From NCBI RefSeq assembly GCF_006345805.1, contig NC_043014.1, positions 21,948,001-22,012,000 of the forward strand: a DNA stretch of 64,000 bases, given 5' to 3'. The notes under the pieces were generated by a model. The model searched no databases, was not told the DNA's origin, and was given only the letters and a program-made list of their open reading frames with translations. Of this stretch, positions 1 to 64,000 are shown piece by piece. Made by a program: the position numbers and the translations under genes. The stretch's first letter is position 1. Every line of letters starts with the position of its first letter. Source of the stretch: Octopus sinensis. Lineage: Eukaryota.

Positions 1-307
1 CAGTTGTATAGTGACCTGAGTGAAACAATAATGAATGATAAATAAGACTGAGTTATTGTTCAATGTATATGTTTGCATTGCCATCTCTAGGCATAACTGC
101 CTAGCAGTTGAATATTCTCGCTGTTAGTTTATTTCGCTAGCTACTCACCCACCCGCCTACTCATCCATCCATCCATCCATCCATCCATTTGCTTGTTTGT
201 CCATCTGTTTGTCTATCCGTCTATGTGTTTATCTATCTGCCTGCCTGCCTGCCTAGTTGTCCCTGTGTCCGTCAGTCAGTTCGTTCGCCTGTCCGTCCGT
301 CCGTTCC

Positions 308-436
<129 letters not shown>

Positions 437-659
437 TGTTCTCCAGTGGCGTTTTAGATTAGCATGGAAATGGAATACATTGTTTTTTTTTTATGCAAAA
501 GAAGAAAGAGTTAGCTAATATTTCGATCGTACGTTGAGCTATCTTCAGAGCAGTGTAGTAAAAATGGAGTAAATATTAGCGGACGTATCAATTAAAATGT
601 TGCTAAAAGAAAACAAATGAATGTTTGATATGAACGAAAAATGGGTGGTCAAATGACTG

Positions 660-1494
660 GATGATTTCAGACTGTTTTAGGAGAAGCAGTTATAACTGCC
701 TTAGATTATTGTAGTTTTAGTATATCATCACCATTACGTCTAATAAGCTAGCCTAACAACTTTTGTTATTCCAGATTAGATGAGACAGCTGTAACAGCAC
801 TTTGAACACACCCTACTAAACATTGCTCGTCACAATGAGCAGAACGCAGTCGGGAGAAGACAGTTTGGAAGCTCGCTGTGCAATTAAGTTTTGTTTTAAA
901 CTTGGTAAAAACGCTACGAGAACTTATGAAATACTCCATACTACTTATGGATTAACTTGTATGAGCCTGTTTTCGCTGGCACAAACAACCAGACAAAGCA
1001 TGTCCGCCATAAATCTAATGATGACCCCCTTTTTCGACAGTAAGGGCATCACCTACATCTACTGGTTCCTTCTGGCCAGACGGTCAACAAAGAATACTTT
1101 GTGGATGTTTTGAGGGAGTTCAGGAAGAGATTTCATCGCAAAAGACCAGAGCACCTGCACAATTCACCAGTCTATAATTCCATTCTTGTATCCAACTATT
1201 TAACAGAGATGGGTATCAAAACTGTGCATCACCCTCTCTACAGTCGTCCAGGCCTTACTCCCCATGACTTTTGGTTGTTCCCCAAACTGAAGAAGACGAA
1301 AGAGGCTGTTACAAGAGTTCTGGACACCTTCACTTTGGAGGACTTCTCGAGGTGAGGGTGACTTCACGAAGTGGCTGGAGGTGCTATAACAAGTGCATTG
1401 AAATCAGAGGATCCTAGTTTGAAGGAGATTAGAGCTTTGTACCACTTTGAAATGTCTCTCATGAAAATGTCTGGAAACTTTTGGAATGCACTTT
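660..1494 (+). mobile_element. Decayed, internally deleted mariner (Tc1/mariner) transposon
   Basis: ORF fragments EARCAIKFCFKLGKNATRTYEIL (N-terminal HTH) and KTVHHPLYSRPGLTPHDFWLFPKLK (YSPDLAP-like motif); same family as 4750-5557. Ends approximate. Confidence 0.75.
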
Positions 1495-1744
1495 GAAATT
1501 ATGACGGGCAGGAGTTTGAGGAGAGGTGGTTGTGATATCGTTGATGGCGTGAGAAGTAAAAGTTATGACGAAGCTACTGATGTTTCTTAGTCTCCTATTC
1601 GTAACTTGTTTTGGTTCTTATTTGTTGATATTTTACCATATATTTAATTAATGAGCGTGGTGGGATGACACAATCAGTATAATTATTAGGTACAATGCTC
1701 TGCACTATTAAGTTACTTCCCTTAATGTTTTGAGCTCTTTAAGG

Positions 1745-2135
1745 TGGCCAATCTTTGACACGCCTGGCAAAATGTTTAGCGGTATTTCGTCTGCCGCTAC
1801 GTTTGGAGTTCAAATTCCGCCGAGGTCGACTTTGCCTTTCATCCTTTCGGGGTCGATTAAATAAGTTCCAGTTACGCACTGGGGTCGATATAATCGACTT
1901 AATCCGTTTGTCTGTCCTTGTTTGTCTTCTCTATGTTTAACCCCTTGTGGGTAGTAAAGAAATAGGTATTTCACCCGTCTTTACGTTCTGGGTTCAAATT
2001 CCACCAGAGACGAATTTGCTTTTCATCTTTACAGGGTCGATAAAATAAGTGTCAGTTGAATATGGAAGTTGATGTAATCGACTTACCCCCTCCCCTCAAA
2101 ATTGCTGACCTTGTACGAAATATGAAACCAATATT
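1745..2135 (+). mobile_element. tRNA-derived SINE, dimeric form
   Basis: Head ...AAATGTTTAGCGGTATTTCGTCTG...GAGTTCAAATTCC (B-box-like), repeated after an internal GTTTGTC...CCCCTTGTGGGTAGTAAAGAAATAG linker; several homologues in the window. Confidence 0.8.
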
Positions 2136-2267
2136 TTGAGTTCTTATCTCGCCAAGGTCAACTTTACTGTTCACCCTTGCGAAGTCGAAGATGTAAGGTA
2201 CAAATTAAGTAATCGATTACTTTCTCCTCCATAATATTTAACCGTGTATTTATGTAACACCTGAAAG

Positions 2268-2430
2268 AGCGGTGGACTGGTAGAATCGATCTGAGTTCAA
2301 ATCTGATTGAGGTCAACTTTGCTTTTTATCCTTTCGAGCTTAAATAAGTACCAGTCGAGCACTAGGGTCAATGCAATGGACTACACCCCACCTTAATATT
2401 ACTGGCCTTGTGCCAAAATTAGAAAGAATC
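2268..2430 (+). mobile_element. tRNA-derived SINE, diverged monomer
   Basis: GGTGGACTGGTAGAATCG...GAGTTCAAATC...GGTCAACTTTGC...TAAGTACCAGTCGAGCACT...GGCCTTGTGCCAAAATTAGAAAG. Confidence 0.65.
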
Positions 2431-3089
2431 AATATTATTCAACATTTGGCAGCTTCAGTCAAATTTCTACTGCATCAACTGCTACACCTCCGTGTTGCTG
2501 GGGTGTGTGCAGTGTTGTGTGTTCTTTTTTGTCGTTGAAGGAATGTAAACTCTTCCCGATATTTGTTTTGTTATGGGGTCTGGTTGCAGTTTTTGTTGTA
2601 TTAGTATTTGTATTGGGTGTTATGTATGTAATGCGAGTTGTGTTGTTCTGTTGGGTATCTAGCCTGTTGGTGATTGTTTATTTTATTAGATATTTGTTGT
2701 ATTGAGTGGGTCATGTGTTTGTGGATTGTTTTGTTTGGGTTGTATTATTTATAATATTTATTATTTTCTTTTTTAACTATATGAATTCTTGGAAATGAAT
2801 AATAATGTTCTTGGAAGAGGGGTGTAGCAAAAGAGAGTGAAAGAGAATTCGATAGAAATAAATGGGGTTAGCTATGGCAATGTCATATTCCAGTTGAAAA
2901 TTTGTCGACTGTTCTGATAAAATTCAAATATACTGAAAGAAAAATTAGCGAAAACAAGAACAAAAACAACAATGACGAGATCAAAAAGAAAACATTGTTT
3001 ACTTTTGTGACGACCTGTGAATGGATCACACAGTTATGTGATGGTGATTGAGAATATACATAAAAATATAAGTGAATCATGAAACTTCC

Positions 3090-3480
3090 AATGGAAGAAG
3101 TAAATAGCAACCAGAAAAAAAAACATAAAACAAAAACAAATAAGAAAAAAAACAACTGTGAAAGAGAAAAAGCTGCAGTATACAAGTCCAGCACGAGTTA
3201 AAAAATGTCTGCTGGGTTTATAACGACGGGGAAACGTGAGACTAATGAGATGGAGGCCAGGAGAGAGGCTGCTTCTATTTGCACATCTCAAGATTTCGTT
3301 GTAATCCTAATATATTTAATAGAATACGAGTAACTCAAATACACGTCACCAATGTGCCATCCCATAGAGACATGGCTACAGTAGTGGCAATAGTGGAGGA
3401 TCACGAAGAGCTTGTAAACCCTAGTAGTAGTAGAAGGAAGATAGGCAAAGTGCGACGTTATATCGTAAAATAGATCACCC
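3090..3480 (+). mobile_element. Possible Tx1-clade ORF1 relic
   Basis: Degenerate translation (VKKCL..., VTQIHVTNVP) resembles the ORF1 segments at 60230-60425 and 9858-10000. Confidence 0.4.
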
Positions 3481-3825
3481 AAATGTTTTCTATCCTATGA
3501 AAGAGAAAAGAATAGAATACCTTTTCCTATCATTGCTACCAAATCCGAAACAACTACAACCAAAACATCAGTGGCAGAAAGAACAACAACCACCACAACA
3601 AGGGCGGCCGTAATAACGATTACAATGGCTACACACTTGAATGGTACTTTATTTTAGCAAGACGGCGTTGGGAGGAATGAAGAAAATAATCTTCATACTG
3701 GTGCCTAACTCGAATAGTTACAACAATGCGAACACCAGTAAATGGAGGGTCTATCTGATGGGCTTCCGCACTGTCTCCGTTCATTAAATTTCACACGTAA
3801 TGCTTTGGTCGTTCGTAGGATATAG

Positions 3826-4637
3826 TATTGGGTTGAGAAATAATTCCTGAGCGTTTTTTTCCAAATTTAAAAATGCACGCAGAAATAAAATGCATTGGCA
3901 AAATGTTTTATGTTATTTGAAAGAGAGTTTTTTGTTCTACAATAGTGTGTTTTGATATTTTAAAATTTTATTGATTTTTGTGTATTTTCAGATCATTAAA
4001 ATGGAATGTCAAGTGAACAAAACTAAGCATTTTCGACACCATTTGCTTTTTGCATTTGGTCGAGGTGTTAAGCCCGCCGAAGCTGCGCGTGAGATTTGTG
4101 CTGTGTATGGAGAAGGGGCAACGTCTTAATGTACCGCCCGCCGTTGGTTTTCGCGCTTCAAAAATGGGAATTTTGACCCCAAGGACTGATCACACACCGG
4201 TGAACCAATTGAGGATTTTAGTGAAGGAGTTAATCCATTCGCTCTTTATCGAACTCAATTGGTCGACCGGTGTGTGATCCGTCTTTGAGGTCAAAATTCC
4301 CATTTTTGAAGCGCGAAAACCAATGGCTGGAGGTAATTTGAGGCATTGCCCCTTCTCCATACACAACACAAAACTCACGCGCAGCTTCGGCGGGCTTAAC
4401 ATCTCGATTAAATGCAAAAAGCAAATGGTGTCGAAAATGCTCAGTTTTGTCCACTTGACATTTCGTTTTAATGATCTGAAAATGCACACAAAAATCAATA
4501 AAATTAAAAAATCAAAGCACTTTCTTGTAGAGCAAAAATTCTCTTTCCAATAACATTTTGCCAATGCGTTTTATTTCTGCGTGCATTTTTAAATTTGAAA
4601 AAAAAAACACGCTTATGAATTATTCTTCAATTCAATA
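3826..4637. mobile_element. Palindromic mariner-derived MITE: two inverted copies of the left end of a mariner
   Basis: Arms ~3826-4215 and ~4254-4637 are inverted copies. Each carries the TIR plus the transposase start (MxCQVDKTEHFRHHLLFAFNRDVKPAEAAREFCVVYGEGA...WFSRFKNGNFDLKD). Flanked by TA and inserted in a SINE (…TATAG|TA|GAAGACACTTGCCC). Confidence 0.85.
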
Positions 4638-4749
4638 GAAGACACTTGCCCAACATGTGCAATATGATCGAACCCGAGACCACGAAATAGTGAAGAGAAT
4701 CTCTAATCACATAACCGTATCTGCTCTCAGAAACGCACGCGCATGTACA

Positions 4750-5557
4750 TACGAAGTGCATTCCAGAATTTTTCAGACTTTTTTTAGGAGATGCAGTTAT
4801 AACTGTCTTAGATTATTGTGATTTTAGTGTATTATTACTATACATCTGATATGCTGACTTGCCAACTTTTGTTATTCTTTGAACACACTCTGTTAAACAC
4901 TGCTTGTCACAGCTGACCAGTTTGCGGTATGCAGTTGGGACGTGATGACCACTTGGAAGCTCGTTTTGCAATAAAATTTCGTGTTAAATTGGATAAAAAC
5001 TCCACAGAAACTTATGAAATTCTCCAGAGTGCTTATGGATTAACTTTTTCACTGACACAAAAGGTTCAAAGACGGTAGAGAGGAGGTGAGAGTCGATGAA
5101 TGATGTGGAGAGAAAGGGACATCAAAACATCAGAGGTGGTTGAGAAAATTCATCATTTTCTGGATGAAGACCATCGTGTATCTATAAAGAGAATAAGCAA
5201 ACAGTTTGGAGTTAGTGAAACAGCTGTAAACAAAATTATTCATGCTGATCCGAACATGCGTAGAATCTGTGCAAAGTTTGTTCCCAGGGTGCTCCATGTG
5301 ACTTTTGGTTATTCCCTAAGCTGAATGATAACCTCAGGTGCAGTCATTTTTAAGATGTAGGAGGCTATGGTAAGGGACCTGGACACCTTCACTTTGGAGG
5401 ACTTCCGCAGGGCCCTTCACAAAGCCGCTATGGCACTAGAACAAATGCATCGAGGTCAGAGGATTCTATTTCGAAGGAGATTAAAGTTTTGTATTCTTTT
5501 GCAATTAATAAATGTCTCTTCTGAAAAAGTCTGAAAACTTCTGTAATGCATCTTGTA
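4750..5557 (+). mobile_element. Internally deleted mariner transposon
   Basis: TIR-like ends TACGAAGTGCATTCCAGAATTTTTCAGAC and GTCTGAAAACTTCTGTAATGCATCTTGTA; ORF piece DEDHRVSIKRISKQFGVSETAVNKIIHADPNMRRICAKFVPRVL (WVPREL-like). Confidence 0.8.
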
Positions 5558-5574
5558 TATAGCCGAGTGTGTGC

Positions 5575-5609
<35 letters not shown>

Positions 5610-5667
5610 CGCGCGCGCGCGTGTGTGTGCGCGAGTGTGTTTGAGAATATAAGTGGTTTGCTGTCAC

Positions 5668-5752
5668 CTTGGCACCCTTTACTCAGTTTTGGAATTGCAT
5701 AGGGATTTCTGCCGTAATCTGCTTGGTAGGTGGTCTTGAAGTAACCATCAAA
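5668..5752 (-). CDS. CFAP68: CFAP68/C11orf1-like ciliary microtubule inner protein, exon 2
   Basis: TTTACAG acceptor at 5754-5753, then FDGYFKTTYQADYGRNPYAIPKLSKGCQ, matching human C11orf1 FGHYFETTYDTSYN as recalled; phase 0 joins exon 1. Donor at 5667 (CAAG|GTGACA) is uncertain; an alternative GTAAAG donor lies at 5682. Confidence 0.75.
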
Positions 5753-6489
5753 CTGTAAATATAAAGAAAACATAATATAGAAAACATGCCAGAACATTGG
5801 ACAAATATAGAAAATAAATACACGAATTTTCGTTCTAAAATGCTACACAGTTTTACCGAAAGTCCTATCTAAAGTTTGCGGTAATAAAACGGTTAGCACT
5901 TAAAATGTCATTCGCATACCTCATGAAATAGCGGTTTAAGTTTCATACGAGATCTATTTAAAGTATTCTGAAAAACACTTCTAAACTTACATAAGAGGCC
6001 TTACTAATATATTATGGAAAGATCATCTAACGTTTTATGAAAACCCTTTCAAATATCTTTTAAAAGGCCCTACGAATATCTTACGATAGATCTTTTTAAT
6101 ATCTTATACAACAGTCTTGTGAAAGACTCGTGAAAATTTTGGCAAATTTAAAAGAAGATAAGGTCGTTCAACATGTCAATCTGATCCGATTGTACTATTT
6201 GTAAAAATAAACATCCACAATATATTGTGTTTAGAGGGATAGAGAGCTTAATAGATATAGGTAATCGAAGTTGTAATTAGAATGGTTATTTTAGATAGTA
6301 AAAATATGAGGACGTAAACAAAAGGTTAAAACACAATTGCCAGATCAATTCCATAATTAGAGCAAAGCTTTCAAAAGTAGCTGAAAAAAAAAAAAAAAGT
6401 AAAAGGATAGCCTGTAAGTTAGTTCTGATTATTCAGTTGATAATTTAATACGACATTCAAGATGATTTTTCAGATATTTTTCACATGTT

Positions 6490-6658
6490 TCAGTCATTTG
6501 ATTGCAGCCATGCTGGGGCACCGCTTTGAACGGTTTTAGTAGAAATAAACGACCCCAGAACTTATATTTTAAAGCGTGGTACTTATTTTATCGCTAAGTT
6601 ACGGGGACGTAAACCTCAACACCGGTTGTCAAGCGGTGGTGGGGGACAAACACAAAGA

Positions 6659-6693
<35 letters not shown>

Positions 6694-6816
6694 ACGGTGG
6701 GCTTTTTTTTAGTTACCAAAATCACTCAAACTTTGGTCGGTCCGAGGTTATAGAAGACACAAGGTGCCTGCAGTGGGACTAAACCCGGAACCATGTGATT
6801 GAGAAGCAGGCTTCTT
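6490..6816 (-). mobile_element. SINE interrupted by the ORF1-only element (head remainder at 8287-8330)
   Basis: SINE body resumes across the insertion: minus strand GCTGTATGGTAAGAAGCTTGCTTCC|…|AAGAAGCCTGCTTCTCAATCACATGGTTCCGGGTTTAGTCCC. Confidence 0.75.
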
Positions 6817-8286
6817 TATTTATTTTAAATTGCCTTAAAGGCATTACATAGAGGGGGGCACTACAACACATGTGGGGACACATAACAATTAAAATAAAAA
6901 TATGATGCTCTGAATGACACATGAAAATGAACATGAAAAACATTAAAATCAAAATATTAAAATAATGATATATAAATGATAACTGAGAAATGAGAATATG
7001 AAAAGTGTGTTACCCCACACTGAGTAACACCACTCGCCACCCCTGAGTCCTGAGTCCTCTTTAGTCTTTCGTTTTCCCCATCACTGAGTGACAACACTCT
7101 CTCCTTCGTATACACGTAACCTTTTTTCACTGGGGGAGGGGTCTTGTAAATTTGTGGTGTCTGTTCTTTCCCTTTTTTTTCTTGTGGGGAGAGGAGGTGG
7201 GTGGGTTTGGTGTCTGTATGGGGAGGGTGGGTCTGAGTGATCTTGGTTTGGATGGAGTTGGTCTGGGGTCCCACATCGCACTGACTGTTCTTCCTCTTCT
7301 TTCTCTTTTTCCTTTTATTCTCTGTCACTGTCCATTCATCCTCCTTGTTCCTTCCATCTATCTGTACTTCCTTTTTCTCCTCCGTCACCACCACCGCTTC
7401 TTCTGTCGTTTTCCTCTGCAGAGGGCAGTGCGCTCTAATGTGGTCCTTTTGGCCACATTTAATACATCGTGGGATTCTGCCCTCCACCCACACCCTTAAC
7501 ACAATCTCTCTCAACGTCACCGTCTCCGCCAAACGCTGCAATTGCATCTCCTCTGCCTGTATAAAGTGGTCCAGTGTTTTTCCTCTCCACCCTCCGTTTC
7601 CGTGGATTGGAGGACAGCCACCTCCTCCTCACTTCCAACGAGGACGGCTGCCGCAACCCAAGCCACTTCTATATTAGGGGGAATTCCTTCTGCCCTCGCC
7701 TAGAAGTCTTCCTTCAAAGGTACGTGGGTAGAAGTACCACTTCCTCCATTTTTACAGTTGCACTCGCCAGCCTCTCTGCCTCCTTCGTTATCCTAAACTG
7801 GACAACCACCGTCCCATATCCATTTCCTTTCGCTATGTATGTCACTGCCTTCGAAAGCCCCTTCAAAGCTTTTTCTACTTTTTCCATCTCCATCCGCTCC
7901 ATCTTCCTACTCTCCAGTGAGTACACCTTGTAGGTAATGGTCTACTTTTCTATATTTTCCATAACCCTTTTCGGGGGTAATAACTTTACGTCACCGCCCA
8001 CCTTCAGTGTTATCTTACTCAGATCCTTCAGTCTGGCTAGGTCCACCTCCCTTTCCTTCACTTCTGCAGCTTCAACAAAAATCTTTACTCTTTCCAAATG
8101 CTCGTCTATTCTATTTACCGCCTTAACGAGCTCCTCATCTGCTGAGGACAGCTCATACTCACTAAGGTCCGAATACATTCCTTTCCACTGGTACAACACT
8201 CACCGACAAACCGCAGCCAACCAGATCAAAAAATCCCGTCCGACTCGTCAAAAATCAACACAGCGAATAGACCAACGAATGCGCGG
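6817..8286 (-). mobile_element. ORF1-only Tx1-like non-autonomous retroelement, ~1.47 kb
   Basis: Interrupted ORF1 8199-6957 with a CCHC knuckle (CIKCGQKDHIRAHC), no ORF2, A-rich tail with AATAAA; TSD GAAGCA(G/A)GCTTCTT at 6803-6816 and 8287-8300. Confidence 0.8.
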
Positions 8287-9127
8287 GAAGCAAGCTTCTT
8301 ACCATACAGCTACGCCCGAGCCTTGTTCATCTTTTTTTTCAGTTTTAAAATAAACGAAAGTTGATCCCAACCCCTACTTTAGTTGTTGATGGAGGTTACT
8401 CTTAAAATCACTCTTTAACGTGTGATTGCTTTATGACATACTGTAAAGAGGCAATGCATTTTCTACAAATATGTCAATCCCGATTCATCAGCTGTCTTTT
8501 TAAGTGTTGCTGTTTTGCACCAAAATTCTGACGTGTCGATGAGAATTACTTCAGGACATATACTATGAGCCAAAGCTATCGGAGAACTACAAATGACAGG
8601 CAAGTCTAACTTAAATTCTTGTGGCGATTTAAAATGTTTTTTAAAGATTGCAATATTTTTAGATTCAAGAGTGTTTTGATGCCTGTCTAAAAAAAGCTAA
8701 GACATATTCTTTGTACCTTTCTTTGATCCTGGGAAATGTTTTCATCAAACTTTACTGGTCAAAACGTTCTAACCTTGTAGGAAACAGATATTTAATGTCT
8801 AAATTCGATTCAAGATTAAAGGTGCAGGATGTATGATGTATTTAAGGTACTTTGGTGATTCGCCATGTCTTTTTTGGAAGAGCAAATATTTGTTTTCGAA
8901 TTCATTCAGAACAAATCTTGTAAATGTTAAATAAAGTTCATTGGTTGTATCTAGTTACAGCACGTCATTGCATTGTACATTTTGCAACCAGAGAAGGCCA
9001 TTTGAACATGTAATTTTAGGACATCCCACTGACTAAAAATTGTTTTTGCGCAGTTACTTCTCGTTGAAAATGGAATACTTATCAATGGTTCCTCACCATT
9101 GTTGATTAATTTATATATTTTCATATG

Positions 9128-9362
9128 AAGGCGGCGAGCAGGTAGAATCGTTAGCACGCCGGGCGAAATGCTTAGCGGTATTTCGTTTGCTGCTACGTTC
9201 TGAGTTCAAATTCCGCCGAGGTCGACTTTGCCTTTCATCCTTTCGGGGTCGATTAAATAAGTACCAGGTACGCACTGGGGTCGATATAATCGACTTAATC
9301 CGTTTGTCTGTCCTTGTTTGTCCTCTCTGTGTTTAGCCCCTTGTGGGTAGTAAAGAAATAGG
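9128..9362 (+). mobile_element. First half of a dimeric SINE; second half resumes at ~14167-14335 after the LINE
   Basis: GGCGGCGAGCAGGTAGAATCGTTAGCACGCCGGGCG head; linker ends AAAGAAATAGG, and the expected TATTT(C/T)GTCTGCC continuation appears at ~14170. Confidence 0.8.
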
Positions 9363-12300
9363 CAATTATTATTGGAGTGCGTCTGTATAGTGCAGGTTTC
9401 TATTGACTGTTATAATTATTTGTGAGATAGTCTTCGTTCGAAAACTATCGTGTGTTTTTTCCTGTGGGGAAACATTAATTGCTGGCAAGATGCCGAAAAG
9501 TGTAACTTCGTCTGACGAAGAGTCGTCAACCGACAGGGAGGCAAAAAAGATTGAAAGTTTAATATTTGGCGCTGTTTCGGATTCTTCTTAAAGTGAATTT
9601 CCCCAACCATCAACGTGCACTGTTGCAAAGAGGAATATTGACGTGAAAAGCCTTCAAACAGAAGAAAATAGACAAAAAAGAAGTGTTGCGTCGGCGGCTG
9701 GAGGTAGAACCCGCCAGCTGTCGACAAACAAAAATGACTTGATAACGTACAAAGATATAACAATCGAAGACGGTGTTGTGAAAGAACTATTAATATTAGA
9801 AAAAAGAAAAACAATTATTTTTAAATCTTACTGTCTAAAAGGAAAAAAATTGATCGAGTGAGCGAAGAGAAAGTTGATAAGTGCTTGAAACCCATCTGGC
9901 AGGATATCACATACCTAGCCAGAGGGAAGAAGTTTGGTACTATCGAAATACAACTAAAAGATATAGAAACTGCACAAATGCACTCAGTTAAATCTTTAGA
10001 AACGGAGGACGTCAAAGATATGTATACCAAGGGTCCCACCCCAAGTCGACCCTATGTGGTTGATGGCGGCAGTCCTGGCAAAAAAAGAAGTTAATATAAC
10101 ACTCCTTCAGGGTACTGTCACAGAAAAAGCTTACTGGACTGGTCAAACGGTTCACCTCCTAATACAAGCAGAAAAGTCAATTTTAGAACAGTTACAGGAG
10201 AAAATAGAAATTGGGGAGGAATTCCTTTACGTATTCGTCGAGGGGCATAAGCACCGATGTTTCCAGTGTGGTCAGCTGGGCCATATAAAAAAAACACTGT
10301 AGAGACGGCGAGGAAGAATCCGATGGTGAGGAAGAGGAGGAGGAGAGAGAGAGAAACAGAAGAAAAGAAAGCAACTAACAACAAGAGAAAAATGGAAAGT
10401 TCAAATCAACAAAAACAGGTCGAACTAAGAAAAAAAAAACTGCGAAAAGAGACAAACCAGAAATAGTAAGGAAGGAAGCAGAAGACAGAGGGATAGTTGC
10501 ATTATACAGCAAAAATGAAGATTTAATGAGAGAAATAAAAGCAAAAAACATCAGCCACTAGGATTGCAGAACTTTCTGATAAATATAAGAACTACGAGTT
10601 CTACGAAATGGATAAAAAGACTCATAATGTTATAAAACCTATAGAAAGTCGGTGTCGATGATGAGATTGGATTTTAATCAATCCATTTTTAAAGACCTGC
10701 CACCTCCGACCCTATGTCAAGAAAAGGTGGAGAGTCCCTCTCCACAGGACACCCAGGATTAAATATGTAAGTAATGTCTATTCACATTGGTTGTGTAAAT
10801 GTTCGTGGCCTGATGTCTAGCTGGAAGCAAGGACGCTTTCTAAATGACATCAGGTCAAGAAAATTGGATGTGATTGCTGCAACGGAAACCTGGGTGAAGG
10901 GGCCAAGAGATCTGCTCCCCCCTCCTGAACGGCTATGAGAAATATGTTTCTCTGAGTCGGGCGGGAGGTGGGGGGTAGGGTGTCGGTCATACTAAAAAGA
11001 AACTGGGTAGCCGAGAAAAAGTTTTCTTTTTCTGATCCAGAAGGCAGGCTGGTCGTTCTCGACCTGATATTCAGTTGTGGCAAGATAATCAGGTTGGTTG
11101 CAATTTATGCACCCAACGTTATGGGCCCGCAAAATGAATATTTTAGTGACCTGAGCAAGTTCCTGGCCACGTCGCATTCGCTAGTACTGCTAGGAGACTT
11201 TAACACAATCTCTGACGCACACACAGATTGTGTTGGCTCGAACATGAATAGAAAATGTGACTCTGGCTTACGGGATCTGCTAAGTCACTTTCAGCTGGCA
11301 GATCCATATAGGTTGGAATGCCTGAACACTCCACAGTGGACGTGGTCAAATATTTTCCAGAAAATATATAGATAGGGTTTTAATTAGAAAAACAGATAAG
11401 TCCATAGCTAACTGCCCAGAGTTTTATCTAGTTAGCTACAGTGACCACAAACCGACAGTAGATAAGTTGCATAGACAAGGATCTGGCTACTGGAAACTCA
11501 ATAGTCCCTTTTGGCGATTGAAGAATACAGAAAGCGGACCGAGATGTTAATACAGAGGGTATTGACAGGTACCACCATTAATAACAAATGGTAATACGCC
11601 CTAAAAAGAGCCATAAAATATGAGTTTATTAGGTTTAGCATAAGTTTAGCTAAGAAGGGACGTAGAATAAGAGATGGTCTAGTTAAGGAACTAGAAGAAG
11701 CCTGGAGGACTGGTAATGCGGACCAAGTGAAGGTGAAGAGACTGGAGTTGAACCAGCATCTTGAAGCCCAACACATGGGAAGTATTGCCAGAGCTTAGTT
11801 ACGTTCGATGGGAAGTGAAGGAATCAAGGCCGCTGGATGGGCCCGAGTGCTGGAAGCTCGACAAGGAAATAGTTCCACTATTCGGTCTTTGACAAATCAA
11901 AATGGTGTCTTGGTAAACGAACCCAAGGAAATGTGTGAGGTCTTTCGGGAGTACTTCGCCCAGCTGTTCGGGGTGATGGCAGTCCTGATGGTGGGGGAAT
12001 CCTCGAGGACTTTCTTGCCGGGCTGCCGTGCCTCTCGGGGTCGGATGCGGAGTCTTGCAAAGGGCCGATTACGCCTGTGGAGGTGATGGAGGCTATGACC
12101 GACTGTAAAGCGGGTAAGTCGCCGGGACTTGATGGTCTTTCGTACGAGTTGTATATATGTATGCCAGACTTGTTCGGGCACCTACTGGCTGAGGTGTACG
12201 CTAACTGGCAACAGAATGGGTTTATCTCCAGATCTGTGCGCCGGGGAGTAGTGACTTTGGTCAGAAAGAACTCGGACAAGGGGGACGTTTTAGATAACTT

Positions 12301-14166
12301 CAGGCCCATCACTCATCCCAGGCAGAACCATTCAGGATAATCTCCACCTTATTCGCTATACCATAGAGTGGGTTGGTGATAAATCTGGTAAAGGTGAAAC
12401 ATTGGTACATTTGGACCAGTCTAAAGCTTTTGATAGGGTTGACCATCGATACCTGGCGACTGTGCTTGCACGGTTCGGCCTAGGCCTTGGCTTCTTCAGG
12501 TGGTTTATCGCTTTGTATCACAACATTGACTCGATAGTTCGAGTGAACGGTTTCCTTTCGAAGCCGTTCTGCATCAGGCGCTCGGTTCGTCAAGGATGTC
12601 CGCGCTCACCACTTTTGTATGAGGTGGATCTTGAACCCCTGCTGCGAAGGTTGAGTGGCATCCCGAGAGAACCAGGAATTTGTTACAGCTTACGTGGACG
12701 ATATCACTATCAGCGTAACCATAGTAGCATGCCTACGTGAAGTGGGTAAGGCTATTGAGTTTTACAAGACGGTGGCAGGAGCAAAGATTAACCGGGAAAA
12801 GTCGGTCGGCTTGCAGCTCGGCACCTGGGTTAGCAAGTCGATACTTTCAGACAGCGTTGTTGGGCGCTAGACAGAGGGACCGGTTAACTTGCTGGGTGTC
12901 TGGTTTGGACCAGGCCTCCAGACAGAGAAGAACTGGACGGAGGTTTCGAGGTGGTCTTGGCGGTTGCTATCCCTAAAAGGGATGGCGGAGGTGGCCAATG
13001 TGTTTATCGCATCGGTCATTACCTACCACCCTTTCCGGATTCGTAGTTGATCAAGTTGGAGAGACAGCTCTTTCGCTTTTTGTGGAAGGGCAGACCGCCA
13101 CTTGTGAAACGCTCTGTCTGTTGTCAAAAGCCGTTAAAGGGAGATTTAGGGATGCCTTGGTTAATGATGTGCAGGCATGCTTTGAGGTTGAGGCATCTCT
13201 AGATTTTCCTGGATGGTGAACGGATGTGGTCTCCGCTGGCCAGACAAATGTTCCCTGAGTTCAAAAGTTTTTGCGAACAGGAAGCCTGGTGTTTTCGTAG
13301 ACCGAGGTCGAGTGAATGGTATAAAGAGTGCCCACCTGCTATTCCGGCGCTCGGGCAACGCCAGCGGTGGGGGCTCTACACGAATTTTATATAGTGGGTT
13401 GGTAGAGTCTGGGGGCAACTCTAGGACTCTGGTATATTCACCTGGAAAGCCTGTTCCATCGTACATTCGGGTTGAGAACGTTGGACAACTTCTAAAGGTC
13501 CTTGACTTGGCAATGTTACAGACGTGCCTTGCCCGTTTGGGATAAGCTCGCAAGACATGGTAACCTGTCCAAGATGCCGGGGAGACAGGGAAACCGTCCC
13601 TCACGCTATTGTCCAGTGTCCGGAGATATCTGAAATGTGGGTTTATGCTGAACACTTGTTGTCCGGCGAAAGAAGAGTACGGCTGTCCACTGAGTCAATT
13701 ATAAAAATTGACCCACCGGAAGTTTTAACAAACGAAGGTAAGAATTGCTTTCTCACGGTTGTAGCAATAGCGAAAGAGGCACTATGGAAGACTAGGATAA
13801 AAGGGATTAAGACAGATAACTGTATCTCCGACCACGATTTACAATCATTTTTTACTTTTCAGTTGAAAAGGAAGGTATGGCTGGAGAAGAGGTGTCTGTT
13901 GGAGAGTATTTTCAAAAAGAGATGGAAGCATGTTGCACAAGAGTTGTGCGTGCAAAGAACCGTGTGAATAGGCTATAAAAGAACAAAAAAAGGTACCAGC
14001 GATAGATCGGAGCTTGTGTTCTCTCTGTATTGTTAATTTCATTCAATTTCCTTATATTTTATATAATTTTTATATTCATATTTTAAGTAAAATCATAAGC
14101 ATTACTGATCCCTATCAATTGCTTTGTCCATTTCTGTGTTTGGTCCCCTATGGGCAATAAAGAAAT
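9363..14166 (+). mobile_element. Near full-length decayed Tx1-clade (L1 superfamily) LINE
   Basis: ORF1 fragments with CCHC (CFQCGQLGHIKK); ORF2 fragments with APE endonuclease (IGCVNVRGL, VLLGDFN), RT (KSPGLDGL, LDQSKAFDRVDH, RQGCPRSP, YVDD) and C-terminal CPRC...ETVPHAIVQC; many stops and frameshifts; 3' CCCCTATGGGCAATAAAGAAAT. Confidence 0.9.
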
Positions 14167-14782
14167 TAGTATTTTGTCTGCCGTTAGGTTTTGAGTTCGA
14201 ATTCCGCCGAGGTCGACTTTGCCTTTCATCCTTTCGGGGTTGTTAAATTAAGTACCAGTTGTATACTGTGGTAGATCTAATCGACTGGCTCCCTCCCCAA
14301 AATTTCGGGCCTTGTGCCTAGAGTAGAAAACAATATTTCCATATGAGATTCGCTTCGTAGAATCAGTCGCAAATTTCTCTCAAAAATATTTAAAGGTATT
14401 TCTTCAGCAATACAAGAGGCTGTTCAGACAGAGAATGTGGCATTCAGTTTATCTAATTTCTTTAACGCGTAGAGAAAATCATTAACACTATTTCACTAAA
14501 ATGTAAGGTAGCGCAATGCATTGGGTCCTTGACTAAGGCACTTAAATGTAGGCAGCCCAGTTCACCTGGCCAATTTTTCTGCAAAAGTCAGTGGTAGCAC
14601 TGTGGGATTGACGAGTTGTAAGGCTAGCAGTTCTGAATTTCGTAATCTAGTTTTTTATTTTTTTTATTTTCACGTGAAAACTACATGTTAGCGAAAAAGG
14701 AGTGAGTTAGCTCTTACGGAATCTCGTTATTTAGCAAAGGACGGGAAAATTATGAGCACAAATAAACAATGGTAAATAATAA

Positions 14783-15152
14783 TGATTTCAAATTTTTATC
14801 TCAGGGGCAGCTTGGGGAAGGGGATTAAGTCGATTACATCGACCCCTGTGCGTAACTGGTACTTATTTAATCGACCTCGAAAGGGTGAAAGGCAAAGCCG
14901 ACTTCGGCAGACGAAATACCTATTTCTTTACTACCCACAAGGAGCTAAACAGAGAGAGGACAAACAAGGACAGACAAACGGATTAAGTCGATTATATCGA
15001 CCCCAGTGCGTAACTGGTACTTATTTAATCGAGCCCGAAAGGATGAAAAGCAAAGTCGACCTCGGCGGAATTTGAACTCAGAACGTAGCGACAGACGAAA
15101 TACCGCTAAGCATTTCGCCCGTCGTGCTAACGCTTCTGCCAGCTCGCCGCCC
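14783..15152 (-). mobile_element. Dimeric tRNA-derived SINE
   Basis: Reverse complement of the same head/linker architecture as 9128 and 23681. Confidence 0.8.
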
Positions 15153-15295
15153 TCCATTGACATTTATTTAATTTCCTATTATGCTCCGTACTCGACTAAT
15201 GCTTTATGCTAAAGCCTATGTACACTATGTTCTAAAACCGGGTTATTAGTATCGCTATGTCTAGGCGATCTATTAGAAAAACATATGTATATATG

Positions 15296-15368
<73 letters not shown>

Positions 15369-16092
15369 TGTGTGTGTGTGTGTGTGTGTATTTGTATATA
15401 TATGTGTGTGTAGATATACGCATATACATATGTATGTATATGTATATATCTATATCTATCTATACACACGCATAATCATAGAGAATCAGAGAGAGAGAGA
15501 GGGGGGAGAGAGAAAGAGAGAGAGAAAAGAAAAAGTGGGAGAAAGAGAAAGAGTAAAATAATATATAAATATACCATAGAATATTAAAGAATATTTCACT
15601 TTATATGAGACAATATGTATAAACTCACTCTGAAACAATTATGGAGTTACAAGCTCTAAATAGAACACAAAGACTTAAAAACCGAATCGTAATTTGAACT
15701 TAGCTGGGTCTCACTTGTTCCACTGCCGTTAGAACCACGTTAGCGCTCTGAGACAATTTGCAGCATAAATTATCTCGTGCTGCCGACTTGGCAATGTAGG
15801 AGAAAAATTACGTCATATAACATAGAACATAGAATATGTAGGGATTAATCAATAATATTCAGTAAGAAAGTATTTCTAGCCTTGCTGTGAAACACTGAGA
15901 AACTCTGTCTTTAAACTTCTGCTGTCTCGCAGCAGCTATATTCACACACAGGAAAAGTTTCGAGAGACAGGTGGCCTGTTTAAAAGCTAACAACAGTTAG
16001 TGATCCACATGGGCAAACATTAGAGTACAGGTCACACGTCCGGAATAGTATACCCCTCATAGGCGTTGCTGTGTGGTAAGAAGCTTGCTTCC

Positions 16093-17795
16093 GGTTTACC
16101 GTGATTCATCTGTTTTGTTGGATTTGTGTCAGATAGACGTGTTTTTTGGCTGTGCGACGTTTTTCTTCTTGTGTGATGGGGGAAGGGCGTCGAGTGAGGA
16201 GTTGCGAGGGTTTGAGTTGTTCTGTGTCAAGCGTTGAAAGCTGCCCGTCCTCGGACTATGTGTCGTCTGAGTAAGAAATGGCAGAGTGCCTCAAGAAAAT
16301 AGACAAACCTATGGAAAATAGAAGTTATGCTGCAGCGACGGAAGAAAAGTACGAAGACATAAGGCTGGAAGATGTAAGCAAGTATAAGGAAATGTTGAAA
16401 AGGGAGGGGAACAAATTGAAGATGTTCTCCCACGAAGAAGTCTTAAAGAAAAAAGCGGAACGAACGGTAGTTTATAGGACGTACTCAGTGGCAGTTGAAA
16501 AAATTAAGAACATGTCTACAGTACAGATAGAAAAGGCGTTAAGATCAGTCTGGCTAGGGATTTCATACCTTGCCAGAGGTAAAAAATCTGGAACGATAGA
16601 GGTGTAGTTCGAAAAGGTAGCTACCTCCAGGCTGCACTCGGCAACACCGCTGAAAACGAATAAGGTAGTTCTTTTACCCATATACCTTTGGAGACGTGCT
16701 TCCGGGATTAGGGTGGAGGAAATACCTCCAGGGGTGAATGTAACCTGGCTGGTGGTAGTTCTACAGGTCACTAGATCACCTAATTGGAACTGGAAGGCAT
16801 AAACCCCTGACATGGTAGTGTAAATCGCGGAGGAGGACATCGAAAAAATTATCGAAAGTATCACAGTAGGAGAGACGATTTTAAAGGTCAGATTGGAAGG
16901 GAGGATTTTGCGATGTTATAAATGTGGCCCGAAAGGCCACATTAGAGCGGAGTGTCCTCCACCACTAGAAAAGGACAAGGAGAGACAGAAGGAAAAAGTG
17001 GTTGGTGCTACACTGCCAGTGGAGGAAGATGTAAGTGAGGTGGAACCAGCGTCGAGGAGGAGGAAGAAGCGAATACCATTTGGGAAATGGTGGAGAAAAA
17101 GAGCAGGAAAAGGAAGGAGAGGACACACGTGGCAAAGGTTGAACTCCCCCCTCTCAACCCCACTTGACCCTCACCCACACCCACTCTACCCCTACCACTC
17201 CCTACAGACACCAACCCTCTCCATGCCCCACCCGACACAAAGACAAACATAAGCACACAGGGGCCACAACTTCTGAGCCCACCCTTGCCCTGGGAGAGAA
17301 AATGTATTGTGTTGTACAATGGACGAAACAAGGAACTGTGCAAGGAAATAGAGACATGAGATACGGCAATTAAAGTGGATACGACAGGAGTGGGGAAGTT
17401 GCCGGAGCACATGTGATGTGCGGTGGTGGACCCGGAGTACCTGGCGAGATTGAGGAAGTATATGGAAGATTTTAAGTGGTGGGAAAAGAGGATAAATACA
17501 AGTACTATGCCAGAGCGGGTGAGTTATTTTGACATTCTCCAAAAATATAAAATAGATATATTGGATAAAAAAAAAGGTAAATTGCTGTTATAAATGGTAA
17601 TGAAAAAGATGTATAAACTGTGGTTGCAAATGGTAACAGGTTCAATGAAGTCGTTCGGAGTTGGGGCCGAGCGACTTCATTTCATCTTTCATTGTATAAT
17701 TTCATTCATTCCATTCGTTTTTTTTTGTTTTTTTTTGTCCCCACCTTGTGCTGTCCCCTATGTATAAGGCCTTTATGGTCAATTATCATGAAATA
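16093..17795 (+). mobile_element. ORF1-only Tx1-like non-autonomous retroelement, ~1.70 kb
   Basis: Interrupted ORF1 16278-17252 with CCHC (CYKCGPKGHIRAEC), no ORF2, ends in AAATAAA; TSD AAGAAGCT(T/G)GCTTCC at 16078-16092 and 17796-17810 inside a SINE. Confidence 0.8.
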
Positions 17796-17990
17796 AAGAA
17801 GCTGGCTTCCCAGCTACATGGTTCGCGGTTCAATCCCACTGCTGGGCTGGCACCTTGGGAAAATGTTTTCTACTATAGCCTCGGGCCGACCAAAGCCTTG
17901 CAGGTGGATTTGGTAGACGGAAACTGAAAGAAGCTTGTCGTATATATGTATATGTCTTATATAAAATCCGTTCTGTCTGTGTGTGTGTGT
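17796..17990 (+). mobile_element. SINE body downstream of the ORF1-only insertion (head at ~16060-16092)
   Basis: CCCAGCTACATGGTTCGCGGTTCAATCCCACTG...GGCACCTTGGG...CCGACCAAAGCCTTG...GGTAGACGGAAACTGAAAGAAGC. Confidence 0.75.
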
Positions 17991-18494
17991 GTCTTCTCGG
18001 ATCTCGGGCATCCTACATCCGATTGCGCTCAAATTTGATATGTAGATACCGACGGTATCAGGGAGTGTATAATTACAAAAATCGATTTCAGGTGAGAATG
18101 CGATCGATAAAGCCGTTTTTTTTCCTGCTTTTCTTCCGTCAACCTGTACATAACTGCACCTTCCATTTCTTGTTGTTTTTGTACTGCTTAAAGGCACGTT
18201 TCTTTCCTGCTAAGCTTACTGTTTAAACCATATTTGTGTTCTCCCAGTCAACAGCCTTATCATTACTGGTACTTTAAACTCTTCGGTTGCATATTTGTGT
18301 GAATAAAATCGTTTTTCTTTGGAATAGGAAAAAGTCTATCTTTATTTCTTCTTTTGCTGGTGTCTCAAATTTAGGTTAAATCAGTGCTTCTCAAAGGGAA
18401 GGCCTATGGGACAGTCGGACAAGTTGTTTTGAGAAAATTTGGTTTAAATGTTTGATAACTCAGCACCGTCCATTGGACGGGGGGAGTTTTGCTC

Positions 18495-18549
<55 letters not shown>

Positions 18550-18589
18550 TGTGTGTGCGTGTGCATATGTATGTGTGTGTGTGTGTTTG

Positions 18590-18790
18590 TTTCTGTGTTT
18601 ATCCCTCCGCCACTGCTTGACAACCAGTGCTGGCGTGTTTACGTCCCAGTAATTTTGCAGTTCGGCAAAAGAAGCCGATAGAATAAAAAGCCGATAAAAA
18701 GTATGTATTGGGGTCGATACATTCGATTAAAAATTCTTCAAGACGATTCCCCAGCATCGCCATAGACTAATGACTGAAACAAGTAAAAAA
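18590..18790 (+). mobile_element. SINE 3' fragment
   Basis: CCGCCACTGCTTGACAACC...GGTGTTTACGTCCC...GGGGTCGAT..., shared with 55130-55300 and (inverted) 37010-37200. Confidence 0.55.
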
Positions 18791-19539
18791 AGATAAAAAA
18801 TGTAATCTGGATTCTGCCCCTCCCACCAAAGATGGCCAGACTAACGAGGGAACCTTTAGGATAATGTAGTCTTAGAAACACTGTATCTGTATTGATAAAA
18901 AAGACAAAGCAAAAGAAAAAAATGGGTCTGGAACATGCTTGATAATTTAAGTGTAGGCTATGAAAGTGAAACGAAAAGATTGGATGATTCTCACGGTGGG
19001 AATCACGTTTGATCGCAAGTATATCCATCGCGGACTGACCTGTGGCTAAACAACAATCTACATTCAACAATACAACTCAAACATAGACACTTTGTTTCTT
19101 ACACCGCTACTACAAAGGTCTCTGTTTCTCCGAAAATTCCAACTCCGTACGATTTCCATCTATTCATATTTTGCACGTTTGGCTACGTGTGGCTGCGAAA
19201 TTCGCTCGCAACTAAGTGGTTTCAATTTCAGTCCCACTGGTTTCAGTTTCAATCCTATTTCAATAGTCTTTAACTATTTGAGTTAACAGAAGTTTTGTGA
19301 GTAAAATTTCATAGACGGAAACTGTGCAAAAGCGTGAGTAGTAGATTTGGTCGAATTTGTTACAGATCTCGAGCCCGAAGATTACTTCTCTTCAATCTCA
19401 GATGTTCTGAGAAAGGTAATGGATAGAATCTTCTTCAACTGACAAAGTTATTAATCTGCTCTTCAAGTGTATCTTATCGCTAAGCATTTCGTCTGATTTT
19501 GCCTGTTCGCCGCCTTAACAACAACAACAACAACAACAA

Positions 19540-20960
19540 CAATTATTATCGCAGAGTAAGGGCAATACTTAAGACAAAGCTGAATGCAAGAAACAGGATC
19601 GAAGCAATCAATACGTTAGCCATACCAGTTGTGACCAACAGTTTCAATATCATTAATTGGTCAATTACTGAAAGATGTAATCTTGACAGAAAAATACAAA
19701 AATTGTTGACAATGCATAGAATGCACCACCCTAAGGCAGATATAGAACGACTTTACCTGCCGAGAAAAGAGGGTGGCCGTGGACTTTTACAACTGGAATT
19801 AACATTGAAGATTGTCACAATTGGTCGAGACACCAACCTGAAAAACTTTGATGACTGTATGTTTAAACTTGTCTTAAAGCATGAGAACAAGAAAGCATCA
19901 TACTCAGTAACAAAACAGGCAAAGGAATATCTGAGTGAATTCCGAATTCAACAAATTCCGGAATTAGACACACAAGAAGCAAGCATAGAAAAAGCTAAGC
20001 GCATGAAAACCCGTGCTAAAACTGCTGCCTTAGATATTCTGAATGATAAATGGCCAGAAAAACCTCTCAATGGCAAATACCCAAAGAGAGTGAATAATGT
20101 AGATGTTGACAAAGCCCTGACCCATCAATGGCTAATGGCCTCTGGCTTAAAATCTGAAACAGAAGGGTTTATTATAGCAGCTCAAGATCAATGCCTACCT
20201 ACAAGGAACTACCAGGCCAACATATTAAAGAACGGCAGTAGCCCAACGTGTCGTGTATGTCAACAACAAAATGAAACCATTGATCATGTTGAGTCCATGT
20301 GCATTCTTCTTGTGCCTACAGAGTATCTCAACAGGCATGATATAGCAGCACAGTATATTCACTGGGTAATTTGCAAAGACTTGGACTTGCCCCATGATAA
20401 GAATTGGTGGGAACACAAACCACCTCCAGTGCTTGAAAATGACCATATCTCGCTTCACTGGAACTTCACCATTCAAACTGACAGAAAGATAGATGCAAAT
20501 AGGCCAGACATTATATTGAAAGACTTCAGACAAAAATCATGCCTCCTCATCGATATGACTATCCCAATCAACATAGATGTATTTGTCAAGACCTACCCAA
20601 AACTGAGCAAGTATTAATATCTGGAAGTAGACTAAAACAATACCTGTTGTCATAGGGGCATTAGGAATAATAGGAAAAGGGGCTCAGATACCAGAAAATT
20701 CCAAAATAGAAGAAATTTAAAAAATAATGCTCATGGGAACTGCCCATATCCTACATAAAATATTATCTATGTAATCCTGAATTTTAAAACAAACTTATAA
20801 TTTTCCTATGTCTTCTTAGACATTCCCTGGAACAAAACTTTGTGCAAAACCAAATATATGGCACCCTAGTCATAACCCCAACTTGAACTTCTAACTTGTT
20901 GTCTCTTGAGGTCTCTTGGAGTCAAATTATACAAAAACAATGCAAAAGTCAAACATATAA
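19540..20960 (+). mobile_element. 5'-truncated R4/Dong-clade LINE (RT C-terminus, zinc finger, restriction-like endonuclease)
   Basis: ORF 19499-20617: LYLPRKEGGRGLLQL, CRVCQQQNETIDHVESMC, RHD, RPDIILKD...LLIDMTIP; bounded by (AAC)n/(AAT)n runs. Confidence 0.85.
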
Positions 20961-20965
20961 TAATA

Positions 20966-21042
<77 letters not shown>

Positions 21043-21049
21043 TCACATT

Positions 21050-22100
21050 CTATTGTCAAAGAAACTTGCAAATTCGCCAGGGAACTTGCATTAATTCTGA
21101 AATATTTGAAGAACCTGAAACCACTACTGCAAAACAAGCAAAATGGATCAAGCAGACTGCAAAAAATATCGGGCTGAAACAAATTGAGGAGCGGTGGAGC
21201 CAGAAGCCTCTGCATGAACAGTATATACTTCGAAGTCGAAATGCTGATGTAGATCAAGCAACAACCCATCAGTGGCTGATAAGTTCGGGACTAAAAATAG
21301 AGACAGAAGGTTTCATATTGGCGGTACAAAATCAAAGCTTGCTCACACACACACAAAAAAAACTACCTGGTTAATGTTCTTCAAAACGGTTCTGATACTA
21401 AATGCAGATTCTGCAACACATTTGACGAAATATAGACCATCTCGTCTCGGGATGTCCTGTGCTGACACCAAACGAATACCAAAATCGCCACTGTGGTGTA
21501 GGATAGTGTTTACACTGGAAAATATGTAAATACTACAAAATCAGCACTCTTGCTTACTGGTATGAGCATCATCCTGATGTCACTATCCTCTGAGATTTTC
21601 CAGTCAGCACTGACGGAACGATCCAGGATAATCGACCTGACATAATTATTAAGACAGGGAAGAAAACACTTGTAGACTAATAGATGTAAGTGTTTCCACT
21701 GATAAAAATATATCTGTCAAGGAATTTGACAAACTAAGTAAATATAAGTACCTGGAAATTAAAAAACAAAAGATATGGCAACTTAAAACGAGAGCTGTTC
21801 CTGTTATTGGAGGTACCCTAGGTATGATAAAAAAGGGATGTCAGAAACATCAAGATAAGATCCTAGGAGAACCATGTCTCAGAGAAATCCCAAAGATTGT
21901 GCTGACAAGTACTGCCCATATCCTTAGAAAAACCCTACCCATTTAAATGTTTGTGTTGTATTACATGAAGATCTTTCGCTACTTCTCCCCAAGCTTTCAG
22001 TCACGCTGTAACATCTATCCTTCACTTGCCCCAGGACACTGGGTGTGTCTCGGCAAGTGACTGTAACAAGCATGCAGATCAAAAGTAAATAACAATAATA
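21050..22100 (+). mobile_element. Second 5'-truncated, decayed R4/Dong-clade LINE
   Basis: QKPLHEQY...DVDQATTHQWLISSGLKIETEGFILAVQNQSL; begins after (AAT)n and ends in AATAACAATAATAAT. Confidence 0.75.
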
Positions 22101-22289
22101 ATAATTTTTTCCTTTCTGTCACGGCCGGGGTGGTGAGGAGAGTTGAACGCCCATTTCTTATAAAATGACCCAATGGTCTGCGCAAGACCTATCCGCTAAC
22201 AGTCAAGCCCGACTCCTTCGCCAAACCAACAGGAAAATAGTGGGAAAAGGCGAGTATCTGACGCCTTTAAATAACCAGTGCTCCAGGTA

Positions 22290-23680
22290 GGCTGTACTCG
22301 TTAGCCTTGGATGGCAAGCAGCCTAGGAGAAGGAACACTCTGAGTTCAAACCAGGGAAGCAAGGCTCCTGCCGCCTTGGCGGACTACCGTGATAGAGATG
22401 GAGAAAAAATGATCAATGGAGAAAAAATCTCGGACTGGTTGATAAAAGGGCGAACGATGTTGTGCTTGGAGGATGCATCAAAGGAAAATGCTGCTTACAA
22501 TTAAGACCAATTTCCTGTCTTTCATTAATGTGGAAGTTACTATCAAGAGGAATTGCAGAAGAACTATATAAAATTTTTTTGATGAGAACGATATATTACC
22601 GACGAAACTGAGGTTCCACAGATCAGCTATTGAAAGGTAAAAAGGTAATGCAAAATTGTAAACGAAGGAGAACAAATCTGGGATTGGCCTGGATTAACTA
22701 TCGCAAAGCTTATGATATGATTCCACATTCGTGGATCATCGAGTACTTAAATCTGTTTGGAATTGCGAGGAATGTGACGTGTTTCCTGAAGAGAAGTATG
22801 ATGGGATGGAAAACTGTGGGCACCTTGGGTATCAGAAGAGGGATTTTCCATGGTGATAGCCATGGTGATAGTATGGTAGGAAAAGAAAATGTACGGTCAG
22901 TTTGCAAAAGATCTGAACGTGAAGACAGATACAGAGGACCGGTGGCTATGGATGATGAGGAGTGACCTGAAGATAGAGATATAGAGACAGTGGCATTCAT
23001 ATGCGCAGCCCAGGAGCAAGCGTTAAGGACCAGCTATATGAAGTGCAGAATAGACAACATTGTCGATAGCGATAAATGCAGAATGTATGGTGAGAGGGGT
23101 GAAATGGTATGGCACATCGTTAGCGAATACCCGAAATTGGCACAACGCAAATACAAAAGACGCCATGACAATGTAGCAAGAATGATCCATTGGGAGCTCT
23201 GTGAAAATCATGGCCTACAAAAAGCAAAGATGTGGCATGAGCAAACTCCAGAAGGAGTTACCGAAAACGAGAAAGCGGACATTATTGTGGTGAATAAAAA
23301 AGAAACAACATGCATGATAATCGACATAGCATGCCCCGGTGGCAACAGGATCAATGTGAAAGAAGAAGAAAAAAAAAACAACTATGACGATTTGAAGTGG
23401 GAAATACGAAGGTTGTGGTCAATGAAGAGGGAAGACGTGATAGTAATTGGTGCACTTGGAAGTATCAGCACTCAGCTACCAATATGGTTGAAAAAGATTG
23501 GTGCAAGTGTAAAGGTAGAACACCTATAAAAATCAGCATTGCTTGAAACTGCAAGAATTCTCCGCAGGGTTCTTGAAGCATGACCAGTAAACAAATGTCA
23601 CCTAAGTTAGCTGGCCGTGGACAGCTGACATTTTCCATTATACCCAGCAAAATAAGCTGCGTGTTTTCATATAATAATAA
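22290..23680 (+). mobile_element. Third decayed R4/Dong-like LINE
   Basis: LAWINYRKAYDMIPHSW, IRRGIFHGDS, ICAAQEQALRT, CRMYGERGEMVWHIVSEY, RRHDNVA, ADIIVV...IIDIACP; (AAT)n tail. Confidence 0.75.
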
Positions 23681-24077
23681 TCCTTTCTAATGTAGGCACA
23701 AGACCTGAAATTTGGGGGAGGGGATTAAGTCGATTACATCAACCCCAGTGCGTAACTGGTACTTATTTAATCGACCCCGAAAGGACGAAAAGCAAAGTCG
23801 ACCTCGGCGGAATTTGAACTCAGAATGTAGCGACAGATGAAATACCTATTTCTTTACTACCCACAAGGTGCTAAACACAGAGAGGACAAACAAGGACAGA
23901 CAAACGGATTAAGTCGATTATATCGACCCCAGTGCGTAACTGGTTCTTAATTTATCGAACCCGAAAGGATGAAAGGCAAAGTCGACCTCGGCGGAATTTG
24001 AACTCAGAACGTAGCGGCAGACAATACCGCTAGGCATTTCGCCCGGCGCGCCAACGCTTCTGCCAGCTCGCCGCCTT

Positions 24078-24078
<1 letters not shown>
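23681..24078 (-). mobile_element. Dimeric tRNA-derived SINE
   Basis: Complete head + body + Tx1-like linker + second body + CCTCCCCCAAATTTCAGG...TAGAAAGGATTA tail. Confidence 0.85.
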
Positions 24079-24249
<171 letters not shown>

Positions 24250-24250
<1 letters not shown>

Positions 24251-24823
24251 AGTGAGAGAGCAGTGCATGCCATCAAAGTGATACTGGGGTAAAATATACG
24301 AAGCCCAGCATACCCATCATGACTACCCGTCTGATAAGGGTACACTAGGCACATGCATCACAACCATATGTGCGCGACATGGTGATCTCATATCAAGATA
24401 AACAGCACATGACCTTGCAAGTGGGGCCCAGTTAGAATTTTCTTCTGGTCAAGTAACCCATTCCGCTCAAAAGGTCCCCGAATAAGAGTTGTTTAAGGAT
24501 GTTGAATGAAACACCCATGTTTCCAGAAGTGAATTATTCAAACCCCAAAGAACCCTTCTCAACACATGGCTATGATGCTCCCCCACTACTTCTGCTCGTG
24601 ATCAGAGATGCACATATCATCAGCCACTAAGGGACATGTTCAACTGGTTAAGGTCAAACAACTGACAAGCAAATCTGTGGTATTGAGCAGAATATTTGCT
24701 GTAGCCCATCTTTTATACCAAGACAAAACAATGTACATGATAACACTTCCAATCAGTTAAGATCAGAAGCCACGAGAGCCACTGCCTGGTACTGAATCAG
24801 GGCATTTTATACTGCATCAGGGC

Positions 24824-24830
<7 letters not shown>
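24250..24830. repeat. Unclassified ~570-bp non-coding element between (TTA)n runs
   Basis: Complex sequence with no ORF, cleanly bounded by TTA repeats on both sides; repeat status is inferred, as there is only one copy in the window. Confidence 0.4.
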
Positions 24831-24864
<34 letters not shown>

Positions 24865-24912
24865 GAAGAAGAAGAAGAAGAAGAAGAAGAAGAAGAAGAA
24901 GAAGAAGAAGAA

Positions 24913-24953
<41 letters not shown>

Positions 24954-25094
24954 GAAGAAGAAGAAGAAGAAGAAGAAGAAGAAGAAGAAGAAGGAGGAGG
25001 AGGAGGAGGAGGAGGAAGAGAAAGAGGAAGAAAGTTATATAGAGATGAAGTGCAAAAATTGTGTGCCTATGGATGTTTGAAGTTTTTTTTTTAC

Positions 25095-25322
25095 CTGAGA
25101 TCTCATTGGAGTCATATTCTCAACGAGACCATCACTGTATGATCTTTCTCGCCAATTTCCCATCAAAACTTTAGGGTTTTCATAATCCTCGTATTTACTA
25201 CATCTCCAACCATATTGATTAAATTTCTCATTGGTAAAATCCATTCGAGTCCACGGTTCGCCTTGTCCAGAGGCTCGAATGGCATACTCAAATGGGAAGG
25301 TTACCGGTAGGTCCCTTGCCAT
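25095..25322 (-). CDS. CFAP68: CFAP68/C11orf1-like, exon 1 (76 codons)
   Basis: MARDLPVTFPFEYAIRASGQGEPWTRMDFTNEKFNQYGWRCSKYEDYENPKVLMGNWRERSYSDGLVENMTPMRSQ aligns by eye to human C11orf1 (NADGHGEVWTDWNNMSKFFQYGWRCTTNENTYSNRTLMGNWNQER...PLPSQ, recalled); CAG|GTAAAA donor at 25094, phase 0. Confidence 0.85.
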
Positions 25323-25387
25323 TTTTGATACGACACAAGACGAATTCAGTGATAATTCTTGAATGTCCAAGACAAACACTGGTTGCT

Positions 25388-25418
25388 GTTGCTTGGTAAC
25401 TACCTATTGGTGACGTCA
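25388..25418 (-). promoter_or_regulatory. RFX X-box + CCAAT + CRE upstream of the CFAP68 ATG
   Basis: Minus-strand GTTACC-A-AGCAAC (25400-25388) fits GTNRCC-N0-3-RGYAAC; CCAAT at 25410-25406; palindromic TGACGTCA at 25411-25418. Confidence 0.7.
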
Positions 25419-25567
25419 AAATTTGACATGTAGAATTCCTCGCTCTTTCAGTTGTCACTTGTATTCAGTCCCCATTTAAGACATTTCTCCCACGGACCTA
25501 TGTAATGTGATGTGATGTGTGTGTGTATATATATATATATATGTGTGTGTGTGTGGTGTGTGTGTGT

Positions 25568-25622
<55 letters not shown>

Positions 25623-26570
25623 GCCTGTTTACAATGGTGCTGTTATTTCTGTTTGTTAATATCACTGTTTCTAGATTTCTAAAAAAGTTTTATGTGAATA
25701 TAGAACAAACATTAGATTTGTATTGTTTGTATTTGAGTGCCGTTGTTGTTGTCATTGTCGTGGTCAAGCCCAAACCAACCCTTGTCGAGCAGATCCATGA
25801 TCACAGACATTCCAATTGTAACTATCCCATTTTATTAAAGTATATATGACTACATGATCTAATGTGTCATTTCCTTATTTGAAATGACAAAATATCATTT
25901 GAAGCACAATTTTGCGACAATTTCTTGCTGGACGAGACTCCTTCTGTGGCTCGGACTGTCGCGTGTTTACCTTTGTTGAAAGTTTTGACTGGTATACTCT
26001 ATCAATATTCTATGCATGAAACTGTGGGGCTCTACTTTACGTTTGTAGTATTTATCCATGTTTACCACAGAGCAGTCATTCTTACATACCCAATGGTATG
26101 TTATTTTAGCTCGCCATATCACGAAGGGAGTTAATACATTGGTAACATTCGAGGCAGCTGCTGATTACATGTAAAATGTAACCACAGATGGACATAATCA
26201 ACGTCTTCCGTTGTAACTTGTTCAATAGATATTTTGCATATAACATTAGCTCTTCGATTACAACAGTAAGACTTACTAACTATAACTTGATGTGGTAGTT
26301 CCGAGTATAATGGAAGCTACACACTTGTCAATGTTGGCATTTCAAGCTTAGAGTTAAAAGTATCCACGCTTGACTTTAATGACATGTAGATTGTTTCTCC
26401 TCCCAGAAGAGAGAGAGAGAGAGAGGGAAGAGAGAGAGAGAGAGAGAAGGAAAGAGAAGGAGAGAGAATGAAAGAGTGAATGAGAGTGAGAGACAGACAC
26501 AGAGAGGGAGGGAGGGGAGAGAGAATGAAAGAGTGAATGAGAGTGAGAGACAGACACAGAGAGGGAGGGG

Positions 26571-26615
<45 letters not shown>

Positions 26616-26843
26616 GGAGATAGAGAAATCAGCTTCAGAACTGGTTTGGTACATGATTTATCCTACCTGAAAAGTTGAGGTGCAAAGTTGACCTCGGTGA
26701 GTCTGAACCAAAAGTGCCGGGAGCTGGAATGACATGTATATTGCACGCGCGTTTATATATATATGTATGCATATATATATGTGCATAGCTCCTACACGCA
26801 TTTTTTTTCTCTCCTTGTTTCTCTCCTTGTTTTTTTCTGTGTA

Positions 26844-26881
26844 TCTTTCTGTCGAAGAGCGTAGGCTCGAAACGTAAAAGA
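26844..26881 (+). ncRNA. Degenerate minimal type I hammerhead ribozyme (Penelope pLTR type)
   Basis: TCTTT-CTGTCGA-A-GAGC(gtag)GCTC-GAA-ACGT-A-AAAGA; A6 replaced by U. Confidence 0.55.
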
Positions 26882-27007
26882 CTTGTTCTATTTCTATTCC
26901 TGAGCGCCATACTAATACATTTGTTTGTTTGTACTCCACCTGCCTTTGTCTTTTGTTTATTTTCGTAAACCTTCCTGTTATATATATATATATATATATA
27001 TATATAG

Positions 27008-27600
27008 GTTAGAGAGAGACACCAACAAGAGAAATGAAACCAATACTTGGTATGATAACAAAAAATTTCACTGTGTAATGTTTGTTGACGCCACATCTAA
27101 GAACGAATTGTGTAAGGCATTCAAGAAAATCCTGCACACAACTGGCCTTAAGATCAATGTTGTAGAAAAGACAGGTAGGTCTATCAAATCTGTATTGTGT
27201 AGATCATATCCATTTGATAGATTCACATGTCAAAATAATTGTGTGGTGTTCTACAAACCCACATGTGAACTGCAAAACCAAGAGCACTGTATACCAAATT
27301 AAGTGACAAGAAGGAGCTTGCGCGACTAACCGAGAGTCATACATAGGTGAGACTTCTAGGAGTATCAATGATAGATTCAAAGAACACCTGGACAACTACA
27401 TTGAAAGGAAACCAAACTCTATCTTCTATCAGCATGCTGTAGACTGCCACAAGGGCTCCTTAGGGAGACTTAAATTAAACATTTTATCAACACATCCCAC
27501 TGATGCAATGCTGAGACAGGTCACTGAAGCTCTTTGTATACAGGAATACAAACCCACTCTCAACCGAAAACCCGAATGGGGTAACATCTAGATTCCACTC
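27008..27600 (+). mobile_element. Penelope-like element 3' fragment (GIY-YIG endonuclease)
   Basis: With one frameshift and one stop: NCKTKSTVYQIK*...SYIGETSRSINDRFKEHL...RQVTEALCIQEYKPTLNRKPEWG; begins directly after (TA)n. Confidence 0.75.
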
Positions 27601-27655
27601 GGGAGTACCATTCTATAACCACCCCTTTCTCTCTCATTTACATATAATAATCCAT

Positions 27656-27982
27656 GCATACTTGTCGAAATGCTTGGTACTAAAATGCATATATGCAGTT
27701 ATATATAACCGTACGAGCGTACATTGTTTGATATGTATGTACGAATGTGTAGATGTATATGTGTGTATACGTGTGTGTATGTGTTGTGTGTTGTGTATGT
27801 TAGTGTATAAGTATGTACATGCATGCACATATGAGTATGTGTAAATATATATATATGTATTATATATGCATGCATGTAAAAATAAAAAAAAGGATAAATA
27901 GAATAAAATAAAACAAATTTGAATTTTAACTGTTGTCCCTGAAAAAGAGTGTCATATATATGTATATGTATGTGTGTGTATG

Positions 27983-28036
<54 letters not shown>

Positions 28037-28489
28037 CACACACACATACATATACATATATATATATACATATATATGACACTCTTTGTGTCATATATAT
28101 GCATATATATATGTATATGTATGTGTGTGTATGTATAAATATATATATATATATTTATACATACACACACACATACATATACATATATATATATACATAT
28201 ATATGACATTCTTTTCAGGGACAACGGTTAAAATTCAAATTTGTTTTATTTTATTCTATTTATCCTTTTTTAAAATTTTTACATGCATGCATATATAATA
28301 CATATATATATATTTACACATACTCATATGTGCATTCATGTACATACTTATACACTAACATACACAACACACAACACACAACACATACACACACGTATAC
28401 ACACATATACATCTACACATTCGTACATACATATCAAACAATGTACGCTCGTACGGTTATATATAACTGCATATATGCATGCAAGTATG
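27656..28489. repeat. Nested fold-back (inverted repeat) centred on (TA)n
   Basis: 27685-27960 is the reverse complement of ~28200-28480, including the non-simple sequence GATAAATAGAATAAAATAAAACAAATTTGAATTTTAACTGTTGTCCCTGAAAA; the interior is itself palindromic. Confidence 0.75.
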
Positions 28490-28961
28490 TATGTATGTAT
28501 GTATGTATGTATGTATGTATGTATGTATGTATGTATGTAGAGATGGATGAGCGTATATGTGTGTATACTTTATGATTATACGTATATTTGTGAGTATGTG
28601 TAAGTGTCTATATGATTGTATGTACTTGTATATATGTATAAGGTTATATGTGCATGTATGTATCTAAGACGTTGTATCCATTCACTGTTAGACGTGTCTA
28701 TATAAATGTATATGTGTGTATATATACAACCTTCAACAAGGTAACAGTCATGTATACAACTTGAACTGACACATATCATTACATAAACATACGTTCACAT
28801 ATACATACACATGTACAAACACACAGACACGTCTACACACTCTCATAAATACTCACATACATACGTAAGTACATAGGTACATACATGCGTATAGGCATGC
28901 ACACATGCATGCCTATACACATACATGTACACACATACATACATACGCACATACATACATA

Positions 28962-31900
28962 TTATGGCTGCCCCCTTGTTATCGAGTATGGCCATTACAC
29001 GAAGCTTAACTGTTACTGGTGCTGTGATCGAATGTGACATTTTAGCACAACTAAAGATCTACAATGCCTTGTACAGAATTGGCAGCTAAAACCTTTACTG
29101 GTAATAGCCGACTGTAGTTGTAACTGGGCTTCATGTACCTTTGCATGTCGTTTAAGTCCTCCTGCCGAATTACACTCTCTTTCACATGCCCGACAGATAT
29201 GATTAGTATGGTGTGTTACACCACTACCAGTGGCCAGGTTGTCACTCATCTGTCTCGTTTTATGACTACCAAGATGACTCATGAGTCCAGCTTTACTGAG
29301 GCAGGATCTTGCACAGATATTGCATGTTAGAATCAAAGGAAGACCCTTCCCTTCTGGAAGTGTAACAGCAATGCCCTTCGTGACATCCCTCCTTACTTTC
29401 TCATGTGCAACTCGAGATTTCTCAAACGTGGCTGTCCCCTCATGCACAATCCTTCTCCACCTGCTACGATCAATAGCTATGCCTTCCCATGTCTCAGGAG
29501 AGATGCAAGCATCTCTTAAGGAAGCCTTCAGCAAGTCCTTATACCTCTTTTTGGTTTATGTGGAGATCGTTCTCCTTTAGCTAACTCTCCATAAAAGAGT
29601 TGTTTTGGCATCCTTGAATCCTTCATTCTGACCAGATGACCATCTGAGTCTTTGCTTTAACACAAGAGCTTCTATACTTACACATCGAGAGCCTTCGGGT
29701 ATTTCAAGATCACTGATGCGGTACTTCCACTTAATGCTATAGATCCGTCTGAGGCACATCTGATGGAAACGTTCCAGTTGTTTAAGGTGGTATCGATATG
29801 TGACCCACGTCTCGCAGGCATAGAGAAGAGAAGGGAGCACACATGCCTTGTACACCTTTATCTTTGTCTTTCTGCATATGTCTCGCCGACTCCAGAGGCA
29901 CTTTTCTAGCCTTCCGAAAGCAACACTTGCTTTCCTAATTCTATATGGAATTTCATCATCCACATTGCCATATCTATTAATAGTGCTTCCCAGGTAGACA
30001 AACTGATCGACTACATCAAGTCGTTTACCATTCACATAGATATTTGGTACACTATACTGCTTACCAGGGGCAGGTTGATGCATGACAACAGTTTTCTTGA
30101 GATTGACTGTCAATCCTAAGGCAGTGCAAGCATCAGAGAATGCATTCAAAATGTGTTGCATATCAATCTCTGTGTGTGCTACTAGCTCACAATCATCAGC
30201 ATACAAAAGGTCTCTTATGATAAAGGTAAATATCTTTGTTTTTGCAGCAAGGCGCCTGATATTAAATATGCTGCCAGAGGTTCGATAATGGACGTAAACA
30301 CCGTGTCTGCAGTTTCTGAATGCAATACAGAACACCATCGCGAAATATATGGAAAATAGGGTCGGTGCCACAATATGCCCCTGTTTCACTCCATTTTGTA
30401 TTGAAATGGGCTCCGACATCTTCCCTCTAACATTCACCCTACCATTCATGTCTTCATGAAAAGACCTAACCAAAGCAAGGAACTTTTCAGGACACCCAAA
30501 TTTCTGGAGGACTTTCCACAATGCTTTTCTATTGACGGTATCAAAGGCTTTTGTCAGATCGACAAACACCTGATACAAATCCAGACCCTGTTCCACACAC
30601 TTTTCCTGAAGCTGTCTAGCTGAAAAGATCAGTGCCACGTCCCACACGAAAGCCAGATTGACTTTCTGGAAGAACACAATCTGCAATATATTTCAGCAGA
30701 CGATCCAGAAATATCCTGCATAAAATCTTTCCTACAGCAGACAGCAATGATACTCCCCTATAATTACCACAATCATTCCTGTTGCCCTTTCCCTTATACA
30801 GGACCACCATTACTGCATCTCTCCAGTCCTCAGGTACAGATTCACTAGTCCATACCTTACCAAACAAAGAGTGAAGTTTCTGCAGAATTTTCTCACCACC
30901 ATGCTGTAACAACTCCGCATGTATGCCATCCATACCCGGAGACTTCCCATTATTCAACTTTGAGACAGCCATTGCTACTTCTTCCAACTTTGGTGGTTCT
31001 GCGAATGCTGCCTTCACAGGCAATCCAGGGATGAGATTGAGAACATCCTCACTAACTACAGACTGATGATTCAAAAGTTCATCAAAGTGTTCTTGCCACC
31101 TTCACAGAATTCCTTGTGAATCACGAAGAAGTTCTTTACCATCCCTGCTTCGAATTGGTGTCATCAGGGAAGACGTCGGTCCATAAACATCTCACAAAAG
31201 ACCATACAACAGCTTTGTGTTATTGGAATTTGATGCCGCTTGTATCTCATCAGCCTTCTTACTCCACCACGTATCCCTCATCTGAGAGAGCTGTTGCCTC
31301 ACACGTGATTTTACGTCCTTGAGTTCCCTATGCAACACTTCCCTTTCCTGTGACTTTGCTGACAAAAACGTGACAAATTATGTCTTTTATCAGCCAATTA
31401 ATCATCTATATGTTCATCATCTTCTTTGAACCAATCTTGATGCTTTCTTTGTATCAATCCCAGAACTTTCTTGCCTATATCATAAACTGACTTTTTAAGA
31501 GTCGGCCAATCCTCCCCAATATCTGTAGCATTCATTTCCTCTCGTAAAGTTCTCTTCACACTATTATACCTAAGACGATCAACATTCAGTCTTTTAGGCA
31601 GGGTCATCCCTGCAGCTTGGATTTTATGTTTTGTGACTAATTTCACTTTTGCACGTACTAGGCGGTGGTCAGTCCAACACTCAGCTCCACGAAGAACATG
31701 AACACACTGCACATCCTGTCTGTCACGCACCCTAACTAGGATGTAATCCAGAATATGCCATTCTTTAGATGCAGGGTGAATCCATGTAATCTTAAGCTTA
31801 TTCTTTTGTTGAAACATGGTATTGGTAACACACAGACTCAGCTCCTCACACATCTGCAGCAAAAGCATGCCATTACCATTACACTTCCCCACCCCATGCT

Positions 31901-32530
31901 TTCCAATTACAGTCCATGTGTTAAAATCCCTACCCACTCTAGCATTAAAGTCACCCAGTACGATTATTTTGTCTGCCCGAGGGATATTTATTATAATGCC
32001 CTTCAAAGCATGGTAGAAAGAAAGTTTTTCGTCATCAGTATAGCACATAAGTTGGAGCATACATACTCACCAAGGTCATATAATTTCCTTTAGCCAAAGG
32101 AATTCTCATGGACATAAGACGCTCGTTAATTCCGATTAGGAATTCTTCCAACTTGTCCACAAGAGTAGCCATAACAGCAAATGCCACTCCAGCTTCTCCT
32201 CTAAGCTCTTCATCTCTCCCTTTCCAAAAGAATGTATATTTTCCACAAGATTCTGTAAGATGACCATCTCCAGGTAATCTCGTCTCAGATAAAGCAACGA
32301 TGTTAAGATCATAGCGTTGAAGCTCCTTCGCAACAAGCGCAGTCCTTCTTTCAGGACATTCAGAGGACTTGTGGTCAAGTAGTGTCCGTACATTCCAACA
32401 GCCAATATTCATTCTTTTCTTTGGTTCTGTCGCAGTAGCATGATGACGGCCGGGTTTAGACTGTGATGCTCTGGAGCCCCTGCCGGGCCAGACTCTTTCA
32501 GCCGATGTGGTTCAAGAGTCCTTACTGCCA
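28962..32530 (-). mobile_element. Near full-length RTE-clade LINE with frameshifts
   Basis: MNIGCWNVRTLLD...RRTALVAKEL...VALSETR, IIVLGDFNARVG, KSPGMDGI, FVDLTKAFDTVNR, GVKQG, LLYADD, plus three C-terminal C2H2 fingers. Confidence 0.9.
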
Positions 32531-33503
32531 TTTATTTTTATACTGTTTTGGTACATCATTGATTTTTGCTTTTTAAGGCTACAGCCAGCCACTCAGTTGA
32601 GACTCACGGCACTATCAACAATCATGAATTAGTTAATCACTTTAATCAATCCAATGTAGTTATCGTGCAATACCTGTGCAAAAAGATTTTTTTAAAGTGA
32701 GGAAAGGCTGTGCACTGAGTCAGTCCCACTCACTAAGCAACAGCAGCCATAATCCGAAAAGAAGAACAAGTCAACATCATCGGTAACCACTGAGCTGCAG
32801 GTTTTATGTTGGAGTTATCCCAGTTACCTGAGTTACCTTCTCCTAGAAGGATGCCCTAACAAAGGCTAAGAGTCCTTCACTCCCAATGGTTTAACCGCGC
32901 GATCGGGTATTCAGTCCGATTATTTCTATGTCCCCGCGCATGATACAGCCTTAAGCCTTAAGAAAAAAAAAAAGAAAAAAACATTTATTGGATGGCCGCT
33001 GACTCTCAAGAGTTCCTCCGCTCTTTGACGGGTTTTGTTTTTCACCCTCCTCACCAAGCAAGCATGGTGGGGTTACCGGTTTAGTCGCCGACGACCCGAC
33101 CATGCAACAGGTTGTTCTGGGTTACATGTTACCAGTAGCACTCGAAAGTGACATACATACATACGCACATACATGCATACATACATACATACATACATAC
33201 ATACATACATACATACATACATACATACATACATACATACATACACACACACACGCATACATACGTACATATATATCATGAACTAACTGTTACTTTCTCA
33301 GATGCAGCACGAAGCTTTGTCAATGAGCAGGTCGCGGTCTCAAAGCGACGAAAATATTTTGCCAAATTAAATTTAAATGTTGAAGTGAATCTAACGGCTT
33401 TGTGTTTCTTAAATGGCTTATAAACACCTTCCACGCTGCAATTGTTTTCGTTCCAGCACACGATCTCAGATCAAGTCACTCGCTATGCAAGTACATCTCC
33501 GTA

Positions 33504-33574
<71 letters not shown>

Positions 33575-33693
33575 ACAATCAAGGAACGGCCATAATAGGC
33601 CATTCACCCACTAGAAATAACAGCCAAAGCTTCAACCGCAAATAAAAATCAATTCCGTAAACCAGGAGAAAATTAAAAAACATTTACCCTGTA

Positions 33694-33800
33694 ATTTCTT
33701 ATACGATGCACCGTTTCATCTACTGTTTAATGGTAAACTAACCTGATTAAATTAAATCAAGCCAATCTTCCATAGGCCCTTAGATTCATCAGTAAGAAAT
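33694..33800 (-). ncRNA. Type I hammerhead ribozyme (first of six minus-strand copies, one per direct unit)
   Basis: Reverse complement of the 36595-36701 motif; predicted cleavage 3' of the minus-strand A at 33702. Confidence 0.8.
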
Positions 33801-36594
33801 AGCCAAGTCGGAACAGATATTTTCACGAGGCATTTCCGACCCTGCCAAGGCAATATCTGACCTAAAATTTTCAAATCATCGCACTCGCGCCAAATTTATC
33901 GGCAGCAAATAAATATAAGCCGTCGATTCCAGTACGGAATTAACCAGAAAATTCATAATTAATCAATATAGGGTGGCAAAAAATTTTGTAGAATTTTTTT
34001 TGCCACCAGCGGCCTAGTGGGAAAAAATTAAATAGTCATAGACCATTTTTAAGTTCAACATCAACAATCAAGGAACGGCCATAATAGGCCATTCACCCAC
34101 TAGAAATAACAGCCAAGCTTCAACCGCAAATAAAAATCAATTCCGTAAACCAGGAGAAAATTAAAAAACATTTACCCTGTAATTTCTTATACGATGCACC
34201 GTTTCATCTACTGTTAATGGTAAACTAACCTGATTAAATTAAATCAAGCCAATCTTCCATAGGCCCTTAGATTCATCAGTAAGAAATAGCCAAGTCGGAA
34301 CAGATATTTTCACGAGGCATTTCCGACCCTGCCAAGGCAATATCTGACCTAAAATTTTCAAATCATCGCACTCGCGCCAAATTTATCGGCAGCAAATAAA
34401 TATAAGCCGTCGATTCCATTACGGAATTAACCAGAAAATTCATAATTAATCAATATAGGGTGGCAAAAAATTTTGTAGAATTTTTTTTGCCACCAGCGGC
34501 CTAGTGGGAAAAAATTAAATAGTCATAGACCATTTTTAAGTTCAACATCAACAATCAAGGAACGGCCATAATAGGCCATTCACCCACTAGAAATAACAGC
34601 CAAAGCTTCAACCGCAAATAAAAATCAATTCCGTAAACCAGGAGAAAATTAAAAAGCATTTACCCTGTAATTTCTTATACGATGCACCGTTTCATCTACT
34701 GTTTAATGGTAAACTAACCTGATTAAATTAAATCAAGCCAATCTTCCATAGGCCCTTAGATTCATCAGTAAGAAATAGCCAAGTCGGAACAGATATTTTC
34801 ACGAGGCATTTCCGACCCTGCCAAGGCAATATCTGACCTAAAATTTTCAAATCATCGCACTCGCGCCAAATTTATCGGCAGCAAATAAATATAAGCCGTC
34901 GATTCCATTACGGAATTAACCAGAAAATTCATAATTAATCAATATAGGGTGGCAAAAAATTTTGTAGAATTTTTTTTGCCACCAGCGGCCTAGTGGGAAA
35001 AAATTAAATAGTCATAGACCATTTTTAAGTTCAACATCAACAATCAAGGAAGGGCCATAATAGGCCATTCACCCACTAGAAATAACAGCCAAAGCTTCAA
35101 CCGCAAATAAAAATCAATTCCGTAAACCAGGAGAAAATTAAAAAACATTTACCCTGTAATTTCTTATACGATGCACCGTTTCATCTACTGTTAATGGTAA
35201 ACTAACCTGATTAAATTAAATAAAGCCAATCTTCCATAGGCCCTTAGATTCATCAGTAAGAAATAGCCAAGTCGGAACAGATATTTTCACGAGGCATTTC
35301 CGACCCTGCCAAGGCAATATCTGACCTAAAATTTTCAAATCATCGCACTCGCGCCAAATTTATCGGCAGCAAATAAATATAAGCCGTCGATTCCATTACG
35401 GAATTAACCAGAAAATTCATAATTAATCAATATAGGGTGGCAAAAAATTTTGTAGAATTTTTTTTGCCACCAGCGGCCTAGTGGGAAAAAATTAAATAGT
35501 CATAGACCATTTTTAAGTTCAACATCAACAATCAAGGAACGGCCATAATAGGCCATTCACCCACTAGAAATAACAGCCAAAGCTTCAACCGCAAATAAAA
35601 ATCAATTCCGTAAACCAGGAGAAAATTAAAAAAATTTACCCTGTAATTTCTTATACGATGCACCGTTTCATCTACTGTTAATGGTAAACTAACCTGATTA
35701 AATTAAACCAAGCCAATCTCCCTTAGATTCATCAGTAAGAAATAGCCAAGTCGGAACAGATATTTTCACGAGGCATTTCCGACCCTGCCAAGGCAATATC
35801 TGACCTAAAATTTTCAAATCATCGCACTCGCGCCAAATTTATCGGCAGCAAATAAATATAAGCCGTCGATTCCATTACGGAATTAACCAGAAAATTCATA
35901 ATTAATCAATATAGGGTGGCAAAAAATTTTGTAGAATTTTTTTTGCCACCAGCGGCCTAGTGGGAAAAAATTAAATAGTCATAGACCATTTTTAAGTTCA
36001 ACATCAACAATCAAGGAACGGCCATAATAGGCCATTCACCCACTAGAAATAACAGCCAAAGCTTCAACCGCAAATAAAAATCAATTCCGTAAACCAGGAG
36101 AAAATTAAAAAACATTTACCCTGTAATTTCTTATACGATGCACCGTTTCATCTACTGTTTAATGGTAAACTAACCTGATTAAATTAAACCAAGCCAATCT
36201 CCCTTAGATTCATCAGTAAGAAATAGCCAAGTCGGAACAGATATTTTCACGAGGCATTTCCGACCCTGCGTTTGAAGCTTTGGCTGTTATTTCTAGTGGG
36301 TGAATGGCCTATTATGGCCGTTCCTTGATTGTTGATGTTGAACTTAAAAATGGTCTATGACTATTTAATTTTTTCCCACTAGGCCGCTGGTGGCAAAAAA
36401 ATTCTACAAAATTTTTTGCCACCCTATATTGATTAATTATGAATTTTCTGGTTAATTCCGTAATGGAATCGACGGCTTATATTTATTTGCTGCCGATAAA
36501 TTTGGCGCGAGTGCGATGATTTGAAAATTTTAGGTCAGATATTGCCTTGGCAGGGTCGGAAATGCCTCGTGAAAATATCTGTTCCGACTTGGCT

Positions 36595-36701
36595 ATTTCT
36601 TACTGATGAATCTAAGGGCCTATGGAAGATTGGCTTGATTTAATTTAATCAGGTTAGTTTACCATTAAACAGTAGATGAAACGGTGCATCGTATAAGAAA
36701 T
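36595..36701 (+). ncRNA. Type I hammerhead ribozyme in the inverted block
   Basis: Stem I ATTTCTTA/TAAGAAAT; core CTGATGA (36603-36609); stem II base ATCTA/TAGAT enclosing 58 nt; GAA-A; stem III ACGG/TCGT with TGCA loop; GUA cleavage triplet ending at 36693. Confidence 0.85.
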
Positions 36702-36930
36702 TACAGGGTAAATGTTTTTTAATTTTCTCCTGGTTTACGGAATTGATTTTTATTTGCGGTTGAAGCTTTGGCTGTTATTTCTAGTGGGTGAATGGCCTAT
36801 TATGGCCGTTCCTTGATTGTTGATGTTGAACTTAAAAATGGTCTATGACTATTTAATTTTTTCCCACTAGGCCGCTGGTGGCAAAAAAATTCTACAAAAT
36901 TTTTTGCCACCCTATATTGATTAATTATAA

Positions 36931-36967
<37 letters not shown>

Positions 36968-37009
36968 CATATATATATATGTATATATATACATATACAT
37001 ATATATCTC

Positions 37010-37205
37010 TTTTACTCTTTTACTCTTTTATTTGTTTTAGTCATTTGACTGCGACCATGCTGGAGCACCGCCTTTAGTCGAGCAAATCGACCCCGGGACT
37101 TATTCTTTGTAAGCCCAGTACTTATTCTATCGGTCTCTTTTGACGGGGACGTAAACACACCAGCATCGGTTGTCAAGCAATGTTAGGGGGACAAACACAG
37201 ACACA

Positions 37206-37267
<62 letters not shown>

Positions 37268-37436
37268 CATATATACGACAGGCTTCTTTCAGTTTCCGTC
37301 TACCAAATCCACTCATAAGGCATCGATCGGCCCGGGTCTATAGCAGAAGACACTTACCCAAGATGCCACGCAGTGGGACTGAACCCGGAACCACGTGGTT
37401 GGTTAGCAAGCTACATACCACACAACCACTCCTGCG

Positions 37437-37440
<4 letters not shown>
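37010..37440 (-). mobile_element. tRNA-derived SINE (two-part type)
   Basis: Minus-strand head AGGCGCAGGAGTGGTTGTGTGGTATGTAGCTTGCTAACCAACCACGTGGTTCCGGGTTCAGTCCC; homologous to the hosts of the ORF1-only elements. Confidence 0.75.
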
Positions 37441-37474
<34 letters not shown>

Positions 37475-37481
<7 letters not shown>

Positions 37482-38489
37482 AAAAAATTTTTGGATTTTT
37501 CCTTGTGTAGCCTGTCCTGTACTTGTCGTTAAATTTTTGTTTTTCCCGTTTCTACGTCTTGTTGTGGCGTCCTGTACTTACGTTTATTTATTTATATATG
37601 CATGTATATATACATGTAGATGTAGGTACGTACATATATGTTTGTATGTATGCATATATTTTTAATTATCACATTATTGTCTGACAGCGCCCCGCGTCAG
37701 GTTCGTTTCGATTTGTCGGTTCGTTCCACTTCTTGTCTCCATTCAATTTTTATATAAATATTTAAGACGCGCAATTCTCTCCCTTTGCTTTACCCTCTCT
37801 ACTCTCGCTCCCTCCCACTCTTCCCCTTTTCTCTCTCTTAGCCGCGTGTCCCCTCCTCCTTCCTTCTTTCTCACTCCCAGCTTAAAAACTTTCTCTCTTT
37901 CGCACGCTGCCTCTGCTACTGAAAAGTCTTGCTTCCCTACACTGCCACACAACATCTTTCGCCTAGCCAAAAAAAGGCCTTTTTCGTCTGTTTGGTTTTT
38001 CTCATTTGTCCTCGTTTGTTTGATTTCCCGTATTGTATTCCCTTTTTATTTCTCATCTTGTATTTTTTTGTACATGTATTTTTATCTTGTATTTTATTGC
38101 GTAGTTTTATTGTTACATCCTGTTTGTGTTCTTACCCGTTTTACCCCGCTGCTTGGAATTTTATTTTAATTCTCTCGCAGGAAGGCGAGTTAACGAGTGT
38201 CCTGTCTTGCCTTCGAAACACGCCTGAGTTAAGTAGCGACAGCTGATGACGGTAGATTTTTCCTTGTGTAGCTTGTCCTGTACTTGTTTTCTTGTTGTAA
38301 AAAAATTTTGGATTTTTCCTTGTGTAGCCTGTCCTGTACTTGTCGTTAAATTTTTGTTTTTCCCGTTTCTACGTCTTGTTGTGGCGTCCTGTACTTACGT
38401 ATATTTATTTATATATGCATGTATATATACATGTAGATGTAGGTACGTACATATATGTTTGTATGTATGCATATATTTTTAATTATCAC

Positions 38490-38494
<5 letters not shown>
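37475..38494. mobile_element. ~1-kb non-coding element bounded by ~203-bp direct repeats (pseudo-LTR-like), within (TA)n
   Basis: 37475-37677 and 38292-38494 are near-identical; (TA)n on both sides; related to the inverted arms at 41346-42478. Confidence 0.6.
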
Positions 38495-38528
<34 letters not shown>

Positions 38529-38667
38529 AGAAATTAAATATAAATTATAAATTACAAAGTGGGACAAGAACGCAAAAATACACAAAGAGGCGACACAAAA
38601 AAACAGACGGGTCACTCGAAGCCTCTAATCTTCAGTCGGGAACCGGATCATCTTAGCAATTTCAGCT

Positions 38668-38735
<68 letters not shown>

Positions 38736-39102
38736 ATATATATATGTATGGTATTTTGTATAAGCTTAAAGCTTATAACAAAATACCATTATTATTATTT
38801 ACCGAATTGTAAATCTCGACACCGCTTAACATAACCATTGCTACCGAAATATGTGTGTATGTGTGTGCGTGCGTGCGTGCGTGTGGATGTGTGTGTGTGT
38901 GTACCCGTGAGTGTATACAGACACACACATATATATATATATATAACATGAATGTCTATTTGTCTGAATGTATATGTATATGTTCGTATATATGTATCAT
39001 GTTTATATACTACCAGATGATATACATCAACAAAACTTTGCCATGGTTATACACTATTTATTTGGTTGAATGTTAATTCGAAAGGATCTAATCTTGAGAC
39101 AC

Positions 39103-39138
<36 letters not shown>

Positions 39139-39239
39139 CATGCACATATGTATGTACGTACGTACGTACGTATGTATGTATGTATGTATGTATGTATGTA
39201 TGTATGTATGTATGTATGTATGTATGTTTATGTAGAAAC

Positions 39240-39530
39240 GGACTGTAGAACGAGTGCACATGCATACACATATATAGGTGCGACGAGTGACAGATTCAAG
39301 AACCGCTGGAGAAACCTCATCGCATCATTTAGGAACATCGGCACATCACTCGCTGACCTAATATGGAACCTCAAACAGAAAAAAGATACAATAGGGCACG
39401 ATTTCGTCAGTGATACGAAATGCATACCCATACAATGCATACTCAAAAGCGTGTAACCTTTGCTTGCAAGAAGCACAAGACAGAGCATTATGCAATGATA
39501 ACATCATTAATAAGCACTCTAAAATTGTTC
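39240..39530 (+). mobile_element. Penelope-like GIY-YIG fragment
   Basis: YIGATSDRFKNRWRNLIASFRN...SLADLIWNLK, then in a shifted frame AYPYNAYSKACNLCLQE. Confidence 0.65.
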
Positions 39531-39647
39531 TAAGATGTAACCACTGGCTTTAATAGCTCGTTTGGAATTTGTGATATTTAATATCATATCAATAATTTAT
39601 TTACACAAAATGTATTATTATCATTGTTATTATTATTATTATTATCA

Positions 39648-39740
<93 letters not shown>

Positions 39741-40492
39741 CTATTTAAATTGTGAGTTCGATTCCAATACCGAGTTGTGTGTTGTGTTCTTGAACAAGAC
39801 ATTTTATTTCATGTTGCTCCAGTTCACTTTCACTCAGCTGTAGAAATGGGTTGTGACATCACTGGTGCTAAGCTGTATCGCTCTTTGTCTGTCTCTTGCA
39901 TACCATCGGTGTCCTGCAGAGGAGAGGCTGGTATATATGGGCAACGACTGCTGGTCTTCCACAAACAAATTTCCCCGGACTTGTGCCTCGGAGAATTTTC
40001 TAGGTGCAATCTCTTGGTCATTCGTGACCGAAGGGAGTCTTTACACTTTAAAAAAATTAAAATCATATAATTTCATAATAATTTGTATGCGTATAAAGTT
40101 ATTTGGTTAAAAATGAAAAAACTATAGGATAGATCTATTTACCATGACATACTAGTGTATATGTGTAATTGCAAAACCTAGTTATAGAATGAATATTGCA
40201 TATATTTCCATAGTAGCATTATTATGCGTGAAGGGACATATCACGATATATAGAACTAAGCATGTTAGAAAGAACAAACCTAATAAGGCATTATATTTCT
40301 TTTTGGGCATAAACTCAAAATTCTAAATAAATAGATATAAATATGGGGAAAAGAATTATATATGAGAGTATGTGGAGGCTTTAAATAGAGAAGCATGAAA
40401 AGATACACGTTAATGAGAGTGAAAAATGGGAGTGTATGTTTAGATAGATATATGTATGTATATACATATGTATGTACATTAGTGTGAAATAA

Positions 40493-40581
<89 letters not shown>

Positions 40582-41226
40582 TTATATATATATATATATA
40601 CGTACGTATGTATGTATGTATGTATGTATGTATGTATGTATGTATGTATGTATGTATGTATGTATGTATGTATGTATAAGGGTGCGGACAAATAAGTCTT
40701 CTTGGGTCAATAACCCCTCTTAATTGCGACAAAGCCGCGACAGTAAAGCTATACAGCTAAAATTAAGTTTATATGCCTATAGGTTTTGATCTCGTGCCGT
40801 GCCAAGGGAGTAACCATATGCCACTGATTTCCTTTGAAGTGGAACGGTAGCAGACACAAAAAACAAGTAATTGTTCAAGCTTATCTTTTTATGGCATTAT
40901 TATCTTAAAATGTTCGTTAATTTTCCCAAAAGTCGAGACAAGTCTGCAGGTTAGGATGGAGTGATTAAGGGGTTTTTTCTTTTGTTTTTTTTTTCTATTT
41001 CTATTGATATATTTTTGGTATTTTTCTCACTTGTATCTCTTTGTATCTCCGTGTTATTTTTTTGTCCAAGGAATGCTAAAAAATAACATAATGGTCTGGT
41101 TATAAAACAAAGAGAATCTAAAAAGAACTGAAAGTACTTTGGACCCTACGCATCTGAAGACGTGCATGTATACAACTGTTGGATCGTATTAATGCAATAA
41201 TTCGTACAATATATGTAATATTCAGC

Positions 41227-41269
41227 AATTACCTGCTGATAATGGTGCACTGAAACAATTGTTGTGATT
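41227..41269 (+). ncRNA. Degenerate minimal hammerhead
   Basis: AATTAC-CTGCTGA-T-AATG(gtg)CACT-GAA-AC(aatt)GT-T-GTGATT; A6->C and one stem II mismatch; followed by AATAAA and (TA)n. Confidence 0.45.
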
Positions 41270-41302
41270 TGTAATAAAGCCTGTTCATTCATATTAAATT
41301 CG

Positions 41303-41337
<35 letters not shown>

Positions 41338-41345
41338 TATATATA

Positions 41346-42478
41346 AAATTAATAAATAAAACATATGCATATATACATACATATATGTACGTACCTACCT
41401 CTACATGTATATATACATGCATATATGAGTACAGGACACCAAAAAAAAACGTCGAACACAATGAGAAACGAAAACATAAACACAAAAACAAGGAAATGGA
41501 CATTTCTTTTAAACAACGAAAAAATAGAGTACAGGACATACAAAACAAGGAAAATTCCCCTTCTTCAGTCGCCTTAGTTTCATCTACTCCACGTTTCGAA
41601 GGTCAAGGCGATACATAACTTCGATAAAACCTTCCTTCCCGCGAAAATCAAATTAAACAAAATTTGAGATCCTCCTGCGGAGGGGCAAAAATGGTAACAA
41701 AAACAGGACAGCAACGACAGTACAAAACATAAGCAGTAAAAGACAGGACACAGCTCTCCCCCTCCCTTTCTCAGCCTTCATTCTTTTGGCCTTCCTTTTC
41801 TTCTACCTTACTGTCTCTCCCTCTCTCTCTCATTCTTCATTCTTTTCTCTACAACCATTCCTTTTTTTCTCTCCCTTTCTCTTACTCTTCCTCCTCCCTC
41901 CCATCGCGGCCATGTGATGAGATGGGTCCCACTGTCTTTCTTCTCCTGGCTTCCTTCAAGTAGAGACGGTAAAATCTGTTGCTCTCTGCCGTTCTCAAAA
42001 AATAGCGTTCGTAAAATTTTTTTTATCTCGTTTGGCTTAACAGCCCTTCTTGTTTGTGTTGCTGTTGTTCTCCGTGTCCTGTCTTTTACTGTTTATGTTT
42101 TGTACCGACGTTGCTGTCCTGTTTTTGTTGCCATTTTTGCCCCTCCGCAGGAGGATCTCAAATTTTGTTTAATTTGATTTTCGCAGGAAGGAAGGTTTTA
42201 TCGAAGTTATGTATCGCCTTGACCTTCGAAACGTGGAGTAGATGAAACTAAGGCGACTGAAGAAGGGGAATTTTCCTTGTTTTGTATGTCCTGTACTCTA
42301 TTTTTTCGTTGTTTAAAAGAAATGTCCATTTCCTTGTTTTTATGTTTATGTTTTCGTTTCTCATTGTGTTCGACGTTTTTTTTGGTGTCCTGTACCCATA
42401 TATGCATGTATATATACATGTAGAGGTAGGTACGTACATATATGTATGTATATATGCATATGTTTTATTTATTAATTT
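41346..42478. mobile_element. ~405-bp inverted repeats around a ~320-bp spacer (inverted pLTR-like element)
   Basis: 41346-41751 is the near-perfect reverse complement of 42074-42478; (TA)n nearby on both sides. Confidence 0.75.
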
Positions 42479-42546
42479 ATTATATGACGGAACGCACGCA
42501 TCCATTTCTAAGTAAGAGTGTTCTTAATATAACATACATATATATA

Positions 42547-42620
<74 letters not shown>

Positions 42621-42750
42621 TACAACATATATATATTATATATATATATATAATATACACACATATACATACATACATATATATTATATATACATACATA
42701 CATACATACATACATGCATACATACATACATACATACATACATGCATGTA

Positions 42751-42796
<46 letters not shown>

Positions 42797-42826
42797 TTTA
42801 TTTAAAAAAGCAGCAGAAAATTCAAC

Positions 42827-42874
42827 AAAATCTGTTACTCTGAGTTTCACGTTCCCGTTCGTCGGACGGTTTTT
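42827..42874 (-). ncRNA. Degenerate type I hammerhead
   Basis: Minus: AAAAACCGT-CCGACGA-ACG(ggaa)CGT-GAA-ACTC-A-GAGT-A-ACAGATTTT; U4->C, two stem I mismatches, palindromic stem III. Confidence 0.45.
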
Positions 42875-43933
42875 GCTAGAATAGAACCGATATGCCAATT
42901 CTATCAAGACTAGTATAAACGCTACACTTTTAAAAATGGACTTGCTTGATTGGTCCTTTTAAATAACGGTCAATTTCGAGCGATAAACAAAAATGAGCTC
43001 AAAAAAAAAATATATATATAAAAATTATAAAAGTCGAGGAAAAAACCTTACATCGAATCTTTGGTTAAAATACATATTGTCATTAATAAAGAAAATATAA
43101 TTAATACATGGAAATTGAAATAAAAATATTAAAATGCATTAAAATATTACACAACAGTACATACTCATACTAGACTATACATATATACATCAACATACAC
43201 AGATAGATGTGCGCTGACCACATACATATACAGACATATAAATACAAAACTAAAATATACACACAAATGCATGTACGCATATGTATACGCAATCTAGCTC
43301 GTATGCAAAATCACTGTATCCATATAAACTATAAGCTAAATTCATGGACGGGGAAGGGGCGTTCTTATTTACAACGTAAAGCTAAAGGGAGGGGGAGGGG
43401 GACGTAAAGTTACAGGGCTCTATACAAGTAACGAATAGGGAGAGAAAAAAACCAAAGAAAGGAAGAAAGAGAAAAAAAGAAAAAGAGAGAATGGAAAAAG
43501 AAGGAAAGGAAAGAAGAAAAAAATTTTGTATACAAATTATGTGAGCACATATACTGACACATGTATAGAGACAAGTACGCAAACACACAGGCCCAAGTGG
43601 ATACATGCATACACATACATTCGTGTATGTATATGCTTAAGTACAAACATACGCTCACTTACACATATACAAAGACTTACAAATACATATTCATGCCAAA
43701 TATATATATATAATGGACACAGTTTGTGTGTCAAATAGCTATCTTAAGGCGATGGCCTCATGGAGCTAATCAGCGACAGCTTTTAGTCTTATATCTATAA
43801 GACTGCCATATTAATATGGCGATAACAATTATATATATATATATAATATATATATATATATATTATATATATATATATATTATATATATATATTATATAT
43901 ATATATAAATATAATATATACATATATATATAT

Positions 43934-44667
43934 ATCGTCCTTATAGGACCGCCACATTCTGCCGGCAAATAAACTTTACTATTCAGTAGTGTTACTGTAT
44001 ATCTCTCGCTGAGAGATTTAAAACAAGTTGCTTTTCTCAATACGAGATGAGCAACTGTGTGTTGCTTGAAGAATACATAGAGTTTGTGAGTGGAGAAAAG
44101 ATTTCATTAACAGCCAGTGATTATCTCACACTGAGATAACCACCCAGAAACTATGGTCTGTGAGTATCACGTAAGGCTGGAGACGGGAGCGATGACCTCC
44201 CTTGCAAATACTATACGGACACAGACTCTGTCGATAGCCAGCTGGAAAAGATGTTTTCCTGGGGCTTAAACAACATGACCATCGCCCTGTATAGGACCGC
44301 TACATTCTGTTGACAAATAAACATCACTATTCGGTACTGTTACTGTATATCTCTCGCTGAGAGATTTAAAAACAAGTTGTTTTTCTCTGTACGAGATCAG
44401 CGACTGTATGTCGCTTAGAGAATATATAGTGTTTGTGAGTGGAGAAAACTTTCATCAACAGCCATTGATTGCTTCACACTGAGGACGGGTATCCACCCAG
44501 AAGCCATGGTCTGTGACAATCACTTAAAGGTGGAGATGGGAGCGATGACACTATACGGACACAGACTGTGTCGAAAGCCAGCTAGAAAAGATATTTTTCT
44601 GGAGTTTAAACAACAGTAACATCGTCCTCTATAGGACCGCCACATTCCGTTGGCAAATGAACTTTAC
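43934..44667 (+). repeat. ~345-bp tandem repeat (2.1 units) with a hammerhead in each full unit
   Basis: Unit starts at 43934, 44281 and 44621; hammerheads at 44125-44164 and 44474-44516; microsatellite flanks. Confidence 0.75.
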
Positions 44668-44685
44668 CACACACACTCACACACA

Positions 44686-44716
<31 letters not shown>

Positions 44717-44768
44717 GATAGATAGATATATAGATGCATCCATATATACATACATATATATATGTGTG

Positions 44769-44804
<36 letters not shown>

Positions 44805-45170
44805 TGAAGTCTAAGGAAAGGAAAATTGTAAGTGTAGACGAACTTTTATACATAATCCAAATTGATACAGAACCAATATACATTCTACAAACTGTTTCGG
44901 AGTCTAATTAATTCCAAAGACAAAAACGAAAAAGTCTTCATGAATTAAAGATTAGATTCTTTGTCAAGAATTACATACTGGTCTGAATAATTACGACTAA
45001 CTAAAATATACAAAGACCTTTCATAGCCCGGACCGGAACGGACAAAATAATAATAGAATGAAAGATAACAAGAACGCCAGATATTCAAAACGAGAATGTG
45101 ATCTCTTGAGCACCACCAGCTCAAATATTTTCTCCTCTGTCTTCCCTCCTTGGGATCTTTCCTTCTCCTT

Positions 45171-45205
45171 GTTTCCGACGAAGAGCTCCGCTCGAAACGT
45201 TAAAC
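45171..45205 (+). ncRNA. Minimal type I hammerhead, same family as 26844
   Basis: GTTT-CCGACGA-A-GAGC(tcc)GCTC-GAA-ACGT-T-AAAC; downstream TTCCTGAGCG..AATAC is shared with the 26844 copy. Confidence 0.55.
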
Positions 45206-45778
45206 CCTCCTTCCCTTCTTTCCTGAGCGTCAATAATACTTTAATTGTTCCACATCCTGCGTTGCTGTGTTTTTTTCTCTTTTTTTCTGTGTTTTCTTGT
45301 TTGGATTAACTATATATATAACCACTTCGGCGTTTTATTAACATTACAATTCACGATATGTAAATATCTAGAAATGACAGATAAATTTAATGAGACAAAA
45401 ACTAACCACAAAAATAATAGGGTTATCTAATCAAAAATTAAAAATTAATAACTACAAACCGATATATTATCCGCTAAAAAGTAATAAATGTCCTAATTTA
45501 AACCTAATAATATGGTAATATCACGGAATCGACCAGACTATCGGATATCGTTATAAACCGCTGGTCACAATGTGCTTCGCATTCTTTTAGCTTCCGAATA
45601 ATGTCACCCGACCGACTAGGCGGGTGGGCCAACATTCCTCCTGAACAGGACGCTAGTCCGTTGCAGGTCTATGTATTTACAGCAGAGTGGACTGGAGTAA
45701 CGTGAAATGAAGTGACTGGGAATCGAAAGCACGATCTTTATATTATAAGTGCAACACCCTAACCAGCTGCCTTTAAAT

Positions 45779-45816
<38 letters not shown>

Positions 45817-45881
45817 GCACACATACACACACACACACACACACAGACTCGCACACATAGACATACATGCATACAGATAAT

Positions 45882-45950
<69 letters not shown>

Positions 45951-46879
45951 GCATATGCACAAAACTTTACACACTTCCCTACGAATTTCTATGCTTTATG
46001 TTATTCTGAAGAATATAGCAACAAAATTGTGATGTAGTAATATATAATATGAACAGAAAAATGCTAGGCTTCCCACAAGAAATAACTATAGTATTGTACA
46101 CCAGAAAGTGTTTTCCATTTAAGCAAGTGAAATTTTAAAATTTTACCTATGAGAAAGATGGCGAAAAAAAACAACATTTTATTCTTGTTGAGAGTTCAAC
46201 TTGATGGCAAATGAATATGTATTTTTCATTCTTTATTTTCATTTTCTAACATCTATAATCCTTGCCAGTTACAGTCAATTTTGGAAGACGTACCATTTAA
46301 AAAACTTCTATTCTAAATAAAAGAAAAAAAGAAAGGAAATTTAAAAACACTTAAAAAATCGCTACATCGAGTGTTATAATAACGAAGAATATATTTTGAA
46401 ATGCTTCGGTAGAAGGTCGAGAAGCTTTACATGTATTACTGTAAGATGTTTAATTTTAATATGAATTGTGAAACTGTTTTTACAAAATAAAAAGTTTTTA
46501 GAATATGTGGCAATTACTGACATACTCTTATTCACACGCCTACATTCACGCCCGCCCGCACGCGCACACGCACACACACACACGCACGCACACACGCAAA
46601 CACCACTAAATATAAGTATCTCGAGAAGAAAAAGAACTCAGTAGAGGCATAGAGTGTAGGTTTTTATTGAGGAAATTGAAAATATAATTCCTCAGTGACT
46701 ATTTTCATTCCTGTTAGAAATCTTTGGACTGATCGAAGATTCCCATATTGGAAGTATCATGTTTTAAAAATACTCTTTATGAAGAATCAGTTTCCCGACG
46801 GGGAAATCGGTTCTTCTTAAAGTTTTAAATCTTGAATAAATGATTTTTTTCTTTACAATCTTTCAGAGTGCGGTAATTC

Positions 46880-47450
46880 TATTACGTCAGATTAAAATGT
46901 GTTGGCCAATTGATAACTAGAAATTCTTCAATAAATAGCAGGGAAGTATGTTCAAGAATCCATTGTTTCTGATTTTGAATTAAAAATTTTAAAGGCTGTA
47001 AGAGGTTGTTATAATTTTCCGAGAAACTGAGGTTACACTTTCTACAATCGTTGATGTAGGGTAGGTGCTGTACCTGTTTTAAAGTGGAATACTCTGCTTT
47101 ATAATTGTTCGTATTATTACCTGCCAAACTTTAGATATATCTGAACATTGGAGAAGTAAAGCCAATTTTGAGTGTCTGAATGTGTACATATGTTGTGAAA
47201 ATCTTCCTTTTAAATGCTTTTTAGTGAACTCCAAGTAATTGTTTTGTTTCAATATCATTGCAAGAAAGACTTTATCCCAATATACTAATAATTTATTTAG
47301 AAAGAAACCTATCATTGAGAAGGCAATATTAATATTGCTACAATTACATAGAAGAGAATCATGTTCCAGGTTAGTTCTGGATTGTTTTTGTTTTTGTTTT
47401 CTTGCTATAGAAGCATAGAAGCTTTTGGTGCAACTGAAGTTCACCGTAGC
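46880..47450 (-). mobile_element. Decayed Penelope-like GIY-YIG fragment
   Basis: LKGRFSQHMYTFRHSK...ISK.VWQ and PYINDCRKCNLSFSE, typical of the PLE endonuclease C-terminus. Confidence 0.55.
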
Positions 47451-48282
47451 ACTATTTTCATTAAAGATTTTATGATACAGTTGATCGTTAGAGAAATGCT
47501 TATTTGTAAGGTTTCGGGATATACTAGCAGTATTTGAGCGAACATTATAGAGGGGATTATATCATATAATCTCCTGCTTTCTTCTTTTTGCTTTTATTAT
47601 TAGTGTTTTTTTATTGTAATGCGTTCTATCTCTCGAGTTACTGTCTTTTAATATGTCATTATTATGAGCTGCACAATTAAAGCCAGACTTACTTTGCCAT
47701 AAATTTCGCTTCAGAATTCAGTTTTTTTCTATGATTATGTTGAGGAATTTTCCGCTAGTAACCGGCTAACATATTTTTTTTTTCGCAATAGACATGCAAT
47801 ATGCAGAGAGAGCGACATTTAAAAACAAAAAGCAAAACAAATTCATATATTCATCAAAACTAAAAGGTTAATACGTGCAGGTTGCCTTGCTTATGAATGT
47901 TTTTTTTTCCACATGGCAGTGAAGACCTGAAAACATTAAGTGTTTCTCCTTGTACATGTACAGATGAAAATATCACGTGTTCTACGCATGTTTATAAATG
48001 CATACATGTGAGGTATTTTGTGACGTTTTTTTTTCAGGAGCCAATCACATTCCATTGTTGTATTGTCTGATCATAGTAAGTTGTGTTTGTGAATATTTTT
48101 GTTTAAAAATTGGAATCCTGCATTCCTGGTTTTAATCGTTTGAGCAGTCGGATCCGTGAAACTCAGTGTTATGTTTCAAGAAGCTTTAATTTCTGATAAA
48201 ATATACATATTCAATGTGTTGAATGGTTTTCTGCTTGCAAAAGTTCATCAATACACACTCACACAAACATGCGCGCGTACAC

Positions 48283-48331
<49 letters not shown>

Positions 48332-48732
48332 AAGAAAAGGAGGAGGAGTGAAAGGGAGAGAGGGAGGGAGAGCCGATGGAGTCGATAGTGTAACAGGCAA
48401 CCAAGTGGGAGATCAGTGATTCGTATCCCTTTATTGGGGAATGAAATTCGAGTAACGATTCAAACAGACACAGTTTTGAATAAATATTATTCCACCCTAA
48501 CTGGCAGTATTGAGTTCTTTCACATAATTATATTTCACACAATTCTGATGCATGCATCCGTTATATTTGGCAATGCAAGTGGGAATTAATATAAATAAGA
48601 ACACAGTTTTACCTTCTAAAATATTTAAAAATCATGGTATTCCGGCTGGAATCCGATTCAAAGAATGAAGAAAACGGGTAGGGTGTCAGATTGCCAAATC
48701 TGTACGAAGAAGTGTAGGGGTAGTGGGAGTGG

Positions 48733-48764
<32 letters not shown>

Positions 48765-49066
48765 TATACGACATTTGTCAGCTTTCATTGCTTGTATGTG
48801 AGGGTAGGAAGCACAAAACACTACTGTATTTGTCTCATACCCGACTCAATGTATATATGTTTGCGCTCATCCACATATAGAAATGTTCGTATTGATTCAT
48901 TGATTAGCACACACACACACACACACACACACACCCGTACGCATACATGTGTATGCGTGTGTGCGTACGCGTGCGTATGTGCCTGCATACATAGATGCAT
49001 ATTGTATATATACATACTTGCATCCATACATACATGTATGTATATGCGCGCGTGTGTGTGTGTATA

Positions 49067-49103
<37 letters not shown>

Positions 49104-49114
49104 GTATATATATG

Positions 49115-49151
<37 letters not shown>

Positions 49152-49518
49152 GTATATATATAGTATATATATAATATATATATATATATAAATGTATATA
49201 TATGTATGTATATATATATATATATATATAAATGTATATATATGTATGTATATATATATATATATATATATATAAATGTATATATATGTATGTATATATA
49301 TATATATATATTATATTATATATATATACACACACACACACATATGCATATATACATATATATATGTATGTATGTGTGCGTGCATACATACGTATATATA
49401 TACATAGATGTGTGCTTCAATGTGTATGGTATGTGCTTATACTTTCCACGCAAATCTATGTATTGATTGACCTACATACATATATGTACATACACACACA
49501 AACATCCACTCTACCCGT

Positions 49519-49549
<31 letters not shown>

Positions 49550-49832
49550 TATGACCATCTTCGGGTGCTTCACGGACATAAATATTATATAAAAAGGTGG
49601 ACTCAACTTCCATTGTAATATGTCTTACCCTCACCAGAATGATTCATTGGCCCTCAGTGAACCACACCCGACAGCATCTACCTTAAGTTGGTTGTGTGTG
49701 TGTGTGCGCGCGTGCGCGCGCGTGTATGTGTGTACTAATCTATTTATATATGTATATATGTGTGTGCACTCGCACCTACATACGTACGCGGAGAAAAAGA
49801 GAGGGAGTTATATAGATACATAGAATTGAGAG

Positions 49833-49897
<65 letters not shown>

Positions 49898-50320
49898 TAA
49901 GTGACATCAGAAGGTAGAAGACCGATTCAACGACAAGAGTAAGAGCAATGAAAACTAGTGTTTTTGTTGCTGTCAATAAATGGAGGATGTGTCGATGCTG
50001 TAGCTGCAGATGCAGAGGGCGATGACCGTTGTTCGATAAGAGATTGAGGTCACTAGTGAGGTGTTCATATTGGGACGAACGGCAGTAGAAAGAGGAGGGA
50101 AGTGACATTACTACACATTGTCTCTAGGAAAAGACAGAGGAAGATGGAGCAAAGATGATAGTAGGAGCAGGAGTCGAAGTGATTACTATTGTAGAGAGAG
50201 GTTGAAGGGGAGGAGAGCAAGACAGGTGAACAGACTTTAGAAGTCCTGGGAGAAGAGAGGGGTGAAAAGTGAAATGACGACTGTTACTTTCTATCTATCT
50301 ATCTATCTATCTATCTATCA

Positions 50321-50457
<137 letters not shown>

Positions 50458-50469
50458 GCTAGTATCTAC

Positions 50470-50562
<93 letters not shown>

Positions 50563-50586
50563 ATCTCTGTCTCTCTCTCTAGCTAG

Positions 50587-50640
<54 letters not shown>

Positions 50641-51671
50641 CCTATCTATCGATCGATCGATCGATCTGTCTGTCTGTCTCCTAAGAAAGGAGGAGGGCTA
50701 TATTGCTTAGAGTATCTATTTCTTTACTGCCCACAAGGGGCTAAACATAGAGGGGACAAACAAGGACAGACATAGGTATTAAGTCGATTACATCGACCCC
50801 AGTGCGAAACTGGTACTTTATTTATCGACCCCGAAAGGATGAAAGGCAAAGTCGACCTCGGCGGAATCGTCTTCTTTTTAAAGATATGGTGTCATTTGTG
50901 GGCATTTCGCTGCTATTTCTAGCAGACAGCGAAAACGTAGACGCTCCCTCACTAGGAGGTGGAGAGGGAAGGTATATGGAGTAAGAGAAGCTGAAGAATT
51001 AGGAATAGAAGTGAAGTACGGGGGAGGGAGTTGTGGAATGGTGAAGAAAACCATACAGGCAAACACTCAAACGCACACAAGCAAATATGTGCACGCTCGA
51101 ATATGCACATATTTAGACAATAACATACATGCAGTCAAGACTGTTTGCACATATACACTCATAACCAGCACAGAAATATGCACGATTTTAGATGCATGCA
51201 AAGCACATATACAAAACATGTGCACACACTCATACACAACGGTCAGAGCATGCGAACACATACAAGTACATAGATTGATAAATAATCATACTTTCACTCT
51301 AATATCACACACCCCTGCATCACATATACGTCTTCATATACGAACATACTGGTGTGTAAAGTAAATATGCACAATCTCATTGAGGTTCTCTTATATATTT
51401 ATATATATATATATATGCAAGCACAGACACACATAAGCTTAACATAAACTTAACATAAACACACACACATGAACTTAAACACATAATAAACACGGTATAT
51501 TCACATATAAAGAGGCTGGCATAGACATATGCATATGCATCTATAACATAGGACATGTATACAACCCCCCCCCATACACACACACAAGCATGTATCTGAC
51601 TCATACAAACAAACAAACAAACAAACAAACAAACAAACAAACAAACATACATACATGCATACATACATACA

Positions 51672-51703
<32 letters not shown>

Positions 51704-52134
51704 AACACAATCACAGACATAAACAAGGACAAATATAGTCATTAAATAGGACAACAAAACGCTCATTACACACAGACCCATACACACATACTCACACAAA
51801 CACATACGCACACGCTCATAACAAAGGTATAAAAATATATATGTATGCGTGCCTATACATATATGTATATGTGTGTGTGTATATATACATATATATATGC
51901 ATATTACATATACGCATATACATACATACATGCATACACAAGATATATATACATGCACTCATATATACATGCATACATATATGTATATGCATTCATGACA
52001 CATATACAAACAATATGGCAAGTGTATGATTGAGCAGACGACATCGAACACAGCGTAGACGACATTTCATGCAAGCACGCTTGCGCGCACACAAATAGAC
52101 ACACACACATACATTTACACATACACCAACACGT

Positions 52135-52206
<72 letters not shown>

Positions 52207-53142
52207 AAACATACGTCGATCAATGCAGCTACTATTTGATCGAGCAGACGACATTACGAACAGGTGAGTCGCATACAGTTGTCTTCCATCCATTCGTGTG
52301 TCTATGTGCAGGCGTGTGTGCATGTGTACATGCCTGTATGTCTGAGTGTGTGAGGTGTGCGTTTTATGCATATGTGCATTGTATGTATTCTGTGGTTGCA
52401 TGCATGTGTGTGTAGTGGTGCGAATTCGTGTAATTCGTTGCATGCTAACATGTGTCCATATGTACCACGTGTGTGTGCGTGTGTGCGTGTGTGCGTGCGT
52501 GCGTGCGCGTGAAGTATTGTTCAAGGGTGCACGGGTACAAGCAGCTTACATATAATCTGTATAAAAGATGCACAAAGATCATTTACGTATAAATGTATAT
52601 AATATATAGGTGTTCTATGAATTGTTTCTGCATGCTATGTGTACTGTATGTATACATTCATATAAAGTGTATATGTTAATACGCACAATATCTACATGTG
52701 CGTTTGTTTTAGATGTACTGCCTGCGTGTGTGCCAGGTACAATATCTGCACACTCACACACAGACACACACGCGTACACACATACACACACATCTTGCAT
52801 ATGCATGTGCGAGCATATATGCATATATGTATATGTATATATATGTATATATATATATAAAGATACATACTCACACGCATGTGTGTGAGTGCACGTATAT
52901 ACGAATGCATGAAAGCATATGATTTATGTATGGTGTATGTGTGTGTGTGTGTGTGTGTACATATATATATATCACCGTGATCACCGTGACCAACCAGGCT
53001 ATCAGATGTTGCTACACATCGCTGGTCACAATGCGCTTCGCATTGTTTTAGCCTTCAAATAACGCCACCCCGCTGGCTAAGCGAGCAGGCCAACATATAT
53101 ATATATATAGACACAAAAATAAACACATAATATAAATGCAAG

Positions 53143-53240
<98 letters not shown>

Positions 53241-53989
53241 GTTTTAAAAGAAACTTGTATATACACCGATTGTATAATACTGTAGTCTTGAACTACATAT
53301 CGTACTAAATATTGAATAAATATATGCATATATATGCACGAATGTTTGTGGCATATAGATATGTATAGAAAGGAGCGTGTATACACCACAAAATAATACA
53401 TGTATGCACATACATGCACGTATATATACTGTTGCATTGATATAAATATATGCGTGCGGCTCTCTATATATGTGTATCTGTATGTACATATGTTCATGTG
53501 TATATCCCACCACCCACATATATGTATGTAAATATGTATATAAACGTGAATATAAATATATTCTTGTAGCATGAGCAACGTGTATGCATTGTATAAGTGC
53601 AATGAATGCAATATGCATTATATTGTGCGTGCATTGTATATGCAGAATTAGTGGAATATGTATGTATAATGTATGCAAGATACATGCACAGCATATGTGT
53701 CCAGTGCATGTGACGCAAATTGCGTATACAATGAATTACGGTGTATGTCCAGTGCATGTGATACAATCTGTATGTGCAATTTTTACTGTATACGTGAAAG
53801 CTGTGTTGGTGTGTACGCACTATATAATATATATCCTAAAGTGAATGCAGTCATTATGACATGTACACACACACACACACACATACACATGCACGCACAC
53901 ACACATACACACGCAACACACAAATACATGTGTGTGTGTGTATATACATACATACATACATGCATATATACATATAGTATATAATTAAT

Positions 53990-54865
53990 TCTTTTATTAG
54001 CCCCAAGGGCTTACATAAAACATTAAATGAAACACAAACATAAACGACAACACAAGACGATTCAATGGGTTTTCGAATCTAGTATACATTATAAAAAAAT
54101 AATGAAACAAACAAAATAAAACTCCCAATAGGGAGATGTGCTTTAAGGTTCTCCTGGAAACCCCCTCAAAAGCCACAGGTACCTGATCAACAGGGCAAAA
54201 GCCCTTCTTTAATTTCTTTTTTTTTTACAGGTGCATGCTCAGAATTGCTCCTTTCACTCTGGCCATTCTTCCAACATTCACCCATCTTTCAACAAACTTG
54301 CTACAAGGCAACGCTTCCCTCTCCACCCTCAACTTCCTTTTCAAGTGAAACTTGAAAAAGTGGATGGGAGGTTGGTCAAAAAGGAAAGTGTCTGTCTTTT
54401 GCTCTTTCAGACGTGTCCATCTTACTACCTCTTTCGCTAGAGTCACCTGACAAATAAACTGCACGCCCCTCCGGGCCAAAGGTGGGCGGTGAGGCAATCT
54501 TCACTACGGATTTAGCTGATAGCCGGATCCGTCCTACACACGACAGCAGGTGTTTAACATATACCCACAGGTCAGCAATACTCGGGCATTGGATGAGAGC
54601 GTGCAGAACGGTTTCATCATTCTGGGGACACTCGGACAGGCCTGGTTGACGGCACTTCCGTGGCTGTAAAGTTTATCTCGAACAGGAAGCGCTCCTCGGT
54701 AGCACTGGCAGGCAAGGGATTTCTGGAAGTTATCCATAGGCCCAGGCCCGAAAGTTCTCTGAAACAGATCGGTTAGTTGATCTTCGTCGACTCCTACAAT
54801 TTCTCCGAGAACGTCGTTGCACTTCCCCTCCACTAGCCCTCTATTGAACGCCAGAGTGGAACTAC
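53990..54865 (-). mobile_element. 5'-truncated Tx1-clade LINE 3' end
   Basis: FYRGLVEG...[32 protein letters not shown]; RWTRLK...FKFHLKRKLRVER; tail GCCCTTGGGGCTAATAAA. Confidence 0.85.
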
Positions 54866-54924
54866 AGTATATACAATATACATACAATATATACAATATA
54901 TATATATTTAATATATATATATTG

Positions 54925-55029
54925 TAGGAGTGGCTGTGAGGTAAATAGCTTGCTTAGGAACCACATGGTTCCGGATTCAGTCCCATAACGTGGCGCCTTG
55001 GGCAAGGCCGACCAAAGCTTTGTGAGTGG

Positions 55030-55063
<34 letters not shown>

Positions 55064-55300
55064 TTGTGCGCGCGCACGTGTGGTGCGCGTGTGTGTGTGT
55101 GTATATGTTTGTGTGTCTGTGTTTGTTCCCCCAACATCGCTTGACAACCGATGCTGGTGTGTTTACGTCCCGTAACTTAGCGGTCCGGCAAAAGAAACGA
55201 TAGAATAAGTACTAGGCTTACAAAGAATAGGTTCTGGGGTCGATTTGCTCAACTAAAGGCGGTGCTCCAGCATGGCCGCAGTCAAATGACTGAAACACTG
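54925..55300 (+). mobile_element. tRNA-derived SINE (two-part type)
   Basis: GTAGGAGTGGCTGTGAGGTAAATAGCTTGCTTAGGAACCACATGGTTCCGGATTCAGTCCC head, (TG)n linker and second body. Confidence 0.7.
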
Positions 55301-55834
55301 TGCGGCAACTTGGCGAGTATCTTCAACTACAGCCCTGGGTTGACCACTGCCTTCTGAGCGATTTTGGTGGGCGGATACTGTGAATATCATATAATGTATG
55401 TTCTCTTTTGTTTTAATTATTTGAATGCTTCCAGTTAGGAAAGAGCTGGTTTTTAACAAAGATACAAAGAAATAAAGCTTTTGTTACACACAAATGGGTG
55501 GCTAAAATGTTCACTTTTTTTTGCTGCATCGTTCCATGTTCGAGTCTGCATGGGCTCATTCGCAAGTGCATTTGTCATGGCCTCGAGTCTTGACTGAATT
55601 TAGGTAGCAGGAAGCTGCCAGATGAACGACACGCTGATTCTACCCGAAAATTACGTTAAGGGTACATAAGCCTGTGGAATACTAAGCCACTTCGCAGGCT
55701 TACTGAATGAGCAGGATTGTCCAGTTGGCCGTAAAAACTGAACTCACAGAGTTTGATATCGACGTGCGTGCCCAAGATGATGATAATGATGGTCATCTCT
55801 CTCTCTTCTCTCTCTCTCTCTCTCTCCTCTCTCC

Positions 55835-55897
<63 letters not shown>

Positions 55898-55960
55898 CTA
55901 TCTATCTATCTGTCTGTCTATCTGTCTATCTGTCTATCTGTCTGTCTGTCTATCTGTCTG

Positions 55961-56046
<86 letters not shown>

Positions 56047-56082
56047 AGTCTGTCTCTCTGTCTGTCTGTCAGTCTGTCTGTA

Positions 56083-56145
<63 letters not shown>

Positions 56146-56159
56146 ATCTATCTATCTGA

Positions 56160-57320
56160 CCGAACTACAGTCGTGGATCAAAAAGAGGCCGAAGAAGGGC
56201 GAATGGCACCGCGAGTGTCGCGTTGCTCTCAAGCAACTCTGCCGTCCCGGGTCGACCTTGAGTGACTTCAACACAACCAAAGCATTCTATAGGGGATTAG
56301 TGGAGGGGAGGTACGACGACGAGCTCGGGGCAAACCTGGGCGTCGACGAGGAATACCTGACCCGCCTGTTTCAAACGACTTTCGGCCCGGGACCTATGGA
56401 CAACTTCCAGAGATCCCTGGCCTGGCGGTGCTACCGAGAAGCGCTACCCGTTCGGGATAAGCTCTATAGGCATGGCTCGAGAAACACGGGGCCGACCTGC
56501 CCGAGATGCGGGCAGAGCGACGAAACCGCTCTGCACGCAATCGTGCAGTGTCCAGCAATTTCCCACCTGTGGGCTTATGTCGAACGACTGCTGTCACGTG
56601 TGGGACGTGTCGGTTTATCAGCCGAGTCTATCGTTAATATCGTCACGCCTCCTTCCTTCAAACGGGAAGGAAGAGCTATTTTTATCATACTTGTGGCTAT
56701 GGCGAAAGAATGTATCTGGTGGACGCGTCTGAAAGGATTAGAGACAAACACTTTCCTCTCTGGTCAATCTCTCATCAACTTCTTCAAGTATCACTTGAAG
56801 AAAAAAGTGAGAGTAGAGAGGCAAGTTTTGTCTAGTGAATCTTTTAAAAAAAGATGGGTGAATGTAGCAAGGATGGCACGTATGAATGACGAAGCCACCT
56901 TGACTATGATTCTATGAACCGTAAAAATTAATACAGAGAGTTGCTTATTTGCAAAAAAAAAAAAAAAAAGAAATATAACATGTGACTTCATTGACCGAGG
57001 TTACCGTGGTCTTTTCCGTAGGCTTTTCTTTCCACGGGTAAACCTCACCTGTCCTCTCCTTTACACTTCATATTGACATTTCTGTGATAACGATCCCTAT
57101 TGATCAATTTTTTTCCTCTCCCCCTTTTTTTTTTTAACACCCCCCCATTTTTTTGTCCTCTTTCTCTCCTTTTACGATCCCTTTTGATCGACCCCCCCTT
57201 TTTTATTTTATTTTTATTTTTATTTTTATTTTTATTTTTTATTTTTTTAAACCTTCAAAAGAAAAGCTCTACCTTGTAATTTGTTCTATCTGTGTGCAGC
57301 CCTGTGTGGCTAATAAAGAA
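56160..57320 (+). mobile_element. 5'-truncated Tx1-clade LINE inside (TATC)n
   Basis: ORF 56258-56917 with [18 protein letters not shown]; 3' UTR ends CCCTGTGTGGCTAATAAAGAAAC; (TATC)n on both sides. Confidence 0.9.
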
Positions 57321-57323
57321 ACA

Positions 57324-57434
<111 letters not shown>

Positions 57435-57494
57435 AATGGTCAGTATGAAAGACGACACTATTTTAGGCGTAAATCTGTGACCAAAAGAGACAAC

Positions 57495-57789
57495 GAGAGG
57501 TAAGGTGACTTACTTATGTGTTCATTTTCGAACTGTCTGAGGTGACCTTGGTCTTTTTTGTAGGTTTTTCTTTCCAGGGCTACACCTAAACTGTGAACTT
57601 TATTTATATATATATATATATATTATATTTTTATACACCACACAACCCACAGATCCCTATTGATCGAACGTTTTTTTTCTTTCTTTGTGTCCCACCCATC
57701 CCACCTCGAAAAGAAAAAAAAACTCTACATTGTATTTCGTCCATTTTTATTCTGTGTTTAGCCCTGTGTGGCCACAATAAAAAGTTATC
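57495..57789 (+). mobile_element. Tx1-family 3'-UTR fragment
   Basis: Diverged copy of 56990-57320 (GACCGAGGTTACCGTGGTCTTTT..., CCCTATTGATC, CCCTGTGTGGC..AATAAA). Confidence 0.6.
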
Positions 57790-59180
<1,391 letters not shown>

Positions 59181-62100
59181 CTGTCTATGGACGTGCTGTC
59201 ACTTCGGCTCCGAAGGTAATCGTTTATTTTGACTATTTATAGCCCATATTTTGTGTACATTTTTGTAAATAAGGTGTGTAAGGCACCCAACTTTCGTTTG
59301 AGTGCTTTTCCAAGGGAGGAATTCGCCCCTAGGGGCAGTTTCAACCCTATTTAATTTTTGTAATTTCTTTCTCGACATTTTGAAAATGTCAAGAAATTGT
59401 ATTGTAGAACGATGGTCGCGTTCCTTTATCGACCAGCTTTCTCCTAGACTGGAAACGCTAGGAGAAAAAAAGAATTTATGCGCGCAAAGTAAAATCATCA
59501 ATGACTTTGCAATGAACGCTACAACTACTTGTAGTAACAGCCCTGTCACCAACACCACCACTACCAAGAACAACATAGAGACTACTACTGTTACCACCAC
59601 CGCCTTCACCACCACCACCACCACCACCACCGCCGCCACCTCATCCACTACCTCAACTACCAACAACAACAACAATAACAATGACAACAAAAATAAAAAT
59701 TGCGCCACCATTTCGACATCTGCTGCCACGGCTGTCTCTTCTGCCACTGACACCACCACCAACAACAAAAACAACAATAACAACAACAACAATTCCGTTC
59801 AGACCTGTTTTACTCCAACAACAAGAACTGAAGTGAATAAACAAAAGACCACCAAACAAATTGACAAAAGCTGCTCGAATACAGGGATAAATTATGAAAA
59901 TAATTTTCCACCCCCCCCCCTTCCTACTTGCACAATCAAACCAAATACACCAATTTTACCAACTGCAGCCAACAACAACATCACCACCAGCAACAACAAT
60001 AACAAAACAACAACAAATTTCGCCGAGGCGATTAAAGAAAAAACGACAACAGTATATTTTACTGCTCAACAAATAAAAGACACGAACATTACAATAACGG
60101 AAGTAGATGGTATAGTAAAAATAAACGTACCAGAAGAAATATTAGAAGATGAAAAAAAAAGAACAATTATTTATAAAATAATTAATAAGAAAACAAAAAG
60201 TCCAGAGAAGGCTAACACAAGCAAAATAGAAAAATGCTTGAAACCCATCTGGAACTACAAAGACTATGTGACCTGGTGGAACAAGTTCGCACACAAACAA
60301 GTGGTCTTCCACACTGAAGAGTTAGCAAGACGTTTCTCAACGCTAACTCTTCATTCAGATGAACTGACATTAATACCAAGCTATCGTGGACAGAAAGTGA
60401 CTAAGATCACTTTAAACAATGTCCCATAGCTAATAATCTATGGCTAATAATCTATGGCTAATAATCTATGGCTAGTAAAGGCCTTATGTGTGAAAATGAA
60501 AGATTTCACAATTTTAGAAACCACGGTCACGGAGCACAAAAACTGGGTGGGAAAAAAAGTAGAATTTCTACTACATATAAACCAAGAAGACACAAAGAAA
60601 ATACCCACCCAGATATGTGTATCAGAAGACCACAAGTTGTATGTGGTCGTCGATGGCAGAAGACCACGTTGCTACATATGCGGCAGTGAGAAACACCTAA
60701 AAAAAGACTGCAAATCTGCCGCAAGAAAACAACAGCAACAACAACAGCAGCCGGAAAAAACAAATAAACCAGGTTTACTACCCACACCACGTTTTGCACG
60801 AACAGGACTAATCACAGAAAACCAACAAAAAACAAACCTCACCACCAACCAACAACCACACCAACTGCACCAAGAACAGAAGCAACATCACCAACAACAA
60901 CAACCAAGAATAAACCAACTCCCAAACCAAGGACATCTGCCAAAAAGACACTCATCGAAAATGAAGAAACAATTACTACTCCAAATCCCCACAAAATTGA
61001 CACCCCAAACAACACAACAATACCTACAATCACTCAAACACAAAATACCCACACCCCACCTCCAAAACCGCATACACCACAACCAAACGCTCACCAACCA
61101 ACACCAACAACAAAATCAACACAGTCTACAATAGACCCCAATATTTTCCCTCTTCCAAGCTCTGATTCTTCTGATTTGTCATTAGACGAAGAAGACACAG
61201 AAGATTGGCAAATAGCCACAGGGGGGAGAAGAAAAAGGGGAAAAAAAGAAAAGAAAAGATAACAAACAAAGCAGGAAGATACACCACTCCCGAAACAAAA
61301 ACATCCACAGAAAACAAACACATCAACACAAACACACCATCATCAAACCCCCCAACAATGTTGACAGCCATAAACACAAACAACCACGACCTAATGGAAC
61401 ACATTAGGTCAAACACCAACATAACCGAAAACGACATAAAAACAAGTAACCACCCACGCACAACACCACCACAACACATTAAAATAATACACGTAACACA
61501 GAACACATACAGCACCCTGAAATCTCTTTACCCTGATGCAGTAGGGAGATTTCAAAAGTATATACAAAAGCCTCATAGAAGACCGTGAGGTGAAAAACAA
61601 AGGACTTTCGAACAACAAGTAACCTTTTCTCTCTCTCTTTCCTTTTTTGCACTTTCTTTTCGTGTGTAAAACACAATTTTATCGGAACATGCTCAGAATA
61701 GGCAGTATAAATGTACGTGGCTTGGGGTTGCCTCGGAAACAAGGCTACCTGTTAAATGACATCAAGTCACTAAATCTGAATATCATAGCCATCAGTGAGA
61801 CCAGACTCCACAGCTTGCGGGCACTCCAGCACATTTTCGGTACACATTTCAACATTTATTTTTCTCCGTGTCTACCGAGAATGGGCGGAGGTGGCACCGC
61901 GGTGCTTATCCGGAAGAGTCTGGATCTCAAAGTAGGGCAAATTTCCTAGACCCGGAGGGTAGGCTGGTCGTTTTGGATGTCGATGGCAGCAATGAGTGTG
62001 CTTTTCGACTGATAGCAGTTTATGCTCCGTCCTTAACAGGCCGACCAGATTTCTTTCGACGTCTAGAGTCTTTCATGGGAACGTCTCGTCCTTTACTTTT

Positions 62101-64000
62101 AGTGGGGGATTGGAATGCCACCCTGGACACGCATCTAGACTACGTGGGCAGAGATAGCAATAGAAGGGGATGCAAATGCCTCAAAGACCTGCTCAGACGT
62201 TTCTAACTGTCTGACAGGTACCGACTGGACCACCCGAATGTGCCAATGTGGACATGGAGTAACCGCATCGGGTCGTCCAGATCATACTTAGATAGAGTAT
62301 TCTGTAGGACAATAGATAAAAATAGTGTAGGTTGTCCACAATTTCATATAGTCAGTTACACAGATCACAAGTTTGTGACTTGTACACTTGACTTACATAA
62401 GACACATAGGCAGGGTCCTGGTTACTGGAAACTGAACGCGTCTTTTACAGCACGACAGGTTTACAGCACATTAGTTAAGAGAGCTTTGACGGGTACCATC
62501 ATCAACAACAGATGGTGGTATGCCCTAAAAAAAGCAATTAAAGCAGAATCAGTCAGATACAGTAGAGCCCTAGCATTAGACCGAAATAGAATAGAGGGAG
62601 AATTAGTTAAGGTTTTAGAAGAGGCACTTAGAACTGGCATCGCGTCCAACGTGCTGGCGGCGAGATTGGCCCTCGACCAACACCTCAACGCCAAACACGA
62701 GGGATGCGTTGTCAGAGCTAGGATGCGTGCTCTGAGGAACGAAGGAGTTGGAGCCGCCCAAGAGGCCCGAGTGGTGGAGACGCAACGAGGCAACAGAGCC
62801 ACCATCAAGTCTCTTATAGATGAACAGGGGCGCGAATTGCTCGAGCCTAAAAGGATGTGTGGGGCTTTTCAACAACACTTCACCCAACTGTTGGGACAAG
62901 TGGTGGGTCAGAACGCAGAGTGGACTTTAGTGCCTACCTGCATGCCTTGCCACGACTCTCAGCAAGAGAGGTGGAGTCTTGTGAAAGGCCTATCACAGCT
63001 GCGGACGTACAGGATGCGATGGTAGGCTGCGCGAGAGACAAGTCACCAGGCTTGGATGGTCTGCCCTACGAACTTTATTTTCATATGCCAGACTTGTTTG
63101 GAGGCGTCTTGGCAGCTGTCTACTGCAACTGGCAGCAAAACAGGAGTATTCCTGCTTTTGTAAAGCGAGGAGCAGTGGCACTGATTAAGAAAGACCCAAA
63201 CAAGGGGGACGTCATAGATAATTTCAGGCCCATCACTCTGCTCAACGCAGATTTGAAAACTGGAACGTATACTCTTCCGCTTCTTGTGGAAGGGAAACGT
63301 TCCGATGGTTAGGCGATCCATTTGCTGTCAACACCCGCAAAATGGAGGGCTGGGCATGCCGTGGTTGATGATGCGCAGACATGCGCTGAGACTGCGACAT
63401 CTCCGGCGCTTCATAGACAACGGTGAACAGGTGTGGTCGCCTTTTGTGCGGCGCGCTTTCCCGCAGCTCGTCTCCTTGGACGAACTACAGTCATGGATCA
63501 AGCAGAGACCGAGGCTAGGCGAATGGCACCGCGAGTGTCGCGTTGCTCTCAAGCAACTCTGCCGTCCGGGATCGAACTTGTGCGACTCCATCACAACAAA
63601 GGCATTCTATAGAGGATTAGAGGAGGGGAGGTGCGACGACGAACTCGGGCAGAGTCTGGTCGTCGACGAGGAACACCTGACCCACCAGTTCAGGACAACT
63701 TTCGGGCCGGGACCTATGAACAATCACCAAAGATCCCTGGCCTGGCAGTGCTATCGAGAAGCATTACCTGTTCGGGATAAGCTCTACAGACACGGTTCCA
63801 GACACACTGGACCGACTTGCCCGAGATGCGGTCAGAGCGAGGAAACCGTTCTGCACGCACTCGTGCAATGTCCAACCATTTCAGACCTGTGGGCTTATGC
63901 CGAACAGCTGCTGTCACGTGTGGGACGAATCCGCCTATCGGTCGAGTCTATCGTGAGAATTGCTCCGCCCCTTCCCTCAACCGGGAAGGCAAGGCAGTTT
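59181..64000 (+). mobile_element. Tx1-clade LINE with ORF1 and a disrupted ORF2 lacking the RT core; runs off the window
   Basis: Starts at the end of (TATC)n; ORF1 59302-61134 (CYICGSEKHLKKDC), split by a 14-bp triplication at 60429-60470; ORF2 from ~61689 (IGSINVRGL, GDWN); NFRPITLLNADLK is followed almost directly by FRFLWKG. Confidence 0.9.

What the first reader, a model, noticed from the sequence alone, without database searches (positions are those of the whole stretch)
33572..36928. Young tandem array of ~488-bp units, each with an intact type I hammerhead ribozyme: candidate cephalopod retrozyme producing self-cleaved monomers or circRNA
Seen in sequence: each unit has the full core in the right order (8-bp stem I, CUGAUGA, stem II closed by AUCUA/UAGAU, GAAA, stem III ACGG/UCGU with palindromic UGCA loop, GUA cleavage site). 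Six copies read on the minus strand and one on the plus strand. The units have no ORF, are almost identical, and lie inside (TA)n. The rest of the unit is highly self-complementary: CTAGTGGG/CCCACTAG, GGTGGCAAAAAA/TTTTTTGCCACC, AATTCCGTAA/TTACGGAATT, and GAATGGCC/GGCCGTTC, whose U-G wobble works only on the hammerhead strand. Established: tandem type I hammerhead repeats (retrozymes, newt satellite 2, schistosome Sm-alpha) give unit-length and circular RNAs and are linked to Penelope-like elements. Inference: this is a recently active non-autonomous retroelement mobilised by a PLE; three PLE GIY-YIG relics lie in this window. I cannot tell whether this family has been described.
Basis: partly seen in the sequence, partly recalled or inferred. 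Interest (0 to 1): 0.92.

Follow-up and report, generated by a model that had tools for sequence, protein, structure and literature searches.

The report
Hammerhead-ribozyme retrozyme array in a TA microsatellite
A 3.4-kb block of near-identical 488-bp non-coding repeats, each carrying a complete self-cleaving hammerhead ribozyme motif, is a new family of a known class of animal mobile element (non-LTR retrozymes), and its layout matches how Penelope-like retrotransposons insert.

Summary
Positions 33571-36932 hold a 488-bp tandem repeat: five full and two partial units in one orientation, then 1.35 units inverted. Units are 98-99.4% identical, and the block lies between (AT)35 and (TA)40. All seven units carry the same type I hammerhead: 8-bp helix I, CUGAUGA, 5-bp helix II, GAAA, helix III ACGG/UCGU with a UGCA loop, and a GUA cleavage site. 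A much weaker descriptor found nothing in 300 shuffled windows.

Caveats: no Rfam hammerhead model reaches threshold. The motif has A10.1-U11.1 where G-C is typical, and a 49-58-nt extension of helix II. I confirmed one Penelope-like (PLE) GIY-YIG relic, not three. The cephalopod origin could not be verified, and no other copies were found in any collection.

New support for the retroelement reading: the two blocks lie head-to-head. Both are 5'-truncated and meet at a 3-nt microhomology. Their 3' ends fall at different unit positions, each abutting (TA)n. This is the published PLE insertion signature and fits twin-primed reverse transcription of a circular or multimeric RNA.

Verdict: a new family of a known kind, the metazoan non-LTR retrozyme. 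Cleavage, circles and mobility are inferred, not shown. Interest is moderate.

The parts
33504..33572 (.). (AT)35 microsatellite, left flank; it abuts the 3' end of the minus-orientation block
   Evidence: TRF; junction ...TTGAT|ATATAT shown on the hammerhead strand
33571..36269 (-). Main block. Reading 5'->3' on the minus strand: unit positions 346-488, then five full units (36133-35654, 35653-35167, 35166-34678, 34677-34190, 34189-33702), then unit positions 1-131
   Evidence: TRF period 488; BLAST register; unit boundaries taken at the predicted cleavage sites
36267..36269 (.). Head-to-head (5'-5') junction of the two blocks; the 3 nt TGC can be assigned to either block
   Evidence: Alignment of the junction with both unit continuations
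36267..36932 (+). Inverted, 5'-truncated block: unit positions 62-488, then 1 to about 236-240
   Evidence: BLAST; inverted-repeat arms; right junction ...TTAATTAT|AAATATAT
36926..37006 (.). (TA)40 microsatellite with CA interruptions, right flank; it abuts the 3' end of the plus-orientation block
   Evidence: TRF
36595..36701 (+). Hammerhead motif, plus copy, 107 nt: helix I 36595-36602 / 36694-36701, CUGAUGA at 36603-36609, predicted cut 3' of 36693
36126..36224 (-). Hammerhead motif, 99 nt; 8-nt deletion and A434G in the helix II extension; cut at 36134
35646..35743 (-). Hammerhead motif, 98 nt; same 8-nt deletion and A434G; cut at 35654
35159..35264 (-). Hammerhead motif, 106 nt; G433T in the helix II extension; cut at 35167
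34670..34776 (-). Hammerhead motif, 107 nt; cut at 34678
34182..34287 (-). Hammerhead motif, 106 nt; cut at 34190
33694..33800 (-). Hammerhead motif, 107 nt; cut at 33702
27283..27588 (+). Relic of the C-terminal GIY-YIG endonuclease of a PLE, 6 kb from the array; context only, not part of the array. It has an in-frame stop and no reverse-transcriptase part upstream
   Evidence: Regex and tblastn; Pfam GIY-YIG E=7e-4, below cutoff; 399 homologues, of which two long ones that I read (P0135, P0151) carry a YVDD reverse-transcriptase motif and a C-terminal endonuclease

Best explanation
This is one insertion of a non-autonomous, non-LTR retrozyme. The element is a 488-nt non-coding RNA whose genomic form is a head-to-tail array. 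Transcription through the array on the hammerhead strand (inferred) gives a multimer. Each unit folds a type I hammerhead whose helix I is formed by the two ends of the unit. Helix III is marginal as a hairpin, and its 12 nt are self-complementary, so two neighbouring ribozymes can pair into a dimer with a 12-bp helix III. Cleavage after GUA would release 488-nt monomers with 5'-OH and 2',3'-cyclic phosphate ends (inferred). A host tRNA-type ligase could close these into highly paired circles, as shown for coral, mussel and axolotl retrozymes. The locus itself looks like the product of one integration by the reverse transcriptase/GIY-YIG endonuclease of a PLE at a (TA)n target (inferred from architecture). 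Both sides of the break primed cDNA synthesis at AU dinucleotides of the template. One cDNA ran 5.5 units and the other 1.35 units, which needs a circular or multimeric template. The two 5' ends were then joined at a 3-nt microhomology.
For: The array, its near-identity and its TA flanks are shown. Seven identical catalytic cores in type I topology are shown, and chance is excluded. The hammerhead-constrained fold lies within about 2 kcal/mol of the minimum for five of six units folded. Helix III scores -0.2 kcal/mol as a hairpin and -17.5 kcal/mol as a 12-bp dimer. The unit has no ORF and 36% GC. The circular monomer folds at -136 kcal/mol (z = -4.3) with 61% of bases paired and 24 G-U pairs; the opposite strand gives -98 kcal/mol and 3 G-U pairs. 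The blocks are head-to-head and both 5'-truncated, at unit positions 346 and 62, with a TGC microhomology. Their 3' ends lie at different unit positions (about 131 and about 236-240), each next to (TA)n and neither at the cleavage site. Published PLE hallmarks are 5' truncation, partial tandems, an inverted 5'-truncated copy at the 5' end, (TA)n as a preferred target of Naiad-clade PLEs, and multicopy head-to-tail insertions of non-autonomous elements (PMC8557442). Retrozyme criteria and the proposed PLE partner are described in PMC7229834 and bioRxiv 10.64898/2026.07.22.740005 (consensus units 51-972 bp; 75% of families have at most seven repeat units). A canonical PLE endonuclease relic lies in the same window.
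Against: No Rfam hammerhead model reaches threshold. There is nothing at gathering score, nothing at E<=10 over 4.5 kb, and only a 12.4-bit Hammerhead_3 match on a 141-nt slice. The base pair closing helix II is A10.1-U11.1, whereas G10.1-C11.1 is described as highly conserved (PMC4209133). Helix I (8 bp) and helix II (5 bp plus a 49-58-nt extension) differ from the canonical 6/4-bp layout that supports loop-loop contacts, so activity could be low or absent. No second locus, transcript or relative was found. The unit shares no sequence with the local PLE relic or its flank. An 8-nt deletion plus A434G is shared by the two units nearest the centre, and a 1-nt deletion is shared by both plus-block units. 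A single monomeric circle as the only template does not predict this. The inverted junction could be an assembly error.
Confidence: 0.7

Rival explanations
1. It is an ordinary tandem (satellite-like) repeat that grows and shrinks by unequal crossing-over. Its hammerhead-like motif is a decayed or never-active relic, and the RNA, if any is made, is not processed.
For: No Rfam hammerhead model reaches threshold. The motif has A10.1-U11.1 and a very long helix II. Variants shared by adjacent units are what unequal exchange produces. With only seven near-identical copies, there is no power to show selection on the core: the chance that 12 variant events miss the 49 essential positions is 0.28.
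Against: Every invariant core position, all three helices and the type I connectivity are present, against a chance expectation of about zero. Helix III is a perfect 12-nt palindrome, as in ribozymes that act as dimers. DNA-level exchange does not explain two independent junctions with (TA)n at different unit positions together with a head-to-head junction.
Confidence: 0.15
2. The tandem array is real, but the inverted 666-bp block is an assembly artefact (a chimeric or fold-back read), so there is no twin-priming footprint.
For: PLE-type tandem/inverted structures are known to cause assembly problems (PMC8557442). No reads are available here.
Against: The inverted block has its own junction with the right-hand (TA)n at a unit position (about 236-240) that is not a terminus in the other block. 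It also carries a private 1-nt deletion in both of its units. A simple fold-back copy of the neighbouring block would not give either feature.
Confidence: 0.1
3. The array is the pseudo-LTR part of an autonomous PLE whose coding region was deleted or lies elsewhere, and not a separate non-autonomous family.
For: PLE pseudo-LTRs carry hammerheads and form partial tandems. Retrozymes are reported to be related to pseudo-LTRs.
Against: There are 5.5 + 1.35 units with no trace of a reverse-transcriptase or endonuclease ORF. The unit has no similarity to the PLE relic in the window. PLE hammerheads are described as mostly minimal, lacking helix III, whereas this one has a 4-bp helix III.
Confidence: 0.05

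Closest known systems
Metazoan non-LTR retrozymes (Cervera & de la Pena 2020, PMC7229834), in particular the 350-390-bp Mytilus galloprovincialis repeats
   Same: Head-to-tail repeats of a few hundred bp. One type I hammerhead per unit, on one strand only. No ORF, LTR, PBS or PPT. Low GC. A highly self-paired monomer. PLEs present in the same genome. The mussel hammerheads also lack the archetypal loop 1-loop 2 nucleotides.
   Different: The unit (488 bp) is above the 170-400-nt range reported there, but inside the 51-972-bp range of the 2026 survey. It has A10.1-U11.1, an 8-bp uninterrupted helix I and a 49-58-nt helix II extension. No expression or cleavage data exist.
Newt satellite 2 and axolotl retrozymes (330-350 bp)
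   Same: A weak helix III capped by a palindromic tetraloop, which predicts cleavage as a dimer in multimeric transcripts.
   Different: Those have a 1-2-bp helix III and the conserved loop-loop contacts. Here helix III has 4 bp, one of them G-U, and no recognisable loop 2. Copy number in the source genome is unknown.
Dolichopoda cave-cricket pDo500 satellite (PMC2837043)
   Same: A unit of about 500 bp with a hammerhead. Compensatory changes at positions 10.1/11.1 are reported there, so this pair is not absolutely fixed in nature.
   Different: An insect satellite described as large arrays. The two families were not compared by sequence here.
Penelope-like element insertions (Craig et al. 2021, PMC8557442) and PLE hammerheads (Cervera & de la Pena 2014, PMC4209133)
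   Same: 5' truncation, partial tandems, an inverted 5'-truncated copy joined at the 5' end and a (TA)n target (reported there as a preferred target of the Naiad clade). A larger than usual helix II is also typical of PLE hammerheads.
   Different: No reverse-transcriptase or endonuclease ORF. PLE hammerheads are mostly minimal (no helix III) and keep G10.1-C11.1. The 30-40-bp 'tail' often seen at PLE ends was not recognised here.
Rfam Hammerhead_1 (RF00163) and Hammerhead_3 (RF00008)
   Same: The CUGAUGA and GAAAC boxes are recognised by the Hammerhead_3 model, with a 56-nt insertion placed in helix II.
   Different: The score is 12.4 bits against a gathering score of 48.5, and Hammerhead_1 gives no match at all.

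Membership tests
Hammerhead ribozyme, type I | Invariant core C3-U4-G5-A6-N7-G8-A9, G12-A13-A14, A15.1-U16.1 and H17 (not G) | tested here: met
   CUGAUGA ... GAAA ... U-A| is identical in all seven copies
Hammerhead ribozyme, type I | Three helices around the core, with helix I open and helices II and III closed | tested here: met
   Helix I 8 bp, formed by the unit ends; helix II 5 bp plus an extension; helix III 4 bp plus a UGCA loop. 0 hits in 300 shuffled windows
Hammerhead ribozyme, type I | G10.1-C11.1 closing pair of helix II, described as highly conserved in canonical hammerheads (PMC4209133) | tested here: not met
   All seven copies have A10.1-U11.1
Hammerhead ribozyme, type I | Score at or above the Rfam gathering threshold (RF00163 or clan CL00010) | tested here: not met
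   No match at gathering score or at E<=10 over 4.5 kb. The best match is 12.4 bits to Hammerhead_3 on a 141-nt slice, against a gathering score of 48.5
Hammerhead ribozyme, type I | Site-specific Mg2+-dependent self-cleavage | not testable with these tools
   Needs in vitro transcription of monomer and dimer constructs
Metazoan non-LTR retrozyme | Short head-to-tail repeats, each with a type I hammerhead | tested here: met
   488-bp period and seven hammerheads. This is within the 51-972-bp range, and about seven units is typical
Metazoan non-LTR retrozyme | Non-coding: no ORF, and none of the LTR, PBS or PPT features of plant retrozymes | tested here: met
   The ORF part was tested: the longest stop-free stretch is 48 codons, and the unit translated in all frames has no homologue among 5.8 billion proteins. 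LTR, PBS and PPT were not searched for specifically; the array consists only of 488-bp unit copies
Metazoan non-LTR retrozyme | Low GC (<45-50%) and a highly self-paired monomer | tested here: met
   GC 36%; 61% of bases paired; z = -4.3 against dinucleotide shuffles
Metazoan non-LTR retrozyme | Expressed as unit-length linear and circular RNA | not testable with these tools
   No transcript data could be reached. The protein-based look-ups found nothing
Metazoan non-LTR retrozyme | Dispersed copies at many loci (evidence of mobility) | not testable with these tools
   There is one locus in the window. No eukaryotic genome collection is available. Scans of the metagenome, viral and prokaryote collections found nothing beyond six chance matches
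Metazoan non-LTR retrozyme | Co-occurrence with PLEs in the genome | tested here: met
   One PLE endonuclease relic at 27283-27588
PLE-type insertion architecture | 5' truncation, partial tandem, and an inverted 5'-truncated copy joined at the 5' end | tested here: met
   The blocks start at unit positions 346 and 62 and meet head-to-head at 36267-36269. Published description
PLE-type insertion architecture | Insertion into a microsatellite, often (TA)n | tested here: met
   (AT)35 and (TA)40 abut the two 3' ends directly
PLE-type insertion architecture | A 30-40-bp 'tail' extension at one end | tested here: inconclusive
   Both ends run straight into TA repeats, so no distinct tail can be recognised
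PLE-type insertion architecture | Sequence similarity between the non-autonomous unit and the 3' end or pseudo-LTR of an autonomous PLE of the same genome | tested here: inconclusive
   No similarity to the single, truncated PLE relic in the window. Full-length PLEs of this genome could not be obtained

The most novel reading that the evidence does not exclude
The locus could be a single-event footprint showing how animal retrozymes integrate. A PLE enzyme would nick a (TA)n tract. Both DNA ends would prime on AU dinucleotides of circular, or mixed, retrozyme RNAs. Rolling-circle reverse transcription would make the tandem units, and the two cDNAs would be joined head-to-head. In addition, its hammerhead (A10.1-U11.1, long variable helix II extension) could represent an active subclass that current covariance models miss. 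If so, retrozymes in this lineage, probably cephalopods, would be systematically under-annotated.
Probability: 0.3. Interest if true: 0.65.

Novelty: new member of a known kind. Interest (0 to 1): 0.45.

Why it matters
Retrozymes are the one known route to abundant circular RNA in animals that uses a ribozyme instead of back-splicing. Which enzyme mobilises them has been argued only from co-occurrence and from similarity to PLE pseudo-LTRs. This locus adds junction-level evidence from a single insertion: head-to-head 5'-truncated blocks, different internal 3' ends and a (TA)n target. That evidence points to PLE-type target-primed reverse transcription of a circular or multimeric template. The locus also shows a complete hammerhead core in a context that Rfam does not detect. 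This matters for annotation and gives a natural test case for how much the 10.1-11.1 pair and the length of helix II matter. In the paper library I searched, no publication describes a cephalopod retrozyme family; only a count of Rfam hammerhead hits in the giant squid genome is reported. If the host is a cephalopod, the family would be a new record for that lineage.

Tried and rejected
Rfam was run on the whole window at gathering score, on 33000-37500 at E<=10, and on 36580-36720 at E<=10. The only hammerhead match was a 12.4-bit Hammerhead_3 hit on the 141-nt slice; the other matches were microsatellite noise.

Searches for other copies all failed. Exact look-ups of the 34-aa and 40-aa ORFs in public assemblies found nothing. 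Exact 25-26-mers in the metagenome, viral and prokaryote genome collections found nothing. A gapped hammerhead pattern in metagenomes gave six hits, all lacking helices I and III, so they are chance matches. A pseudo-protein made of all stop-free frames of the unit found nothing among 5.8 billion proteins.

Host identification failed. The LINE reverse transcriptase has only 57-64% identity to anonymous ENA contigs, and its named hits at about 50% come from a crayfish, a tapeworm and a snail. A word-index search with the PLE relic found nothing. A full-text search for strings of the flanking SINE-like repeat found no paper.

Searches for further GIY-YIG relics with several regular expressions and tblastn gave only the one at 27283-27588. 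The candidate at 39226 is not supported by Pfam.

A search for a hammerhead in the 3' flank of the PLE relic found none. No ribozyme motif was found on the opposite strand of the unit, so a viroid-like replicon with ribozymes in both polarities was rejected. ARAGORN found no tRNA-like gene in the window.

A test for selection on the core from the seven copies has no power (P = 0.28).
Full report
**The array**

Tandem Repeats Finder reports a 488-bp period with 5.6 copies and 98% matches at 33571-36269. It lies between (AT)35 at 33504-33572 and a (TA)40 tract at 36926-37006. I defined the unit on the hammerhead strand as starting just after the predicted cleavage site. On that register the main block reads, on the minus strand, unit positions 346-488 (36269-36134). 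Five full units of 480-489 nt follow (36133-35654, 35653-35167, 35166-34678, 34677-34190, 34189-33702), and then unit positions 1-131 (33701-33571). A second block in the opposite orientation covers 36267-36932, which is unit positions 62-488 and then 1 to about 240. Identities to one reference unit are 97.9-99.4%. No part of the unit occurs elsewhere in the 64-kb window.

**The hammerhead motif**

All seven copies read AUUUCUUA-CUGAUGA-AUCUA-[49-58 nt]-UAGAU-GAAA-CGG-UGCA-UCG-U-A|UAAGAAAU.

- Every invariant core position is present: C3-A9, G12-A14, A15.1-U16.1 and H17 = A.
- Helix I is 8 perfect base pairs formed by the two ends of the unit. Helices II and III are closed by loops, so the topology is type I.
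- My own descriptor asked for much less than is observed (helix I >=5, II >=4, III >=3 bp, with up to 120 nt allowed in helix II). It finds exactly these seven sites in the window. It finds none in 300 dinucleotide shuffles of the window on both strands, and one in 20,000 shuffles of the unit. The motif is therefore not a chance match.
- A fold constrained to the hammerhead lies about 2 kcal/mol above the unconstrained minimum for five of the six units folded. The unconstrained fold instead pairs GAUG of the core with CAUC of helix III.

**What is unusual about the motif**

- Rfam gives no hammerhead match at gathering score on the whole window, and none at E<=10 on 33000-37500.
- On a 141-nt slice, the only match is Hammerhead_3 at 12.4 bits (E = 4.9, gathering score 48.5). 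It recognises the two core boxes and places a 56-nt insertion in helix II.
- Three features explain the failure and also cast doubt on activity. The first is the 49-58-nt extension of helix II, which folds as a long imperfect hairpin.
- The second is an A-U pair at 10.1-11.1, where G-C is described as highly conserved in canonical hammerheads (PMC4209133).
- The third is an 8-bp uninterrupted helix I and 5-bp helix II. The canonical layout is 6 bp and 4 bp, which positions the loop-loop contacts.
- Compensatory changes at 10.1/11.1 do occur in the cricket pDo500 hammerheads (PMC2837043). Mussel retrozyme hammerheads lack the archetypal loop contacts and still cleave, at about 0.1 per min (PMC7229834). 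These departures therefore lower the expectation of activity without removing it.

**Helix III points to dimeric action**

The 12 nt ACGGUGCAUCGU are self-complementary once G-U pairs are allowed. As a hairpin they score -0.2 kcal/mol, and as an intermolecular 12-bp duplex -17.5 kcal/mol. This is the property described for newt, axolotl, schistosome and PLE hammerheads. In those, the ribozymes cleave efficiently only when two tandem copies pair, so multimers are processed and monomers are spared.

**The rest of the unit**

- No stop-free stretch exceeds 48 codons in any frame of a tandem unit.
- GC content is 36%.
- The circular monomer folds at -136 kcal/mol on the hammerhead strand, with z = -4.3 against dinucleotide shuffles, 61% of bases paired and 24 G-U pairs. 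The opposite strand gives -98 kcal/mol, z = -4.0 to -4.9, 48% paired and 3 G-U pairs.
- The hammerhead strand is G+U-rich, and the z-scores of the two strands are similar. The strand asymmetry is therefore suggestive only.
- No ribozyme motif is seen on the opposite strand.

**Architecture of the insertion**

- The two blocks are head-to-head. Their 5' ends, in RNA sense, meet at 36267-36269, at unit position 346 for one block and 62 for the other. Three nucleotides (TGC) can be assigned to either block.
- Their 3' ends point outwards and each runs directly into the TA microsatellite. On the left the junction is ...UUGAU|AUAUAU at unit position about 131. On the right it is ...UUAAUUAU|AAAUAUAU at unit position about 236-240.
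- Neither 3' end is at the cleavage site (position 488/1), so the template was not a cleaved linear monomer.
- Both blocks exceed one unit, so the template was circular or multimeric.
- A fold-back duplication of the main block would not create a second, different junction with (TA)n.
- Two independent insertions would be expected to leave TA repeats between the blocks, and none are there.
- From my own knowledge, this geometry is also that of 'twin priming' as described for L1 inversions: both ends of the break prime cDNA synthesis and the two cDNAs are joined at microhomology.

**Variation among units**

About twelve variant events separate the copies.

- Six are private to single units.
- An 8-nt deletion (unit positions 415-422) together with A434G is shared by the two units nearest the centre.
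- A 1-nt deletion in an A run (position 190) is shared by both plus-block units and is absent from all five minus-block units that cover that position.
- Five of the twelve events fall in the 58-nt helix II extension (binomial P about 0.009; a post hoc test). None falls in the 49 positions of the core and closing helices, but chance alone would give that outcome 28% of the time.
- The shared variants do not fit one monomeric circle copied without error. They suggest more than one template RNA, or a heterogeneous multimer, or later unequal exchange. I cannot separate these possibilities.

**Context**

- The window is dense in transposon remains: a LINE with endonuclease, reverse transcriptase and C2H2 fingers at 29013-32412 on the minus strand, other LINE pieces, mariner-type transposase relics, and a SINE-like repeat present at least four times.
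- I found one PLE relic, not three. It lies at 27283-27588 on the plus strand and encodes VYQIK*...YIGETSRSINDRFKEH.... Pfam GIY-YIG matches at E = 7e-4, below its cutoff.
- An exhaustive HMMER search finds 399 homologues of the relic. Two long ones that I read (P0135, 681 aa; P0151, 1047 aa) have a YVDD reverse-transcriptase motif and this endonuclease at the C-terminus. That is the canonical PLE arrangement, although Pfam itself names no domain in them.
- The relic is 5'-truncated, has an in-frame stop, shares no sequence with the 488-bp unit, and has no hammerhead in its 3' flank.

**Host**

The tools do not reveal the organism. From memory, the SINE-like repeat beginning at 37040 resembles a very abundant octopus repeat. 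That is a lead, not a test, and a full-text search for its sequence found nothing. GC content of the window is 38.8%.

**Comparison with what is known**

The element meets every criterion of the metazoan non-LTR retrozyme class that can be tested from sequence:

- tandem units each with a type I hammerhead;
- no coding capacity;
- low GC;
- a highly paired monomer;
- PLEs in the same genome (PMC7229834).

Its size and copy number are ordinary for the class: consensus units range from 51 to 972 bp, and 75% of families have at most seven units per array (bioRxiv 10.64898/2026.07.22.740005). It does not meet the Rfam threshold or the G10.1-C11.1 rule. Expression, circularisation, cleavage and dispersal could not be tested.

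In the searchable library, no paper describes a cephalopod retrozyme family. The giant squid genome paper only counts 235 Rfam Hammerhead_1 hits.

**Verdict**

The retrozyme interpretation is the best-supported one, at about 0.7. It gains support from the PLE-like, twin-primed architecture inside (TA)n. It is weakened by the atypical periphery of the ribozyme and by the absence of any second copy or transcript. This is a new family of a known kind. Interest is moderate.

Noticed in passing
window 37040-37432 (+); also 55290-55027 (-), 18650-17800 (-), 6493-6812 (+): A SINE-like repeat of about 390 bp with an internal (CA)n/(TA)n tract starts immediately after the right-hand TA flank of the array. 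It occurs at least four times in the window at 71-84% identity. From memory it resembles a very abundant octopus repeat. ARAGORN sees no tRNA in it.
   Followed up: partly
window 27283-27588 (+): A 5'-truncated relic of a canonical PLE: the C-terminal GIY-YIG endonuclease, with an in-frame stop at 27304-27306. It has 399 homologues in the 50%-identity library. No hammerhead was found in its 3' flank.
   Followed up: yes
window 27678-27891 and 28267-28487: An inverted repeat with arms 96-97% complementary surrounds a TA/CA microsatellite core. It begins about 90 nt after the stop codon of the PLE relic. It could be a fold-back element or two convergent 3' ends in one microsatellite.
   Followed up: partly
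window 29013-32412 (-): A LINE with an AP-type endonuclease (31398-32060), a reverse transcriptase (29577-30686) and C-terminal C2H2 zinc fingers (29013-29534). It is split into several ORFs. The closest relatives are 57-64% identical and come from anonymous ENA contigs.
   Followed up: partly
window 57947-58855 (+) and 820-1352 (+): Mariner-type transposase relics. Pfam Transposase_1 matches the first at E = 4e-23.
   Followed up: partly
window 10956-13964 (+) and 59302-64000 (+): Further LINE fragments, read by eye as endonuclease and reverse-transcriptase pieces; Pfam RVT_1 matches 12294-12737 (E = 3e-11). The second region includes an ORF with a CCHC zinc knuckle (60454-61134) upstream of an endonuclease-like stretch.
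   Followed up: partly
window 36595-36701 and the six minus-strand hammerheads: Differences between units cluster in the helix II extension of the hammerhead: an 8-nt deletion, two substitutions and a variable A run. That is 5 of about 12 events in 12% of the unit (post hoc P about 0.009).
   Followed up: partly
window 35922-36905: Because the two blocks are inverted, a read-through transcript across the whole locus would contain several hundred base pairs of near-perfect double-stranded RNA. This could be a source of small silencing RNAs against the family.
   Followed up: no
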